Below are positions 1-64,000 of a stretch of 64,000 bases of DNA, piece by piece. Each line of letters begins with the position of its first letter. The first letter of the stretch is position 1. The position numbers were made by a program, and so were the translations under genes. The notes beneath the pieces were generated by a model. It was not told the origin of the DNA and did not search any database. It saw only the letters and a list, made by a program, of their open reading frames with translations. The stretch is from assembly GCA_963827275.1 (NCBI GenBank), contig CAWHAA010000007.1, positions 224,001 to 288,000 on the forward strand, read 5' to 3'. The DNA comes from an uncultured Spirochaetota bacterium (lineage in GTDB: Bacteria > Spirochaetota > UBA4802 > UBA5550).

Positions 1-105
1 TATTGTTGCTTCACGGCTTCCCGGGCCTTGACGCTCCATGCTGGAAAAATATTCGCAAATTAATGCAATATCAAAATCGTGAATAGTATGCTCTTCGCCG
101 CTCAT
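1..105 (-). CDS. class I SAM-dependent methyltransferase, N-terminal fragment (runs off window)
   Basis: Read manually and not in the ORF track. The ATG at 105 has a GGAGGT RBS and encodes MSGEEHTIHDFDIALICEYFSSMERQGPGSREATI. The 'ICEYFS..ERQGPGS' start is typical of a common SAM-methyltransferase family. Confidence 0.7.
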   Translation of the reverse strand, partial: MSGEEHTIHDFDIALICEYFSSMERQGPGSREATI

Positions 106-572
106 TTTGTTTACCTCCAGGAACTCCATGATAGTATGGTGTATTATTATATACAATATATTTTTACGGTGACATGGATGTCGCCTCTTGAGCGGCGGGT
201 ACTGGTAATTCACCCCGGAGGACTTGTGGCAGTCCCGGCACTGCCAGCCCGGCAGGCCGCTGCAATTATGCGTCGTGGTGTCCCATGTATAATGCAATCC
301 ATTAATACATATGAAAAAGCATCTTCGTAGGTTGCAGCCTATGCAACTGAAATCGTTTTATCCAAACCAGCCAGCTTTCAAATAAGGCACTTTATAAAAA
401 AAGCCCTGGACAGGGGCCTTGTCGTTGGCAGGGGCGCTCGCGTCGGGGGCCAGTGGGCGTGAGAAAAATGATTATATACAATGCAAAATACTGGACAGGA
501 AAGGCGATTATGGACTAAAAGATTTGCATCCTTTCGTAAAGAAGCCGTAGTGCTGCAAGGGGATATCGCGCC

Positions 573-1571
573 ATGGGCCTGTTCAAAAGCCTGTTCGGGA
601 AAAAGATCATCATCGTCATACATGGCCTTGAAAACAAACCGCCGCAGGGCCTGCTTGAAACATGGTGCAAAAAATCGGTCCGCGAGGGGCTCCGGAACAT
701 AGGCCGGCCGGGCCTGCCCTTTACCCTGAAGCTCGTATACTGGGCGGACCTGATGCATGAAATGCCGCAGGACCCCTCGGTCAGGGATAAAAAGAGCGCT
801 GCCTTTCTCGATGATCCGTACCTGCCGGGGGACCCCGCCGCGTACGGGTCATTTGCGCCGAGCACAATCAAGAAGAACCTCCTGGACAAGCTTGAAAAGA
901 AGCTCGATGCCATGTACTTCGACGAAAAGAGCTTCATTAATTTCGACAAGTTCGCGAACATCCTGGTCCGGAGGCTCTTCCGGGACCTGGACTGCTATTA
1001 TCACCGGGACTGTCCCGTAACACGGTTCCGCGGGATGCTCGCGCGGGACGCCATCCGCATGCGCCTTGCGGAGGTCCTGCGCCGCTTCGGGGACAAGGAG
1101 ATACTGCTCGTGGCCCATTCGATGGGGACGATCATATCATACGACGTGCTCATGCAGACGACGCCTGACGTGACGATCAACACCCTGGTAACCATCGGAT
1201 CGCCGCTGGGGATGCCGCTGATACTCAAGAAGATATTGCTGGAGCAGGGGAGGGACTACCGGAAGGAGCGGAAACCGGTCACGCCGGAAAACATTCTCCA
1301 TGCCTGGCATAATTTTTCCGATCTTGACGATCCGGTGGCCATCAATTACAACCTGGCGGATGATTACCAGGCCAGCTCGCGCGGCATCGCGCCGCGTGAC
1401 GCGATCGTGTACAATAATTACGTCATTGACGGGAAGCGGGACCCCCACAAGCTCTACGGCTACCTGCGCGCGCCGGAGGTTTCGCGGGCGATATACGATT
1501 TCTGCATGGCGGGCAGGTCCCCGGCGGTGAACAGGCTCTTGCAGGGGATCGGGAAGATCTTCCGCTTCTAA
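573..1571 (+). CDS. alpha/beta hydrolase (lipase/esterase-like)
   Basis: IHG oxyanion motif, AHSMG nucleophile elbow, 'TIGSPLG', and candidate Asp (DDPV) and His (DPH). Its stop codon overlaps the convergent gene at 1568-1571. Confidence 0.8.
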   Translation: MGLFKSLFGKKIIIVIHGLENKPPQGLLETWCKKSVREGLRNIGRPGLPFTLKLVYWADLMHEMPQDPSVRDKKSAAFLDDPYLPGDPAAYGSFAPSTIKKNLLDKLEKKLDAMYFDEKSFINFDKFANILVRRLFRDLDCYYHRDCPVTRFRGMLARDAIRMRLAEVLRRFGDKEILLVAHSMGTIISYDVLMQTTPDVTINTLVTIGSPLGMPLILKKILLEQGRDYRKERKPVTPENILHAWHNFSDLDDPVAINYNLADDYQASSRGIAPRDAIVYNNYVIDGKRDPHKLYGYLRAPEVSRAIYDFCMAGRSPAVNRLLQGIGKIFRF

Positions 1572-2749
1572 CGTATGCCGGTTGTGAGGCTGTTCAGCAC
1601 CGCCTCCAGCCGCCCCTTCGTGGCGAGGGCGTTCGGCAGTGAAAGGATGAGCTCCACTGAATCATCATTCCCCGTAATCAGCAGAAAAAACGGCACGTAG
1701 TCGCTGAGGGGCGGAATGCAGTAGAATGCCGTTGCCTCGAACCCCCCGCCCCGGATGAGCTTGAGGGGGATCCTGCCGACGTTCGACAGCGCGCCTGAAA
1801 TGCTGTATATGCCCCGCTTTTTCCTCGCGTTGATGACCTTCCGGGCGGCGATGTCAAGCATCCATATCGGGACGTAGCGTATCAGGTCATCGCCTTTCGT
1901 GAGCAGGCCGTCTCGCTTCTCCTCCAGCTGCCGGGCTATATCGGCGGACACCTGCTCGGGCGTGGTGTCTTTTTTTACTTCGATGTAGATAGCGAATGTC
2001 AGGTTTGCCGTGGAGAGCAGGCCGGGCTGGTGGTGGCGCATATCGGCCGGGATCGCGAACCGCACGACGCCGTCGGAATATTTCCATGCTTCACGCGCGA
2101 CGATTACGGCGATCTGGCCGAGCAGGTCGTGCGGACGGCCCTTTAGTGTGACCCGCCGCCAGATGAAGCCTGGCTCGTTCCCGTCCGCGAGGCCCGTGGG
2201 CGGTATGTGCTCCGTCGGATAGGGGGTCCGGAACCCGGACTCGAAGCTTTTCGCCAGCTCCATGTCGGTAATGGCCGAGCGGGAACCGAGACACGGCTCT
2301 CCGCGGAGGGCGCGCATGATATCGAAGATCCAGGTAAAGGAGCCGCCGCCGTCCATGACTGCGTGGTGGGTCCTGAAGATCACGCGCGGGGTTGTCGCGT
2401 CCGGGAGCAGCAACACCTCGCAGGTGGGGCCTTTTTTCAGGTCAAGCGGCTTCTTTAAAAATGGCGCATTCTCCCATCCGTTCCCCGACCAGCCGGAGTT
2501 TTTGATCTCGATAACGGGCGGCGTCACGCTGGAATCAACCCAGCGGCAGGAGCCGAGGACGCCGCGCAGGACGACGCGGCTTCCCGGGTTGGCCTCGGAG
2601 GCCGCTGCAACCGCGGCCCTCCACAGGTCAACGTCCAGCACGCCTTTTCCCTCGAAGATTCCCTGGTTCATCATGGGAGGTGAGAGCCTGTTCGCCACGA
2701 CGAACATGCGCTCGTTGAAAGATAATTTCCTTGTGTACTTCGCGTCCAT
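1568..2749 (-). CDS. stand-alone condensation-domain / CoA-dependent acyltransferase (paralog 3)
   Basis: 393 aa with the motifs 'RKLSFNER', FRTHHAVMDGGG (HHxxxDG), 'PADMR', 'STANL' and 'LSNVG'. These indicate the CAT/C-domain/PapA5 fold. Confidence 0.85.
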   Translation of the reverse strand: MDAKYTRKLSFNERMFVVANRLSPPMMNQGIFEGKGVLDVDLWRAAVAAASEANPGSRVVLRGVLGSCRWVDSSVTPPVIEIKNSGWSGNGWENAPFLKKPLDLKKGPTCEVLLLPDATTPRVIFRTHHAVMDGGGSFTWIFDIMRALRGEPCLGSRSAITDMELAKSFESGFRTPYPTEHIPPTGLADGNEPGFIWRRVTLKGRPHDLLGQIAVIVAREAWKYSDGVVRFAIPADMRHHQPGLLSTANLTFAIYIEVKKDTTPEQVSADIARQLEEKRDGLLTKGDDLIRYVPIWMLDIAARKVINARKKRGIYSISGALSNVGRIPLKLIRGGGFEATAFYCIPPLSDYVPFFLLITGNDDSVELILSLPNALATKGRLEAVLNSLTTGIR

Positions 2750-2818
2750 GAATTAACCCTCCATCATGATATCCATATCTGTGTTTGTTTGTTATGGATG
2801 GCGGAACCCGCGGTATCG

Positions 2819-4009
2819 TCAGGCAGAATCAAGGCCGGCGATTATATTGTTAATGGCCGTTTCCAGCCTTCCTTCTGTCGACAGGTTGCGCGGCATGTTG
2901 ATGAGGAGCTCGCTCCTGTCACCCGCGCCCGAGAGGGTCATCATGAAAGGTATCATGGGCGCGATAAGGGGGACGGCGAAGAACGTCTCGGCCCTGAATC
3001 CATCGCACGAGAATTTTTCAACCTCCACCCGCCCGAGGTTCGATATGAATCCGGAAAAGCGGTACCGGCCGGATTTCGCGTTGCGGGCCCCTTCCATCTC
3101 GATGCCTTTTTGAAAAAGCCGGATGGGAACATGCTTCGCGAGGGTGTCTTCCCAGGTGACCTCTCCGTCATAGAGGTTCGTGACCCGGCTGTTGATTTCA
3201 GCCGCAAGCGCGTCAACGCCGGTCCCGGGGTCGATGTCGATATAGATGGCATTGGCGAGGTTGCTGGTTGAGCGGAGGCCCTCCCGCCGGTACCTGAGGT
3301 CAACCGGTATGCCTATGCGGACGTTCCCGTCGCCGTGACGGCGCGCTTCGCGCGCCGTCAGCAGCATCACCCGCGCGAGCAGCCGGGGCTGTCTGCCCAT
3401 GATTGTCCTCCGTTTCCACGCAGGGCTCGTGTCGTTCCCGACGGCCTTTCCCGCGAGGGGGAGGTAGGTGTGCGGGAGGGGATTTTTTCTTTTTCCCCAC
3501 TGCACGTTGAGGAGATCGATCTCGGTCATGAGGAATTCCGCGCCGAGCGGCTTCTCGCCCCTGAGGACGCGGAAGATGTCCTCTGCCCAGGTCATGGTGC
3601 CGCGCCCGTCCATTATCGCGTGATGGCTCCTGAACGCGACGCGCGCCGGGTGCCCCTGTATCAGCACGACTTCGCAGTTGGGCCCTTTTCTGACCGGGAA
3701 GCTGCTCTGGAGAAAGGGGGCGCCGTCGGACCCCGTCCCGTCCCACGCGCTCCCGTCCGCTTCCCGCACGGTCGGGGTTATTCCCGAGTCAATCCATCTT
3801 TCCCTGCCCGGCAGGCCCCTGAGGACGATCCTGCTGCCGGGGTTCGCTTCAGAAGCGGTCCGTGCCGCCTCCTTCCAGTTCTTGAGGTCGAACCGTCCGG
3901 TCCCCTCGTAGATCATCTGGTTCACGCAGGGAGGAGAAGCGCGGTCCGCCGCGAGATAGAGGCGCATCGAAGCCGAGAGCGGCCTGTATTTCTGATCCGG
4001 TCTTTTCAT
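2819..4009 (-). CDS. stand-alone condensation-domain / CoA-dependent acyltransferase (paralog 2)
   Basis: 396 aa with FRSHHAIMDGRG, 'PVDLR', 'STSNL' and 'ISNLG'. Aligns end to end with its neighbours. The start overlaps the upstream stop (4006-4009). Confidence 0.85.
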   Translation of the reverse strand: MKRPDQKYRPLSASMRLYLAADRASPPCVNQMIYEGTGRFDLKNWKEAARTASEANPGSRIVLRGLPGRERWIDSGITPTVREADGSAWDGTGSDGAPFLQSSFPVRKGPNCEVVLIQGHPARVAFRSHHAIMDGRGTMTWAEDIFRVLRGEKPLGAEFLMTEIDLLNVQWGKRKNPLPHTYLPLAGKAVGNDTSPAWKRRTIMGRQPRLLARVMLLTAREARRHGDGNVRIGIPVDLRYRREGLRSTSNLANAIYIDIDPGTGVDALAAEINSRVTNLYDGEVTWEDTLAKHVPIRLFQKGIEMEGARNAKSGRYRFSGFISNLGRVEVEKFSCDGFRAETFFAVPLIAPMIPFMMTLSGAGDRSELLINMPRNLSTEGRLETAINNIIAGLDSA

Positions 4010-5208
4010 TTGGGTGGCGCGGGCTTCATCCCTTCTTTAATTTTATTTACCATGGCATCAAGGCGACCGTTGTTTGCCAGGACCTTGGGAACGCTGATTA
4101 TCATTACAAACTTGTTTAACTCGGTATTCCTTGCCATCCCGCAGAAGAAGGGGATAACATCAACGCAGGGCGGGATTCCCAGCCCGTTATTGGGCATGAA
4201 ACCGCCGCCGGCGAAGATTTTGTGGGGGATCTCCTGCATGTTTGATATGACGCCGGAATTCCGATACAGCCCTGTCTTTTTTTTCGTCTCTATTTCATTC
4301 AGTAATCCCTTGCGAATCACCGACATCGGCATGTAGCGCACCATCTGGTCTGCCCAGTATAGTTCGCCGTCCCGTTTTTCCTCAAGCTGCTTCTTGACGA
4401 TCTGCGTGACGTCTTCAGGGGTCGTGTTTTTTTCGATTTCAACATACATGAAATTTGTCAGGTTTCCGAGCGACAACTCGGCGGGCTTCCGCGGCCGCAT
4501 GTCCACCGGGATGGCGATGCGCACCGGTCCATCGGCATGGCTCCAGGCCTCACGCGCCATGATGACCGCGAGCTGTCCTACCGCGTTGGGAAACTTGGGA
4601 ATATCAAAGGTGAATCTCCGCCAGGTGTAGCCGCGCTCGTCCCCGGAGGGTTTGCCGGTTGGAGAGAGATACTTGTGAGGGGGCGGGACCCTTCCGTTTT
4701 GCTGGAAACTTTTCGCGATCTCGTATTCCGTGATTTTTGAGTTGAAGCCTATCGGGGCCTCGCCCCGTAATCCCTGGGTGATGGCGAATAGAAAGTTGAT
4801 CGTTCCCCTGCCGTCCATTACCGCGTGCATGGTGCGGATGGCCACCCTGAGGGGATTGCCGTGAATGAGGACTAATTCACAGGTGGGCCCTTCATACGGG
4901 TCAAGGGGGTCAAGCAGGAAGGGGGCGCCTTCGGGGCTCAGGCCGTCCCATTTTGATCCGTCAACTTCACGTACGCGCGGGGTTTTTCCCGAATCCACCC
5001 ACCGGGTGAAATTCAGCTTTCCTTTTAGTACCAGTCTGCTGCCCGGATTTGCGGCTGAAGCGACCTCTACGGCTTTTTGCCACAATTTAAGATCAAGTAC
5101 TCCCGTGCCTTCCATTATTATCTGGTTCGCAAACGGCGGACATTCTTCGGCGTTAATGATATAAGTACGCTCTGTCGGAGTGAGTTCCCTGGTGAATTTT
5201 TCTGTCAT
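4006..5208 (-). CDS. stand-alone condensation-domain / CoA-dependent acyltransferase (paralog 1)
   Basis: 400 aa with IRTMHAVMDGRG (MHxxxDG variant), 'PVDMR' and 'ISNM'. RBS GGGAG. Confidence 0.85.
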   Translation of the reverse strand: MTEKFTRELTPTERTYIINAEECPPFANQIIMEGTGVLDLKLWQKAVEVASAANPGSRLVLKGKLNFTRWVDSGKTPRVREVDGSKWDGLSPEGAPFLLDPLDPYEGPTCELVLIHGNPLRVAIRTMHAVMDGRGTINFLFAITQGLRGEAPIGFNSKITEYEIAKSFQQNGRVPPPHKYLSPTGKPSGDERGYTWRRFTFDIPKFPNAVGQLAVIMAREAWSHADGPVRIAIPVDMRPRKPAELSLGNLTNFMYVEIEKNTTPEDVTQIVKKQLEEKRDGELYWADQMVRYMPMSVIRKGLLNEIETKKKTGLYRNSGVISNMQEIPHKIFAGGGFMPNNGLGIPPCVDVIPFFCGMARNTELNKFVMIISVPKVLANNGRLDAMVNKIKEGMKPAPPK

Positions 5209-5362
5209 GCTATTGTCTCCCTGGCTTTAGGTAGTAGTGCGCTATAAGCGGTTCATCCGGTGACGTGTTCCAACGATAATCGATCGCGGCACGTGCGGTG
5301 CCGCGGAGGGCATGCGCCATCCCCTGATACAGAGGGGAGGGGCCTGCGTCCGGCCCTGCGGG

Positions 5363-6415
5363 CTATTGTGCGGTGTTCCTCCTGTCGGTCATGCGGCGGT
5401 CCGAAGACCTCCTCTCGGTCTTGTTGTCCCACGTGCCGCCGGTCCGCCGGTCGGCGGTCCTTCTGTCCGATATCCGCCTGTCGCCGAACCTGCCGTCGAT
5501 AAGGCGCACCCTGGTCAGCTTCGGGTTGGCCAGGAGGCGCTTCTTTCTCCTGAACAGGCCAAGCCGCTCGTTGAAAAAGGCCTTCCTGCCGAAGGAGATG
5601 AGCGCCAGGAGCAGGAAAAGCCTGTTGGCCCCCATCATTGTTGTCATGTACATGTATGCCCACGCGTCGCCGCGCTCCTTGTGGTCAAATTCGGGCGGCA
5701 TGAGCTTCTTCACTCCCTCCTGGATCTGGAACTTCTTTTTCGTCCAGTCCAGGTGCTGCGATCCGGGAAAGAGGTTTTTTACGCAGAAGGGGTAGTCCGG
5801 ATTGACAAGGGACATGCTGTATTTTTCCAGGTACGCGTGATGGATGCTGACCAGTTCCTTCGAGGGATGGTACGAGTTGTCGTATTTCTTCTTGTTCCAG
5901 TAGGAGTTGCGATAGTAGCTGTTCATCACCTGCGGGTTCGCAGAGATGGAGACATAGATGAATTTCCTGATCGATTTTCCCAGGTCAAGCTTCTTCATGA
6001 AATAGAGGAAGGCCGTGGTCACGATATGGAGGGCGAGATCGGAGCCCTGGCACTCCTTGAGTACCATGGTCTCATCATTGGTGAAGAAGCAGTAATCGTT
6101 AATGAGCAGGAGGGAAACCAGGCAGAAGGCAACCACCCGTCCGTCCTTCTCCGTGTAGATGAGGAGGGTGCTTTTTTTCAGGTATTCGTAGAAATTTTCC
6201 TGTGCCGTCCAGGTGCTTTTTTCAACCTGCTCACACGCGCTGATGATGCCCTCGAGCCTGCTGAAGTCGGCGCTGCTCAGGTCGATGCCGTAATAATTGA
6301 ACCCTTTGTTCTGGACTAAAAAATAATCACGGCTGGTGATAGGCTCCTGTTCGGGTTGCAGCACCTCCGGTTCAATCGTTTGAACTGCGGCGTCATGCAC
6401 TAATTGTATTTTCAT
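5363..6415 (-). CDS. GNAT-fold N-acyltransferase-like protein with C-terminal DRR repeats
   Basis: The 'DGRVVAF' strand and 'TMVLKECQGSDLA' resemble GNAT motif A (V.P..QG.GLA). The tail reads DRRISDRRTADRR...ERRSSDRRMTDRR. The ATG at 6415 has a GAGGGGG RBS. Confidence 0.55.
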   Translation of the reverse strand: MKIQLVHDAAVQTIEPEVLQPEQEPITSRDYFLVQNKGFNYYGIDLSSADFSRLEGIISACEQVEKSTWTAQENFYEYLKKSTLLIYTEKDGRVVAFCLVSLLLINDYCFFTNDETMVLKECQGSDLALHIVTTAFLYFMKKLDLGKSIRKFIYVSISANPQVMNSYYRNSYWNKKKYDNSYHPSKELVSIHHAYLEKYSMSLVNPDYPFCVKNLFPGSQHLDWTKKKFQIQEGVKKLMPPEFDHKERGDAWAYMYMTTMMGANRLFLLLALISFGRKAFFNERLGLFRRKKRLLANPKLTRVRLIDGRFGDRRISDRRTADRRTGGTWDNKTERRSSDRRMTDRRNTAQ

Positions 6416-6454
6416 CAATCCCCCCTCATGTGCCTTGGTCGCGGTACCGTTCAG

Positions 6455-7543
6455 CTACGCGTGCTTCCCGCGGACGGTTCTTTTCCTGAAAAGAAGAATG
6501 GCCTTCGAGAAAACCCTGTAATGCGCGTACAGGTAATCCGCACGGGGATATCTCCCCGGCTCATTGCTGTTCCGCCATGTCCTGAATGACAATGCCCTGT
6601 AGATACGGCTCGTGCCGGTGATCGCGCCGGTAAAATAGAATGGAAGGGTGTCCGGCTCGCGCTGCGGTATGTCGTACATGACGATGCCCGGGACCATGTC
6701 CTTGAATTTCCTGTAACCGCTTTTGTTGTCACGGTATTTTTTGAAAAGAGAATCAAGCTGGCCAAGCGTTTTAGCGCTGCTGCCCTCGCTCGCGTAAAAC
6801 CTCGATTCGTCGATCTTGATGCCGTATGCCCCTTTATAGATGAGAACATTGAGAAAATCATTGAACTTCATCACTGCCAGGGCCCCGAGAGAAAATCCGC
6901 TTTCCCACCAGGCGCCCGCCATCCGGACGGCATTGTCAAGAAATAACGCGAAAGATCCCTCGCGCTGCCGGTCATGCTCCCTCTGGTGCATCACCATTCT
7001 TGCATGGATCGAAGCGTTGTTGGTGCCGATGGCGCCGCCCTCATAATTGATGTTTTTCTTAATAAAGCTGAAAAGGGCGAAATCGCCATAGGTGCCGAGC
7101 TGCTTCCCCTTGTAGAAGGAAAACGGGGCGTGCGCCAGGTCCTCGATGACCAGCAGGTTGTGCCTCCTGGCGATTGCGCAGATCGTGTCAATCTGCGCCG
7201 CCACGCCGTAGGTATGCACCACGTAGATTGCCTTGGTGCGGGGTGTTATCGCCCTGCGTATCTTTTCCGGGTCGATATTGATCCCCTCGTCCTCCGCGTC
7301 AACAGGGACCGGTGTGATCCCGCTTTCTTCAACGGTATGCCTGATGATTGAGCAGGTGAAAGCGGGCACGATCATTTCCGATGACCTGTCCCAGCGCATT
7401 GCTTTTATGAGCAGGAAGAGACCGTTCCTCGCATATCCCGTGATGACAAAGTGCTTTAACGGGACCAGCTCTGAAAGCTTTTCCTGCAGGGCGCGTTCCG
7501 CGGACATGCCGTTGACGCTGCTTTCAATCTTAAAGCTTATCAT
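6455..7543 (-). CDS. DegT/DnrJ/EryC1/StrS-family PLP-dependent aminotransferase-like protein
   Basis: Motifs 'IVPAFTC', 'ITPRTKAIYVVHTYG', 'IEDLAH' and 'GTYGDFALFSF.KK...EGGAI'. The start was reassigned to the ATG at 7543, just after the capA-like stop. Confidence 0.8.
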   Translation of the reverse strand: MISFKIESSVNGMSAERALQEKLSELVPLKHFVITGYARNGLFLLIKAMRWDRSSEMIVPAFTCSIIRHTVEESGITPVPVDAEDEGINIDPEKIRRAITPRTKAIYVVHTYGVAAQIDTICAIARRHNLLVIEDLAHAPFSFYKGKQLGTYGDFALFSFIKKNINYEGGAIGTNNASIHARMVMHQREHDRQREGSFALFLDNAVRMAGAWWESGFSLGALAVMKFNDFLNVLIYKGAYGIKIDESRFYASEGSSAKTLGQLDSLFKKYRDNKSGYRKFKDMVPGIVMYDIPQREPDTLPFYFTGAITGTSRIYRALSFRTWRNSNEPGRYPRADYLYAHYRVFSKAILLFRKRTVRGKHA

Positions 7544-7548
7544 GCCCG

Positions 7549-8595
7549 CTACTGCATCACCGGCTGATACGAGCTGTTGATCTGGACGTATTTTCTGTTC
7601 ACCTGGTATATCTTTTTGTTCTGCAGCAGCACTTCGAGCATCATTCCCCGTTTGGCCGCGGTGACGCTTGTATTTGATACAAGGTTGCCGAGGGAATAGG
7701 CGAGGAAGCCCTTCGCGTACACCATGACCGGCTGGATGACGCCGGGGTGGTGGCCTATGACAAGGTGCGCTCCCTGGTCGATGCACTGGTGCGCGAACCG
7801 GTCCTGCTCCGAATTGGGAAGGGTCTCCTTGTCGGCGCCGAAGTGCATGGAAACGATGACTATGTCGGCCGTCTTTTTTGCCGCGATGATGGCCGGATTG
7901 ACGTACTTGGTGTAAAACCAGGCGACGCCGGTCTGTGGCACCATGCCGTTGTCTGCTGATTGCGCGCGGATAATTGTCTCCTCACCGACCAGTGTAAACG
8001 CGAGGAATGCCACTCTTGTTCCTTTGACGTCGAAGATTTTAGCCGTGTATGCTTCCGTGAAGGACCCGCCGCCAATTGGAGCTATCCCCGCCGCTTTCAA
8101 CATCGCAAGGCATCTGTCGAATGCGGGACGGCCGCCGGCAAATGTGTGGTCATTGGCGACTGAGACGGCATCGATACCTGCGTAAGACAGGCCCGCTATA
8201 GGGGCGGCAGCAGTCATAACGCAGGCAAGGTCGGCAAAGACGAAGTCGGCGCCATTCAGATATTCCGCGACGTACTGGTATGCCGTCTGCGTGCTGGTTC
8301 CTATCGCGATGTCGCCTGTAAATACCAATCGCAACGTCTCGGTAACCGGAGGAATGACTGGAGGATCGACCGGGGGATTGACCGGGGGATCGACCGGAGG
8401 ATCGACCGGAGGATTGACCGGAGGATTGACCGGGGGATCGACGACCGGATCAGTGCTGCTGTCAGTGGCAGGACCGGACAACAGGCCGGCGAACATCCCT
8501 GAATTATCTTTTTTTTCTGAGCTATCGCACCCGGTGCTTGTAATCAATAATGCCGCTATAAAGGCAAAAACTGCTGCGAACAATTGTTTTTTCAT
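7549..8595 (-). CDS. CapA/PgsA-family (PGA_cap) metallophosphatase-like lipoprotein with Pro-rich linker
   Basis: Lipobox TSTGC. Motifs TGDI, VSVANDH, VSMHFG, VIGHHPGV and YSLGN. PPVD/PPVN repeats. Confidence 0.8.
   Translation of the reverse strand: MKKQLFAAVFAFIAALLITSTGCDSSEKKDNSGMFAGLLSGPATDSSTDPVVDPPVNPPVNPPVDPPVDPPVNPPVDPPVIPPVTETLRLVFTGDIAIGTSTQTAYQYVAEYLNGADFVFADLACVMTAAAPIAGLSYAGIDAVSVANDHTFAGGRPAFDRCLAMLKAAGIAPIGGGSFTEAYTAKIFDVKGTRVAFLAFTLVGEETIIRAQSADNGMVPQTGVAWFYTKYVNPAIIAAKKTADIVIVSMHFGADKETLPNSEQDRFAHQCIDQGAHLVIGHHPGVIQPVMVYAKGFLAYSLGNLVSNTSVTAAKRGMMLEVLLQNKKIYQVNRKYVQINSSYQPVMQ
8344..8452 (-). repeat. 12-bp tandem repeats encoding (PPVD/PPVN)n linker
   Basis: About 8-9 units of gga(t/g)..accgg(a/g)gg encoding DPVVDPPVNPPVNPPVDPPVDPPVNPPVDPPVIPPV. 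Confidence 0.9.
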
Positions 8596-9650
8596 CAGAC
8601 TTCTCCTCGTAGAAAACTTGCTTTGTATTTACTTGATACGCGTCTCGTGATTATGCTGTAATACCAGGCCCCGATGAGCCCGCGAACGATGATTATCGAC
8701 GCGGAGTAGACGAGGCTGAACGCGAGTATCTGCGCCGGTGAACCGTAGTCCTTGAAGAGCAGCAGCATCGCCGCCTGCGAGGTACCGAGCCCGAACGCCG
8801 ATATCGGAATGCTGATGACCAGCAGGATGACCGGTACATACGCGATCAGGGCCGTAAACGGTATCTCGATGTTAAAGGCCCGTATCGCAACGTAGAAGAA
8901 AAGAATGAAGGTGGCGTAAAATACGCACCGGTATCCAATATTGATGATATACGTGGGAAACGATGTTTCAATATAAATCTTGAACAGGTCGTTCTGCTTG
9001 ATTTTCCTGATATACCTGAAATCGGGAAGGTATTTGATGAGCAGGACGGACAGGACACAGAACGCAAACAGGCCGGCGCAGATGACCGCGATTTTTTCAA
9101 GCCAGGCGGAGGACGTGTCAGCGGCCAGGAACGTCCCCCCGATGGCCATGAGCGTCAGGGAAACCTGCGTGGTGTAGTTCAAAAGAAACATCAGTCCCAT
9201 GCCGCGGAGGAGCGGGATGCTCTTCAGCTTGTTCAGATAATACGCGATGCTTCCCATGCCGAGCGTATAGTCGATGATCATGAGCAGGTATGATGCGCCG
9301 CGTATTAGCCTGGCGTCCTTGAACGAGATCTCATGATGGGAGCTCTTCAGTATCGCGTACAGGTTCTGCGTGTCGGTAATAAAATTCAGCACGATGAAGA
9401 CGGCCAGGGCCGCGCAGTAGAGCGCGACATCGGCGCGGGAGAGCGCGTCCAGCAGCGAGGTGTACTCGATACGCCAGATCAGGTACGCGAGTATCGCACC
9501 CCCCACCAGCCACGGAAGGGCCCGCTTGATGCCGCTGAACCTGGTGCGGGCAAGCTGCAGGGCGCCGGAAAAGCGCTTTTCAGGGCCGCCGCCGGTCACG
9601 GGCGCGGTAACGGCCGCTTCGTCGGTGTCGAATTTTAATGCCGGGATCAT
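8595..9650 (-). CDS. lysylphosphatidylglycerol-synthase TM / flippase-like membrane protein (UPF0104/YbhN-type)
   Basis: About 8-9 hydrophobic helices and the motif 'IPISAFGLGTSQAAM' (Pxx.gGxG). TGATG coupling to the capA-like gene. Confidence 0.8.
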   Translation of the reverse strand: MIPALKFDTDEAAVTAPVTGGGPEKRFSGALQLARTRFSGIKRALPWLVGGAILAYLIWRIEYTSLLDALSRADVALYCAALAVFIVLNFITDTQNLYAILKSSHHEISFKDARLIRGASYLLMIIDYTLGMGSIAYYLNKLKSIPLLRGMGLMFLLNYTTQVSLTLMAIGGTFLAADTSSAWLEKIAVICAGLFAFCVLSVLLIKYLPDFRYIRKIKQNDLFKIYIETSFPTYIINIGYRCVFYATFILFFYVAIRAFNIEIPFTALIAYVPVILLVISIPISAFGLGTSQAAMLLLFKDYGSPAQILAFSLVYSASIIIVRGLIGAWYYSIITRRVSSKYKASFLRGEV

Positions 9651-9667
9651 GCGCTGCTGACTCCCGC

Positions 9668-11206
9668 TTATATCCCGAACAGGTCAAGGAGACTGCCCAG
9701 CAGGCTGTCGCCCGATGAACCGGAGACATCCGCCAGCGGAATAACGCTGTCATCGTCGAACCCGCCGCGCGTGTAGCCGATCCAGAGGGGATCCCACGGC
9801 TTGCTGTAGCTCCATGCATAGGCTTCGTTGTCGGCTTCGATATAGTTGCGGTAGGCGTATTGCACGCTGTAATTGGAAAAATTTCGCAGGGTGTCCGGCG
9901 TCAGGTATGACGGGTGCGCGGTCATGTCGTACAGGAGCTCCTCGCACCTTCTGAAAACGTACTCCTCGATGGGGATGGCCCATGCCTGGATTTTCGCGAG
10001 CTCATTCTTGTTCATGGAACGGTCGTCCATGCCGGTGAGGACGTCCCCGGTGTTCGTTTCGTACAGGAGGCCCTCGAATGTTTCGCGCGCGTTCGATGCC
10101 CGCGCGAGAAGGCTCGTGTCGTTAAGGTCATGCCAGTTGCCGTCAAGGTCGAGGCCGTCGGCCCAGGCGAGCGGGCTCACTTCCCCCGCATGGACGAAAT
10201 AGGGGAGGAAGAGGGCGACCGAGGGCTCGCCCAGCGCGCACCAGAAAACGCTCAGGCGCGGATCGCTGCCGGGGACCACCCCGTCCACCAGCATGGAGAG
10301 CCGCGTCGCCGCCCTGCTGATGCAGTAGGTGGTGCTGTAATCGTCCTGGCAGTCGTCCTGGTCGAGCACGTTGCCGGTCCCGTCGACCTGCTGCCCGTAC
10401 ACGTCCTTGTTGATTTCAAGCATGCTGTTGCGGTAATTCAGCCGGTTCGTATTGGCCAGGTCGGTCAGCAGGTACTCCATGCGCTCGCGCCGCTCTTCCC
10501 CGTAATTGAACGGGATATAGGCGTTGGCGTTGGCGCGGGCGAAGAACCCGATGAAATCGTCCCCTTCGCCTTCGTCCACGACGGTGGTGTAGCTCATTAA
10601 GAGGCCACCGTGGAATTCGGTTATCCTGCCGTCGTTTGCGTCGTATTTCCTGAAATCCATCGGCCAGGCGCCGGAGATGACCCATCCGGTAAAGCATTCA
10701 TACAGCGCCGCGCCGCCCTTGGCGTCAATGACGACGAAGTTCCCGCTGATTACTTTCCCTCTGTGGGTATTGTGGAAATTCTTGAGGAGTGATTCCCAGT
10801 CCGCGATCGTGGCGCACTCCTGCAGGGCGTGCCTGATCAGGTCGGTATTGATATTGATCAATTCATGGAGCGGGTTAAAGTCCTCGTACACGGACGTGCA
10901 GGATACCGCGAACCCTGCCGCATTGACCCCGCCGGAGGGGTTCTCCGGGTCGCCATTGTTCAATTCCGCGGCGTCGTCAAAAGCGCTGACCATGATGTAG
11001 TCGCCCGCCTTCGCCGTTACCGCCGGGTAATGCTTGATCTCCTGGTGCCAGTTCGCTGAACAGTCCCTGTTCTTCCAGAGAAAGGGCCTGCCGGTCGTGG
11101 ACGCCTTCGCGGATACCACGACCACGTCACACGGATATACGTGCGTGTAGGTTAAGCCCGCGATGAGCGTCATAATTGCGATCAGATACACTCTTGCCTT
11201 TGTCAT
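9668..11206 (-). CDS. secreted Cys-type Ntn hydrolase/acyltransferase (peptidase C45 / isopenicillin-N acyltransferase-like)
   Basis: A signal peptide is followed directly by CDVVVVSAKASTTGRPFLWKNRD (N-terminal nucleophile Cys). Also 'GGVNAAGFA', 'ALQECATI' and 'NFVVIDAKG'. Confidence 0.75.
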   Translation of the reverse strand: MTKARVYLIAIMTLIAGLTYTHVYPCDVVVVSAKASTTGRPFLWKNRDCSANWHQEIKHYPAVTAKAGDYIMVSAFDDAAELNNGDPENPSGGVNAAGFAVSCTSVYEDFNPLHELININTDLIRHALQECATIADWESLLKNFHNTHRGKVISGNFVVIDAKGGAALYECFTGWVISGAWPMDFRKYDANDGRITEFHGGLLMSYTTVVDEGEGDDFIGFFARANANAYIPFNYGEERRERMEYLLTDLANTNRLNYRNSMLEINKDVYGQQVDGTGNVLDQDDCQDDYSTTYCISRAATRLSMLVDGVVPGSDPRLSVFWCALGEPSVALFLPYFVHAGEVSPLAWADGLDLDGNWHDLNDTSLLARASNARETFEGLLYETNTGDVLTGMDDRSMNKNELAKIQAWAIPIEEYVFRRCEELLYDMTAHPSYLTPDTLRNFSNYSVQYAYRNYIEADNEAYAWSYSKPWDPLWIGYTRGGFDDDSVIPLADVSGSSGDSLLGSLLDLFGI

Positions 11207-11261
11207 TATGCTTCTCTCCTCTGTTTAAGATGTGACAGTATTGCAATAGGAAACCGTTGCT

Positions 11262-12581
11262 TCAGACGGCTGATGTCAGGAGCGGTTCCTCGTCTTTGTT
11301 TCTCACCCTTGATTCTATCGCCTTGCGCTTGATGCTTTTTTTCATGTCGATATGATCGACGAATTCGACGGTAATGGTCACCGGTTCGGCGAATATTTCG
11401 TTGAGGCTGTCGATCAGCTCCCGGAACTGGCGCTCGTTGTATTCCTTGCCCCGCACGAGCTCGATGACGACGACACCCTTTTCTTTCTGGATGATCTTGA
11501 ACTCCTCCATGAGGTGCAGGTATTTTTTTATGTACTTTGTAAAGGTGTTCAGTATTTTCAGGGAAGACACGTATTTTCCGCTCGGAAGGATGAATGAATC
11601 ATCCGCCCTGCCTTCGAATGATTCCAGGAGGGGATACCCGAGGCCGCAGGCGCAATCACTATCGCTGTAGCGCCCTATGTCGCCGATCTTGTAGCGGATA
11701 AAGGGCATCGCGTCGCTCCGCGTCGTGGTCAGCACGATCTCGCCGTCTTCTCCCGGCTTGACCGGGTTGCCGTTCCTGTCAAGAAATTCCACCCATACGT
11801 TGTCAATGAACAGGTGGTAATGGCCTTCACTGCATTGCGACGCCACCATCCAGGTCTCTTCCGTGGAATACTCATCGTATACCGGGCAGCCGAATACCTT
11901 CGCGATGAACTCCCGCTGGTGCTTCGTTGAAAGCTCCGAGTTGATGCCGATGAATTTCGGCCGGATCAGCTTCAGGTCCTCCGGGGTCACCTTCTGGGCG
12001 ATCTCAAACACGAGCGACGCATAGCCGAGCAGGAGGTCGGCGCCCGCGTTTCTCAGCATGGCGATCTGCTCTTCAACCGGAATGGTCGAGGGGATGTGCT
12101 CCGTGCGGAGGAAGGGGCCTATATGCGGATAATTGATCTTCGTATATTTGATATATACCATTTTGTGCCATGGCCGGTAGCCGATCATGGTGTACATGCG
12201 TATGCCGGTCGCGACGTAAAACGCGAACGTTGACTTCGTGAATACGAATGGCAGCGACCGCCCCGTTGAACCGGTGGTGGCAGAATAATGGCAGTCCGCC
12301 ACATCATGCTTCCTGGAAACGATGCCGTCAGGGAACTGCTCGCGGACATCATCTTTCGTGATAAAGGGGAGCTTTCGCAGATCGTCGAGTGTTTTTATAT
12401 CATCGATATCGACGCCCCAGTCATCATAGAGTTTTTTATAAAAGGGGACGTTCGTATAGGCGCGTCGTATGCCGCGGACCAGCCTCCGCTCTGTCATCTT
12501 CATCAATCTTTTACGTGACAGGAGATTGTTGCAGTGGACCTTAATGGTTGAAATTATAATCAGTACAAGGAATCTCAACAT
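11262..12581 (-). CDS. phenylacetate-CoA ligase / CapK-like adenylate-forming enzyme
   Basis: Motifs 'NVPFYKKL', 'LPFITKDD', 'TTGSTG' (P-loop), 'DEYSTEE', 'MPFIRYKIGD' and 'EGRADD'. Confidence 0.9.
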   Translation of the reverse strand: MLRFLVLIIISTIKVHCNNLLSRKRLMKMTERRLVRGIRRAYTNVPFYKKLYDDWGVDIDDIKTLDDLRKLPFITKDDVREQFPDGIVSRKHDVADCHYSATTGSTGRSLPFVFTKSTFAFYVATGIRMYTMIGYRPWHKMVYIKYTKINYPHIGPFLRTEHIPSTIPVEEQIAMLRNAGADLLLGYASLVFEIAQKVTPEDLKLIRPKFIGINSELSTKHQREFIAKVFGCPVYDEYSTEETWMVASQCSEGHYHLFIDNVWVEFLDRNGNPVKPGEDGEIVLTTTRSDAMPFIRYKIGDIGRYSDSDCACGLGYPLLESFEGRADDSFILPSGKYVSSLKILNTFTKYIKKYLHLMEEFKIIQKEKGVVVIELVRGKEYNERQFRELIDSLNEIFAEPVTITVEFVDHIDMKKSIKRKAIESRVRNKDEEPLLTSAV

Positions 12582-13164
12582 TTTGTTATTCTCTGTCCTT
12601 TGATGAGATAAAAATCATATTTGCGCAAACCGTCTGGGCGGTATTTATTTTAATCATTTGTTTTAAAGAAGAAATTTTTCTCATATTGAGATTACATTCA
12701 AAATCTGTTATTAAAAACTTCTTCAGTGAGGGTAGAATGATATTCTCTATTTTCTACAATCCCTGTCAATATGTTTACCTGATACTTCTAGTATAATTGT
12801 TTAATATTTAAAAAGGCTTTGTTTGTATATTTTAAACTATTATATACTATATACAGAATTATCAGTTAGCAGTCTGGCAATTGTCTGATGTATCACAAAT
12901 AGGCTTATATTTAGATAGATCTATTATTTTGATCTGCCCGATAGTTATCGGTAGTTATCAAAGGCGATCTCTGTAGATTGTATACAATAGTTGACTTATT
13001 TAAGTAATAATACAAATATTAGTGAGCTGATCTCTCAATTATCAATACTATGCCCTCAATATCCTGAAATCCTGCGGTCATATGCATTTCTAATGCCACA
13101 TTAGTATGCATTCAGAACTACCGGTACCTGGCAACAGGAAAGCGAAACGCCGTCAGGGGTTACA

Positions 13165-13371
13165 TTATTTCCCGCTGATTTTGCTCCATACCCGCGGAAG
13201 GTACGCGCCGATAACTATCAGCAGGAGACCCAGGAGCGTCCATTTTGTAAAAAGCACATCGGCCTGGAAGCGGGTAAGGCCAACATTAAGGATGCTGATG
13301 TACCAGCCGACGACCATCAGGCCGATCCCGATTACATTCGGAATGATTGCGCTTCCTATTTTGTCTAACAT
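13165..13371 (-). CDS. small two-helix membrane protein
   Basis: 68 aa (MLDKIGSAIIPNVIGIGLMVVGWY...) with two TM segments and a GGAGAGGAG RBS. Confidence 0.65.
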   Translation of the reverse strand: MLDKIGSAIIPNVIGIGLMVVGWYISILNVGLTRFQADVLFTKWTLLGLLLIVIGAYLPRVWSKISGK

Positions 13372-13559
13372 ACGCATCTCCTCTCCAGCATTGATTGTTC
13401 CCCGGCCGTGCCGCATGGGAAAAATTATCCTGATTGTCGAATCCGGTTGACGTATAGTGCATGCGGATAATATTATCAAGAAGAATTTGCGTGCGGCGCA
13501 TAAATTGCGGAATGTATGACGGTGATGCGCCGGAACCTGAAGATGGTGCGGAGAGACCA

Positions 13560-14921
13560 ATGAAAAAAATGGCAGTGCCGTTGATGATTATTGCGATGCT
13601 GTTTCCTGCCGGCTGCGACAGGCGGAGCGGACGCATTGACCTCCTGGTGGGTGATGATTCCCTGAAGCAGTTCTATTCAATTGATGCATCTTCTGTCGCC
13701 ATGTACGCCTCGCCCGCGGACAGGAAATCCGGAAAGGCAGAATGCAGGGTATATGAGGAAGAATATGACGTGTTCATAAAAATGTTCCGCGTCCTGAGCG
13801 ACCGCGAGGTGCGCGAGGCCTACCTGGCCAAGGGGAATGCGCGTTTCCCTGCTGACTTTGCCGGGAAGGTGCGGGCAATGGACGACCGGTCCTTCCGGTT
13901 CGGCGCGGGCGGGATGAAGCCGCTCGAGGGCCTCCGTGTCGCGATTGACCCGGGGCACAGCGCCGGCTCCATGGAGGAGGCGATACGGGAAGGCAAGTTC
14001 ATGTCCCTGCGGGGCCCGGACGGCCGCCTGATCAGGTTCCATGAATCCGCGCTGAATCTCGCCACCGCAAAGGCGCTCAGGGAGATGCTTGAGAATGACG
14101 GGGCGACGGTGATGCTTACCAGGGAGGACAACCGGCAGGCGTTTCCGGTGCCTTTTGACCGGTGGAAGCAGGGTAACTTCCGCCAGGCGGTCATGGAGAA
14201 GATGGGTGAGCGCCTGATATCAAAGGAGGAGGCTGACCGCCTCCTGAAGGGTGCCGGCGGGGAGCGGGCGCGCCTCAAGTTCTTCAACAGCGAGTACGAG
14301 ATGCCCTGGCGGGCCCGGCTCATCAACGCGTTCCGCCCGCACATCACCGTGCTGGCGCATTTTAACGCGTACGATGACGATACCGGGTACCGGAGCAAGT
14401 ACCTCAGGATCAAGAGCATCATGCTGGGCAACCAGGGCCGGTGCGATGAAAAGATGAAAGATATCGAAGAGGTCGTTGCCTCTATCGCCGAGGTCAAGAA
14501 AAACTTCTGCTCCGCGTACGTGCCGGGCTGCTTTCTCCGCGGTGAGCTGGACGCCGTAGAGTCGCGGATCGAGTTCCTCCGCCTGGTCATTTCGCCGGAC
14601 CTGGAAAATTCGGCGATCTATTCGAAATACGTGGTCGATAATTTTCGGGATTACCTCAAGGTGCCCGCGGCGCGGGAAGCATATCACGGAGCGTACCGCG
14701 CAGGCATATGCAAAAAGGGCGTGTACGCGCGGAACTTCAGGATGACGCGGCTGGTGCGCGGCGTCCTCTGCCTGGGCGAGCCGGTTCTGCAGAACAACAT
14801 GGAAGAGGCCCTCCGCCTCAAGGAGATCGCGGAGGGCAGGGTGCCTGAGCGGGTGGTGGCGGCGGCGCGGGCCTACCGCGACGCGGTCCATGCCTACGCG
14901 GAGCGATATATGGCGGAGTGA
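13560..14921 (+). CDS. N-acetylmuramoyl-L-alanine amidase (Amidase_3) lipoprotein
   Basis: Lipobox FPAGC. Zn-amidase motifs VAIDPGH, E..LNL..A, VMLTR, LAHFNA and 'LCLGE', with large insertions. Confidence 0.8.
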   Translation: MKKMAVPLMIIAMLFPAGCDRRSGRIDLLVGDDSLKQFYSIDASSVAMYASPADRKSGKAECRVYEEEYDVFIKMFRVLSDREVREAYLAKGNARFPADFAGKVRAMDDRSFRFGAGGMKPLEGLRVAIDPGHSAGSMEEAIREGKFMSLRGPDGRLIRFHESALNLATAKALREMLENDGATVMLTREDNRQAFPVPFDRWKQGNFRQAVMEKMGERLISKEEADRLLKGAGGERARLKFFNSEYEMPWRARLINAFRPHITVLAHFNAYDDDTGYRSKYLRIKSIMLGNQGRCDEKMKDIEEVVASIAEVKKNFCSAYVPGCFLRGELDAVESRIEFLRLVISPDLENSAIYSKYVVDNFRDYLKVPAAREAYHGAYRAGICKKGVYARNFRMTRLVRGVLCLGEPVLQNNMEEALRLKEIAEGRVPERVVAAARAYRDAVHAYAERYMAE

Positions 14922-14937
14922 CGCCCGCCGGCGCTCA

Positions 14938-15636
14938 TTATCTTTTCTTTTTTGCCGTGGTTCCCGGCTTTTTCAGTTTTTTCCCGGGGATTTTCTTCAC
15001 CGGCGCCGCCTGCGCCGCAAGCTCGAAGTCCCTCTCTTCAGCTATCTTCCGCGGGGTTTTACCGTCATTGTTCACCAGGTTCGTCTTTGCGCCGGCCCTG
15101 GCGAGGACCTGCGAGGCCCTCCATTTCCCCTTGAGGAGGGCCTTGTGCAGCGGCGTGTTCCCCGTATTGTCCCGCGCGTCGATCTTCGCTCCCTGCTTTA
15201 TCAGGAAGCCGACGATCTGCTCATGCCCTTCCTCCGCCGCCTCGTGGAGCGGGGTCTCTCCATGGTAATCGGCCTGGTGTATGTTCGCCCTGCTGCGGAC
15301 AAGGAGCTGGACCAGCGGCAGGTTGCCTGATTCGACCGCCTCAAGGAGGGCGGTTTCTCCTTCCCGGTCCAGCGCGTTTGGGTTCGCTCCCTGGCGGAGC
15401 GCTTTTTTCGCCGCCTGCAGGTCGCCCCGGTCGCAGGCATCCAGGAGGTCGCGATCGGGATTAAGCTCTATGACCTGCGCGGTCGCCGCGTGTATCTTGA
15501 CAGAATCGATGCCGTTGATGCAGCTCTGTTTCGTGGAGTATCCCTCGCTTGAGGCGAGGATTTCGCCGTTAGGGGCCTTGAGGCGGAAGCGGAAGCCCCC
15601 CTTCTTGTCTTTATATACTTCAAAAAATGCCGGCAT
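14938..15636 (-). CDS. YegP/DUF1508 domain fused to ankyrin repeats with Lys-rich tail
   Basis: 'FEVYKDKKGGFRFRLKAPNGEILASSEGY' is DUF1508. GETALLEA, GETPLHEA, GNTPLHKA and GKTP are ankyrin motifs. Confidence 0.85.
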   Translation of the reverse strand: MPAFFEVYKDKKGGFRFRLKAPNGEILASSEGYSTKQSCINGIDSVKIHAATAQVIELNPDRDLLDACDRGDLQAAKKALRQGANPNALDREGETALLEAVESGNLPLVQLLVRSRANIHQADYHGETPLHEAAEEGHEQIVGFLIKQGAKIDARDNTGNTPLHKALLKGKWRASQVLARAGAKTNLVNNDGKTPRKIAEERDFELAAQAAPVKKIPGKKLKKPGTTAKKKR

Positions 15637-16014
15637 ATCACCCTCCTGTGAATAAAAAAAGAATGCAGTATGTAGTAACGTGCCCCGGTCGGCGGTCCTT
15701 GTTGCGGGACCGTTTAAATTGATATATAACCGGCTCGGGAATTAATCAAGCATAAATCATGCATGGCCCGGGCCTGCGTCCCCCCTGCGGGGGCCAGGGG
15801 GGCGGACAGAACGGGAGAGGGCTTCCCTTTCGAAAAACCGGGGGAAGTAAAAAAATTTTACCATGACGCTATTTGTCATGGCTGGCATGATAGTATACTA
15901 TTGCATTTTCAGGTACGGTGAATAAAAAAAGCCGTTTTACCGCTGCAGGTCCGGAAAAACTGATTGAATTTAATTTAACCGTATATACGTTTATAGCCAA
16001 ATGGAGGATCATGG

Positions 16015-17409
16015 ATGAACATTCCCGTCATACTGCTGATCATGTGCGCCGCCGGCCTGGCCGTTTTGCTGGTGAATACCTTCTTTTCGTACAAGGCCTC
16101 GAAGGCGAGCAGCGAAAACATGCTGGTCCAGTTCCGGTCAGCCCTCGATTATTTTGAAAAGATAATCAAGGGCACCGAGTCAACCATCAGGAACGAAGTG
16201 TCGCAGAACAGGCTCGAATCGGGAAAACACTCCAAGGAGTCCCGCGAAGAACTGATGAACACGTTCAGGGTGTTCGGCGATTCGATGATAAAAAGCATGA
16301 ACGATTCCTTTTCCGGCAGCAAGGGACAGCTGGATTCGTTCGCCAAGCACCTGCTGAACCTGACGAACACCAACGAGCAGAAGATGGAGAGCATGCGGCG
16401 CACCATCGAGGAGAGGATCAAGCATCTCCAGGAGGACAACGCGAAAAAGCTTGACCAGATGCGGGTGACCGTGGACGAGAAACTGCAGTCGACCCTGGAG
16501 CAGAGGCTCGGGGCATCTTTCAAAATTGTAAGCGAACGGCTGGAGATGGTGTACCGGGGCCTCGGGGAGATGAAGACCCTGGCGGCCAGCGTCGGAGACC
16601 TGAAGAACGTGCTGACAAAGGTGAAGCCCCGCGGGGTATGGGGCGAGATCCAGCTCGGCATCCTCCTCGAGCAGGTGCTGGCGCCGGAGCAGTACGAGCA
16701 GAACGTGGCCACGAAAAAGCGGAGCGCGGACAAGGTCGAATTCGCCATCAGGCTGCCGGGCCGCACCGGTGACCGGGATGATATCGTCTGGCTCCCCATA
16801 GACGCGAAATTTCCCCAGGAGGATTACCAGCGCCTCGTTGAGGCCCAGGACCGGGCCAACGCCGCGATGGCCGACGAGGCGGCGAAGCGGCTGGAGACGG
16901 TGATCAAAAGCGAGGGCAGGACGATCAGGGAGAAATATATCGATCCGCCGGGGACCACGGATTTTGCTATCATGTACCTGCCCACCGAGGGGCTCTACGC
17001 CGAGGTGATACGCCGGGCGGGGCTCTGCGACGTGCTGCAGAGGGAATACCGTATCGTGGTCGCGGGCCCTACCACGCTGGCGGCCCTGCTGAACAGCCTC
17101 CAGATGGGGTTCCGGACCCTCGCCATTGAACAGCGCTCCAGCGAGGTATGGAAGCTCCTGGGAGCGGTCAAGACGGAATTCGGGAGGTTCGGCGACCTGC
17201 TTGACAAGACGCATAAAAAGCTCCTGGAGGCGAGCAACACGATCGAGTCCGCTTCGAAAAAATCGCGCACCATCGAGAAAAAGCTGAAAAAGGTGCAGGA
17301 GCTCCCCGCATCAGACGCCGCGGACATGATTGATTTCGAGGGAGACATCGAAGAGGAACCTGATGACCAGGACAGGGTTGAAGGAGACCCCGGGCCGGGA
17401 AAGAGCTGA
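16015..17409 (+). CDS. rmuC: DNA recombination protein RmuC
   Basis: N-terminal TM plus coiled coil. Motifs 'RGVWGEIQL', 'LPIDAKFP', 'TTDFAIMYLPTEGLYAEV' and 'GPTTL'. Confidence 0.95.
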   Translation: MNIPVILLIMCAAGLAVLLVNTFFSYKASKASSENMLVQFRSALDYFEKIIKGTESTIRNEVSQNRLESGKHSKESREELMNTFRVFGDSMIKSMNDSFSGSKGQLDSFAKHLLNLTNTNEQKMESMRRTIEERIKHLQEDNAKKLDQMRVTVDEKLQSTLEQRLGASFKIVSERLEMVYRGLGEMKTLAASVGDLKNVLTKVKPRGVWGEIQLGILLEQVLAPEQYEQNVATKKRSADKVEFAIRLPGRTGDRDDIVWLPIDAKFPQEDYQRLVEAQDRANAAMADEAAKRLETVIKSEGRTIREKYIDPPGTTDFAIMYLPTEGLYAEVIRRAGLCDVLQREYRIVVAGPTTLAALLNSLQMGFRTLAIEQRSSEVWKLLGAVKTEFGRFGDLLDKTHKKLLEASNTIESASKKSRTIEKKLKKVQELPASDAADMIDFEGDIEEEPDDQDRVEGDPGPGKS

Positions 17410-17440
17410 CGGTCCGCACATGCCGGGAGGAGGTGGCCCG

Positions 17441-18214
17441 ATGAAAATCATCTTCCACGAAAAATTCTACGACTCGGATTACGCCGGGGACCCCGCCGCC
17501 GCGCCCGGACGGATGGAAGGCATCATGGAGGTCCTCTCCTCGAAGAAGGACCGGTATGAGATAATCCGCCCGGAGCCGGCTTCCGACGAGGACATCCTGC
17601 GCGCGCACAGCGCCGCGCACCTCCAGCGCATAAAGGGCAACCGGCGCCTGTACGAGCTGGCGTCGCTCTCCGCCGGCGGCGCCATACTCGCGGCGGAGCG
17701 GGCGTACGCGGGGGCCCCCTCGTTCGCGGTGATACGCCCTCCCGGCCACCACGCCTCGGCCGATTCCTGCTGGGGGTTCTGCTTTTTCAATAATATCAGC
17801 ATCAGTCTGCTCAGGTTGCGCGCCGAGGGCAGGATCGGGTCGGCCTTTGTCCTGGACTTCGACCTGCACACCGGCGACGGGAACATCAATATTCTGGAGG
17901 ACCGGAGGGACGGCTTCAGGGTGTCGATACTGAACCCGATGGCGCGCGAGCGGCGCGGGTATATCGCCGAGGTGGAGGAATTCATGCAGGGGCTCCATGA
18001 TATTGATATTGTCGTTGCCGCGGCCGGCTTCGACCAGGGCATCGACGACTGGGGCAACCTCCTGTACCCGGACGATTATGCCGAACTCGGCCGCCTGATG
18101 AAGGACCACGCCGGGCGGCTGTGCGGCGGACGCCGGTATGCCCTGCTGGAGGGCGGCTATAATCATGAGGTCATCGGCAGGAACGTGGACGCGTTCTGCG
18201 GCGGCCTTGAATGA
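17441..18214 (+). CDS. histone deacetylase / acetoin-utilization deacetylase family protein
   Basis: Motifs RPPGHHA, GFCFFNN, DFDLHTGDG, AGFD and LEGGY. The ATG at 17441 follows a GGAGG RBS. Confidence 0.92.
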   Translation: MKIIFHEKFYDSDYAGDPAAAPGRMEGIMEVLSSKKDRYEIIRPEPASDEDILRAHSAAHLQRIKGNRRLYELASLSAGGAILAAERAYAGAPSFAVIRPPGHHASADSCWGFCFFNNISISLLRLRAEGRIGSAFVLDFDLHTGDGNINILEDRRDGFRVSILNPMARERRGYIAEVEEFMQGLHDIDIVVAAAGFDQGIDDWGNLLYPDDYAELGRLMKDHAGRLCGGRRYALLEGGYNHEVIGRNVDAFCGGLE

Positions 18215-18337
18215 CCGGCCGCCCGGCCGATTATAGTCATTGACAAAAAATCGTCACCCGGGCAAATTAATACCTGACCGCCGGGCGCACCCGCGCCGGT
18301 CCTGTTCACAGAAATGATCACCAGAGGAGGGGGCACG

Positions 18338-18811
18338 ATGGCCTTTGATTTTAACGCTGATGATATCTTCAAAATGGCTGAACAAATTGAAGAAAACGGC
18401 GCCGAGTTTTACCGGAACGCTGCTGAAACAATCGCCGACGCTCACTATAAAAAGCTCCTGACCCAGCTTTCTGCCATGGAAGTGGAACATAAAAAGACCT
18501 TCACGGCCATGAGGGCGGCGCTCTCCGGTAAGGAAAAAGAAGCGACCGTATTCGACCCGATGGATGAATCCGTCCAGTACCTCAAGGCGCTTGCGGACCT
18601 GCGCGTGTTCTATGAAAAGCAGATCGACATCTCCTCGATCAAGGGAGTCCTGATGAGCGCCCTCGGCGCGGAGAAGGATTCAATCGTGTTCTATCTCGGG
18701 ATGAAGGACCTGGTGCCGGACAGGCTCGGGAAGGATAAAATAGACGCAATCATCGATGAAGAGAAAAAACATATCAGGGTGATCGGCGGTGAGCTCCTGG
18801 CTTTAAAGTAA
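18338..18811 (+). CDS. rubrerythrin / ferritin-like diiron protein
   Basis: Motifs '[12 protein letters not shown]', [12 protein letters not shown] and EEKKH. Confidence 0.9.
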
Positions 18812-18845
18812 TGACCTGCGGCGTCCCGATCACCGGGGAGGTGGC

Positions 18846-19043
18846 ATGAAAAAGGAAAAGAAAAAGCCTGAAACCTGGTGGAAATGCTCGCAGTGCGGCT
18901 ATACCGTGAAGAAGGCGCAGCCGCCGGAGAAGTGCCCTTCGTGCAATGAACCCTGCGCTTTCACAGATGTTACCTGCTATACGCCGGAATGCGGGGGACC
19001 GGGGAACATCGATCCGTCATTGATGGGCGGCGGCAAGAGGTAG
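18846..19043 (+). CDS. rubredoxin-like small metal-binding protein
   Basis: WKCSQCGY...PPEKCPSC...[13 protein letters not shown]. Confidence 0.85.
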
Positions 19044-19078
19044 GCGTTCCTGCCGGGCCATGTCCGGCCTTCATTTCA

Positions 19079-21028
19079 TTATTTTACTTCGAAACCGATG
19101 ACAAGGGTGTCGTCCGTGATGTCCGCGCCGTCCCTGAATTCGACTATCTTCTTCATGATAGTGTTGAGCTTTTCGCCGAGTGATTCGCCCGCGTTTGTCC
19201 TGAACAGCTCGAGCAGCGCGTCATCATAGCCGAGCATGTCTTTCTGCCTGTTGGCCGTTTCGGGAATCCCGTCCGTATAGAGATACATCCTGTCCCCCGG
19301 GGAAAGCCGTATCGTCGTTGAGTCGAACGCGATGTCGTCGCTGATGCCGATCAGCGTGCTCTTTCCCATGTGGAGCGCAATATCGCCTTGTCTCCTCGCC
19401 ACGATCGGGCCGGGGTGGCCGCCGTTGGTATAGGAAAAGACGAACTCCCCCGACTTCTTCTGCCGCGAGAACAGTCCGTATATGCCGGTGATGAAATATG
19501 ACGACATGCGCCCGTATAGCTCCGCGTTCAGCTGCGTGATGAAGCGCACCGGGCTCTGCCCATACTTGACCGACAGCCTGTCCGTTATCGATTTCAGAAG
19601 CGACAGGTAGAGCGAAGAGGCGACGCCATGGCCCGATACGTCGCAGATAAAGATGCCGAAGGAGTCTTTGAGGAACGGGTAGAAACAGAAAAAGTCCCCG
19701 CCCAGCTTCTCCATCGGGTTATACCGGAAATCGATGGCCATGGCATCAAGCCTGGGCACCTGCTGGTTCATGATGTCGCGCAGGGTTATCTGCGCCACCT
19801 TGAGGTCGCGCTCGATATCCTTGTTCCGCTTGCTGATGATCCTGTGCTTTTCCTGGAGGGCGTAATCGACCTTCTTGCGCAGCGTGATATCGACAAAGGA
19901 AAGGATGATCCCTATGTTGTCCTGCTTTTCGTTTTTAATCATCGAGGCGGAGAGAATGGTGTAGATGCTCGACCCGTCGGTCCTTTTCAGGTAGAGCTCG
20001 CCGACCCAGCTGCCGATCTCTTCGAGGACCTCGAAGACGTTCAGCAGGTCTTCATGGGTATCCGGGTGGCAGCACTGTAGAATCGTTTTCCCGAGCAGCT
20101 GATCGGCATCGGCAAAGCCCCACATCGTAAGAAAGGAGTTGTTGACAAACGAAAAGCCGCCGCCGGGCTCAGTGATGGCAATGGCGTTCATCGACTTTTC
20201 AATGGCATAGCTTTTTATCAGGATCTCCCGCTCTGCTTTCTTTTTTTCGGTGACGTCCCTGGCAACGCCGTTAAAGCCGGTGACGGCCCCGCTTTCGTCG
20301 CGGAGGAGCCCCGCGGACACCTCCAGGATGGCGATGCTGCCGTCGCCCCTGATGATCTCGCAGTCAAAGAAATCCGAGGCTTTGCCCGAGCGGTATATGT
20401 CCTTGAATATTTCGTTTTTCTTCTTGTCGGTCCGGATGGTCATGTATTCGCGGCTGTTCATGCCCGGAAGCTTATCGCGCGGGATGCGCATGATCCTGAC
20501 CACCGATTCGTTGAAAAACACGAGGTTGCCGTCGAGGTCGGTCTCGAAATACCCCTCTTCCATGTTCTCAATGATGTTCCGGTATTTATTATCTCCCGCT
20601 TCGGAACGGCTTTTTGTCGCCTGCAGCTCGTCAAAGAGCCTCTTCATGCGCAGCGACGCATTAATGCGTGACACTATCTCCGCGTCGTTGACCGGCTTGG
20701 TGATATAATCGGTCGCGTAATGTTCCAGCGCATTCAGCTTGCCCGGTGTATCAGGCTGCACGGCGGTGATGAAAATTATCGGGATGTGGCGCGACGCGGG
20801 ATCGCTCCGCATCAGCCGTGCCGCTTCATAGCCGTCCATATCCGGCATCACGACATCAAGCAGCACAAGGTCGGGGCGCTCGGTGTTAAATAGCTCGACG
20901 CCCTCCCTGCCGTTGTTCGCTGTAATTACGGAGAATCCGGCTGAAGTGAGGTGGGAGCGATAGTAATCGGTATTGAGGGCCTGGTCGTCTACGACCAGTA
21001 TCCTCTCTGTTGCAGGTACGCCGCTCAT
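19079..21028 (-). CDS. REC-PAS-PAS-SpoIIE (PP2C) phosphatase
   Basis: REC domain (VDD, LLDVVMPDMDG, TKP), two PAS/PAC domains, and SpoIIE motifs GGDF, DVSGHG, YTDG and DDT. Confidence 0.92.
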   Translation of the reverse strand: MSGVPATERILVVDDQALNTDYYRSHLTSAGFSVITANNGREGVELFNTERPDLVLLDVVMPDMDGYEAARLMRSDPASRHIPIIFITAVQPDTPGKLNALEHYATDYITKPVNDAEIVSRINASLRMKRLFDELQATKSRSEAGDNKYRNIIENMEEGYFETDLDGNLVFFNESVVRIMRIPRDKLPGMNSREYMTIRTDKKKNEIFKDIYRSGKASDFFDCEIIRGDGSIAILEVSAGLLRDESGAVTGFNGVARDVTEKKKAEREILIKSYAIEKSMNAIAITEPGGGFSFVNNSFLTMWGFADADQLLGKTILQCCHPDTHEDLLNVFEVLEEIGSWVGELYLKRTDGSSIYTILSASMIKNEKQDNIGIILSFVDITLRKKVDYALQEKHRIISKRNKDIERDLKVAQITLRDIMNQQVPRLDAMAIDFRYNPMEKLGGDFFCFYPFLKDSFGIFICDVSGHGVASSLYLSLLKSITDRLSVKYGQSPVRFITQLNAELYGRMSSYFITGIYGLFSRQKKSGEFVFSYTNGGHPGPIVARRQGDIALHMGKSTLIGISDDIAFDSTTIRLSPGDRMYLYTDGIPETANRQKDMLGYDDALLELFRTNAGESLGEKLNTIMKKIVEFRDGADITDDTLVIGFEVK

Positions 21029-21448
21029 AGTCCTCCTTCCGACACAAAAAACGATTTTTTTGAAGGAAGCGACATGCGACTATGTCAAAAAAGAGCAAAA
21101 TACGACTCTCCCGCGTAGCATGCGCGATTTTTTGCATGGGTATGCGGCATGTATAGTCAAGCGCCGTGCGCTTTTTTCTTCATATCGCGGATCAGGATAA
21201 ATGTGTGATTAATAGTAAGATATAAAGAACCTTCTGTCAAGTCAATTTACAGCAACGGCAATTTGAAAATTTTATCGCAGAGGCTGAATGCGGAGTCATT
21301 TAATAAGCATGCTTTCGGACGCTGTTTCAGCCGTTTTCGCGATAAAAGGTACTGAAAATCCCTGCCCGGAAATGCCGGTAAAATAATTGACAAACCGGAA
21401 TTTTGATGATAATCGATACGCGAAGCCGCAAAAAAGGGGTTGCAGGCG

Positions 21449-22147
21449 ATGCGCATACAAAAAAACGAGCTGTTTAACTCGATAACGCATCTCATCGGTC
21501 TCATCGGCGGTATATTAATGACCGCGGTTTTCTTCATTTCTTCGATCGATGTGGATGCATTCCTTGCGGTCGCGGTAAGCATTACCGGGATCTCGTATGT
21601 ATTCCTGTATGCCTCGAGCTTCATGCATCACGCGAACAAGCTATCCGAAACGGATAAGAGCCTCTGGCTGAAGCTGGACCATTGCGCCATCTTCATGATG
21701 ATGGCCGGGTCCTATGTGGGGCCCCTGTACATCTTCGCCCATGGCGGGATCCGCTGGGGTGTCCTGGCCGCGGTGTGGTTGTTCGCCCTTTCGGGGATGG
21801 CGGTGAAGCTGCGGTACCTGGTTATGCCGAACTGGGCAAACGTGGCGATCTACGCGCCCCTGTGCGCCATCGCGTTCGTGCCGATGTATCTGCTGTGGGA
21901 TACTGTCGACGCGATACCCGAGCAGGCGGTCCCGATCTCGGTGATGAAAATGATGCTGGTTGCCGGGCTGGCCATGTACGGCGTCGGCGGGTTGATTTAC
22001 GCGCTGAAGCGGCCCGATCCGAAGCCGGGGCTTGTCGGGTTCCACGGGATTTTTCACCTCTTTGTCCTGGCCGGCTCCGGGCTCCATGCGGCGGCGCTCT
22101 ATTACTCTATCGTGGCGTATCCAGTCATACGGGACTACCTGCCATGA
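21449..22147 (+). CDS. hemolysin III / PAQR family membrane protein
   Basis: Motifs 'NSITH', 'SSFMH', 'KLDHCAIF.M.AGSY' and 'FHGIFHLFV...H'. Confidence 0.9.
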   Translation: MRIQKNELFNSITHLIGLIGGILMTAVFFISSIDVDAFLAVAVSITGISYVFLYASSFMHHANKLSETDKSLWLKLDHCAIFMMMAGSYVGPLYIFAHGGIRWGVLAAVWLFALSGMAVKLRYLVMPNWANVAIYAPLCAIAFVPMYLLWDTVDAIPEQAVPISVMKMMLVAGLAMYGVGGLIYALKRPDPKPGLVGFHGIFHLFVLAGSGLHAAALYYSIVAYPVIRDYLP

Positions 22148-22740
22148 CCAGCTTTTTTGTGAACACCTTCATCAAGTTCTTTTTCCTCCTCACGCCGTTT
22201 TTCCTTCTCTCCACATTTCTCTCCATGACGAAAGAGATGGACGGCCCCAAAAAAAGAAAGATAGCGCTCAAGACCACCGCCTCGGTCGTTATCGTGTGCA
22301 TTATCCTGTTCCTGATCGGGAACCAGATATTTGCCCTCTTCGGTATCACCCTTGATTCCTTCCGCATCGGGACCGGCATACTTCTCTTCTTCTCGGCGCT
22401 CTTGCTTGTCAGGGGACCCAAGAGCGAGCAGGAGCAGGACGGATCGGACGACATTGCCGTCGTCCCGCTCGCCATACCGGTTGCCGTCGGGCCGGCGACC
22501 ACCGGTGCCCTGCTCGTCATGGGGGGCGAGCTATCAGGGATGGCGGAGCGGATGGTCGGCATTGCCGCCATTATCGCCGCCGTGCTGTGCGTCGGGCTGT
22601 TCCTCTATCTTAGCGGCGTGATTGAACGGGTGGTGAAAAAACAGGGCCTGTCGATCCTGAGCAAAATCACCGGGCTCATCCTGGCCGCGCTGGCGGCGCA
22701 GATGATCATGACCGGCGTCCTGGGTTTTCTGGGACGGTGA
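22144..22740 (+). CDS. MarC family integral membrane protein
   Basis: Motifs 'FGITLDSFRIGTGILL', 'IAVVPLAIP..VGP' and 'SKITGLILAALA'. ATGA overlap with the upstream gene. Confidence 0.9.
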   Translation: MTSFFVNTFIKFFFLLTPFFLLSTFLSMTKEMDGPKKRKIALKTTASVVIVCIILFLIGNQIFALFGITLDSFRIGTGILLFFSALLLVRGPKSEQEQDGSDDIAVVPLAIPVAVGPATTGALLVMGGELSGMAERMVGIAAIIAAVLCVGLFLYLSGVIERVVKKQGLSILSKITGLILAALAAQMIMTGVLGFLGR

Positions 22741-22787
22741 CCGGGTGCGGCAGCGGGGGGGCACCCGGAGGGGCCCCCCGGACGGTA

Positions 22788-23786
22788 CTACCTGGTATAT
22801 TTTGCCACAATGCTTTCAAACGAATCGTTTGTCGCTCCGCAGTCGGTCACGACCATGTCTGTCAGCTCGGCTATCAGCTTCTTGTCTTTTTTGAGTTTTT
22901 CAACAAGCTTCTTGTCCTGCATTGTCTTTTCCGCGTATTTTATGAAAATATCAATGGTGGCTTTCTCCACGCTGGCGTACATCCCGCCGCTCTTCATGAT
23001 GCTGCCGATCCCGTTCCTGTCCGCCGCGATGACCGCCGCCATGGCTGCCGGGTTCTTGCTGAATTTTGAAAGGCGGGCGGTGAGGATCCTTTTTACGACA
23101 GGCTCGCTGGCGACACGGCGGTTGATCTGCCTTTCTTCTTCGCTGCCTTTCGCAGCGGCGGCATACTTTTTGTTGGACATCATCTTCTTCAGGGACTTCA
23201 GCGAATCATAGGGATAGGTCTTCATGACGCCGTAGGCGACCCTCTTGGGGATGCTGCCGGCAGGATCGACCTTGAGCTTGTAGATGAACTTCGTCTTGTT
23301 CCTGCCGAGGTATTCCATGGCGAACGAGCCGTCCATTATCGTCACCCTGGTGCGCTTCTTCTCGAGGGGGATCTTTATCTCGTCGGTGCAGTTAAATGTG
23401 ATCAGCGCCTTGCCGCCGTCATAGTCGTACATGGTCTTGTTTTTCAGAATAATGTCCCTCTCTTCGATGACGGGCGGTTTCAGCACCATGTACATGAGAA
23501 AGCTGTTCCTGTCGTATTTTTTTTCGATTTGTGCGCCGTAGCAGTCGGTCAGCCATTTGTTGAACGACGGGACGTCGCGCAGTACTTCCCCGATCACCTC
23601 CATCTTCTCATCGATGGGGCCGACCGCCATGTATTCCATAAGGTCGGTTCCGGCAACGGCGCGTTCGTACAGCTTGACGCCTCCGCTGTCCTTGATCTTT
23701 TTCCACCCGCCGGCCGCATTGACCGGCAGCAGTGACAGTGTTATGCCGATTACCGTAATAATTGCAGTATAGACGCATTTCTTCAT
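22788..23786 (-). CDS. secreted START/SRPBCC lipid-binding domain protein with helical C-terminal extension
   Basis: Signal peptide. START motifs 'W...KD..GVKLY.R', 'P.V..RD' and 'VDPAGSIP'. Confidence 0.75.
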   Translation of the reverse strand: MKKCVYTAIITVIGITLSLLPVNAAGGWKKIKDSGGVKLYERAVAGTDLMEYMAVGPIDEKMEVIGEVLRDVPSFNKWLTDCYGAQIEKKYDRNSFLMYMVLKPPVIEERDIILKNKTMYDYDGGKALITFNCTDEIKIPLEKKRTRVTIMDGSFAMEYLGRNKTKFIYKLKVDPAGSIPKRVAYGVMKTYPYDSLKSLKKMMSNKKYAAAAKGSEEERQINRRVASEPVVKRILTARLSKFSKNPAAMAAVIAADRNGIGSIMKSGGMYASVEKATIDIFIKYAEKTMQDKKLVEKLKKDKKLIAELTDMVVTDCGATNDSFESIVAKYTR

Positions 23787-24041
23787 TCTGTACCCCCTTG
23801 TATGCTTTTTGCTTTAATAATAGAAGGGCGTACAATATAATTATGTCAATATAAAAACCGTCCAATGGGATTTTTTTATTACAGTCGTTCAAAATAATAG
23901 TGATATAATGACATTACCGACGATTCCACTCTCCAATTACAGGCTCATGCCGGGAACGGGCAATCGGTGTGATGCAATAAATCTATTGTATTATTAACGG
24001 TCATGCCGCGTTATGACCGCATAGTAGATCAAGGAGCAATT

Positions 24042-25658
24042 ATGCTGTTGGAAAAGTTTAAGGCCCTCGGCCTGTCGGATATCACCCTGAATGAGATTGA
24101 AAAAAAGGGATTTGAAGAGCCGACAGAGATCCAGGAAAAAACGATCGCCATCTTTCTCAACGAAGATGTCGATATCATCGGTCAGGCGCAGACCGGGACC
24201 GGAAAGACCGCGGCGTTCGGACTGCCGCTGCTCGAGGTGATGCGTGAAAACGCGGGCGTCATCCAGGCGCTGGTGCTGGTGCCGACGCGCGAGCTCGCGA
24301 TCCAGGTCTCCGAGGAGATCAATTCATTCAAGGGGAGCCGGAAATTCCAGATCATGCCCGTGTACGGGGGGCAATCCATCTCCGACCAGCTCCACCGCCT
24401 CGCCAAGGGGGTGGATGTGGTGGTCGGCACGCCGGGCCGTGTCTTTGACCATATCAGGAGAAAAAGCATCTCGCTTGACGGGGTGTCATACGTTGTCCTC
24501 GACGAGGCCGACGAGATGCTGAACATGGGGTTTATCGAGGAGGTGGAAGAGATCCTCAAGCATACGAACCCCGCCCGGAGGACCCTTCTTTTTTCCGCCA
24601 CCATGCCCGGGCGCGTCATGGCGATCGCGAAGCAGTACATGCGCAAGTACCGGGTGGTCGCGATGAAAAAAGGGCAGCTCACCGTGGACCTGACGGACCA
24701 GATATACTTCGAGGTCGCTCCGTCTGACCGGCTCGAGTCCCTCTGCAGGATTATCGACGTCCAGAAGGATTTCTTCGGCCTGGTCTTCTGCAGGACGAAG
24801 GTGGCGGTGGACGAGCTGGCGGGAAGGCTCGTCGACCGCGGGTATGACGCGGACGGGATCCACAGCGACCTGTCGCAGTCCCAGCGGGAGCGGATACTCG
24901 ACAAGTTCAAAAAGCGGCAGATAAAGGTGCTTGTCGCCACGGACGTGGCGGCGCGGGGCATCGATGTCATCGACCTTACCCATGTCATTAATTATTCCCT
25001 TCCCCAGGACGCGGACTCGTATATCCACCGCATCGGCAGGACGGGCAGGGCGGGCAAGAAGGGGATCGCGGTCACCTTCATCAGCCCGGACGAATACAGG
25101 AAGCTCATGTACATAACGAAGGTCACGAAAACGGCGATACGCAAGGAGAAGGTGCCGCGCGCGTCGGATATCGTGTCGATCAAACGGGAGAGGATCAGGG
25201 CGGAGCTGGATGAAATGATACATGACATGGCGCACGAGGAGTATATAAAGACCGCCCTGCTGATGCTCAGGGAGAATGATCCGACCGATGTCGTCGCCGC
25301 CCTCCTGAAATATACCCTGGATGACGAATTGAGTGAAAAGAAATATACCGACATACGGGAGTTCAACGAGGTTTCGGTTGACAAACAGGGGACGGCACGG
25401 CTTTTTATATCACTCGGGAAGAAGGACGGGCTGACCCCCAGGAAACTGATAAAACTTATCAACAACCAGGCGAAGGTGCCGGCAGGGAAGGTAACGGAGA
25501 TAAAGGTGATGGACTCTTTTTCGTTTCTTACGGTCCCCTTTAAAGAAGCCGAGGTGATATTAAAGGAGTTCAAGGACCGCAAGGGAGAATCCCGTCCGAT
25601 CGTTAAACGCGCCGATATCACTGAAAAGAAAAAGAAAAAAAAGAAGAAGAAAAAATAA
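24042..25658 (+). CDS. deaD: DEAD-box RNA helicase (DeaD/CsdA-like) with DbpA RNA-binding domain
   Basis: Q motif, AQTGTGKT, PTRELA, DEAD, SAT, ARGID and HRIGRTGRAG. C-terminal DbpA domain and a 10-Lys tail. Confidence 0.9.
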   Translation: MLLEKFKALGLSDITLNEIEKKGFEEPTEIQEKTIAIFLNEDVDIIGQAQTGTGKTAAFGLPLLEVMRENAGVIQALVLVPTRELAIQVSEEINSFKGSRKFQIMPVYGGQSISDQLHRLAKGVDVVVGTPGRVFDHIRRKSISLDGVSYVVLDEADEMLNMGFIEEVEEILKHTNPARRTLLFSATMPGRVMAIAKQYMRKYRVVAMKKGQLTVDLTDQIYFEVAPSDRLESLCRIIDVQKDFFGLVFCRTKVAVDELAGRLVDRGYDADGIHSDLSQSQRERILDKFKKRQIKVLVATDVAARGIDVIDLTHVINYSLPQDADSYIHRIGRTGRAGKKGIAVTFISPDEYRKLMYITKVTKTAIRKEKVPRASDIVSIKRERIRAELDEMIHDMAHEEYIKTALLMLRENDPTDVVAALLKYTLDDELSEKKYTDIREFNEVSVDKQGTARLFISLGKKDGLTPRKLIKLINNQAKVPAGKVTEIKVMDSFSFLTVPFKEAEVILKEFKDRKGESRPIVKRADITEKKKKKKKKKK

Positions 25659-25797
25659 TATATGGAGCTGGTAACGGTACCCGCGGAGGAAGATAAATTG
25701 TAGTTGCGGGGATAACGGCTTTCATTTTCATTGATCAAAAGGAGAGGCGCGGGGTGGCGCGGTTTACAGGATAACGAAAGAACAGGAGGCACTATCA

Positions 25798-26304
25798 ATG
25801 AGCTCATTAACGGCAACCATTAAAACGAGCAAAGGCGACATCAAGCTTGAGCTGTATGCGGATAAAACGCCGCTCACGGTGGCGAATTTTGTCAATCTCG
25901 CAACGAAGGGATTTTATAACGGCCTGAAATTCCACCGGGTCATTGAGAATTTCATGATACAGGGCGGATGCCCGCTCGGTACCGGCACCGGCGGACCGGG
26001 GTATTCATTTAAAGATGAATGTACGCCCGAATTGAAGCACGACAGGCCCGGTATTCTTTCCATGGCGAATGCCGGCCCGAACACGAACGGGAGCCAGTTT
26101 TTTATCACCCATGTGCCGACCGCCTGGCTGAACGGCAAGCACACGGTGTTCGGGGCGGTCATGGGCGCCGAGGACCAGAAGACCGTAAACTCCATACAAC
26201 AGGGAGACAAGATCGAATCCGTCACGATTGACGGCGATACCGCGTCACTGTTCGCGGCCGCGGCTGACAAGCTGAAAGAGTGGAACGCCATACTGAAAAA
26301 GTGA
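25798..26304 (+). CDS. cyclophilin-type peptidyl-prolyl cis-trans isomerase
   Basis: Motifs [29 protein letters not shown] and [10 protein letters not shown]. Confidence 0.97.
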
Positions 26305-26371
26305 CCGCACCGTGTGCGGGCGCGCGCCGCGGCCCGGTGTGCGCCTGCCCGGGGCAGGGCGGGAAGAAGTC

Positions 26372-26701
26372 ATGTCGGATAAAATAGTATACTCAACAGA
26401 TTCGGGCGATCTTCGGAAAAACCGCGCCAGCGGCGCCAGGCCCGCGGCGCGCCCCGGTGACGGTATTGTCCGGGTGCAGCGGGAGAGCAAGGGCAGGGGT
26501 GGAAAGACCGTGTCGGTTATACGGGGCCTGAACCTGCCCGGCGACCGCCTGTCCCTCCTTGCCGCGCGGTTAAAGCAGCAGTGCGGCGCTGGCGGTACCG
26601 TGAAAGACGGTGAAATAATCATCCAGGGCGACAAGGTGGATTTTATCGTAAAGACCCTCCAGAAGGACGGGTTCATCGTCAAGGTGTCCGGCAGGTCCTG
26701 A
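26372..26701 (+). CDS. yciH: translation initiation factor SUI1/YciH
   Basis: Motifs 'IVYSTD', 'KGRGGKTVSVI' and 'LKQQCGAGGTVKDG.I.IQGD'. Confidence 0.92.
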   Translation: MSDKIVYSTDSGDLRKNRASGARPAARPGDGIVRVQRESKGRGGKTVSVIRGLNLPGDRLSLLAARLKQQCGAGGTVKDGEIIIQGDKVDFIVKTLQKDGFIVKVSGRS

Positions 26702-26851
26702 CAGTCAGTTTACAAGCGCAACACAAACCAAAAAGTATCCCCATTTTTTTAATTGTTGACATTGTTTCAATTTTGTTAAGATTATTGCATATGTCCTGAT
26801 CGTGCTCGTCTGGCCGGGAGGATGACGATTCAAATGCCGGGGTAATCGCCT

Positions 26852-29332
26852 ATGATGCTCGCAGACCATGACAAGACCGCTCTGATCTATCGTGATGAAC
26901 CGATCAGTTATACCGATCTTTTAACCCGTGTGGCGGCCTATGCCTCGGGCTACCGCATCGGGAAAGGCGATCGGGTCGCGATCTGTTCCGAAAACAGGCC
27001 GGAATGGATATACGCGTTTTACTCGGTCTGGCTGAACGGGGGCATCCCGGTACCGCTCGACGCTACCGCGGCGCCGGCTGACCTCGCCGTGATTCTTGAC
27101 GATTCCACGCCATCAGCCGCCCTCTGCTCGTCCGGCTGCTCCCGGAATGTGCGGGAGGCCATGACGATATGCCGTAACGCGGTGCCGGTCCTTCTCTTTG
27201 ACGACATGCCGGCGCCTGTGCCCGGCAGCGGCAGGCCGGTGAGCGGGGGTGAACCCGGCGATACGGCCCTCATCCTCTACACCTCGGGGACAACGGGCGC
27301 TCCGAAGGGCGTGATGCTCAGCTTCGATAACCTGGCCGCCTGCATCGAGGGGATCTCCACGCTCGGCATGCTCGTTCCCGGCGACAGGCTTATCGGCCTG
27401 CTGCCGTTCCACCATATCTTTCCGCTGCAGGGCACGGTCATAGCGCCCCTCTGCATCGGGTCCTCGGTCGTCATCGTGGCGAGCCTCTCCTCCGACGATA
27501 TCCTTGCCGCGCTCCAGCGGCACCAGGTTACCATGTTCCTCGGCGTTCCGAAGCTGTATGAGCTCTTTCACGCCGGCATCATGCGCAAGATACGCGCGAG
27601 CCCGGCGGTGCGTCTGCTGTTCATGCTGGTGCGACTGGCAGGCAGCAACCGGCCGGGCCGCATTGTTTTCGGGCGCATACACCGGGCCTTCGGCGGGCAT
27701 GTGCGCGCATACCTCACCGGGGGGGCGCCCATGGACAGGCTGGTCGCGCGCGACCTGTGGGCGCTCGGCTTCCGCCTCGTTGAAGGATACGGCCTTACCG
27801 AAACCGCGCCGCTGGTGGCGTTCAACCATTTCGACCGGATCAGGCCGGGCACCGTCGGCAGGCCCATGGCGGGCATCGAGGTGAAAATCGAGGATGGAGA
27901 GGTCCTCGTGCGGGGCCGCAACGTGATGAAGGGCTATTACAAAAACCCCGCGGCCACGGCCGAGAAGGTCCGGGACGGCTGGTTCCATACCGGGGACCTG
28001 GGCGAATTTGACTCCCACGGCTACCTGCGCGTGACCGGCAGGACGGATGACATGATCGTCCTGCCGAACGGGAAGAACATCAGCCCGGAAGAGATCGAGA
28101 GGCGGCTCGTTGAATCGTCCCCCTATATAAGGGAGGCGGGCGTCTTCCTCCGCGGGGGGCGCCTCGCCGCAGTCGTCCTTCCTGATTTCAGCGCGTTAGA
28201 GAACGACGGCGTGACGACCATACGGGAGACCATCAGGTGGAAGGTCATCGATCGCTATAATACGCAGGTCCCCGGCTACCGGCGCGTTATGGATTTGGTC
28301 ATCTGCCACGAGGAACTGCCGCGCACCAGGCTCGGGAAGCTCAAGAGGTACCTGCTCGATGACTTCGCGAAGGGGGACCGCCCCGCTGCCGGTCGTCGGG
28401 CTGAACCCGCCACCCGGGAATATCAGATAATAAAGAAATTTCTCGGCTCGCTGTCGCGGACCGATGTGCGGCCGGAGCACCATCTCGAGCTTGACCTTGG
28501 GCTTGATTCTCTGAACAGGGTTGAGCTCATGGTGTTCATCGAATCCGCGTTCGGCGTCGCGATTGACGAACAGGAGCTGGCGCACACGCAGACGGTGGAG
28601 CAACTCGCCGGGCTTGTCGCCGGGCGCAGGACGCGGATGGATGACATGGCAGTGGGGTGGCGGGAGATACTGGGCGCGCCGGTCCCCTCCACCGTCCGCA
28701 GCAGGGTGAACCTGCTGCGGTGCGTCAGGTTCATCGCCCGGCCGCTTTTCCGGGCCTATTTCAAATTGCGCTACCGCGGGATCAACCATCTGCCCGACGG
28801 GCCCTTTATCATCGCCCCGAACCATCAGAGCTTCATGGATGTCCTCCTTATCGCCATAGCCCTGCCGGACAAAGTGCTCCATGATACTTTTTTCCTCGCC
28901 AGGGAATCGCTCGCCCGAAGGGCGCCGGTGCGCTATCTGATGAAAAAAGCCAATGTCGTGTTTCTCAATTTCGAGCGGGACCTCCGGTCGGCCCTGGGGA
29001 ACGCGGCCTCCGTTCTCGCGTCGGGGAGGAACCTCGTCATTTTCCCGGAAGGGCACCGGTCCAGGGACGGCAGCATCGGTCCCTTCAAGAAGACGTTCGC
29101 GATACTCAGCGCGGAGCTCGGCATACCGGTGGTCCCGGTGGCGATCAGCGGTGCCTATGACGCGCTGCCGAAAAACGGTCTGCTCCCGCGGCCCGGGACA
29201 ATAGAGCTCGCCTTCCTGGAGCCGGTCCAGGCGCGCGGCGCCGACTACGACGCCATGGCGGAGAAGATCCGCTCAATTATTAACCGGGCGGTCGTCCGCA
29301 GCCCGGCCGCACCATCAGGACGGGAGGAATAA
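26852..29332 (+). CDS. long-chain acyl-CoA/ACP synthetase - carrier protein - PlsC acyltransferase fusion (Aas-like)
   Basis: AMP-binding motifs YTSGTTGAPKG, EGYGLTE and FHTGD. ACP motif DLGLDSL. PlsC motifs NHQSFMD and FPEG.RS. Confidence 0.92.
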   Translation: MMLADHDKTALIYRDEPISYTDLLTRVAAYASGYRIGKGDRVAICSENRPEWIYAFYSVWLNGGIPVPLDATAAPADLAVILDDSTPSAALCSSGCSRNVREAMTICRNAVPVLLFDDMPAPVPGSGRPVSGGEPGDTALILYTSGTTGAPKGVMLSFDNLAACIEGISTLGMLVPGDRLIGLLPFHHIFPLQGTVIAPLCIGSSVVIVASLSSDDILAALQRHQVTMFLGVPKLYELFHAGIMRKIRASPAVRLLFMLVRLAGSNRPGRIVFGRIHRAFGGHVRAYLTGGAPMDRLVARDLWALGFRLVEGYGLTETAPLVAFNHFDRIRPGTVGRPMAGIEVKIEDGEVLVRGRNVMKGYYKNPAATAEKVRDGWFHTGDLGEFDSHGYLRVTGRTDDMIVLPNGKNISPEEIERRLVESSPYIREAGVFLRGGRLAAVVLPDFSALENDGVTTIRETIRWKVIDRYNTQVPGYRRVMDLVICHEELPRTRLGKLKRYLLDDFAKGDRPAAGRRAEPATREYQIIKKFLGSLSRTDVRPEHHLELDLGLDSLNRVELMVFIESAFGVAIDEQELAHTQTVEQLAGLVAGRRTRMDDMAVGWREILGAPVPSTVRSRVNLLRCVRFIARPLFRAYFKLRYRGINHLPDGPFIIAPNHQSFMDVLLIAIALPDKVLHDTFFLARESLARRAPVRYLMKKANVVFLNFERDLRSALGNAASVLASGRNLVIFPEGHRSRDGSIGPFKKTFAILSAELGIPVVPVAISGAYDALPKNGLLPRPGTIELAFLEPVQARGADYDAMAEKIRSIINRAVVRSPAAPSGREE

Positions 29333-29337
29333 GAGAT

Positions 29338-29886
29338 ATGTCGCTGCAACGCCAGAACATTCTGCTGCTCGCAATCAATATCATAGGGGGCTGCGCGGTT
29401 ATCGGCAGCTACGTACACGGGTTCCTGTCCAACCCGGACAAAACCGCGTATCTATGGGGAAACGTGCCTAAATCGATCATCCCCCTGTATACGGTGTCAA
29501 TGCTTACGGCCGCCCTCGGCTATATCGCGTTCACCGGTTTCCTTCTTTTCTTCGTGCCTGCCGGCGAGGCGGTGATTGCCGGACGTTTTTCATACCGGGC
29601 CTTCCACTGGCTCTATGCCGCAATCCTCGTTTTTTCCGCGCTCTGGATGCCGCTCACCTTCGCGATGATAGCCCATCCCTCCGCCGGGTTATGGGTCATG
29701 GTCCGTCTTGTGCTCGCGGTCGTCGGTATCGGCTCGATCGGGCTCCTGGCGGCATTGCTGGCCCTGACGCCGGACACGCCGGCATGGGCGTACCGGGCCG
29801 CGGTGGCCGGCTGCGCGCTTTTCTGCCTCCAGACGTCCCTGCTTGACGCGCTGGTGTGGACCGCGTACTTCCCGTTCAGGCTCTAG
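29338..29886 (+). CDS. uncharacterized multi-pass membrane protein
   Basis: Five hydrophobic helices. Lies directly downstream of the Aas-like gene. Confidence 0.7.
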   Translation: MSLQRQNILLLAINIIGGCAVIGSYVHGFLSNPDKTAYLWGNVPKSIIPLYTVSMLTAALGYIAFTGFLLFFVPAGEAVIAGRFSYRAFHWLYAAILVFSALWMPLTFAMIAHPSAGLWVMVRLVLAVVGIGSIGLLAALLALTPDTPAWAYRAAVAGCALFCLQTSLLDALVWTAYFPFRL

Positions 29887-30096
29887 CGGTCAGGGCGGCA
29901 GGGTGCGGCATGGCGGCGCGGGTAGTACCGGCCGCGTTCGCGGTATATTCCTTGACATCACAACGCCTTTTTTTGTTTAGTACATAGTGTCATACCGCGG
30001 GCTGCTCTGCGACATTGTGATGCCGGTTGAATTTCACTGCCTATCACGTACAGCCATCCCGGAAACAACCAATTTATAAAAGAAGGTCTGAAAACA

Positions 30097-31736
30097 ATGC
30101 TCAATGTGTCCGATATTTCGCTTTCCTTCGGGAAGCGAGTCCTCTTCAAGGAAGTCAACATCAAGTTTTCCCCTGGAAACTGCTACGGGCTCATCGGCGC
30201 GAACGGGTCCGGGAAATCCACGTTTCTGAAAATACTTTCCGGCGAGATCGATCCGTCAACCGGCGAGGTCTCCCGTAACCCGAAGGAGCGGATCGCGATG
30301 CTGCGGCAGGACCAGTCCGCCTTCGATGAATACCCCGTGCTGGACACCGTGATCATGGGCCACGGGGCGCTGTACGCGGTGCTGAAGGAGCGGGACGAGA
30401 TATATTCGAAGGATGATTTTTCAGAGGAAGACGGCCACCGCGCGGCCGAGCTCGAGGAGATGCTGGACGAGATGAACGGCTACGACGCCGAGCCTGACGC
30501 GGCGGCCCTCCTCGGCGGCCTCGGGATAGACGACGAGCTGCACACTAAGAAGATGAAAGAGCTGGAAGGGGGACAGAAGGTGCGCGTGCTGCTTGCTCAG
30601 GCCCTGTTCGGCAACCCGGACATCCTCCTGCTCGACGAGCCGACCAACAACCTCGACATCGAATCGATCACCTGGCTCGAGAATTTTCTCTACAACTTCA
30701 ACAACACGGTCATTGTCGTTTCCCACGACCGGCATTTCATCAACAAGGTCTGCACGCATATCGCCGACATCGACTACGGGAAGATCATGATCTACGCCGG
30801 CAACTATGACTTCTGGGCGCAGGCCAGCCAGCTGGCGGTCAAGCAGAAGAAAGAGGAAAACAAGAAGAAGGAAGACAAGATACGGGAGCTCCAGTCGTTC
30901 ATCGAGCGCTTCAGCTCCAACGCCTCCAAGGCGCGGCAGGCGACCTCGAGGAAAAAGCTCGTGGAAAAGCTCACCATCGACGAGATCCCCGTGACATCGC
31001 GCCGGTTCCCCTACGTGGCCTTCAAGCCGGACCGGGAATGCGGGAAGATGGTGCTTTCAGTGGAAAACCTGTGCAAGACCGTCGAGGGCGGACCGGTCCT
31101 GGATGATTTCAGCCTCATCGTGAACCGGAGGGACAAGATCGCCTTCGTCGGGCCAGAACAACCTCGTGAAGACCGTCCTGTTCGAGATCCTCATGGGCGA
31201 GATGAAGCCCGATTCCGGGGATTATCAAATGGGGGGAGACCATCACCACCGCCTATTTCCCGAAGGAAAACGCGCGCTACTTCGACAATGACATGACGCT
31301 CGTCGATTGGCTCCGCCAGTATCACGACGGAAAAGGACGAGACCTACGTGCGCGGCTTCCTCGGGAGGATGCTCTTCTCCGGCGAGACGAGTCGCTGAAA
31401 AGGTGAACGTGCTCTCGGGCGGGGAGCGGGTCCGCTGCATGCTCTCCCGGATGATGCTATCGGGGCCAACGCGCTGGTGCTCGACGACCCGACCAACCAC
31501 CTGGACCTGGAGTCGATCACGTCGCTGAACAACGGCCTCATCAATTTTCCCGAGCGTGCTTCTCTTCTCGTCGCACGACCACCAGTTCATCGACACCATC
31601 GCGAACCGGATCGTGGAGATCACGCCCGCCGGCGTCATGGACCGGGCCATGACGCTTCGACGAGTATATCGTCAGCGACGAGATCAGGCGGATCAGGGAC
31701 GAGATGTACCACGGGCACCAGCGCCTGAGCATATAG
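30097..31736 (+). CDS. ABC-F family ATPase (YbiT/YkpA-like); 3' third broken by multiple indels
   Basis: First NBD is intact (GANGSGKST, LLLDEPTNNLD). Second NBD fragments (VRGFLGRMLFSG, LSGGERVRC, LDDPTNHLD, SHDHQF) are scattered over three frames between 31150 and 31736. Confidence 0.85.
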
Positions 31737-31755
31737 CCGGCGCTCCGCCGCGGGC

Positions 31756-32829
31756 TTACCCCTTTGACGGCGGCTTTTCCTCCCAGTCCCAGAAGAAGTC
31801 CTTGTTCGTGAGTTCCTTCTCTTCCTCCCCGGGGCGGTCCGCCCTGCGCACCGAATCGGGCAGATCGGCGGTATGTGAATGGAAGAATTCAAGCTGGTCT
31901 TCAAGGTCCGCGGTCTCGTCCTCCCAGTACTGCACCGTGCCGAAATGGGGAAAGGCGGCGGGAAACGCCGGGTCCTGCCACCGCTGGGCGATCCACGACG
32001 CGTACCGTATGTACCGCAGGGCCCTGAGCGGCTCGATCAGCCGGAGCCAGGCGGCATCGAAATCGCGGAACTGCCGGTAGGCATCAAGGAACACCTCGCG
32101 CTGCCGCAGCCCTTCACGGTCCCGTGCCGGCACGAGCATCCACATGTCCTGGACGGCCGGCCCGGTCAGGAAGTCATCGAAATCGAGAAAGAACCATCCC
32201 TCGCTTCCGTGCAGCAGGTTGCCGAGATGGCAGTCCCCGTGAATACGGTGGAAGGGGACGCCCTTTGCCAGCGTCCCGTAGATATCCACCACCTCGAGGA
32301 CCGCGTTCCGGTACCGGGCCCTGCAGTGCGGCGGAAGGAAATCGTGCTCTTCCAGGAAGGCCAGCGGCTGCAGCCCGTAGGATTCGCCGGTCAGGGCGAT
32401 ACGGTGCGCGGCCGTTTTAGCCGCGCCGTTGTTATGGATCCGCGCGCACAACCTGCCCAGTATCCCGATCTCTTCGTCGCTGAGCTCGTCGGGGACCCTC
32501 CCGCCGGTCCTGGGCCATATCGCGTAGAGTATCCCCTCGACCTCGCGGAGGGTGCCGCCGCCGGGGAAGGGGAGCGGCGCGCATACCGGGATCTCGTCAC
32601 TTCTGAGCTCGTGCAGAAAGGCGTGCTCCTCGAGGATCTGCTCCCTGGTCCACCTGCCGGGCCGGTAGAACTTGCTCACGACATGCGATCCGTCCTCCAG
32701 CATGAGGTCGTACACCCTGTTCTCATAGCTGTTCAGGGCAAGGCAGTGGCCGGTCGGCTCGAAACCTCCCTGTTCAACCGCCCTGATGACGATATCGGGG
32801 GTCAGGTTAAAGAAAAAATTGCTCATCAT
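31756..32829 (-). CDS. srkA: stress response kinase A (SrkA/RdoA/YihE)
   Basis: Motifs 'LNSYENRVY', 'KFYRPGRW...QILEEH', HGDCHLGN, LDFDD and 'WQDPAFPAAFP'. Confidence 0.92.
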   Translation of the reverse strand: MMSNFFFNLTPDIVIRAVEQGGFEPTGHCLALNSYENRVYDLMLEDGSHVVSKFYRPGRWTREQILEEHAFLHELRSDEIPVCAPLPFPGGGTLREVEGILYAIWPRTGGRVPDELSDEEIGILGRLCARIHNNGAAKTAAHRIALTGESYGLQPLAFLEEHDFLPPHCRARYRNAVLEVVDIYGTLAKGVPFHRIHGDCHLGNLLHGSEGWFFLDFDDFLTGPAVQDMWMLVPARDREGLRQREVFLDAYRQFRDFDAAWLRLIEPLRALRYIRYASWIAQRWQDPAFPAAFPHFGTVQYWEDETADLEDQLEFFHSHTADLPDSVRRADRPGEEEKELTNKDFFWDWEEKPPSKG

Positions 32830-32924
32830 TATTGATCACACATAGACCATGGCGGTTGATAATGCAAACAGATATTTATCCCGTATTGAATTCTTTGCCG
32901 CGGACGGCGCGGGCGTTTCCGCCC

Positions 32925-33563
32925 TCAGGCGGGAAGCATCAGGAGCATCGCGGCGTAATGCAGCGCTGCGCCGGCAAGTATGAACAGGTGAAAAATCTCG
33001 TGGAACCCGAACCTTCCGGGGCACGGGTCGGGCTTTTTCAGGGCATAGATAACGGCGCCGGCCGTGAAACATACCCCCCCGCCGATAAAGAGCAGGAAGA
33101 CACTGGCCGGCATCGCGATGAAGAACTTGTGGATCGGCACCACGGCAAGCCATCCCATGAGCACATAGATGCCCGCCGAAAGCCGCCGGGGCGCGGACAG
33201 GTAGAACAATTTGAAGAAAAAGCCGAAAAGGACCAGCGTCCACTGGGCGGCAAGCATGAACACGAGCCATCCGCCGGCGAGGTAGGCCCAGGACGGCGGC
33301 GTGTAGGTGCCGGCGATCATGAGGAATATCGCCAGGTGGTCGAGCTTCCTGAATACGGTCTCGTCGTTTTCCGCGGTCTTTGATGCGTGGTACAGGGAGC
33401 TGGCGGAGAACAATGCGGTCGCCGAGAGGCCGTATATCAGCATGGTCGCGAAGACGGGGGCATCGCCCCAGCTCCGGTAGAGCAGATACGCGGTGCCGGC
33501 CGCGGCCGCTATCGCGCCGGCGAAGTGGGTATAGAATGATACCGTTTCTTTTTTACTGATCAT
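32925..33563 (-). CDS. hemolysin III / PAQR family membrane protein (second paralog)
   Basis: Motifs 'SFYTH', 'SSLYH', 'KLDHLAIFLMIAGTYTP' and 'GFHEIFHLFIL'. Confidence 0.92.
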   Translation of the reverse strand: MISKKETVSFYTHFAGAIAAAAGTAYLLYRSWGDAPVFATMLIYGLSATALFSASSLYHASKTAENDETVFRKLDHLAIFLMIAGTYTPPSWAYLAGGWLVFMLAAQWTLVLFGFFFKLFYLSAPRRLSAGIYVLMGWLAVVPIHKFFIAMPASVFLLFIGGGVCFTAGAVIYALKKPDPCPGRFGFHEIFHLFILAGAALHYAAMLLMLPA

Positions 33564-33610
33564 GTTCGGACCGCCTGTTCCATGTAGTCAGAATAGTCAA
33601 GGTGCGGCAG

Positions 33611-34417
33611 TTACTTCACCAGCAGGAAATAGCATAATACTGCGATGCCCAGAATGATGCGGTAATACCCGAACGGGATGAAGTTGCGCCTGCTGATGAA
33701 CTTCATGAACCCGGCGATGACCAGGAGCGCCACGATGAATGACACGGCGAACCCAACGCCAAGGACCAGGTACTGGTCGCTGGTCGGCGCGGTGTCCGCC
33801 TTCAGCAGCGAGTATGCGGATGCGGCGCACATGGTCGGGACGGCGAGAAAAAACGAGAACTCCGCGGCCACGATCCGCGAAGCGCCGATGAACATGGCCC
33901 CGATGATGGTCGCGGCTGACCGGGACGTCCCCGGCACCATCGCGAGGCACTGGATGAGGCCGATGAGAAACGCGTTCGCATACGTGAGGGAGGCGATCGT
34001 GTTTATCGTGCTTTCCCTGTTTCTTCTTTCAAGGTAGATCAGGACAACGCCGCCGATGACAAGGGCCACGGCAACGGTCACGGGATTAAAGAGGTTCTCC
34101 TTTATGTAGCCGCCCGCGACAAGGCCGATTCCCATGGCCGGTATAACGCCGACGATGGTTTTTTTCCACAGGTCGATCGTCTCCCTCCGTCCGGCGGCGC
34201 CCTTGCCCTTTGCCAGCGGGTTCAGCTTGTTCCAGAAGTACACGACGACCGAAAGGATGGCGCCGAGCTGGATGACGATGTCAAACAGGTAGGCGAATGG
34301 TCCGGTGAAATCGACGAACTGGTTTACGATGATCAGGTGGCCGGTCGAGGATATGGGAAGAAATTCCGTGATCCCCTCAACGATGCCGAGTATGATGGAT
34401 TTTACAATGTCGTTCAT
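33611..34417 (-). CDS. uppP: undecaprenyl-diphosphate phosphatase
   Basis: Motifs GIVEGITEFLPISSTGH, IQLGAIL, PGTSRSAATI and AEFSFFLAVP. Confidence 0.97.
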   Translation of the reverse strand: MNDIVKSIILGIVEGITEFLPISSTGHLIIVNQFVDFTGPFAYLFDIVIQLGAILSVVVYFWNKLNPLAKGKGAAGRRETIDLWKKTIVGVIPAMGIGLVAGGYIKENLFNPVTVAVALVIGGVVLIYLERRNRESTINTIASLTYANAFLIGLIQCLAMVPGTSRSAATIIGAMFIGASRIVAAEFSFFLAVPTMCAASAYSLLKADTAPTSDQYLVLGVGFAVSFIVALLVIAGFMKFISRRNFIPFGYYRIILGIAVLCYFLLVK

Positions 34418-34484
34418 GGCCCCCGCCCGGTTGTATTACAGATAAATGTTCAAGCCGCCTGAACGGCAGCGGTGCGATGGATGG

Positions 34485-34499
34485 TCGGCATGATGCCGA
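34485..34499. promoter_or_regulatory. palindromic candidate operator upstream of uppP
   Basis: Perfect TCGGCAT-g-ATGCCGA inverted repeat lying just downstream of a minus-strand TTGACA (34504-34509). Confidence 0.35.
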
Positions 34500-34541
34500 T
34501 ATTTGTCAAGAAATTATACCCGGAGCCGCCGGGATTCCTTT

Positions 34542-35990
34542 TCAGATGCCGTAGTCGGACCGGAACGCTTCCAGGAAGCGTGCGGTAAGGGCGCGCGTCT
34601 CTGTAAACAGCTTCCTGTTCGATAGTGTTGATTTGCTCCAGATCCTGAGCCCGTATTTTATAAAATAATTGTCAATGAACTCGCTGACGGCATTGAAGCG
34701 CAGCGTCGTTTTGCCCGGGGTCCGCGTGTTCCATTCAAAAGAGACCATCGACCCCGCGCCATCGTTCGCCTTCAGCATGACGCGGGACACGTCGTAGACC
34801 AGCTGCTCCATGTTGGAGGGCACGAACATGTCGATCAGCCACCGGGGAATGATGTGGTAGTAGCTCCCGGTAATGCGCGTTTTGGAGACGTCCTCAAGGG
34901 CCATGGTCCACTGGCCTTTCCCCGGGGTGTCCCGGTACTTGCACCGGACGACCACGCTGTCCGTGATGAACTTCAGCCCGTGGACATCGTGGAGCATGTC
35001 AAAAGCCATGGAATACGTGATGTCCCGCATCGCCGGCAGGGCCAGCGCTTCGGCAAAGACCGGGTCCCCTTCATCGTTCCACGGTATGAGCATGCCGCCG
35101 CGGGTATTCAGGGCCAGTCCCAGCACGTCGTCGCGGCTGTCAAAGACAATGGCAAGGACGGTATGGCCCCTGTCATTTTTTACTTTCATGTTGATGGAGT
35201 AGAGCCCCTTGATGTTTTTGATGGACCTGGCAAGCTCCGGGAAGTCTTTTTTCAGGGCTTCCAGCCGGTACCCGTACCGGAGGGACAGGTTCGTGTAAGG
35301 AATGCCGTTATGGCTCTTTATCGTGAGAAATGACCGGAGGAGCGAGTACCGGCTGAATAATTCCGACACGCGCGGGAACAGTCTGTAGAATTCATCGATT
35401 ACGTTCCGCGACTCGCCCTGGATGTCGGGGTAGAGGCCGCACGCCGGGGCATGCAGTCTCCGGATGTTTACCGGATCGATCACTTTGAGCAGGGCCTCCA
35501 CGAACAGCAGCGCGTTCCTGTGGGAATAGCGCCCGGTGGCGGTCGTCGAATCTATGGAGCAGATGAAAGACCGGCCGCCGGCTATGCAGGCGCCGTTTTT
35601 TTTCAATGCGTAGTGTGTCGTAAAATCCCAGATGCGGGATTCCGCGCACCGGTCGCTGTTGTCAGTTACAAAGTTCAGCAGGTAATAGGCATCGGTATTG
35701 CATCCCTGGTACGTGAGTCCCCGGAACCCGTTATTCATCTCTTTCAGGTACGGGCTTTCGTAGATTTTGTTGAAATCGAAATTTTCCATGGTCGAGCGCA
35801 TGAATTTTCTCAACGCGTCGGTTTCCGGGTCGCTCCGGTAGTGGACGTCGGTCTTTTCGAGAAGGCCCACGATTTCCTTCACGGCCTCCCTTCCTTTCCC
35901 GCCGGGGACAATGTCCCTGAGCGTGTCATTGAACGTGTAGGCGGCGATGTTCACCCATGAGACGATCGCTGCAATCATCAATCCTGTCAT
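34542..35990 (-). CDS. hypothetical protein (N-terminal hydrophobic segment)
   Basis: 482-aa ORF with coding-like codon usage. No family was recognised. Confidence 0.7.
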   Translation of the reverse strand: MTGLMIAAIVSWVNIAAYTFNDTLRDIVPGGKGREAVKEIVGLLEKTDVHYRSDPETDALRKFMRSTMENFDFNKIYESPYLKEMNNGFRGLTYQGCNTDAYYLLNFVTDNSDRCAESRIWDFTTHYALKKNGACIAGGRSFICSIDSTTATGRYSHRNALLFVEALLKVIDPVNIRRLHAPACGLYPDIQGESRNVIDEFYRLFPRVSELFSRYSLLRSFLTIKSHNGIPYTNLSLRYGYRLEALKKDFPELARSIKNIKGLYSINMKVKNDRGHTVLAIVFDSRDDVLGLALNTRGGMLIPWNDEGDPVFAEALALPAMRDITYSMAFDMLHDVHGLKFITDSVVVRCKYRDTPGKGQWTMALEDVSKTRITGSYYHIIPRWLIDMFVPSNMEQLVYDVSRVMLKANDGAGSMVSFEWNTRTPGKTTLRFNAVSEFIDNYFIKYGLRIWSKSTLSNRKLFTETRALTARFLEAFRSDYGI

Positions 35991-36175
35991 TTCATCAATA
36001 CCGATATGAGGTTGTAATCATATTTTTTCAGATTCGCGTGCGGCTGCGCTGCCGGGGTGAGGCCAATTCCGGGGCGCCCCGGTGCGGCGCGGGCCCTGCG
36101 GCAACGGGGCATTAAACAACGCGGTTGGAAACACGTCTAATACTTTTTGGGAGCGGTAAACAATAATAAGGGGTG

Positions 36176-37108
36176 TTATATTCTCTTGCACATCTTGTTC
36201 TGATACATCAGCTCATCCGCCCGCGCGATCATTTCATCGAGTTCGGCACCCGCGGCCGGGTCCCATTTCACTATACCCCAGCTCATGGAGATGATGTACT
36301 GGTGGTCGGCGTACTCGTTGTAGCTGTTGATGCAGCTGATGATCCGTTCGTCAATCGCCTCGAGGTTCCCCGCGTCAGCGTTGATCATCATCACCAGGAA
36401 TTCATCGCCGCCCCAGCGGGAGATAACATCAGAATTACGAAATACTTTTTTTAAGATGCCTGCCGCGGCGATTATGGCGGCGTCGCCGGCATCATGGCCG
36501 AAAGCGTCATTGATATGCTTCATGTGGTCCAGGTCGAAGAACCCGATGATCATGGCCCGCCCGGTCCGTTTCGCGATATCGACATGCTGGCGGGCGAGAT
36601 GGCGGAATCCCCGTCGGTTATATATCCCCGTGAGGTCGTCCAGCAGGGTTATCTCCTGCATCCGTCTCTCAAGGTCCCTGCTTTTAATGAGCTCCTTCGT
36701 CAGGACCTGGTTTTTTTGGAGCATTCCCATGTCAAAGCGGTGGCGGTGCCTCGTCATCTCGATCTGGATGATGAGCTCCTGGGCGCGGTACGGCTTGAGT
36801 ACAAACCCGTACGGGATCTGGGTTGCGGCCCTGTTTACGAACTGCTCATCGGTGTAGGTGGTGAGGAAAATTATGGGGATGTTGTTCTCATGACGGATCT
36901 TTGCCGCAGCATCAATCCCGTCCATGTCGCCCTTCAGAATAATGTCCATGATGATGATGTCAGGCTTCAGCGTCCGTGCGGCCTGGATCGACTTTTCCGC
37001 GGTATCGACAGTGTCCACCACACTATAGCCGCACTTCTGCAGTGTCAGGCTGATATCATGGGCTATCAATGCCTCATCTTCAACAATAAGAACTTTGTAA
37101 TCCTTCAT
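36176..37108 (-). CDS. response regulator diguanylate cyclase (REC-GGDEF)
   Basis: REC domain (VEDE, IIMDII, KPY), 'DDLTGIYNRR', 'DLDHMK.IND.FGHDAGD', RNSD I-site and RWGGDEF. Confidence 0.95.
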   Translation of the reverse strand: MKDYKVLIVEDEALIAHDISLTLQKCGYSVVDTVDTAEKSIQAARTLKPDIIIMDIILKGDMDGIDAAAKIRHENNIPIIFLTTYTDEQFVNRAATQIPYGFVLKPYRAQELIIQIEMTRHRHRFDMGMLQKNQVLTKELIKSRDLERRMQEITLLDDLTGIYNRRGFRHLARQHVDIAKRTGRAMIIGFFDLDHMKHINDAFGHDAGDAAIIAAAGILKKVFRNSDVISRWGGDEFLVMMINADAGNLEAIDERIISCINSYNEYADHQYIISMSWGIVKWDPAAGAELDEMIARADELMYQNKMCKRI

Positions 37109-37303
37109 GACTTGTACAAATTATTAATCCATACAGACGGTTATTTTGTATGGACTTATTCACTATCTATATTTTGTCAATATATTTATAAAAAAAATGA
37201 TCATTTTTAATTATTATACATAAAACAACCGGCGGGCTAATAGTACAGTGATATTTGCAGAACTATTCACTCTTTCGTATTGATGATGCCTCTGATCAAT
37301 TCT

Positions 37304-39473
37304 TCACGCCTCGATGGACTGGTCCTGGCTTTCAAGCTTCATGCCGGGCAGGGATATAAAAAATGTCGAGCCCTTCATATACTCCGAGGTGAACCAGATT
37401 TTTCCCTTGTGGGTTTCGGTAATCATCCGGTGCACCACGTAGAGCCCGATACCGGAGATGGATTTTTGCTTGTATGATGACTTTGTCGTAAAATAGGGCG
37501 CGAATATCTTCTTCCTGTCCTCCTCGGCGATACCGATGCCGTTGTCCGTGACCTCTATGAGAATTGAGTCCTGGTCCCGGGTTAGCCGCACGGTTATACG
37601 CGGGTGGTATTGTTTTCGTTCCTCCGTGGTCATGTGGTTTTTCATCTTTTCATTGGTCGCTTCGTACGCGTTATCGATGATGTTGTACATCGCTTCCATC
37701 AGCTGGGTCATTATCCCGTAAATGAGATCGTCATCCCCGGCGTCAAGCGATATGGGGATGTCCTCGATCCCGTGCTTGATCCTGACGAGGTCCTTCGCCC
37801 CTTCCAGCAGCTCCCTGAAGGAGATGCCGGAGAAATAATTCTGCTTATCGTCGGAAAACGTGAAATTCAGTATCCCCTGGATAACGCCGTTTGTTTTTTT
37901 TACATTGTCGATTATCGATTCCCCTATCTCATTTAAGGAACCGAACACCGTCCCGACATCGGGGTTCTGCTCGACCAGCGTTGAATTCCTGCGCATAAAA
38001 TCATCCACCTCGAGCCGTATCTGCATCGCGGCGAGCGAAAAATGGTTGAGCCTGTTGCGGATCTGGTGGGCGACCCCCTCCGCCATGCCGCCGACGAGCG
38101 CGAGCTTTTCAGCCTGGAAAAGCCGCTCCTGGGTGCTTTTGCGCTCATCCATGTAGAGGCAGTTTTCTATCGCAAGCGCGATCTGGTGGGAGAGAATATC
38201 AAAGGTGTCGATGTCATCAGTGGAGTAATACGACCCGTCGATCTTGTTGCCCAGGACCAGGAAGCCCAGCAGGCGGTCTTCGATGAGAGAGGGCACCAGG
38301 ATGCTGGTCTTTGTCAGGGGCGCGCCGGCAACGATGCCGGGCTCCATCTCCGGGGAGACCGGTTTTTGCTGCTTTCGCATAAGCTCGACGACCGGGTCGT
38401 CGTAGCTGAATTTTGCCCCCGCGGCAAAGACGGTGTCATCGCTCGCGCTTGCCAGCCGGAAATATCCGTTGACCGGATCGTCCAGGAAGATCGCAGCATA
38501 GTCGATCTTGATAACGGACCTGACCCCGTACATGACCAGCTTTCACGAGGCGCTCGATATTGTGGACGCGGAGGATCGTCTTGGCGGAGTCATGCAGTAT
38601 CTTCTGGTACTCGCGTTGCCGGGAAAAAATCACGTCCTCCGCCTTCACGTGGAGATAGCGGTACAGGATCGGGCCCATTGTTGCAAGGACGAAGAGCGTG
38701 AAGAAGGAGAGGAACCCGAATTTCGTGTGAAAGCCTATGATGAACGGGATACCGAGTACCATGGCGTATACCGCCAGGAAAATCCCGGTCCGCGAGAGCA
38801 CCACCTTGATGTCCAGCAGACGGTAGCGGGCGATGGCGTATCCCATAAGCCCGACATAGGTCCCGACGAGGATATTGGCGTAGGGAGGGAAATCAAAGCC
38901 GTACCACATCGGCCAGTTGGAGGCGCCGCCAAGGAATCCGATAATCCCCGATACGATAGTATACTTCGTCTGTTCCCGTTTGATCCCCGTTGCTTTTTTT
39001 AAATAGCGCACCAGCAAAATGAAGATATAGAGGGCTTCCCACACCCAGAAAGCGAGATACCCGTTGAACAGCATGGTGGTGTCGGGCCACAGTCCCAGCC
39101 CGTGCCGCGGTTCGAGGCCCGTGTAGAGAAATGGGCCAAGGTTCAGGGCGAGGAATATGGCGTTTATTAGATAATAGGCAATAATTTCTTTTTTTTTCTT
39201 TTCGAAGGTGCTTACCAGGCATAACACATAGTGCAGCAGGGTCACGTTTATAAGGATTATGCCGATAAAGAGCGCTTTGAACCAGAAGAGTGCGGTTGCC
39301 TGTTCATGCGAGAGCTGCCAGAAAAAATATCCGAGGCCGTACAGGCCGACGCTCAGGCTGAAATAAAAGAAGTGCCTGTTCTGCTGACCACGGGGATTTT
39401 TTATGAATACAAATGTGCCGAATACTACACTGGTCAGAAAATTGATGAGACCGGTTATTGCAAGAAACGTCAT
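37304..39473 (-). CDS. 7TM (HisKA_7TM-type) - GAF - histidine kinase; split by a +1 frameshift near 38542
   Basis: ORF 38436..39473 is the 7TM sensor. ORF 37304..38533 carries the GAF domain, H-box AHQIRNRL, N-box NIIDNA, DNGIGI, FTTK and GIGL. Removing one A in GTGAAAGCTG restores ...RLVKLVMYGV..., about 722 aa. Confidence 0.85.
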
Positions 39474-40624
39474 GTCGTTTTTTCAATAATTATAAAAAAG
39501 ATTATGTTCGTATCCGTTTCCCGCTCCACGCTCAGGTTGTAACCCCGCATGCCGGTTGATTTCACGAGATCGACGGTTTCCTGCATGTCGCGCAGATGGA
39601 AGGTCCAGTCGCACCACCAGTCCGGGGCGAGGGGGCTGTAGTTTTTTGAGTCCTTATGCGCGAAGACCAGTTTCCCGCCAGGCTTGACGACGCTGAAGAG
39701 GAACGCGATGAGGTCCTTGAGGCGCTGATCGGGGATGTAATCCGCGAGGCCGATCGTATAGACCAGGTCCTGGTCAGTGAGGAGTTTCCTGTACTTATCC
39801 GGCTCCTTGAGATAGTCATATACGCTGTGGCAAAGGGGGGTATATACGACATGCGCCGGGGAATGCGAGAGCGCTTTCAGCGAGAAGTCGATCGCCTCCT
39901 GGTCCTGGTCAACGAGCGTGAATTCGATTTTTTTCGATGCGTCAACGGTGTTTTGCTCAAACAGCTCTTTTATCTCCCGGCATGAACCGCAGGCGATATT
40001 GAGTATCCTGAGCGACGGACCGGGGGCCTCTTTAATGAAGCCGGCGAGCATTTCCCTCATCATCGTTTTCCTGCTCCGGACGGCCCGCGCGTAATCGTCA
40101 TTTAAAAAGCGCTTGTCCGCGCAGTATCCTATGCCCCGCGAGGAGATTTTATTGTCATACACGATCTCAATGATGCCGTAGTCTCCGGCGTATCCCCGGG
40201 GCTTTGAAAAGGCGTGCATCATGATATCTGACTTCATACCCACAGGGATGCCGCATTCACGGAACAGCTGTTTGACTTTTTTTATTAACGCGGGGTCTTC
40301 CAGCGAGTCTTCGAGCTTCTTTCCCTCCTGGAGTATGGCGTCCGTCATGGCTGCAACGGTCCCGCTTGCCGGTTCTTCCTGTAGCCTGCCGTCTTCCATC
40401 GCTGCGTCAAGGGCGAAAATCACCCCCATGTAGTGGGCGGCCTTCTGCCAGAATCCCATTACCTGATCGCGGGCGCTGTCCGTTGAAATTTCATCAAGCA
40501 GTGGAGAAATTTTTTCCAGGGTGCGCTTGCATGCCGACGCGTCAAAATATTTTTCATTTTTTCCCGTGTTCAGGCAATTCTGGAGCTTCTCTTCGGTAAT
40601 GGTCTGATTCCGGGAATTATTCAT
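39470..40624 (-). CDS. class I SAM methyltransferase, PhcB-like (3-hydroxy fatty acid methyl ester synthase family)
   Basis: Motifs 'HAFSKPRGYAGDY', 'AVRSRK', ILNIACGSCREI, DQDQEA, 'YTIGLADY' and 'WWCDW'. ATGA overlap with the kinase. The start was taken as ATG 40624 (AGGAAAGG RBS). Confidence 0.7.
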   Translation of the reverse strand: MNNSRNQTITEEKLQNCLNTGKNEKYFDASACKRTLEKISPLLDEISTDSARDQVMGFWQKAAHYMGVIFALDAAMEDGRLQEEPASGTVAAMTDAILQEGKKLEDSLEDPALIKKVKQLFRECGIPVGMKSDIMMHAFSKPRGYAGDYGIIEIVYDNKISSRGIGYCADKRFLNDDYARAVRSRKTMMREMLAGFIKEAPGPSLRILNIACGSCREIKELFEQNTVDASKKIEFTLVDQDQEAIDFSLKALSHSPAHVVYTPLCHSVYDYLKEPDKYRKLLTDQDLVYTIGLADYIPDQRLKDLIAFLFSVVKPGGKLVFAHKDSKNYSPLAPDWWCDWTFHLRDMQETVDLVKSTGMRGYNLSVERETDTNIIFFIIIEKTT

Positions 40625-41141
40625 TATGTAACCTTTCCTGTCACTCGTTAAACTTATGATTATAGTAGCAACATTATCACTGCGAGCATCTACTCGCCAT
40701 CGCTTCTGCTGGCCCATCCGCACGGCAGGTTGATAATTGTATATGGTTTATTGTTCGAGAAAAACCGATCAGGCTTGAGGGTAAAGCATTCCAGCGCTAA
40801 ATGCAAGAAAAAATTATTTTTATAGACACAATTGTCTGAAATTTTGATATTTGCATAATATGTTATTATTTTATGTCGCATGATGCTTCACACTTGTTGA
40901 TGGTACGTGGCGTTGAGAGAAACCGGCATAAAAATCCTGCTGCCGCTATCGATACCGAACGGCGGATACCGGTGCGTGATACAAGCAGGGGCATGCTTGC
41001 GTGCCTTACATCAATTATGGTATATGAGCACGGCGCGGCATGATTTGTCAATTGATATTTAACAATCGTTAAAAGTCGTTTTTGGCCTGCTGGCCAGGGA
41101 GCGTTTTTTAGCTTCATGATCACAACGGGTCCCAAAATTTC

Positions 41142-41170
41142 TTGACGGTCACTGAAGATCCCTTCATGAT
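41142..41170 (+). promoter_or_regulatory. sigma70-type promoter for htpX
   Basis: TTGACG-N17-CATGAT, about 36 bp upstream of the ATG. Confidence 0.45.
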
Positions 41171-41206
41171 ATAAACATAAAAAGCCCCCGCAAGGAGCAC
41201 AGCACC

Positions 41207-42025
41207 ATGCTCATGACTTTTTTTCTTCTGTTTATCCTGACCGCTTTCTTTATCATCGTCGGAAAGATCATCGCGGGGAACAAGGGTATGATCATCGCCT
41301 TCGTTCTCGCCTGCTTCCTTAACCTGGGCGCCTACTGGTTTTCCGATTCGATCATCCTTTCAACGTACCGGGCGCAGCCCGCGCCGGCGGGCCACCGGCT
41401 GGAACGGATCACCCATGACCTTGCGCGCAGGGCGGGCATGCCACTCCCGAAGGTGTACATTTTACCGGGCGCTTCCCCGAACGCGTTCGCGACCGGGCGC
41501 AGTCCCGGTCATGCGGCGGTGGCCGCGACTGAGGGTATCCTCGCGATCATGAATGACGGCGAGCTGTCGGCGGTCATGGCGCACGAGATGGGGCACGTGA
41601 AGAACTACGACATGCTGAGCGGGTCGGTCGCCGCCACCATCTCCGGGGCGGTAATGATACTTTCGCGCACGGCGATTTTCTTCGGCGGCGGGAGCAACTC
41701 GAGCTTCGGGAAGCGGCTTGCCGTGTCCATCCTTGCGCCGCTCGCGGCGACGGTGATCACCATGGCGATATCCCGCGACCGCGAATACAAGGCGGACGAG
41801 TTCTCGGCGCGGCTCACGAAGCGCCCGATGGACCTGGCCGGCGCGCTGCAGAACCTGGAGCGCGGCGTGCGGAGGGCGCCCCTGCAGGACGGCAGCCCCC
41901 AGACGGCCCACATGTTTACCGTCCATCCTTTTTCAGCATCGAGCATCGGCGAGCTCTTTTCAACACACCCGCCGGTGGCAAAGCGGGTTGAACGCCTGGC
42001 TCAACTGGCCAGGGAAATCCAGTAA
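41207..42025 (+). CDS. htpX: zinc metalloprotease HtpX (M48)
   Basis: Motifs PNAFATGR, AHEMGH (HExxH), SRDREYKAD and FSTHPP. Confidence 0.93.
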   Translation: MLMTFFLLFILTAFFIIVGKIIAGNKGMIIAFVLACFLNLGAYWFSDSIILSTYRAQPAPAGHRLERITHDLARRAGMPLPKVYILPGASPNAFATGRSPGHAAVAATEGILAIMNDGELSAVMAHEMGHVKNYDMLSGSVAATISGAVMILSRTAIFFGGGSNSSFGKRLAVSILAPLAATVITMAISRDREYKADEFSARLTKRPMDLAGALQNLERGVRRAPLQDGSPQTAHMFTVHPFSASSIGELFSTHPPVAKRVERLAQLAREIQ

Positions 42026-42036
42026 GGAGCGCGATC

Positions 42037-42447
42037 ATGAACCTGATTTCATCTATCAAGCTGTATCTGATAATGGTGCCGGTATTTTTCGCGGTGGACA
42101 TAGTCTGGCTTGCCCTCATAGCGAAAAATTTCTACCAGAAGCACCTCGGCTACCTGATGGGTGCGTCGGTCAACTGGCCGCCGGCGGTCATTTTTTACCT
42201 GCTCTACATAGCCGGTATCCTGTTTTTCGCCGTTATACCCGCGTTTGAAAAGCAGTCCCTCCTCAGGGCCGTGGGCGCGGGCGCCTTTCTCGGCCTGGTC
42301 GCGTATGCCACGTATGATCTGACCAACTACGCGACCATCCGCGACTGGCCGTTCATTGTGGTCGCCGTTGACCTGGCATGGGGCATGGCCTGCTCGGCGA
42401 TTGTCAGCGCGGCCGGGTATCTGGCCGCAGTGCGACTGTTTTCGTAG
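42037..42447 (+). CDS. DUF2177 family membrane protein
   Basis: Motifs 'D.VWL...A..FY', 'YATYDLTN.AT...W' and 'DLAWG'. Confidence 0.88.
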   Translation: MNLISSIKLYLIMVPVFFAVDIVWLALIAKNFYQKHLGYLMGASVNWPPAVIFYLLYIAGILFFAVIPAFEKQSLLRAVGAGAFLGLVAYATYDLTNYATIRDWPFIVVAVDLAWGMACSAIVSAAGYLAAVRLFS

Positions 42448-42491
42448 GGGGAGGGTGGTCCGGGCCTTTTACAGGGGGATGTACAACCAGC

Positions 42492-42515
42492 AGGCGGGGT
42501 CACGCGACCCCGCCT
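42492..42515. terminator. hairpin between convergent genes
   Basis: AGGCGGGGTC-acgc-GACCCCGCCT, a perfect 10-bp stem. Confidence 0.6.
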
Positions 42516-42530
42516 ATGAGTCAGGTCACA

Positions 42531-45500
42531 TTATTCGATTTTTCGGATGCAGTGGTTACCAAGATCAATTAAATAAAGGTAGTTGCCATTTATAGTGATG
42601 CCAACTGGGGCCCAAAATCTCGCAGCATTACCTATTCCGTCATCTGAAGCATAAGTACCTGCGAGTCCGGCAACTGTGCTAACCTCTCCCGTGGCTATAA
42701 CTATCTTTCTTAAAGTATTATTGTTATGGTCAGCCACGTAGAGATTAATCCCATCACTCACGATTCCAGTGGGATGGTTAAATAATGCTGCACTCCCGAT
42801 TCCATCTGTTGATCCTGCAGTACCCGCCATCCCGGCAATGGTGGTAACCTCATTAGTGACGATCACTACTTTGCGGATGGTGTGATTTAATGTGTCAGCC
42901 ACAAACAGATTAGTACCGTCAGTGGTTATACCCAGTGAGCCTCGAAATCGTGCGGTCGTGCCAATGCCATCGGCAGAACCAGATACACTTGATCCAGCGA
43001 TAGTTGTCACCTGGCCTGTTGCAATCACTACCTTGCGAATTGTATTGTTGTCAGCCACGTAAAGATTATCGCCGTCAATCGTTATGCCCCTAAATGATCT
43101 GAATCTTGCCGCACTCCCGATACCATCATTATATCCATAAGTACCTGCCAAACCGGCAAGGGTCGTGACTTCGGCAGTAGCGATTACTATTTTGCGTAAG
43201 GTATAGTTCAATGAATCCGCCACATAAAGATTCTTCCCGTCAGTAATGATTCCTTGAGGAGCAGTAAATTGAGCCTCACTGCCAATCCCGTCGCTTGATC
43301 CAGAAGATCCTGCAGTACCTGCAAGCGTCGTCACCTCGCCTGTAGCTATCATTATCTTGCGTATTGCATGGTTGTTTGTGTCAGCCACATAGAGATTTTT
43401 TCCATCGGTAGTAATGTCATACGGGCTATTAAACCTCGCAGAAATCCCGATTCCGTCCGCTGTTCCACTAGTTTTTGACATGCCTGAATATGTGGTAACT
43501 TCCCCGGTAGTTATTAAAATTTTCCTTATTGTATTATTGGATGTGTCAGCCACGTAGAGATTGGTGCCGTCAGTAGTTATTTTCGATGGTTGATTAAACA
43601 GTGCAGCGTTTACGGTTCCGTCCGTTGATCCGATAGTGCCCGAAAACCCGGCGATAGTGGTCACAAAACCTGAGATAATATTTATCGTACGAATCGTGTG
43701 GTTTTGAGTGTCAGGAATATATAGATTGATTCCATCAGTTGTTATCCCATTGGGTTGATAGAAACGTGCCGTAGATCCTATTCCGTCCGTCGATCCACTA
43801 CTACCAGCCAGGCCGGCAAGAGTGCTGACTTCACTGGTGGCTATCACTATCTTTCGTATTGTATGATTTTCTGTGTCAGCCACGTAGAGATTGGTTCCAT
43901 CGGTAGTGATGCCTCTTGGTCCATATAAACGTGCTGTTGTTCCTGTTCCGTCCGTCGATCCACTAATACGAGCTTGACCGGCAAGTGTTGTGACCTCACT
44001 GGTGGCTATCACTATCTTACGGATTGTAAAATTACCTGTATCAGCGACGTATAGATTAGTACCATCAGTTGTGATCCCTCTAGGAACATTGAATCTAGCC
44101 TCACTCCCTATTCCGTCTGCATATCCTGAAGTACCACCACCGGCGAAGGTAGTGACCTCACCAGTGGCGATAACGAGCTTGCGGATTTTATTGTTTGCCA
44201 GGTCAGCTATATAAAGATTTATTCCGTCAGTTGTTATATCCCAGGGGTAGAAAAAGCGAGCAGCAGTTCCTATTCCGTCCGTCGATCCATTAATGCCAAC
44301 TTGGCCGGCAATAGTTGTGACTTCACCTGTGTTAATAACTATCTTTCGTATTGTATGATTGTTTGAGTCAGCCACATAAATGTTGTCGCCATCATTGGTC
44401 ATGCCATTAGGATAATTAAACTTCGCCATGACTCCAATACCATCCGAATAGCCTTTACCGCCGATACTTCCTGCAAAATGGCTTACAATACTTTGTATAT
44501 CTAATGTTACCTTAACAATGATTGTATAATTTTTAGTACTTCCATCCTCCGCGATTACCGTATATACCAGAAGGTTGGTGAAATCATTGGCCGTGACCCC
44601 GCTCTGCTGTAACACTCCACCGACAGTAATGCTTGTGCCGTTTGTTGAGAATATAGCGATAAGGGATCCTGTATCAATCCCGGTTGGCAATGTAAGTGAT
44701 ATAGTATTGCTATTAATTGTACCAATTACTCCATTGATCGAAAATGATGTAATATCTTTCAAGGGACTCAGCATCCTCACCCGCACCGTGTAATCCTGCG
44801 TCGATCCGTCCTCGGCCGTGACCCGGTAGACCACCGGGTCGGTGAAGTCGTTCGCGGACACGCCGCTCTCCTGGACGTCGCCATCAACGGTGACGCCCGT
44901 GCCGCTTGTGGTGAATGCTGCCACCAGTCCTGTCACGTCCGTGCCCCAGGGGAGCGTCACGGTGATAAAGGGATAGGCGATCACGCCGGCGGTCCCGTTT
45001 ATAGAGAATGCCGTCATCTCCTTGGCCCGGCTCTGCACGTACACGTTCTGCGTGTCGGTCGAATAGGCGAGGGAGGCGGTCACCACGCCGGGGCCGTGAC
45101 ACCCGGTGGTGTCAAGGACGCCGTCCGGGTCCATGAAGCCTATGGAGGCGTCCGCCGACCATACCGGTAGCACCGGGATGGTGTTCCCGTACCCGTCGCG
45201 GCCGATCACGTCAAAAGCGTACGAAGTGCCTTCGCTGACGGCCAGGTCGCCCGGTATGGAAATGCCGTTAGTGTTGAGGACCTCGATCGATTCGAGCTCT
45301 CCCGTGTAAATGTTGATGGATGCTATCGCGCTCTCGCCGTCAAACCCGGCAACGAGCTGGTCTGGCGTACCTGCCGGTGTCCGGGTGATGGCCCTGAGCA
45401 GAATGCCCTGCGCGAAGCGGTTCGTGAGCGCGGCGCCTCCGTATGCCATGGTGAAGGTCTCGGGAACGAGGCTGAAAGCGGTGCCGTTGTTGTCCACGCC

Positions 45501-46496
45501 GCGCACCAGCAGGAAGCGCTCGAACCCGGCGGTTATGTCCAGCGTTGCCGGGTTGATGTTCGCGCTGCCTGCCTCGTAGGTGCGGGTCACGTCGTATCTC
45601 CTGGTCCCCGATGCCTGGACCGCGCCCAGGTTGTCGGTCGCCTCGATTCGGTACTCGATGTCGTTGCCGGCGCCGATGTCGGCGGCGGTGAGGAATGAGG
45701 CCGGTATCAGGTAACCGTAGGTGTGGAGCGTTGCCTGCGGGTTGGCCTCTTTCGTCATGCGTGCTTCCTGCCACACGCCCGCGCCGGCGCCGTGGAGCTT
45801 CCGGTACCGGAGCGTGACCCCGGCAACGGCGCCGTCATAGTCCCTGACCGTGGCGCGCACGTAGATCGGCGCGCCCGCCCTTATTGTGGTTGGCCAGGGC
45901 GCCTGGAGCCCCACGTACGGCTCGTTGTTGGTCGGGAGCAGGGCCTGCGCCATTGGCAGGTACACGGTGAAGTGCTCGATCAGGGCGGTGACCCTGTTGT
46001 GCGCTGTGTCAACGATGCTGTTGACCGGCACGTAGCATTTCAGGTCTTCATCGTAATAGCAAATCTGTATTGTCTCAGGGCTGAGGCCCAGCCGGGCCAG
46101 CTCCGCGCTGTCGTAGTACATCTCGAGCACCGCCGGCTCGCCCAGGTCAAAGCCGGTGCCTTTCGGCAGGAACCGGTACGCCTGGCCGAAGGAGGTGAGC
46201 CCGTCAGCGTCGCCCGCGGGGATGTCGCCTGTTCTTTCTATGGATATGGTCAGGTCGTCCGCAAGGGCCTCTGCAGGGACCGTGAGGGTCAGCTCATCGT
46301 TCAGCTGAACAACGCCGCCGGCCTCGGCCGTGATGAGGGTGCTGCCGCCCTTGTCGCCTCCCGCGCCGAGGAATAGCGCGCCCAGCATGGAATTGTTCGA
46401 TTGCTGCCCGCAGCCCGGCAGGAGGAGCAGGGAGAGTGTACAGAGCGTCATAACGATTGCCGCGGCCGTATTCCTGGCAGAATTAGCTGTTTTCAT
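42531..46496 (-). CDS. surface lipoprotein: ZU5-like/Ig domains, two DUF5018-like repeats, 12 NHL repeats
   Basis: Lipobox LLPGC and a GGAGG RBS before ATG 46496. Two copies of 'NDFT..V.Y.V.AEDGST..YT'. Twelve copies of 'G.NLYVAD..NHTIRKIVIATGEVTT.AG'. Confidence 0.9.
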   Translation of the reverse strand: MKTANSARNTAAAIVMTLCTLSLLLLPGCGQQSNNSMLGALFLGAGGDKGGSTLITAEAGGVVQLNDELTLTVPAEALADDLTISIERTGDIPAGDADGLTSFGQAYRFLPKGTGFDLGEPAVLEMYYDSAELARLGLSPETIQICYYDEDLKCYVPVNSIVDTAHNRVTALIEHFTVYLPMAQALLPTNNEPYVGLQAPWPTTIRAGAPIYVRATVRDYDGAVAGVTLRYRKLHGAGAGVWQEARMTKEANPQATLHTYGYLIPASFLTAADIGAGNDIEYRIEATDNLGAVQASGTRRYDVTRTYEAGSANINPATLDITAGFERFLLVRGVDNNGTAFSLVPETFTMAYGGAALTNRFAQGILLRAITRTPAGTPDQLVAGFDGESAIASINIYTGELESIEVLNTNGISIPGDLAVSEGTSYAFDVIGRDGYGNTIPVLPVWSADASIGFMDPDGVLDTTGCHGPGVVTASLAYSTDTQNVYVQSRAKEMTAFSINGTAGVIAYPFITVTLPWGTDVTGLVAAFTTSGTGVTVDGDVQESGVSANDFTDPVVYRVTAEDGSTQDYTVRVRMLSPLKDITSFSINGVIGTINSNTISLTLPTGIDTGSLIAIFSTNGTSITVGGVLQQSGVTANDFTNLLVYTVIAEDGSTKNYTIIVKVTLDIQSIVSHFAGSIGGKGYSDGIGVMAKFNYPNGMTNDGDNIYVADSNNHTIRKIVINTGEVTTIAGQVGINGSTDGIGTAARFFYPWDITTDGINLYIADLANNKIRKLVIATGEVTTFAGGGTSGYADGIGSEARFNVPRGITTDGTNLYVADTGNFTIRKIVIATSEVTTLAGQARISGSTDGTGTTARLYGPRGITTDGTNLYVADTENHTIRKIVIATSEVSTLAGLAGSSGSTDGIGSTARFYQPNGITTDGINLYIPDTQNHTIRTINIISGFVTTIAGFSGTIGSTDGTVNAALFNQPSKITTDGTNLYVADTSNNTIRKILITTGEVTTYSGMSKTSGTADGIGISARFNSPYDITTDGKNLYVADTNNHAIRKIMIATGEVTTLAGTAGSSGSSDGIGSEAQFTAPQGIITDGKNLYVADSLNYTLRKIVIATAEVTTLAGLAGTYGYNDGIGSAARFRSFRGITIDGDNLYVADNNTIRKVVIATGQVTTIAGSSVSGSADGIGTTARFRGSLGITTDGTNLFVADTLNHTIRKVVIVTNEVTTIAGMAGTAGSTDGIGSAALFNHPTGIVSDGINLYVADHNNNTLRKIVIATGEVSTVAGLAGTYASDDGIGNAARFWAPVGITINGNYLYLIDLGNHCIRKIE

Positions 46497-46709
46497 AAAA
46501 AACCTCCCCATGGATAATGAGCAAGGAGCTCACCGGTAATAGAAACAGGGGCTGGAACATGCCCTTCAGGATAATGATTGGATGCAATGGAAAAATGTGT
46601 TATGTGGATTAATAATTACAATGTGGTTTAAAATCAAGGATTATTTCAAAATCCAGCCAGGCTCTTTTTTGATCCGATCAGAAATTGGCTGCAGGTATGG
46701 CGAGGGGAT

Positions 46710-46740
46710 AAAAAAGGGCGCGGTCCGATGGACCGCGCCC
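46710..46740 (-). terminator. Rho-independent terminator of the giant adhesin gene
   Basis: GGGCGCGGTCC-atc-GGACCGCGCCC stem followed by a T-tract on the minus strand, 13 bp after the stop. Confidence 0.85.
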
Positions 46741-46753
46741 CGGGGGTTCTATG

Positions 46754-49700
46754 TTATCTGGCCGGGAAGCAGTGGGCGCCCGGACCGGCGGTGTAACCGC
46801 CTGGCAGGCTGTCTGATCCATCATAAATGAAGCTCATGGTAAACGGATCGAATATCGTCGTCTCTGATTGGTAAGCACCATGTACTATCATGTACATTCC
46901 TTTATAGGTGCCGCCTGTTATTGGAAACGCGAATGCCCCTTCACCTATATGATATCCATTGGTAAATGACGGTCCATCAGCGATTGTTCCAATCCCTGAA
47001 TCCGGAGAGTAGATGGATGTGGTATATTCATCGCCGCCGTGCACAATGAGCACTTGACCGGCGTACGTACCACTTTTAATCGGTATGCTGAATGACCCTG
47101 TTTTCGGGGTGTTTGCGGATGGGATATTCGGCCCGGAAGTAATTGTCGGTGTCGAAGTCGGCTCAAAGAGCCAGGTGCGAGCGGATCCGCCTTCGATGAT
47201 CAACATCCATCCGGCATAAGCTCCTGAGGTAAGTTTGACACAATGACCACCGTCACCGATACTCGCAGTGCCATCTATCATATATGTTGGCGAGAGCGTT
47301 CCCGCGCTCTGGTTAAATACCTGGTAAGTATAGTTGTTATTGCCGTGAACGATTACCAGATTGTTGTCAAGGTTCTTGAAAATGAAGGACCCAGATCCTA
47401 TGCCCGGACTGAATGTATACCCGAAACTATTGAACGAACCCGGCATATCCGGATCAAACCGCCTCATCCCTGGGCTGCCGCCGCCGTTTATGACAATGAA
47501 GTCGTTGGGATATGCGCCGCCTTCCATCATGAAAGAGTGCGCGCCATATGAAATGACAGCGCCCGTTCCCGCTGAGTAGTTCGTTATCGAAGGGCCGCTC
47601 GGATCGTACAGGGTGGCGCCCATCCCGCCGCCGTAATTGCCGTGTATAACCATGTATTGGTTGGCATAGGTCCCACTGGGTATCCGGAAGCTGTGGGCGC
47701 CAGATGATACACCGTTTGACATTGAAAGAAAGTCATCACTGAAGGTATTGTCAATCGGATTGTATACGGATGTTGACCCGTTACCGCCGCCATGAACAAC
47801 CCTGAGCGGCATCACGCCAGCCCCGATCAGGTGGATCACATACGGGTTCTCATCCGGGTCGTCGTTCGGAATCTCGATGACCGCAGAGCGCAGACCTTCG
47901 CCGCCGGGCGTGAACGTGACGTCAAAGGTGCAGGTGCCGTTGCCGTACGCGACGGGCCCTCCATAGCTGGTCGTATCGAGAGTATAATCACCATCGTGCA
48001 CGCCGGATAATATCGGGAAATTCGGATTTAGATCGGCGCCGGTCCCGAAATTTTCCACCGTGAAGGTCACGGTGACGCCTGAGCCCCCGATCAGTTCGTC
48101 GCCGAAATCGAACCAGGTGTCCGACGGATAGTATTGCGAATCGGCCTCGATGTTGATGTCCGGGACCGGCGACGAGACAGAGCCGCCGTTGAGGTTGAGC
48201 GTATAGGGCTCAGTATTGGAATTGATGGTGAGCACGGTCGAGTATGGCCCGGTGTCGCCCGGGGCAGCGAAGGTGACGGTGAATGTTTCCATGCCCGAAG
48301 GCGGAATCAGTGTAGTGGCCGGCCCGGAGACCACGAAGACAGTATTGTCCTCCGCATCCACCAACAGATCATAGATGTCAAGGTCGATGTAGCCGTTGTT
48401 GGTTATGGTGAAGGTGACTGGCCCGTTGATTTCGCCTGCACCGGCAAAGCCGAAATCGTACAGGCTGCCTGTCGGGTACTCCAGGCCGTCGATGGTGATA
48501 TCAAGGGTCGGGAGCGGACTCCCGTTGCCATGGCCGGTGAGGTTAATAATGTAATTATTTTCATACCCCGTGTCCGGGTCGTTTGAAGTGATGGTGAGAA
48601 CGTCATTCTCGGGTGACGAGGATAGCGGTCGGTACTCGACCGTGAAGGTCGTGGCGCCGCCGCCCGGTATGCTCATGGCACCGGGGCCGGTCACTGTGTA
48701 ACGGGTGCCATCTGCCAGGGATATGCCCGAGATCTCGAGGCCGCCGATGCCGCTGTTCACTATCGTGAACGTTGCCCGCGATACATCGGTATTCATCACC
48801 GTGTCGAATGTATAGGTGTCGCCCGACAGGTATTCCACCGCGCCGGACCTGACGTCGATATCCGGGACCGGTGCGGCGACGCCCTCACCGGTGAGCCCGA
48901 TGGTGTAGCTGCTCTCATCCAGGTCGGTGGAGGAGATATCCAGAAATACCTCGGGAGAGGTGCCAAAGGTGCCCGTCGTCTGAGGGGCGAAGGTGACGGT
49001 GATGGTGGTGCTGGTCCCCGCGTCAAGCTCAGCGAATTCCGGGCCGGGAACCGTGACCGAGAAGTTGGTCGTGTCCGAGACCCCCACCGAGACGAGGCTG
49101 AGCGTTCCCGTTCCCGCGTTCTCTACCGTGAAGGTGACCGACTTGGACTGGCCGACCTGCACCCTGCCGAAGTCATAGGTGCTGCCCGTAGCCGGGTAAT
49201 TGACTATACCCCTCCTGACGTTGATGTCCGGGCTCACATATTCTATGCTGTACTGCGGCGCGGCAATATTGGGATTGCCGGCCGTATCAGTGACGGCGCC
49301 GGCGTTGATATCCACGGTGACCGTGCCGTAGGCTGCTGGATAGATTTCCGCTGTGTAGTTGGCGCCGGAGCCCATGAGGTTGGACACGGAACCGTTAGTG
49401 ACGGTTATGCTTCCCGCATTGAAGCCGGTCACGTCTTCGCTGAAGGTGATAGTTATCGGTATGGGCGAGGTGCCGGTGGAGGCGCCCGGGCCGGTGATGG
49501 CCACGGTCGGCGCGACGGTGTCAACATAGGTTATGCTGTACTGCGGCGCGGCGGTATTAAGATTGGAGGCGGCATCCTGTGCGACGCCGGCGTTGATATC
49601 CACGGTAACGGTGCCGTAGGCGGCCGGAAAGATATCCGCCGTGTAGTTGGCGCCGAAGCCCATGAGGTTGGACACGGAACCGTTCGTGACGGTTATGCTT

Positions 49701-52700
49701 GCTGCATTGAAGCCGGTCACGTCTTCGCTGAAGGTGATAGTTATCGGTATGGGCGAGGTGCCGGTGGAGGCGCCCGGGCCGGTGATGGCCACGGTTGGCG
49801 CGACGGTGTCAACATAGGTTATGCTGTACTGCGGCGCGGCGGTATTAAGATTGGAGGCGGCATCCTGTGCGACGCCGGCGTTGATATCCACGGTAACGGT
49901 GCCGTAGGCGGCCGGAAAGATATCCGCCGTGTAGTTGGCGCCGAAGCCCATGAGGTTGGACACGGAACCGTTCGTGACGGTTATGCTTCCCGCATTGAAG
50001 CCGGTCACGGCTTCGCTGAAGGTGATAGTTATCGGTATGGGCGAGGTGCCGGTAGAGGCGCCTGGTCCGGTGATAGCCACGGTCGGCGCGACGGTGTCCA
50101 CATAGGTTATGGTATATTGCGGCGCGGCAATATTGGGATTGCCGGCCGTGTCAGTGACGGCGCCGGCGTTGATATCCACGGTGACCATGCCGTAGGCTGA
50201 CGGATAGATCTCCGCCGTGTAGTTGGCGCCGAAGCCCATGAGGTTGGACACGGAACCGTTCATGACGGTTATGCTTCCCGCATTGAAGCCGGTCACATCT
50301 TCGCTGAAGGTGATAGTTATCGGTATGGGCGAGGTGCCGGTAGAGGCGCCTGGTCCGGTGATAGCGACCGTCGGGGCGACGGTGTCCACATAGGTTATGC
50401 TGTACTGCGGCGCGGCAATATTGGGATTGCCGGCCGTGTCAGTGACGGCGCCGGCGTTGATATCCACGGTGACCATGCCGTAGGCTGACGGATAGATCTC
50501 CGCCGTGTAGTTGGCGCCGGAGCCCATGAGATTGGACACTGTGCCGTTGGAAGTGATATCGGCCGCATTGAAGCCGGTCACGTCTTCGCTGAAAGTGATA
50601 GTTATCGGTATGGGCGAGGTGCCGGTAGAGGCGCCCGGGCCGGTGATGGCAACGGTCGGCGCTATCCCGTCAACGACAAAGTTTTTGTTGTCCGCCAGGT
50701 TGGTACCTGACGGCGGGGCCATGACTGCGTTGTTGCTGTAGGGGTCCTGCAGGGTGGCCGTGCCGATCAGCTCCATGCTCGCAACATTGAGATCGTTTGA
50801 TACATCGCCGGCTCCAACGGTATACGTGGCGTTCAGAGTGTTCACGTACGAGCCGGTTGGATTTATATCGACCGAAGCACCGCTGTCAAGATGGACCCGC
50901 AGCACGTCGTTCACGAAATATGCCGATTCACTCAAGGTCAGGGTGAAGGTTATTGTTTGGCCTGCCCTGAAGTATCCATCCGAGAGGCCCGAGGTTATAG
51001 TGGTTATGCGCGGGCCAGCGGTGTCCGTATGTACAGTTATTCCGGTGCTCGGCACCATCTCGTTACCGTTCATATCCTGGAATCCGCTGATATTGTAATA
51101 ACTGTTTTCTTCAATATCCTCGTTATTCAGGGTAAAGCTCCCTGTCCAGGTGTTGTTTGAAGGCTCTGCGTTCATGCTGCCTGATATATTGTAGGTTGTT
51201 CCATTTAACGTCAATGTTGGCGTGGGCGCAGGTATGGCGTTCATGGGTTCGCTGAAGGTGATGGTTACTGTGACGACCTGTCCTCTGTTGAAACCGGTCA
51301 GGAACGTTGGCGTTGCGCTGAGAGCTGTCGGCTGTTCGGTATCCACATAGGTTATGCTGTACTGCGGCGCGGCAATATTGAGATTGCCGGCTGTGTCAGT
51401 GACGGCGCCGGCGTTGATATCCACGGTGACCGTGCCATAGGCTGCCGGATAGATTTCCGCCGTGTAGTTGGCACCGAAGCCCATGAGGTTGGACACGGAA
51501 CCGTTAGTGACGGTTATGCTTCCCGCATTGAAGCCGGTCACGTCTTCGCTGAAGGTGATAGTTATCGGTATGGGCGAGGTGCCGGTAGAGGCGCCTGGTC
51601 CGGTGATAGCGACCGTCGGGGCGACGGTGTCCACATAGTTTATGCTGTACTGCGGCGCGGCAATATTGGGATTGCCGGCCGTGTCAGTGACGGCGCCGGC
51701 GTTGATATCCACGGTGACCATGCCGTAGGCGGCCGGATAGATCTCCGCCGTGTAGTTGGCGCCGAAGCCCATGAGGTTGGACACGGAACCGTTTGTGACG
51801 GTTATGCTTCCCGCATTGAAGCCGGTCACGTCTTCGCTGAAGGTGATAGTTATCGGTATGGGCGAGGTGCCGGTAGAGGCGCCTGGTCCGGTGATAGCGA
51901 CCGTCGGGGCGACGGTGTCCACATAGGTTATGCTGTACTGCGGCGCGGCAATATTGGGATTGCCGGCCGTGTCAGTGACGGCGCCGGCGTTGATATCCAC
52001 GGTGACCATGCCGTAGGCGGCCGGATAGATCTCCGCCGTGTAGTTGGCGCCGAAGCCCATGAGATTGGACACGGTGCCGTTGTGACGGTTATGCTTGCCG
52101 CATTGAAGCCGGTCACGTCTTCGCTGAAGGTGATAGTTATCGGTATGGGCGAGGTGCCGGTGGAGGCGCCCGGGCCGGTGATGGCCACGGTCGGCGCGAC
52201 GGTATCAACATAGGTTATGCTGTACTGCGGCGCGGCGGTATTAAGATTGGAGGCGGCATCCTGTGCGACGCCGGCGTTGATGTCCACGGTAACGGTGCCG
52301 TAGGCGGCCGGATAGATCTCCGCCGTGTAGTTGGCGCCGAAGCCCATGAGGTTGGACACGGTGCCGTTCGTGACGGTTATGCTTCCCGCATTGAAGCCGG
52401 TCACGTCTTCGCTGAAGGTGATAGTTATCGGTATGGGCGAGGTGCCGGTAGAGGCGCCCGGTCCGGTGATGGCGACGGTCGGCGCGACGGTGTCAACATA
52501 GGTTATGCTGTACTGCGGCGCGGCGGTATTAAGATTGGAGGCCGCATCCTGTGCGACGCCGGCGTTGATGTCCACGGTAACGGTGCCGTAAGCGGCCGGA
52601 TAGATTTCCGCCGTGTAGTTGGCGCCGAAGCCCATGAGGTTGGACACGGTACCGTTAGTGACGGTTATGCTTCCCGCATTGAAGCCGGTCACGTCTTCGC

Positions 52701-55700
52701 TGAAGGTGATAGTTATCGGTATGGGCGAGGTGCCGGTAGAGGCGCCCGGGCCGGTGATGGCCACGGTCGGCGCGACGGTGTCAACATAGGTTATGCTGTA
52801 CTGCGGCGCGGCGGTATTGGGATTGGCGGCCGCATCAGTGACGGCGCCGGCGTTGATGTCCACGGTAACGGTGCCATAGGCTGCCGGATAGATTTCCGCC
52901 GTGTAGTTGGCGCCGAAGCCCATGAGGTTGGACACGGAACCGTTCGTGACGGTTATGCTTCCCGCATTGAAGCCGGTCACGTCTTCGCTGAAGGTGATAG
53001 TTATCGGTATGGGCGAGGTGCCGGTGGAGGCGCCCGGGCCGGTGATGGCCACGGTCGGTGCGACGGTGTCAACATAGGTTATGCTGTACTGCGGCGCGGC
53101 GGTATTAAGATTGGAGGCCGCATCCTGTGCGACGCCGGCGTTGATGTCCACGGTAACGGTGCCGTAGGCGGCCGGAAAGATTTCCGCCGTGTAGTTGGCG
53201 CCGAAGCCCATGAGGTTGGACACGCTGCCGTTTGTGACGGTTATGCTTCCCGCATTGAAGCCGGTCACGTCTTCGCTGAAGGTGATAGTTATCGGTATGG
53301 GCGAGGTGCCGGTAGAGGCGCCCGGGCCGGTGATGGCCACGGTCGGCGCGACGGTGTCCACATAGGTTATGCTGTACTGCGGCGCGGCGGTATTAAGATT
53401 GGAGGCCGCATCCTGTGCGACGCCGGCGTTGATATCCACGGTAACGGTGCCGTAAGCGGCCGGATAGATATCCGCCGTGTAGTTGGCGCCGAAGCCCATG
53501 AGGTTGGACACGGAACCGTTTGTGACGGTTATGCTTGGCCGCATTGAAGCCGGTCACGTCTTCGCTGAAGGTGATCGTCACCGGGATAGGCGCAGTGCCG
53601 GTGGGATCGGGCGCCGCTGAGGTTATCGCTACCGTCGGCGGCACGATGTCGATGTAGGTTATGGAGAAGGTCGGTGCGGCAGTGTTCCAGTTCAAGGCGG
53701 CATCCTGCGCCGCATTGGCCGCAACGTCGACCGACACGGTCCCATACCCGGTCGGCGTGATGTTGGTGGTATAGACCGCGCCGGAACCAGCCAGGGTCCC
53801 CGCGGTCCCGTTCGTGACGGTTATATCGGTATTAATAAACCCGGTCACCGGCTCGCTGAAGGTGATCGTCACCGGGATAGGCGCAGTGCCGGTGGGATCG
53901 GGCGCCGCTGAGGTTATCGCTACCGTCGGCGGCACGATGTCGATGTAGGTTATGGAGAAGGTCGGTGCGGCAGTGTTCCAGTTCAAGGCGGCATCCTGCG
54001 CCGCATTGGCCGCAACGTCGACCGACACGGTCCCATACCCGGTCGGCGTGATGTTGGTGGTATAGACCGCGCCGGAACCAGCCAGGGTCCCCGCGGTCCC
54101 GTTCGTGACGGTTATATCGGTATTAATAAACCCGGTCACCGGCTCGCTGAAGGTGATCGTCACCGGGATAGGCGCAGTGCCGGTGGGATCGGGCGCCGCT
54201 GAGGTTATCGCTACCGTCGGCGGCACGATGTCGATGTAGGTTATGGAGAAGGTCGGTGCGGCAGTGTTCCAGTTCAAGGCGGCATCCTGCGCCGCATTGG
54301 CCGCAACGTCGACCGACACGGTCCCATACCCGGTCGGCGTGATGTTGGTGGTATAGACCGCGCCGGAACCAGCCAGGGTCCCCGCGGTCCCGTTCGTGAC
54401 GGTTATATCGGTATTAATAAACCCGGTCACCGGCTCGCTGAAGGTGATCGTCACCGGGATAGGCGCAGTGCCGGTGGGATCGGGCGCCGCTGAGGTTATC
54501 GCTACCGTCGGCGGCACGATGTCGATGTAGGTTATGGAGAAGGTCGGTGCGGCAGTGTTCCAGTTCAAGGCGGCATCCTGCGCCGCATTGGCCGCAACGT
54601 CGACCGACACGGTCCCATACCCGGTCGGCGTGATGTTGGTGGTATAGACCGCGCCGGAACCAGCCAGGGTCCCCGCGGTCCCGTTCGTGACGGTTATATC
54701 GGTATTAATAAACCCGGTCACCGGCTCGCTGAAGGTGATCGTCACCGGGATAGGCGCAGTGCCGGTGGGATCGGGCGCCGCTGAGGTTATCGCTACCGTC
54801 GGCGGCACGATGTCGATGTAGGTTATGGAGAAGGTCGGTGCGGCAGTGTTCCAGTTCAAGGCGGCATCCTGCGCCGCATTGGCCGCAACGTCGACCGACA
54901 CGGTCCCATACCCGGTCGGCGTGATGTTGGTGGTATAGACCGCGCCGGAACCAGCCAGGGTCCCCGCGGAACCGTTCGTGACGGTTATGCTTCCCGCATT
55001 GAAGCCGGTCACGTCTTCGCTGAAGGTGATAGTTATCGGTATGGGCGAGGTGCCGGTAGAGGCGCCCGGGCCGGTGATGGCCACGGTTGGCGCGACGGTG
55101 TCCACATAGGTTATGCTGTACTGCGGCGCGGCGGTATTTGGGTTGCCGGCCGTGTCAGTGACGGCGCCGGCGTTGATATCCACGGTGACCATGCCGTAGG
55201 CTGCCGGATAGATCTCCGCCGTGTAGTTGGCGCCGGAGCCCATGAGGTTGGACACGGAACCGTTTGTGACGGTTATGCTTCCCGCATTGAAGCCGGTCAC
55301 GTCTTCGCTGAAGGTGATAGTTATCGGTATGGGCGAGGTGCCGGTGGAGGCGCCCGGGCCGGTGATGGCAACGGTCGGTGCAACAGTATCAACATAGGTT
55401 ATGCTGTACTGCGGCGCGGCGGTATTAAGATTGGAGGCGGCATCCTGTGCGACGCCGGCGTTGATGTCCACGGTAACTGTGCCATAGGCTGCCGGATAGA
55501 TATCCGCCGTGTAGTTGGCGCCGAAGCCCATGAGGTTGGACACGGAACCGTTCGTGACGGTTATGCTTGCTGCATTGAAGCCGGTCACGTCTTCGCTGAA
55601 GGTGATAGTTATCGGTATGGGCGAGGCGCCGGTGGTGGCGCCCGGTCCGGTGATAGCCACGGTTGGTGCGATGGTGTCAACATAGGTTATGCTGTATTGC

Positions 55701-58700
55701 GGCGCAGCGGTATTAAGATTGGAGGCCGCATCCTGTGCGACGCCGGCGGCGATGTCCACGGTAACGGTGCCGTAGGCTGCCGGCATGATTTCAGCAGTGT
55801 AGTTGGCGCCGGAGCCCATGAGGTTGGACACGCTGCCGTTTGTGACGGTTATGCTTCCCGCATTGAAGCCGGTCACGTCTTCGCTGAAGGTGATAGTTAT
55901 CGGTATGGGCGAGGTGCCGGTGGAGGCGCCCGGTCCGGTGATAGCAACGGTCGGGGCAGTGCCGTCGAGAACAATGCCGGCCGGCAGGTTCGTCGGGATA
56001 CCAAAGTCAGTCATGATGTTCCCGGCCTCGTCTACAATCTGTCCGCCGCCGGATGTGGCGATGCTGACAGCCTGAAGATTGGATGAATCGTAGCCTGGTT
56101 GAACAGTGTATCCCATGCCAATGAAATTAGTTGGCCCCCATGAAGCATTGAAATTCATCACGACGTTGGTAGGCGCGGTGTTCAATGTTACGTCCATCGA
56201 CCCGCTTGCCAATCTGATAGTTTCATTAAACTGCACCTGGATAGTGATGGTCTCGCCCAGAGAGTATACGTTGTCCGCCGGCCATTTTTCCACATGGTCG
56301 ATGGTTGGCGCGGTGTTGTCGATGGTGACGCCTCCGGGAGCGGTGTCGGAGTCAAGATTGCCCGCCAGGTCGGCAACGTTTATGTTGTAGCCGACGACCT
56401 CGTTAGATCCGGACGCGACCGCGTATGTCGCCTCCCAGGTCATGCCGGTCCCGCCGCCGGTCGGATCGGTTATCGTCGCGGGATATGTCCCTATAAAAAC
56501 AGTCGGCAACGCGACCGCTTCGTCGGTGGTGAACTGCACTGTTATCGTATGGCCGTCCCGTGCGTATGTGCTGTTGATGGGGTTGCTGGACAGAAATGTC
56601 CCCGGCGTAATGTTCGGCGCTGTCGCGTCCACGGTGAAAAAGACGCTCGGACCAGCGCCGAGATCGGTGTTGCCCGCCGTGTCGGACGATGTGCCGGGGT
56701 CGATGGAGAGGCGGACCGTCCCGGTTCCCGTGCAGTTTGAAAGGGTCACCGTCGGCGCCATGGAGGCGCCGTTGGTGACGTTGAAATTACCGCAGTTTGC
56801 GCCGCCCGTGGTGCTGAGGCTGAGGTTAAGAATGGTCAGGTTTACCGTGTCTGCGCCGGAGTAGTTGACGACAAAGTCAACGCTGCCGGAGCCGTTGATC
56901 AGGGTCTGCGACGGCGTGCCGATGGAGACTTCGGGCACTGTCCGGTCAAAGGTTATGCTCGTTGAGTCCGTTGTGGCGGTCACGTTCGGCGCGGGGGTGC
57001 CCAGTAAGCTCTGGATATTTGATATTTCAAACGGGATCACGCCATCGGTATCGCCACCTGCCATTGTGTAGGTCGCCTGCCAGTTTGTGCCAAAGCCGGT
57101 CACGGAAACGCCGTCCAGCTCATCGTGCCCCGCGATCGATACGCTCGGGGCCTGTATTGCGATGTCTGATACGATTGTAAGGGTCACGATGCTCCCCGGT
57201 ATCGCGTACAGGGGGTTGCCATTGCTGGATGAGATTGATACTGTGGTCAGCTGCGGCGGCACTGTCCCGTGCAGGTAGGTAACTTCGTCGCCGTACGCGG
57301 TCCCCGCGCCATTGATGGCGTATGCCCTGACGTGATAGGTGGTCCCGGCAAGAAGAGTTGTCATGGTCGAGGTAAAGGCGCCGGTTCCGCCCGGTCCATC
57401 AGTGGTGCAGCTGTCGCCTGTCGTGGGGCTGCCGGTTAAGTTCCAGCACACGCCGCGCTGCGTGATGGCGCCGCCGCCTGTGTCCGTGATAGTGCCGCCG
57501 GTGTCAGCCTGGGTGAGTGTGCTGTACACCGGAAGGGTCGTGGTCAGCGTCACCAATTGCGGATTGACGGTGATGTTGATGTCAAAGCTCTGTGAACCGC
57601 CGGAGTTGCCGGCGGTAACGGTGTAAACGGTCGCGACCTGTTCCGCCGCAGGCACGCCGGTGATCTCTCCCGTGGAAGGATTCAGGGTCATACCGGTTGG
57701 GAGGGGCGGCATGACGGAAAATGCAAGCGGATAGGCATAGGTCGTCGGGTCAAGTGTCGGCATTATGTTAATGCCGATACCAACTACCAGGTTCTGCGGC
57801 GAGGCATAGGAAAGCCCTGCCAGCGGCGGATAATTCGTTGTAAAGGTCACTTCGGCGCCGTAGGAGGTGCCGCCCGCGTTGGTTGAGTACGCGCGGACAT
57901 AATACATGGTATTGGGCGTGAGGCCGGCGATGCTGCTCGCGTAGGTGCCGGTAGTGTTGCCGTCGGAGGTACGGCTGTCCGCGATAGTCGGATTGCCTGC
58001 CGTGTTCCAGCATGTCCCCCGTTCGGTTATGGCCGCGCCGCCTCCGTCGGTGATGGTGCCGCCCGATGTCGCGGTCGTGTCAGTGACGGAAGAAGGCGCC
58101 GCGGTGGAAACCTCCGCAAGGGTGGTGAACATGATCTGGTTGCCGTACGCGGTGCCGCTCGCGTTGGTGGCGTAGGCGCGCACATAATAGAGCGTGTTGG
58201 AGGTGAGCCCAGTGATATTGCTGGTGAATATACCGGTGCCGCTTCCGTCAGAGGTCAGGTTGTCGGAGATTGTCGGCGAGCCTGACGTGTTCCAGCAGAC
58301 GCCGCGGGCGGTAACGGCCGTACCCCCGGCCGATGTTATATTTCCACCGGACGTGGCGGAAGTGTCGGTTATTGACACGGCCGCTGTCGTGGAGAGCGTG
58401 GGGAGCGTCGCGTCGTTATAGGTGACGCCGGTGCTGGCCGCGGCGCCGCTGTTGCCGGCCATGTCGGCCCCGGAGAACTGCACTGAATATATGGTCCCGC
58501 TGTTCAGCGTTATAGTGCCGAGGGTGAGATTGTGCACGCCGGTGGTCAGCTCAGTGCCGGAGAGCGCGTACGTATGGACTGCTGGGGCCCCCGCCGGGTC
58601 GTCGTTGCCGCCGGTTTCCGTCCAGGTAATCGAGCCGGAAGCGCAGGCCTCGGACAGTCTATAGGCAACGTTGTAGTCGCTTGTAACCGAGTTGGACGCG

Positions 58701-59758
58701 GGTGATATGCCCGAGAAGCCGGGCGCGGTCCTGTCAAAGACTATCCCCGGCGTTCCGGTGATGTCCGCCGCTGCGTTTCCCGCCAGGTCCCGCAGGTTGG
58801 ATATCGCATAGCTTATCTGGCCTTCCGCATCCGAGTCCAGCATGACGCGCGTGGTGTTCCAGTCGGTTGTGGGGCCCGTCACGGTGGACGCGCTTCCTGA
58901 CACGGTGACCGTCGGCGTCTGGATCGTCTCGTTCGTCTGGAAATTGATGATGATGGTGTCGCCCGTTCTCGCGTATGTGGGGATCGCGTTGGTGCTGGTT
59001 ATCAATTGCATGGTCACGGAGGGCGCGGTCATGTCGAAGGTGACCGAACTCCCATCGTCCACCGTGGTTTCGTTCGCCGCGGTGTTCCCGGCGAGGTCCT
59101 GTATGCCTGAAATCTCGAAGGTGACCTGGACTTCGGGATCGGTATTGGTCATGACATATGACGCGGCCCAGTTCACCGGCCCGCCGGATATGGTAGCTGT
59201 GTGCCCGTTGATGGTCGCCGCTGGCATCAGCAGCTCCTCGCCCGCGGTAAAGCTGACGGTGACCCTGCTGCCGACACGCGCGTAGTCGGGATTGGTATTG
59301 TTGGAGTGTATTGAGGCCGTTATCGGGTTCACGGCACTGTCGTAAATCACGGTTGATGGCGGGATGTAGCCGGTAGGCTCGCTGTCCGGCTTCAATGCAG
59401 CGCCGTCGGCAACACCGATGGTGATCTGCCCGTCGGCGGTCGGGGTTATGGTGATCGTGTACGTGGTGCCGTCGGCGCCGACCGGCGTTATGGATGTCAC
59501 GGTGGCGCTGCCGGTGCCGCCGATAATGATGTCGCTAATATCAAAGCCGGTGACCGGTTCGCCGAATGTGATGGTAAAGGTGATGGTCGGGTCATTTGTC
59601 GGCCCGGTAACGCTGGAGGTGATAACCGCGTCGTACGCGTTGAATAGCGTGATGAAACTTAAGAGATTATCTTTAGACTTATTGTCATAAATGCCGCCCC
59701 GCATACAGGAAGTGGAGGCCAAAACGAGCAGAAACAGCGACATTATTATTTTTTTCAT
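46754..59758 (-). CDS. giant repetitive Ig-like surface lipoprotein/adhesin (~4,330 aa); two compensating frameshifts (~53537, ~52081)
   Basis: ORFs 53393..59758, 51928..53544 and 46754..52072 join into one gene. It has a lipobox (LASTSC), FN3-like 'SGG.IT...RGVCW' units and a He_PIG-like Ig domain. These are followed by 21 Big-type 96-97 aa repeats, 4 ASH/choice-of-anchor-D domains and a C-terminal beta-propeller. Confidence 0.88.
49240..50672 (-). repeat. five tandem ~288-bp type-A Ig-like repeats
   Basis: VDTVAPTVAITGPGASTGTSPIPITITFSEDVTGFNAG... units. The period of 288 bp is seen, for example, at 49251/49539. Confidence 0.9.
51342..55967 (-). repeat. 16 tandem Ig-like repeats: 3 A + A/B hybrid + 4 B (291 bp) + B/A hybrid + 7 A
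   Basis: B units (IDIVPPTVAITSAAPDPTGTAP...) recur at 53581, 53872, 54163, 54454 and 54745. A units are 288 bp. Confidence 0.9.
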
Positions 59759-59838
59759 AAAAATAATCCTTAAATATAAATGAGATGAATATGAAAAATA
59801 AAATAATAAAATGCCGCAGTCAAATAATAATATAATAA

Positions 59839-59867
59839 AAGTTACATAATTTTATTCCTTTTGTCAA
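59839..59867 (-). promoter_or_regulatory. sigma70-type promoter for giant adhesin
   Basis: Minus-strand TTGACA-N17-TAACTT in an AT-rich leader, about 80 bp upstream of the ATG. Confidence 0.55.
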
Positions 59868-59943
59868 AGTAAAAAATAGCCTGAACAGGTTATTTTTAGA
59901 AATTAATAATGTATACAATATTTAAATAATGTACAAAATATAT

Positions 59944-60486
59944 TTATTTAATCACAAACGTCCTGAGGACCATTATACCCTTATCGTTCTTGTACTCATA
60001 GTTCTTCTTGGTGTTTTTATCTTCCAGGCGTACATTAACGAAATTATCGCTGATCTTTGATGATACCAGGGTAAGGTTTTTTTTCTTTATGCTGAACCTG
60101 TCTTCAATCATTTTTTTGATCGACTCAATGTTGTGCTGATAGGCGCTTTCATTTCTTATGATGCTCTTTGCGTATTTCGGCGCAATCAGGTTCAGGATGA
60201 TATCGCTTTCAATTTTAAATGCCATGTCCTGATCGCCGTCCGACATCTCGACCGTGAAGGACTGTGTCTCCGATGCCGCGCCTTCGAGCTCCTGCGAGAG
60301 GGAATAGCGGATTTCAATGCTGTAATGGTCGCCATGATTCTGCTGGAGCCATGTATGCAGGGCGTCCTTTATCTCCTTGATCTCCCTGTCGGAGAACTTG
60401 AACCCGAGCTGGAACCGGATCTCCTGGACCAGTTCCGATCTGATTTTAAGAAAAATTCGCTTGTAGATGGTAATTGAGAAAACCAT
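59944..60486 (-). CDS. hypothetical protein
   Basis: 180-aa ORF with a GGAGG RBS. No family was recognised. Confidence 0.7.
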   Translation of the reverse strand: MVFSITIYKRIFLKIRSELVQEIRFQLGFKFSDREIKEIKDALHTWLQQNHGDHYSIEIRYSLSQELEGAASETQSFTVEMSDGDQDMAFKIESDIILNLIAPKYAKSIIRNESAYQHNIESIKKMIEDRFSIKKKNLTLVSSKISDNFVNVRLEDKNTKKNYEYKNDKGIMVLRTFVIK

Positions 60487-60539
60487 GGTTCTTCAAACCT
60501 CCATTGTGCTGTTGGTATGCCGCGATCGCGGCGGCCGCG

Positions 60540-61400
60540 TCAAAGCTTCTCCCACCGGTCTGTGTTATACATCATTTTTATCTGCAGAAGCACGTGGTCG
60601 GCATTGTCGGGGCTCAGCGGGGGCGATACCATCATCCGGACATAGGGGTCGTGCCGCTTTACCTGGATGAGGGCCTCCTTGTCCCTGGTGGTCACGGTAT
60701 CGCCGATGACAATCAGCTTTGCGTTGGTCTTGATATATTCCTCCAGCAGCCTGTCGGGCGAGTTGACGCGGTGGATATCGGTGTTGGGGATGAAATCGGG
60801 AGAGACCTCGAACTTTTTGTCGTACCGGTGCGCGAGCATCATGCCGAGGAGGTCCATCTTCCGGCGGTACCCTGATTCGTCCACGAATTCTTCTGATTTT
60901 ATTGTGCCACAGACGATGATGCCGATTTCTGAATCACGGAGAAAAAACTTCTCCTGGCCGTCTATGTAGATCCTGTTTGCCTTCCATTTCTGCGCATCAA
61001 GCTTCTCGTCGTGCCGGAACACGATTTCCTTCATCGCGGTCTTGCGGTCGCTCCGGTACACGTCCCCGACGACGTAGAGGAAGCGCTTGCGCCTCGACTG
61101 CGCGTTTGCCAGGTCCAGCTCTTCAAGGATGCGGTTCATGGCCCCGTAGTCGACCCAGCGGACCGGCCGTCGGTAATCGCCCGGGAACTCCCTGGTAAGG
61201 TATTCATACAGGGTAACGTTGTACCGTATCTCGATCTCCTTGACGCCGGACTTGATCAGGTGGTTTACATCGAGGAGCAGCACCTCGCTCCCGGCCTTGA
61301 ACTTTTTGCCCTCTATGGCGACATCCGAGTAATAGACGCAGCTGAATTCATCAATGTATTTGTTGATGAGGTAGAGAAGTTTTTTTGTTTCAATTTTCAT
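60540..61400 (-). CDS. hypothetical protein (possible degenerate receiver-like C-terminus)
   Basis: 286 aa starting at MKIETKK, with coding-like bias. The C-terminal 'AKLIVIGD...DPYVRMMV' has an alpha/beta pattern. Confidence 0.7.
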   Translation of the reverse strand: MKIETKKLLYLINKYIDEFSCVYYSDVAIEGKKFKAGSEVLLLDVNHLIKSGVKEIEIRYNVTLYEYLTREFPGDYRRPVRWVDYGAMNRILEELDLANAQSRRKRFLYVVGDVYRSDRKTAMKEIVFRHDEKLDAQKWKANRIYIDGQEKFFLRDSEIGIIVCGTIKSEEFVDESGYRRKMDLLGMMLAHRYDKKFEVSPDFIPNTDIHRVNSPDRLLEEYIKTNAKLIVIGDTVTTRDKEALIQVKRHDPYVRMMVSPPLSPDNADHVLLQIKMMYNTDRWEKL

Positions 61401-61562
61401 CGCATACCGGGCATGCGGCCGCATTCAGGCCCGCCGGGGAAGTATGCAATCCGGGGGGGATAAAATCAAATCATTTTTCGGTTACGGACCAAATAGGGGG
61501 TTGGATATAATTAATTGAAAAGACAGGGTGCGCCGGCAGGTGAGGTCCCTGCCGGTGCCGAG

Positions 61563-63236
61563 TTATTTGACGAAGTATTCCCAGAGCTCCGCGCCGTTTG
61601 TCGGGTCGGTTCCCTGGAAATAGAGCACATCCCGCACGCCGTTGTTGAATACTTTCGGATACCCCGGCAAGATTGGTTCCGCGGACGTGACCGGCCGAGG
61701 ATTGGGGAACCAGGGATCGCCCGGCGATACGGGCATGGCGTCATCGTAGACCCATAACCGGTGGCCGCCGCCGTCGATTGCGCTGAAGTAGAGCTTATTG
61801 TCATACACTACAAATTCACCAGGGCCCGATCCGGACGTCCCTGGGTTGATATCCGCGATCATCTGGGGAGGGACCATCGGCGTCCTGTCGTCGTACATCC
61901 AGAGCTCGGCGCCGCTGGCGGCGTCGGTTCCCGCGAAATACAGCCGGTTGTTATAGACTGCCATGTTGAGGGGGTTCAGGTGCGGATACACCGTGTCATG
62001 AACGGGTTCGGCTTGCAGTGTTGGTGATGCTGAATTAAAAGAATAGAGCTGTCTGCCATACGTCGTATAATGGTCTTTGTCCGCTGAAAAGAACAGCTTG
62101 CCGTTGTACACTATAAGGCCCTGCGGTTGGGGGTTCGGTGATGTCGAATGAGGGTTAATTATCTGTGCGAGATAGAGAGGCTCGTCGTACACAAAGATAT
62201 TCCGCATGGACCCGTTATCGGTCGCAGTAAAATAGAGCCTGTTGTTGTACACCGTCAATTCCATCGGCATAGATTCGTTTGGATAATCCCCGGTCCCGTA
62301 ACCGGCGTATAGATCATAGGAAAGGGTAGCTGATGTTCCGGTTGTCGAATACAGCTCTGAACCGGTGCCGGTGAATTGTGTGGAATTGCTCGCCTGGAAA
62401 AACAGCTTGTTGTTGAATATGGCGAAATACGACGGATTTGAGCTGACGCTGCCGGGCATGATATCCTGCACCAGTGAGGCGAACCCCGTCGCATCGCAGC
62501 TGAGAAGTTCGTACCCCTGGGCGCCATACTCCGCGCCGAAATAGAGCTGATTGTTGTATACTCTCATCCCCGTAAAGGAGGAAGTGTTATAACCGCCGCC
62601 GATCAATGTGGGAGACGGGTTCGTTCCGTCATACGCGAATATCCTGAAAATGGAGCCGTCGTATGCGTTGTAATGCAGCCTGTTGTTGTATATTGTCAGA
62701 TATCCGGGATTTGATGAACCGGTGGTGTTCAGGTCATATACCATCCGCGCGACCATGTCGGGGATTCTCAGGGCCGCTGGACGCGGTTGTTCTACCGGCG
62801 TCATTAAAATGGGGTCATAATAACATGAATAGACCAGCAGGTGGGTCGCACCGACCGGTATGTCTCCACCGACGTACATCGAGCTCACGGTCATCATGTT
62901 AGGGCTCTGGGTAATAATGGTATCACTGAGCTTGGTTGATGTGCCGGTCCCCCAGTAGACGCGAAACTCGTATACGTCGGGATCGGCGGGAGGCAGTACT
63001 ATCAGGTTCCCGGCGATCACATTTTCGTCTCTCGCCATGTCGATATAGCTCAGGCCCTGCGGCTGGTACGTGGCAGTGCCGAAGCCGAAAAAGGCCGCCA
63101 CGAGCGAGAACAGGGAGCCGTTCTTAATCTGATTCTGCGCGGTGTGGTATATATCATCGCACGCGGGGAGCGCGGCGGCGATGAAGGCAAGCATCAGTAT
63201 ATTGATTATCGCTCTGTTGATTGTGCTTTTATTCAT
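61563..63236 (-). CDS. ELWxxDGT-repeat beta-propeller lipoprotein
   Basis: Lipobox ALPAC. Repeats of 'YNNRLYF.A.D...G.ELW' and 'DINPG..SS.P'. Confidence 0.85.
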   Translation of the reverse strand: MNKSTINRAIINILMLAFIAAALPACDDIYHTAQNQIKNGSLFSLVAAFFGFGTATYQPQGLSYIDMARDENVIAGNLIVLPPADPDVYEFRVYWGTGTSTKLSDTIITQSPNMMTVSSMYVGGDIPVGATHLLVYSCYYDPILMTPVEQPRPAALRIPDMVARMVYDLNTTGSSNPGYLTIYNNRLHYNAYDGSIFRIFAYDGTNPSPTLIGGGYNTSSFTGMRVYNNQLYFGAEYGAQGYELLSCDATGFASLVQDIMPGSVSSNPSYFAIFNNKLFFQASNSTQFTGTGSELYSTTGTSATLSYDLYAGYGTGDYPNESMPMELTVYNNRLYFTATDNGSMRNIFVYDEPLYLAQIINPHSTSPNPQPQGLIVYNGKLFFSADKDHYTTYGRQLYSFNSASPTLQAEPVHDTVYPHLNPLNMAVYNNRLYFAGTDAASGAELWMYDDRTPMVPPQMIADINPGTSGSGPGEFVVYDNKLYFSAIDGGGHRLWVYDDAMPVSPGDPWFPNPRPVTSAEPILPGYPKVFNNGVRDVLYFQGTDPTNGAELWEYFVK

Positions 63237-63280
63237 GATCGGAATCCTCCGTAACGTGTGATAGCGCTGCAGGCCGGCTG

Positions 63281-64000
63281 TCAGAACCGGAACGTGACGT
63301 CCGCTGACAGGGCCACCATGTGCAGGAGCCCGCTCTTTTCAAAGATGATGCCGTACTGCGCGTTGATGCCGATCCCCACAAGGCCGGTCGGGAGAAACAG
63401 GAACTGTACGCCCGCCATGCCGATCGGGTTGAACGCGGTTACCGACTTTTTCGTTTTCAGCGGGACCCCGATCAGCAGCGCCGTGACGGGATTGGCGAAC
63501 GAGTAGCTCATGGCGCTGTAGGAGTATCCCGCGTCCAGCGCCGGCGCGAGCCGGAACCATGGCGCCAGGCTGATCTCGTAGCTGAACCTGAGGGTGATCG
63601 GCGCGATGATGTGGTTTGTCGTGCCGCCCTTGGGGAACAGGTACCATGCGCCGGCGTGGAGCCCCATCTTGAACCCGCTCCCTCCCACGTGGAGCCAGTC
63701 GATCCCGACGAGGCCGCCGGCCCCGATATCCGCGCTGTCGTTAAAGTCGAGGATCGGCACGATGACCGAAGGCCGCACCGATATGCCCACGTTCGCCGTG
63801 TCGGCGCCGGCCGGGGCGGGGGCCTTCTTTAGCAGCTCGCGCTCTTTCTCCGCGGCCTTTTCTTTCTGCGCTTTTTCCTTTTCGGAGGGCTCCGCTTCTT
63901 TCTCGCCGGTCTTCAGTGTTTTTGCCGTCACCTCGTTGCTGGGGGTTGATTCATAATTATCGTTATCCACGACCCGCACGATAAATGCATACAGCGTATC
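63281..64000 (-). CDS. fibronectin type III + C-terminal outer-membrane beta-barrel protein (5' part outside window)
   Basis: 'DTLYAFIVRVVD...ES.PSNEV' is the end of an FN3 domain. It is followed by a charged linker, amphipathic strands and a terminal Phe (VTFRF). Confidence 0.7.
   Translation of the reverse strand, partial: DTLYAFIVRVVDNDNYESTPSNEVTAKTLKTGEKEAEPSEKEKAQKEKAAEKERELLKKAPAPAGADTANVGISVRPSVIVPILDFNDSADIGAGGLVGIDWLHVGGSGFKMGLHAGAWYLFPKGGTTNHIIAPITLRFSYEISLAPWFRLAPALDAGYSYSAMSYSFANPVTALLIGVPLKTKKSVTAFNPIGMAGVQFLFLPTGLVGIGINAQYGIIFEKSGLLHMVALSADVTFRF

Follow-up and report, generated by a model that had tools for sequence, protein, structure and literature searches.

A conserved gene cassette with a PaaK-like ligase, free-standing condensation-fold proteins, a PF03706 membrane protein and a secreted Ntn enzyme in uncultured bacteria, and its possible role in membrane-lipid synthesis

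Free-standing condensation (C) domains working with a separate adenylating enzyme are described for the Oaa fatty-acid-amide pathways of gut Clostridia (OaaA, OaaACP, and OaaC), whose product is a lipid amide formed on a small-molecule acceptor and which employ a dedicated ACP and one C domain, often reading DHxxxDS (PMC13310621). In lipstatin biosynthesis, an NRPS and a formyltransferase are reported to attach N-formyl-leucine to a dialkyl lipid (bioRxiv 10.1101/856955). Lipid translocation is the role ascribed to PF03706 domains, and in MprF and the stand-alone PplT/UPF0104 cassettes (such as gpgSDF) a single operon encodes a cytoplasmic lipid-modifying set and, after it, a PF03706 translocator; the available parts of these two sources contain no directly shown flippase activity for the stand-alone proteins (bioRxiv 2022.03.11.483950; PMC12713373). 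A free-standing, carrier-free condensation fold is likewise reported for the AzeD/C-standalone dehydratases, with AzeD itself reading PHxxxDG and acting beside an NRPS (bioRxiv 10.64898/2026.07.17.738954).

Here, we analyzed a 64,000-nucleotide stretch of DNA from an uncultured Spirochaetota bacterium (hereafter, the window), which carries a cassette of nine genes (Table 1) for which our literature search found no description. The cassette resembles the Oaa pathways in pairing free-standing C proteins with a separate adenylating enzyme, but it has no ACP, encodes two to four HHxxxDG-bearing C proteins that come from distinct lineages, and possesses a PaaK-type ligase, a GNAT, a flippase-like protein, and a secreted Ntn enzyme. 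As in MprF and gpgSDF, a PF03706 protein accompanies a cytoplasmic set; in place of a tRNA-dependent DUF2156 synthase (no Pfam match) or a glycosyltransferase, however, that set comprises an adenylating ligase, a CoA-type GNAT, and C-fold enzymes, complemented by an extracellular Ntn enzyme. Relative to the lipstatin type, the C proteins stand alone in three lineages, without an A-T didomain, a formyltransferase, or OleA/C/D-like beta-lactone genes: Pfam and NCBIfam scans of the window cassette detected no KAS-III pair, beta-lactone synthetase, reductase, C-A-T NRPS, or formyltransferase, genes that are present around fused homologs of the C family.

Table 1. Features of the cassette and its flanks in the window
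Feature	Position	Strand	Basis or remark
PaaK/CapK-like adenylate-forming ligase, 439 aa	11262-12581	-	first gene of cassette
Ntn hydrolase/transacylase with a Cys nucleophile, probably secreted and C45/AAT-like, 512 aa	9668-11206	-	signal-like N-terminus, C26-D27, NF040521
Stand-alone PF03706 (MprF-flippase / PplT / UPF0104) membrane protein, 351 aa	8595-9650	-	Pfam
CapA/PGA_cap metallophosphoesterase-fold lipoprotein, Pro-rich repeat linker	7549-8595	-	PF09587; accessory
DegT-type PLP enzyme, 362 aa, divergent C-terminal half	6455-7543	-	PF01041; accessory
GNAT-fold acyltransferase, unnamed family, 350 aa, D/E-RR repeat tail	5363-6415	-	model and Foldseek
C1, free-standing condensation-fold protein, lineage II, MHAVMDG	4006-5208	-	motif, alignment, tree
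C2, free-standing condensation-fold protein, lineage I, HHAIMDG	2819-4009	-	motif, alignment, tree
C3, free-standing condensation-fold protein, lineage III, HHAVMDG	1568-2749	-	model, Foldseek, tree
Alpha/beta hydrolase (lipase-like), convergent	573-1571	+	PF07819 at cut-off; AHSMG motif; membership uncertain
Sigma-70-like promoter match TTGACA-16-GAGAAT	12769-12742	-	10/12 consensus bases; consensus match only

All nine genes are intact and co-oriented on the minus strand over ~11 kb, in the order given by a sequence-only reading of this DNA, and the promoter match lies upstream of the ligase gene. As to the tight packing and coupling described in that reading, there are two overlaps (1 nt for flippase/CapA and 4 nt for C1/C2) and one 5-nt gap; the remaining gaps measure 17 to 154 nt, the one between GNAT and C1 being 154 nt. 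The lipase that it saw converging on the cassette end is the alpha/beta hydrolase, which overlaps C3 by 4 nt and adjoins the cassette in close spirochaete relatives only. As that reading had also noted, neither a carrier nor a glycosyltransferase was found: a home-made carrier profile detected no carrier domain in positions 1-20000 of the window, and none of the 13 window ORFs scanned against Pfam matched a glycosyltransferase. The same profile recovered 4/4 control NRPS loci; across 97 loci, its matches were confined to 4 Smithella-type loci, where it found the ACP of a neighboring divergent cluster, and to weak hits inside 2 large proteins. Although the cassette itself thus lacks a carrier, the proposed carrier independence is not established, because acyl-ACP could come from any of the 12 carrier domains (PP-binding matches) found elsewhere in the genome.

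The ligase matches PaaK-type models far under their cut-offs (99 bits versus 646 for the NCBIfam PaaK equivalog), and its nearest solved relative is PaaK (profile match to 4r1l, E 1e-38). Its sequence is 62 to 78% identical across 16 other loci, with the invariant motifs ATTGSTG, YxKYT, NSEL, YSTEETWM, and KRKAIES, and beyond the P-loop it has a stretch unlike that of PaaK; no paa genes occur among the annotated neighbors. The enzyme likely activates an acid other than phenylacetate. Following its N-terminus, the Ntn protein presents C26-D27, invariant in 11/11 aligned copies, and it resembles C45 enzymes rather than gamma-glutamyltranspeptidase: it matches NF040521 (E 2e-8; 33.8 bits, below the cut-off of 85), two relatives reach the PF03417 cut-off, and it has an Atlas score of 0.96 to clusters with PF03417 on 18 to 36% of their members.

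The predicted GNAT structure (pLDDT 80.4) resembles single-domain acetyltransferase structures, and among the Foldseek matches listed all are GNAT acetyltransferases; distant members of the family give weak PF00583 matches and read V/N-HPD-x-RG-x-G. For the DegT protein (PF01041, 141 bits), D135 and K162, which we take to be the PLP Asp and Lys, are invariant in 9/9 aligned sequences, and a DegT-GNAT fusion occurs in locus L041. The family assignments of the sequence-only reading were all supported, among them the C and GNAT folds (through the C3 and GNAT models and Foldseek), PF03706, PF01041, PF09587, and, with NF040521 under its cut-off, the probably C45-like Ntn enzyme. The CapA-like lipoprotein matches PF09587 (PGA_cap) with 161 bits, but where 5/11 aligned copies keep NLE/ANNH/GHHPH, the window copy reads DLAC/ANDH/GHHPG and is degenerate, having lost metal-motif residues.

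In profile searches, PF03706 was found (56.2 bits versus a cut-off of 33.4), whereas PF00668 (Pfam Condensation) reached at best 11.9 bits, under its cut-off of 30.6, with no match genome-wide. At the sequence level, a 110-sequence profile matched none of the PDB chains. The structure model made for C3 (pLDDT 95.6) shows a two-lobed CAT-like fold with 261 Foldseek matches in the PDB at E<=0.001, NRPS C domains leading, and from this model the C proteins are predicted to have the NRPS condensation fold. Because the best match (TM 0.72, 14% identity) is the free-standing dehydratase AzeD, this fold need not mean acyl transfer. Of the three HHxxxDG acyltransferases previously proposed, C2 and C3 carry the exact motif, but C1 reads MHxxxDG. 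Among aligned members of the family, 108/108 retain the second His and the Asp, 81/108 have the exact motif, and 0/108 read DHxxxDS.

In our tree, C1, C2, and C3 each fall into a separate cross-phylum lineage (lineage II with 76% bootstrap support; the lineages were named after inspection of the first tree), and for this reason they are not a recent triplication. A grouping of the three in one clade was rejected (AU p 4e-11). Six of the eight three-copy loci in the tree carry one copy from each lineage, as expected if the three catalyze different reactions. The C family also occurs in natural-product NRPS/PKS clusters and supplies the N-terminal domain in C-A-T synthetases, as seen in 47 long homologs; plasmid loci with such fused homologs show lipstatin-type gene order in 2 of the 4 inspected, and C3 is 27 to 32% identical to the single-module C-A-T homologs among the 20 plasmid matches listed. 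The lipstatin synthetase is presumably LstE, with C-A-T domain order and an ester link, and it is gene order that connects the fused homologs to it. Some of the C-A-T synthetases lie in lipstatin-like clusters, which suggests a lipid hydroxyl as the acceptor in the transfer.

The cassette is conserved across genomes. More specifically, of 61 related genomes, 14 contain the C family, ligase, GNAT, and Ntn enzyme together, one further genome carries only ligase and Ntn, and 5 of 16 same-genus genomes are without all four. Hosts are uncultured bacteria with labels of four to five phyla, which may include mis-binning, nearly all loci being MAG or metagenome contigs; they include spirochaetes, Smithella, and Syntrophomonas. 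From 53 ligase-anchored metagenome loci, 19 non-redundant ones were retained, in which the ligase is accompanied by the flippase (17), C (15), GNAT (14), Ntn (13), DegT (8), and CapA (4), ligase and flippase being the most constant pair, with GNAT and Ntn next. Co-localization of the C trio with ligase, Ntn, and flippase, as foreseen in the sequence-only reading, was therefore seen in related and distant genomes, but the trio is not an invariant core: C genes are absent nearby in 4/19 loci (3 with extra ligases, two with GH3) and from genome G056, which means that the central function is something other than triple acylation. The aminated scaffold fared similarly; the DegT PLP enzyme is present, but its occurrence in 8/19 loci makes amination optional. 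No capsule or LPS modification locus was matched. ACP/KAS/radical-SAM genes adjoin copies in Smithella loci, and a KS-FabA multidomain gene adjoins the copy in L095. Other secreted amide-processing proteins (C39-like, M28, and an APHG/HGH-motif protein) occur at some loci.

We see about an even chance that the cassette builds a multiply acylated, amide- and ester-linked membrane lipid inside the cell and flips it to the outside, where it is then trimmed or re-acylated; its substrates, step order, and product we infer from the genes, folds, motifs, co-occurrence, and three paralog lineages. The PaaK-like ligase would convert a polar carboxylic acid to an adenylate (then to a CoA thioester, or for direct use), the GNAT would N-acylate an amine head group, with DegT, where present, supplying the amine, and each of the three condensation-fold enzymes would attach one more group, acyl or aminoacyl, at a hydroxyl or amine different from those of the other two, drawing acyl-CoA or acyl-ACP from the general pool of the cell. 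Synthesis would take place on the inner side of the cell membrane, the PF03706 protein would move the lipid to the outer leaflet, and the secreted Cys-Ntn enzyme would cleave or exchange an amide-linked acyl group, with CapA and the lipase as putative accessories. The flippase as the most constant partner, the DegT-GNAT fusion, and the lipid-synthesis genes adjoining some copies support this lipid reading.

Efflux genes (RND, HlyD, outer-membrane efflux, MMPL, or MacAB-type) adjoin 12/19 ligase loci, and these suit a released metabolite equally well. Such an acylated amide or lipopeptide-like molecule would use its acyl tail as an export handle for removal outside by the Ntn enzyme, as PvdQ removes the acyl tail in the pyoverdine pathway; the service of the C family in NRPS/PKS clusters agrees with this, as do Moritella loci with one C protein, GH3 and GNAT-like genes, and RND, without flippase or Ntn. 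We nevertheless consider it unlikely, given that the window cassette and its close relatives have no exporter and that the flippase is more constant than any exporter. The lipid might instead be a mere donor, from which the Ntn enzyme passes the activated acyl group to a polymer or protein of the cell surface in a relay like those of the Dlt and Pat systems. Acyltransferases are included in the C45/AAT family by name, the Ntn copies of L040, L058, L024, and L041 bear Ig-like or low-complexity surface tails, and the G056 copy adjoins a Wzx/heparinase-type polysaccharide locus, but the annotated neighbor clusters that occur most often include no recurrent polysaccharide or glycosyltransferase family, and three extra acyltransferases are hard to explain for a simple donor, which leaves this relay rather improbable.

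Two further readings appear very improbable, that of a capsule marginally the more so. A catabolic or non-acylating system, in which an aryl-CoA ligase and hydrolases degrade an ester or amide and the C-fold proteins are AzeD-like dehydratases, would fit AzeD as the best fold match, PaaK as the nearest solved ligase, and hosts labeled as fatty-acid-degrading anaerobes. Against it stand the low PaaK score and divergence of the ligase, the lack of recurring paa or beta-oxidation genes, the distance of AzeD in identity and motif from a family that mostly keeps HHxxxDG, and the GNAT, DegT, and flippase, which fit synthesis. Poly-gamma-glutamate capsules are specified by capBCADE, and a similar polyamide could be made by the ligase, the membrane protein, CapA, and a CapD-like Ntn anchor enzyme; the PGA_cap match and the secreted amide-processing proteins noted above are in line with such a capsule. 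CapA, however, is optional and degenerate in the window, no CapB (Mur-type ligase) or CapC match was found among the 13 window ORFs scanned, the ligase is of ANL/PaaK type, and the Ntn enzyme appears C45-like.

Returning to the lipid reading, we tentatively raise the possibility of a new membrane-lipid class with no carrier of its own, whose assembly would fall to a PaaK-type ligase, a GNAT, and three free-standing C enzymes of ancient specialization that are related to lipstatin-type NRPS domains; MprF-type flipping and Ntn transacylation outside would follow. The family would be modular, some of its variants carrying GH3 or additional PaaK ligases instead of the C trio. If right, our interpretation would reveal a condensation-domain family, missed by Pfam and NCBIfam, that is both free-standing and embedded in actinomycete NRPS, and would show that uncultured anaerobes (spirochaetes, Smithella, and Syntrophomonas) produce a lipid or surface metabolite not described so far. 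It would also offer a natural test of how C domains act when no carrier is dedicated to them, and a pathway through which stand-alone PF03706 proteins, as partners, could be given a function, in a cassette compact enough (11 kb) to be expressed as is.

Nine ORFs, all on the minus strand, occur in the order that the sequence-only reading had given: a PaaK-like ligase, a Cys-Ntn enzyme, a PF03706 flippase-like protein, CapA, DegT, a GNAT, and three free-standing condensation-fold proteins (C1, C2 and C3), with successive intergenic distances of 55, 17, -1, 5, 39, 154, -4 and 69 nt. As also claimed, a lipase-like gene converges on C3. DegT, PGA_cap (CapA) and PF03706 scored above their Pfam cut-offs; the ligase, the Ntn enzyme, the GNAT and the three C-like proteins fell short of every curated threshold in both Pfam and NCBIfam. 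The C proteins are 39-46% identical to one another, and the HHxxxDG motif ascribed to all three holds for C2 (HHAIMDG) and C3 (HHAVMDG) but not for C1 (MHAVMDG).

Locations of the cassette and associated features (window positions, or positions in compared loci, L-prefixed)
Feature	Location	Strand	Remarks
Nine-gene cassette	12581 to 1568	-	
C1	4006-5208	-	
C2	2819-4009	-	
C3	1568-2749	-	
GNAT residues 313-347	5363-5480		Six D/E-RR repeats in low-confidence tail; tail in many spirochaete copies
CapA linker	8345-8445		Tandem PPV(D/N) repeats; TG or DTGTG repeats in relatives
Two-helix membrane ORF	13165-13392	-	Small; upstream of cassette; ~50% identity in close relatives
826-aa AMP-binding, carrier and acyltransferase protein	26852-29332	+	16 kb from cassette
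Four large Ig-like or NHL-repeat surface-protein ORFs	42531-59758	-	Three mutually overlap by ~150 nt
Second cassette-family GNAT of the genome	L051:8845-9783	+	75% identity; D/E-RR tail absent
Orphan fourth C protein of the genome	L050:9186-10364	-	62% to C3; LHGVMDG; adjoins another GNAT-domain gene
Carboxylesterase	L034:11254-13128		Convergent on last C gene, a slot equivalent to the window lipase's
GH3-ligase variants	L097-L099; L046-L049		
KS and four-FabA protein (2513 aa) locus	L095:1004-16180		Then three PaaK-like ligases, Ntn, flippase, DegT; C gene absent nearby
Smithella-type copies	L022/L023:1666-7093; L090:15419-20846		Adjoin, back to back, genes for an ACP, a FabZ-like protein, two radical-SAM enzymes and two ketosynthases, which might supply an unusual acyl chain
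Secreted 315-aa protein	L023:15848-16795; L084:6624-7565		APHG, HGH and LHxE motifs; no Pfam match; after flippase in 7 metagenome loci and L023

Across 61 genomes (the genome itself and 60 relatives, whose kinship makes presence counts non-independent), strong matches to the C family, the ligase, the GNAT and the Ntn enzyme all fell in one set of 14. All four were absent from 5 of 16 same-genus genomes (88-96% complete), and three further genomes yielded no more than weak, partial C matches. The cassette behaves as a single unit of gain and loss. One related genome (G056) carries the ligase, Ntn, CapA and DegT, with C and GNAT matches absent. A C-anchored scan returned 29 loci, titled Spirochaetota, Smithella, Syntrophaceae, Desulfomonilia, Deltaproteobacteria, Syntrophomonadaceae, Solirubrobacterales and Moritella, most sharing partner genes with the window in shuffled order. 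A ligase-anchored metagenome scan yielded 53 loci, 22 with 7 kb on both sides and 19 once three near-duplicates were dropped; partners were flippase (17), C (15), GNAT (14), Ntn (13), efflux genes (12), DegT (8), CapA (4) and GH3 (2), making ligase and flippase the most constant pair. No description of this gene combination was found in the freely accessible literature searched. The cassette is a real, conserved and uncharacterised biosynthetic unit.

The C3 model (110-sequence alignment, pLDDT 95.6) matched NRPS condensation domains, the top match being the free-standing dehydratase AzeD (TM 0.72, 14% identity), and the catalytic His and Asp were retained in 108/108 C-family sequences. C1, C2 and C3 fell into three phylum-spanning lineages (II, I and III, respectively) both in a 96-row quick tree, after which the groups were named, and in a careful tree of 29 rows picked from the 108, with lineage support values of 100/99, 92/99 and 76/92 (the lowest for lineage II); a single clade of the window copies was rejected (AU p 4e-11). 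Of the eight loci with three copies in the careful tree, six carry one copy per lineage and two combine I, III and an unplaced third. This distribution speaks for three reactions that do not duplicate one another. The ESM Atlas holds two unnamed clusters that score 0.99 to C3, one of 258 proteins (most often Actinomycetota) and one of 291 (most often Pseudomonadota), all of ~400 aa; free-standing relatives could therefore extend far beyond the loci sampled.

All 47 longer C-family homologs were annotated with an adenylation domain; the C-family domain was N-terminal in 46, and domain order was C-A-T in 12/12 rescanned. Four of 24 matching plasmid records were inspected: two lie within type I PKS clusters, and two read KAS-III, hypothetical, acyl-CoA ligase, NAD-dependent reductase, NRPS, formyltransferase, which is the order of the lipstatin cluster. 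The NRPS of that cluster is named LstE, and N-formyl-leucine in lipstatin is ester-bound to a hydroxyl. According to bioRxiv 856955 and PMC12141560, the NRPS and formyltransferase put N-formyl-leucine on a dialkyl lipid. By analogy with this gene order, the C family likely moves acyl or aminoacyl groups to lipid hydroxyls; dehydration like AzeD's (bioRxiv 10.64898/2026.07.17.738954) could be the reaction instead.

The ligase is PaaK-like, yet scores far under the PaaK cut-off; its 62-78% identity, kept across 16 other loci, suggests a single specific substrate. An invariant Cys lies immediately after a signal-like segment in 11/11 Ntn copies, and the nearest clusters are partly annotated AAT/C45. 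The unnamed 350-aa protein adopts a GNAT fold in a structure model (pLDDT 80.4), with the canonical acyl-CoA motif in distant family members. Its D/E-RR tail resembles RxxxR c-di-GMP-binding motifs. DegT and GNAT are fused in one locus (L041), hence our placing DegT as a feeder of the GNAT. CapA is accessory, and the window copy has lost metal-motif residues.

With a home-made carrier profile that detected 4/4 NRPS control loci, we found no carrier domain in window positions 1-20000, as previously noted for the cassette, nor in 91/97 scanned loci. Four Smithella-type loci have an ACP within the adjacent divergent fatty-acid cluster, and two gave weak matches inside large proteins. The cassette lacks a dedicated carrier; the whole genome has 12 PP-binding matches, one of them in the A-T-acyltransferase protein lying 16 kb off, and acyl-ACP could be used in trans.

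In the reading we favor, at roughly even probability, a multiply acylated amide/ester lipid would be made inside the cell, with DegT supplying the GNAT, translocated by the PF03706 protein and processed outside by the Ntn enzyme. PF03706 proteins are regarded as likely lipid translocators in bioRxiv 2022.03.11.483950 and PMC12713373. The cassette would be akin to the fatty-acid-amide pathways of gut Clostridia (PMC13310621) plus an MprF-like flip step, but belongs neither to those pathways nor to an MprF-type system, and lies outside lipstatin-type and capsule loci. That the product is instead a released metabolite seems unlikely, and a relay in which the lipid donates to a surface polymer slightly more so. 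A catabolic or dehydrating role, the latter recalling AzeD, is very improbable, and a polyamide capsule the least probable. Elsewhere in the window, the overlapping surface-protein ORFs are possibly one giant gene with frameshifts.

In C-less variants the PaaK-like ligase is joined by one or two more of its kind, and two of these variants also have GH3 and a different GNAT-like gene, 45-50% identical to its Moritella counterpart; in L098/L099, Ntn, GH3, flippase and RND occur with two PaaK ligases and another GNAT-like family. Moritella loci place a single C protein beside GH3, an RND pump and two GNAT-like genes. Such variation suggests that the acylation cassettes form a modular family. The secreted 315-aa protein, by its motifs, we take to resemble a zinc amidohydrolase. 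The new points are (i) the three-lineage structure; (ii) the lipstatin-type C-A-T link; (iii) the C-less GH3/multi-ligase variants; and (iv) the carrier caveat. A related product may be most readily reached through the GH3 loci of cultured Moritella.

Follow-up and report, generated by a model that had tools for sequence, protein, structure and literature searches.

A PhcB/FmtB-family methyltransferase gene translationally coupled to a HisKA_7TM sensor kinase gene in an uncultured spirochaete

Results

The locus lies in the genome of an uncultured Spirochaetota bacterium (G000), within a window of 64,000 nucleotides, the whole stretch of DNA analyzed here, and was compared with the genome of the sister species (G009). 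It consists of three genes on the reverse strand, all of which were confirmed as real. The first (positions 39470 to 40624, 384 aa) encodes a class I SAM methyltransferase assigned to the PhcB/FmtB family by Pfam (Methyltransf_20), by a PhcB profile match, and by its fold, and it contains all the motifs that a previous sequence-only reading had recognized (KPRGYAGDY, AVRSR, NIACG, GLADY, and DWWCDW). A Shine-Dalgarno-like AGGAAAGG, read from the sequence, is located on the same strand (40632 to 40639), 7 nt upstream of the ATG at 40624; an alternative start is the GTG at 40723. The methyltransferase stop codon overlaps the start codon of the second gene in an ATGA (39470 to 39473, reverse strand), as had been noted before, so that the two genes are translationally coupled. 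This second gene (37304 to 39473, reverse strand) encodes a HisKA_7TM-GAF-DHp-HATPase_c sensor kinase of about 723 aa, delineated by Pfam and by the intact G009 orthologue. The third (36176 to 37108, reverse strand) encodes a REC-GGDEF diguanylate cyclase of 310 aa, identified by Pfam and NCBIfam. It begins after a gap of 195 bp and is not coupled to the kinase gene, and an upstream-region alignment revealed a conserved element 5' of it on the same strand (37126 to 37182), with TATTGACAAA and an AACCG-type palindrome.

In the present assembly, the kinase gene is split into two open reading frames (38436 to 39473, 345 aa, and 37304 to 38533, 409 aa) by a one-base frameshift at 38540 to 38544, given without strand. 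Since one base at about 38540 to 38544 was absent from all four sequencing runs compared, which came from four studies, since the G009 kinase is a single 723-aa open reading frame, and since rpoC is likewise broken into four pieces in this assembly, the frameshift is an assembly error. The earlier description of a 7TM-GAF histidine kinase was thus correct as to the HisKA_7TM, GAF, and HATPase_c domains, all found by Pfam, but had missed the frameshift that splits the open reading frame.

We compared the methyltransferase with PhcB, taking Burkholderiales orthologues (Cupriavidus, Paraburkholderia, and Janthinobacterium) as references in place of Ralstonia PhcB, for which a primer-based scan of metagenome contigs gave 0 matches and plasmid searches named no Ralstonia entry in their organism listings. 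The catalytic cores proved homologous, with BLAST E values of 1e-20 to 2e-23 and an hhalign match at 99.7% (E value of 1.6e-26, 231 columns), and a PhcB profile run against G000 retrieved the window's methyltransferase as its sole match (E value of 2.7e-22). Twenty-seven positions reach a conservation of at least 90% in each of the two families, among them K141, P142, G144, Y145, G147, D148, C212, G213, D239, D295, Y296, W340, and R345, and many homologues carry the JGI name "EF 3-hydroxypalmitic acid methyl ester biosynthesis protein". Identity to PhcB is nevertheless only 24 to 28%, confined to the core (27% over 230 aa with the enzyme of a Paraburkholderia phcBSRQ-like locus), and the enzyme falls into a separate clade, which rules it out as a PhcB orthologue. 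It also lacks the PhcB N-terminal region (384 versus about 465 aa), for which our local profiles, themselves shallow, gave no PilZ support; in another spirochaete subfamily, the alignment to PhcB spans 433 columns. The PhcB assignment that the sequence-only reading had drawn from motif similarity therefore stands at the level of the family and falls at the level of orthology.

Sequence searches returned nothing among solved structures for this enzyme, and NCBIfam holds no model for it. Its AlphaFold2 model (pLDDT of 93.4) shows a helical lid on a Rossmann core, with no N-terminal PilZ domain, and the top fold match was 3OCJ (Z score of 20.2, rmsd of 3.2, 249 aligned residues; next Z score, 18.2), which Foldseek also recovered (E value of 1.3e-10). 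The model thus has the class I SAM fold with the helical substrate lid of 3OCJ, an orthologue, solved with bound palmitate, of FmtB (BP2936), a fatty-acid methyltransferase of Bordetella (PMC5426589). FmtB is the best structural match and shares the Methyltransf_20 assignment, although identity is 17% and sequence searches did not recover it. FmtB raises cellular methyl-ester levels, its gene is monocistronic, and neither a signaling role nor a receptor partner is described (PMC5426589). The window's methyltransferase is therefore, by both sequence and fold, a member of the PhcB/FmtB family of small-molecule enzymes. It is likely a fatty-acid carboxyl O-methyltransferase acting as a signal synthase, the fatty-acid carboxylate being proposed as substrate because PhcB (PMC6989110, PMC11960443) and FmtB (PMC5426589) act in this way. 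Given the low identity and a lid region for which no profile alignment to PhcB was obtained, the substrate may differ from that of PhcB.

The kinase matched HisKA_7TM (PF16927) with an E value of 5.3e-12 and 46.5 bits, against a cutoff of 28.6. The 7TM domain is followed by two extra membrane helices, GAF, DHp, and HATPase_c, and the phosphorylatable histidine (H156, in VAHQIRN) as well as the N, G1, F, and G2 boxes are all conserved. The sensor model (pLDDT of 91) is a predicted GPCR-like bundle, its nearest folds being the 7TM bundles of ADGRL3 (Z score of 16.9) and a GABA-B receptor (Z score of 16.2). Compared with the PhcS sensor by hhalign, the 7TM profile gave a probability of 0.12% (E value of 0.48), with the PhcS side represented by two sequences, whereas two other groups of partner sensors matched the same two sequences at 94.9 and 98.8%; alignment of the window kinase with PhcS was confined to the kinase cores. 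By sequence comparison, the receptor is thus not PhcS but a GPCR-like HisKA_7TM sensor unrelated to it, contrary to the PhcS-like receptor of the sequence-only reading, and the locus is therefore not phc proper. G000 encodes eight HisKA_7TM proteins and one PhcB-family enzyme. A second, PhcS-type kinase of G000 was considered as the receptor and rejected, as it has biosynthetic genes of its own coupled to it.

In the phc system of Ralstonia and Cupriavidus (phcBSRQ), PhcB makes 3-OH MAME or 3-OH PAME and PhcS senses it. The window's locus resembles this system in its homologous methyltransferase core with common motifs and in the membrane histidine kinase gene placed directly after the enzyme gene. 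It differs in having neither a full-length PhcB orthologue nor a PhcS-type sensor, which is replaced by HisKA_7TM plus GAF, nor PhcR/PhcQ-type receivers after the kinase, the next gene being the one for REC-GGDEF. The locus is likely a variant of phc in which another receptor has been substituted. Among HisKA_7TM kinases, a domain that the available text of PMC5847659 presents as a sensor without giving a ligand, the window's subgroup is set apart by its coupling to a PhcB-family enzyme.

We then surveyed the pairing across genomes. Eighteen of 401 Spirochaetota genomes, 10 of them from one genus, carry close orthologues of both proteins, and the two genes are always side by side (18/18 in both directions); 17 weaker kinase matches had no adjoining enzyme. 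Beyond spirochaetes, the pair was found in about 10 phyla. Among 94 classified loci, from a sample confined to the 80 most similar of 543, a 7TM kinase was the next gene in 53 and close by in 6, a PhcS-type sensor was adjoining or close by in 22, 5 loci were at contig edges, and 8 had no receptor near; in this same sample, the intergenic gap did not exceed 35 bp in 50 of the 53 adjacent pairs. This conservation bears out the proposed pairing of the methyltransferase with a 7TM kinase, for which no published description was found, subscription journals lying mostly outside the search. The enzyme family is thus partnered by two unrelated receptor classes, with kinase or phosphatase outputs, and in a tree rooted on Rhizobium, Deinococcus, and Pantoea homologues, which have no adjoining receptor, the 7TM-linked enzymes nest among lineages with PhcS-type sensors. 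Ketoacyl-synthase genes adjoin 7 of the 32 loci having other sensor subtypes, an indication that the family acts on acyl chains. Enzyme and sensor distances were correlated (partial r of 0.51), but the correlation is confounded by kinship and was set aside as proof of coevolution.

These data bear on two readings in which the enzyme makes no diffusible signal. It could be an FmtB-like housekeeping methylase of lipids or free fatty acids, with the kinase responding to that substrate or to membrane state rather than to a secreted product. The match to FmtB as closest solved fold, the receptor-less homologues (those of the outgroup and the 8 of 94 loci in the sample of the best 80 of 543), and the occurrence of the same domain at the end of a polyketide synthase module are in line with this; however, it leaves unexplained the reciprocal adjacency in spirochaetes, the almost gapless arrangement of 50 of the 53 pairs, and the use of two unrelated receptor classes with kinase or phosphatase outputs, and we regard it as rather improbable. 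Alternatively, the target of the enzyme could be a protein such as the coupled kinase, much as chemoreceptors are methylated by CheR, and the coupling of the two genes would then reflect a 1:1 complex. Translational coupling would suit such a complex, and a PilZ-gated methyltransferase would resemble MapZ-CheR regulation. Sequence and fold nevertheless place the enzyme with PhcB and FmtB, and the free swapping of sensor and output domains among its partners is hard to reconcile with a protein substrate, making this reading very improbable indeed. We accordingly retain a methyl-ester signal synthase paired with a 7TM receptor as the preferred reading.

The REC-GGDEF protein resembles PleD/WspR-type cyclases and, as previously stated, is co-oriented with the pair and has intact sites: the phospho-acceptor aspartate of its receiver (MDI), an RxxD I-site (RNSD at 224), and GGDEF at 233. 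It had been proposed as the output of the kinase, in a full circuit where the kinase phosphorylates it and the signal sets c-di-GMP, two orphans being linked in this genus. Adjacency and orientation are shared by G000 and G009, no terminator-like site was called in the kinase/REC-GGDEF gap, no other receiver stands next to the kinase in spirochaetes (16 of the 18 loci have none at all), and the REC-GGDEF gene has no adjacent kinase in any of 10 unlinked contexts. Ties to c-di-GMP also occur elsewhere: a PilZ domain, absent from the window's enzyme, is present on 28 of 41 non-spirochaete enzymes, and an HD-GYP motif lies downstream in 6 of 27 non-spirochaete loci, so that, as judged from domain content, the enzyme family at large is tied to c-di-GMP. 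Finally, among 16 relatives in the genus, both the pair and REC-GGDEF are present in 9 and neither in 5; this co-occurrence, however, follows the recA tree, in which several nodes have weak support, and was not counted as evidence.

Against the full circuit, just 2 of the 19 genomes that carry the pair, those of the two sister species, have the REC-GGDEF gene beside it, the gene being unlinked in 8 and without a detected orthologue in 9, and a co-oriented downstream GGDEF gene was found in none of the 27 non-spirochaete loci. Unlike a dedicated partner, its receiver groups (support of 100/99) with nine G000 receivers, out of about 56 that a local profile recognizes in this genome, in a clade of orphans, mostly fused to PAS domains in G000, which sets it apart from PleD/WspR-type proteins and which holds none of the 24 receivers found beside 7TM-GAF kinases. 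An AU test rejected the placement of all 25 adjacent receivers in one clade (P = 0.00016), but these receivers do not form a single clade even without that of the window, and we rejected this result as evidence specific to REC-GGDEF. The gene also has a conserved upstream element of its own: TTGACAAA could be aligned upstream of 8 of 9 orthologues, 6 of which have other genes upstream, and the element is kept with or without the kinase upstream. It is likely a promoter or operator belonging to the gene itself; a sigma-70 scan made no call for it on its strand. Overall, the full circuit appears unlikely, and within the earlier three-gene proposal c-di-GMP output has the least support and the narrowest distribution. 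Gene order and phylogeny suggest that REC-GGDEF probably belongs to an htpX/LIC10025-like/srkA neighborhood rather than being a dedicated partner of the kinase, and that it probably came to lie beside the pair by one rearrangement in the ancestor of G000 and G009.

Control of an "adjacent" adhesin island, also part of that proposal, was not upheld. The adhesin genes begin at 42531, with htpX and a DUF2177 gene on the other strand intervening before the methyltransferase gene; no adhesin homologue lay at the loci of 10 other relatives that carry the pair; and an Rfam scan of the window gave no family at gathering score, hence no c-di-GMP riboswitch near the adhesin genes. Nothing links the locus to these genes.

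Discussion

On balance, we consider it somewhat probable that the coupled pair consists of a methyl-ester signal synthase and its 7TM receptor, with REC-GGDEF as a bystander. By analogy with PhcB and FmtB, the enzyme would act on a fatty-acid-type molecule by methylating its carboxyl group. The product, an uncharged ester, would serve as a diffusible signal that crosses the membrane or partitions into it, and its binding by the seven-helix sensor of the kinase would alter autophosphorylation. Single-domain receivers adjoin the pair in Omnitrophota relatives; in these spirochaetes, both the N-terminal PilZ domain and such adjacent receivers have been lost, and the phosphoryl group would therefore probably be passed to a regulator encoded elsewhere.

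More tentatively, at somewhat less than an even chance, the pair could represent an undescribed family of quorum-sensing systems, widespread among anaerobic and candidate phyla (Spirochaetota, Omnitrophota, Clostridia, Nitrospirota, Planctomycetota, and others), whose methyl-ester signals are made by PhcB-family enzymes and read by GPCR-like HisKA_7TM kinases that have taken the place of the PhcS-type receptor. The literature searched held no methyl-ester quorum sensing outside the Ralstonia group. If this proposal is right, such signaling would be far more widespread and would rely on a further receptor class, GPCR-like in fold and unrelated to the first; the enzyme encoded beside the receptor would offer a direct way to the ligand of HisKA_7TM, the first for this domain. 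One sensor subtype, marked by NWPxWY, is common to three phyla at 40 to 63% identity, with kinase cores that differ, and unrelated digester and sediment bacteria bearing it may then use one chemical signal.

The methyltransferase pairs with a 7TM kinase

The methyltransferase gene (384 aa; 39470-40624, minus strand; Pfam Methyltransf_20) is joined through an ATGA overlap of its stop codon with the start of a downstream sensor kinase gene (minus strand; HisKA_7TM, GAF, and HATPase_c), and after a spacing of 195 bp a co-oriented REC-GGDEF gene follows (310 aa; 36176-37108, minus strand; Response_reg and GGDEF), an arrangement described in the sequence-only reading and in agreement with the Pfam domains. 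In the window assembly, the kinase is split into two ORFs, of 345 and 409 aa. Since one base is absent at 38540 or 38544 in contigs of all four runs examined (four studies), the sister genome G009 encodes a single 723-aa kinase, and rpoC is broken into four pieces within the assembly of the window's own genome (G000), the split of the kinase gene stems from an assembly error. The ABC-F ATPase gene (30097-32080, plus strand) lies in two frames, probably another assembly frameshift. The nearest titled relatives are Spirochaetota/Leptospirales MAGs, and runs containing the stretch come from bioreactors, sediments, fresh water, manure, wetlands, soil, and waste water.

We classified 94 loci, namely, the window, 20 from relatives, and 73 of 79 further loci (six duplicates dropped), the latter a non-random sample derived from the best 80 of 543 confirmed. 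Using local profiles seeded from those loci (HisKA_7TM was confirmed by Pfam in 24 of 25 neighbors scanned), we found the 7TM kinase as the next gene in 53 loci and nearby in 6, and a PhcS-type sensor as the next gene in 17 and nearby in 5; 5 loci ended at a contig edge and 8 had neither receptor. The enzyme-7TM kinase gap was at most 35 bp in 50 of the 53, and 7TM-linked loci span ten phylum-level groups, going by titles. Conversely, among 401 Spirochaetota genomes (five candidates scored per genome), 18 harbored a close kinase ortholog, 10 of them in one genus, and those same 18 carried a close enzyme directly upstream, while the 17 weaker kinase matches had no adjoining enzyme match. G000 itself encodes eight HisKA_7TM proteins with varied outputs, and the enzyme adjoins only the window kinase. 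The pairing is thus conserved, and the interest of the locus rests on this pair rather than on a local three-gene circuit. Our literature searches, on phc (passages of PMC6989110, PMC11960443, PMC5481312, PMC9102662, and PMC13220807; supplement rows of PMC7694676), HisKA_7TM (passages of PMC5847659), and related subjects, turned up no description of such a pair.

The enzyme belongs to the PhcB/FmtB family

Many homologs of the window methyltransferase bear the JGI name of the phcB product. As stand-ins for Ralstonia PhcB, we gathered Burkholderiales orthologs starting from a Paraburkholderia plasmid on which a methyltransferase, a kinase, and two receivers form an operon; one ortholog (P0318) is named PhcB by NCBI, and all share an invariant R22, the residue altered in GMI1000 PhcB by an R22C mutation reported in passages of PMC6989110. 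The window enzyme matched the orthologs in profile-profile comparison (99.7% over 231 columns), with 27 positions conserved in both families, and a PhcB profile search of G000 returned this gene only. The PhcB assignment proposed from sequence therefore stands as family homology but not as orthology: identity to five orthologs was 24 to 28%, over the core only, and trees placed the enzyme outside the PhcB clade, with other spirochaete enzymes whose group branches from within those bearing PilZ, a domain absent from the window enzyme itself. Both Foldseek and VIA-align gave 3OCJ as the closest structure to the AF2 model (pLDDT 93.4; VIA-align Z 20.2, rmsd 3.2, 249 aligned; runner-up, 18.2). According to passages of PMC5426589, 3OCJ is an ortholog of Bordetella FmtB crystallized with probable palmitate, and FmtB overproduction led to more cellular methyl esters, with activity undetected in vitro. 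Since both characterized relatives, PhcB and FmtB, point there, the putative substrate would be a fatty-acid carboxylate. On a plasmid of Enterobacter ludwigii (L124:7622-10759), a KS-ACP-MT polyketide module ends in a domain of the same methyltransferase family, perhaps for a methyl-ester-forming release or tailoring step.

The sensor is distinct from PhcS

The sequence-only reading had likened the kinase to PhcS, but the sensor is not that of PhcS: the 7TM sensor profile matched the PhcS sensor (two sequences) with a probability of 0.12%, whereas two further groups of partners of this enzyme family reached 94.9 and 98.8%. The sensor model (pLDDT 91) is a seven-helix bundle with GPCRs as nearest folds (Foldseek E, 5e-4 to 3e-3; Z, 16.9, 16.4, and 16.2), a predicted resemblance that by itself shows no function. 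In an enzyme tree with an assumed root on receptor-less homologs, 7TM-linked enzymes nest among PhcS-sensor-linked lineages (although a few PhcS-type cases fall inside the 7TM group), which suggests that a PhcS-type receptor was replaced by the 7TM receptor.

An NWPxWY motif was present in 25 of 26 loci of the window's sensor subtype, whose sensors are 40 to 63% identical across Spirochaetota, Omnitrophota, and Clostridia (87% in the sister genome); kinase cores beyond spirochaetes reach only 22 to 29%. Since a ketoacyl synthase lies near none of these 26 loci, versus 7 of 32 others (many contigs being short), the signal is likely drawn from ordinary fatty-acid pools.

Like phcBSRQ, and as in the Paraburkholderia operon, the window locus couples a homologous enzyme gene to a membrane kinase, but it lacks the PhcS sensor, a full-length PhcB, and the PhcR/Q receivers, which places it outside phcBSRQ, although the pair most likely works like phc. 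Most likely, the methyltransferase would esterify a fatty-acid-type acid in a SAM-dependent reaction; the ester, released or partitioned into the membrane, would bind in the 7TM bundle and alter kinase activity, and the kinase would transfer a phosphoryl group to a regulator encoded elsewhere.

The REC-GGDEF is probably not the dedicated partner

Alternatively, the kinase could specifically phosphorylate the adjoining REC-GGDEF, giving the c-di-GMP output initially envisaged. In favor of this link, the kinase and the REC-GGDEF each lack any other adjacent partner in this genus, and beyond spirochaetes PilZ occurs on 28 of 41 enzymes, an HD-GYP-motif gene lies downstream in 6 of 27 loci with room, and two GGDEF genes lie upstream in one locus (L082). 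However, only 2 of the 19 pair-carrying Spirochaetota genomes examined show the adjacency, and these (G000 and G009) are sisters in a recA tree (support, 99). In eight, the REC-GGDEF is unlinked to the pair (G001 and G016 have both on one contig, 211 and 218 kb apart); in nine, the window query found no ortholog; and G014 has this REC-GGDEF without the pair. Since five relatives carry the REC-GGDEF beside htpX, a LIC10025-like gene, and srkA, without a kinase, and the window has the same neighborhood, a single arrival of the pair beside the REC-GGDEF is the simplest explanation.

The REC-GGDEF also keeps its own conserved upstream element whatever adjoins: a TATTGACAAAA box and, after it, a palindrome of the AACCG(T)TCGGTT type (window 37126-37182, minus strand; also L139-L144 and L022), the element with TTGACAAA being kept in 8 of 9 aligned upstream regions regardless of the upstream gene. 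A sigma-70 scan made no call at this element, and box and palindrome are a possible operator of some regulator. Finally, the receiver (represented by the G009 ortholog, 79% identical) groups with nine G000 receivers (100/99) and with none of 24 other receivers found beside 7TM-GAF kinases. Specific phosphorylation of the REC-GGDEF is thus rather improbable, and we favor a regulator encoded elsewhere.

The receiver clade has at least 10 members in G000, mostly PAS-fused and with no adjacent kinase gene (C5:617023, C7:92164, C6:171379, C8:11950, C5:186949, C4:42896, C8:503156, C5:671328, and C4:104716), and is abundant in other spirochaete MAGs.

As for the suggested control of the adhesin island (42531-59758), we found no link beyond proximity, which is seen in G000 and its sister G009. 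Three overlapping Big_12-repeat ORFs (2121, 538, and 1772 aa; 46754-59758, minus strand) are probably one giant surface protein of >4000 aa split by assembly frameshifts; an NHL-repeat lipoprotein-like gene (1326 aa; 42531-46511) follows.

Other candidate signal cassettes

A second spirochaete methyltransferase subfamily (~465 aa) aligns with PhcB over 433 columns (L033-L041, L196, L197, and L199-L201; genomes G003, G001, G005, G006, G039, G022, G037, G023, G131, G333, G243, G195, and G358). Its gene order is fixed, with a ~170-aa ORF, a ~124-aa ORF (no Pfam family), the methyltransferase, and then a fusion of a PhcS-type membrane sensor to a SpoIIE phosphatase; it is a closer putative phc analog in Spirochaetota, with the phosphatase as predicted receptor. 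The profile of family f15 matched in 20 of 80 genomes, with two copies in some. A second candidate cassette in G000 (C8:121612-130740, equivalent to L206:3613-12741) comprises a PilZ-methyltransferase (1181 aa), an AMP-binding enzyme, and a B12 radical SAM enzyme, to which is coupled, as the last gene, a hybrid kinase that has a PhcS-type sensor plus REC and HD domains. Four Nitrospirota loci (L108, L109, L114, and L120) combine (PilZ-)methyltransferase, FabG-like, ketoacyl-synthase, and amine-oxidase-family genes with a PhcS-type hybrid kinase, a predicted dedicated acyl-signal pathway.
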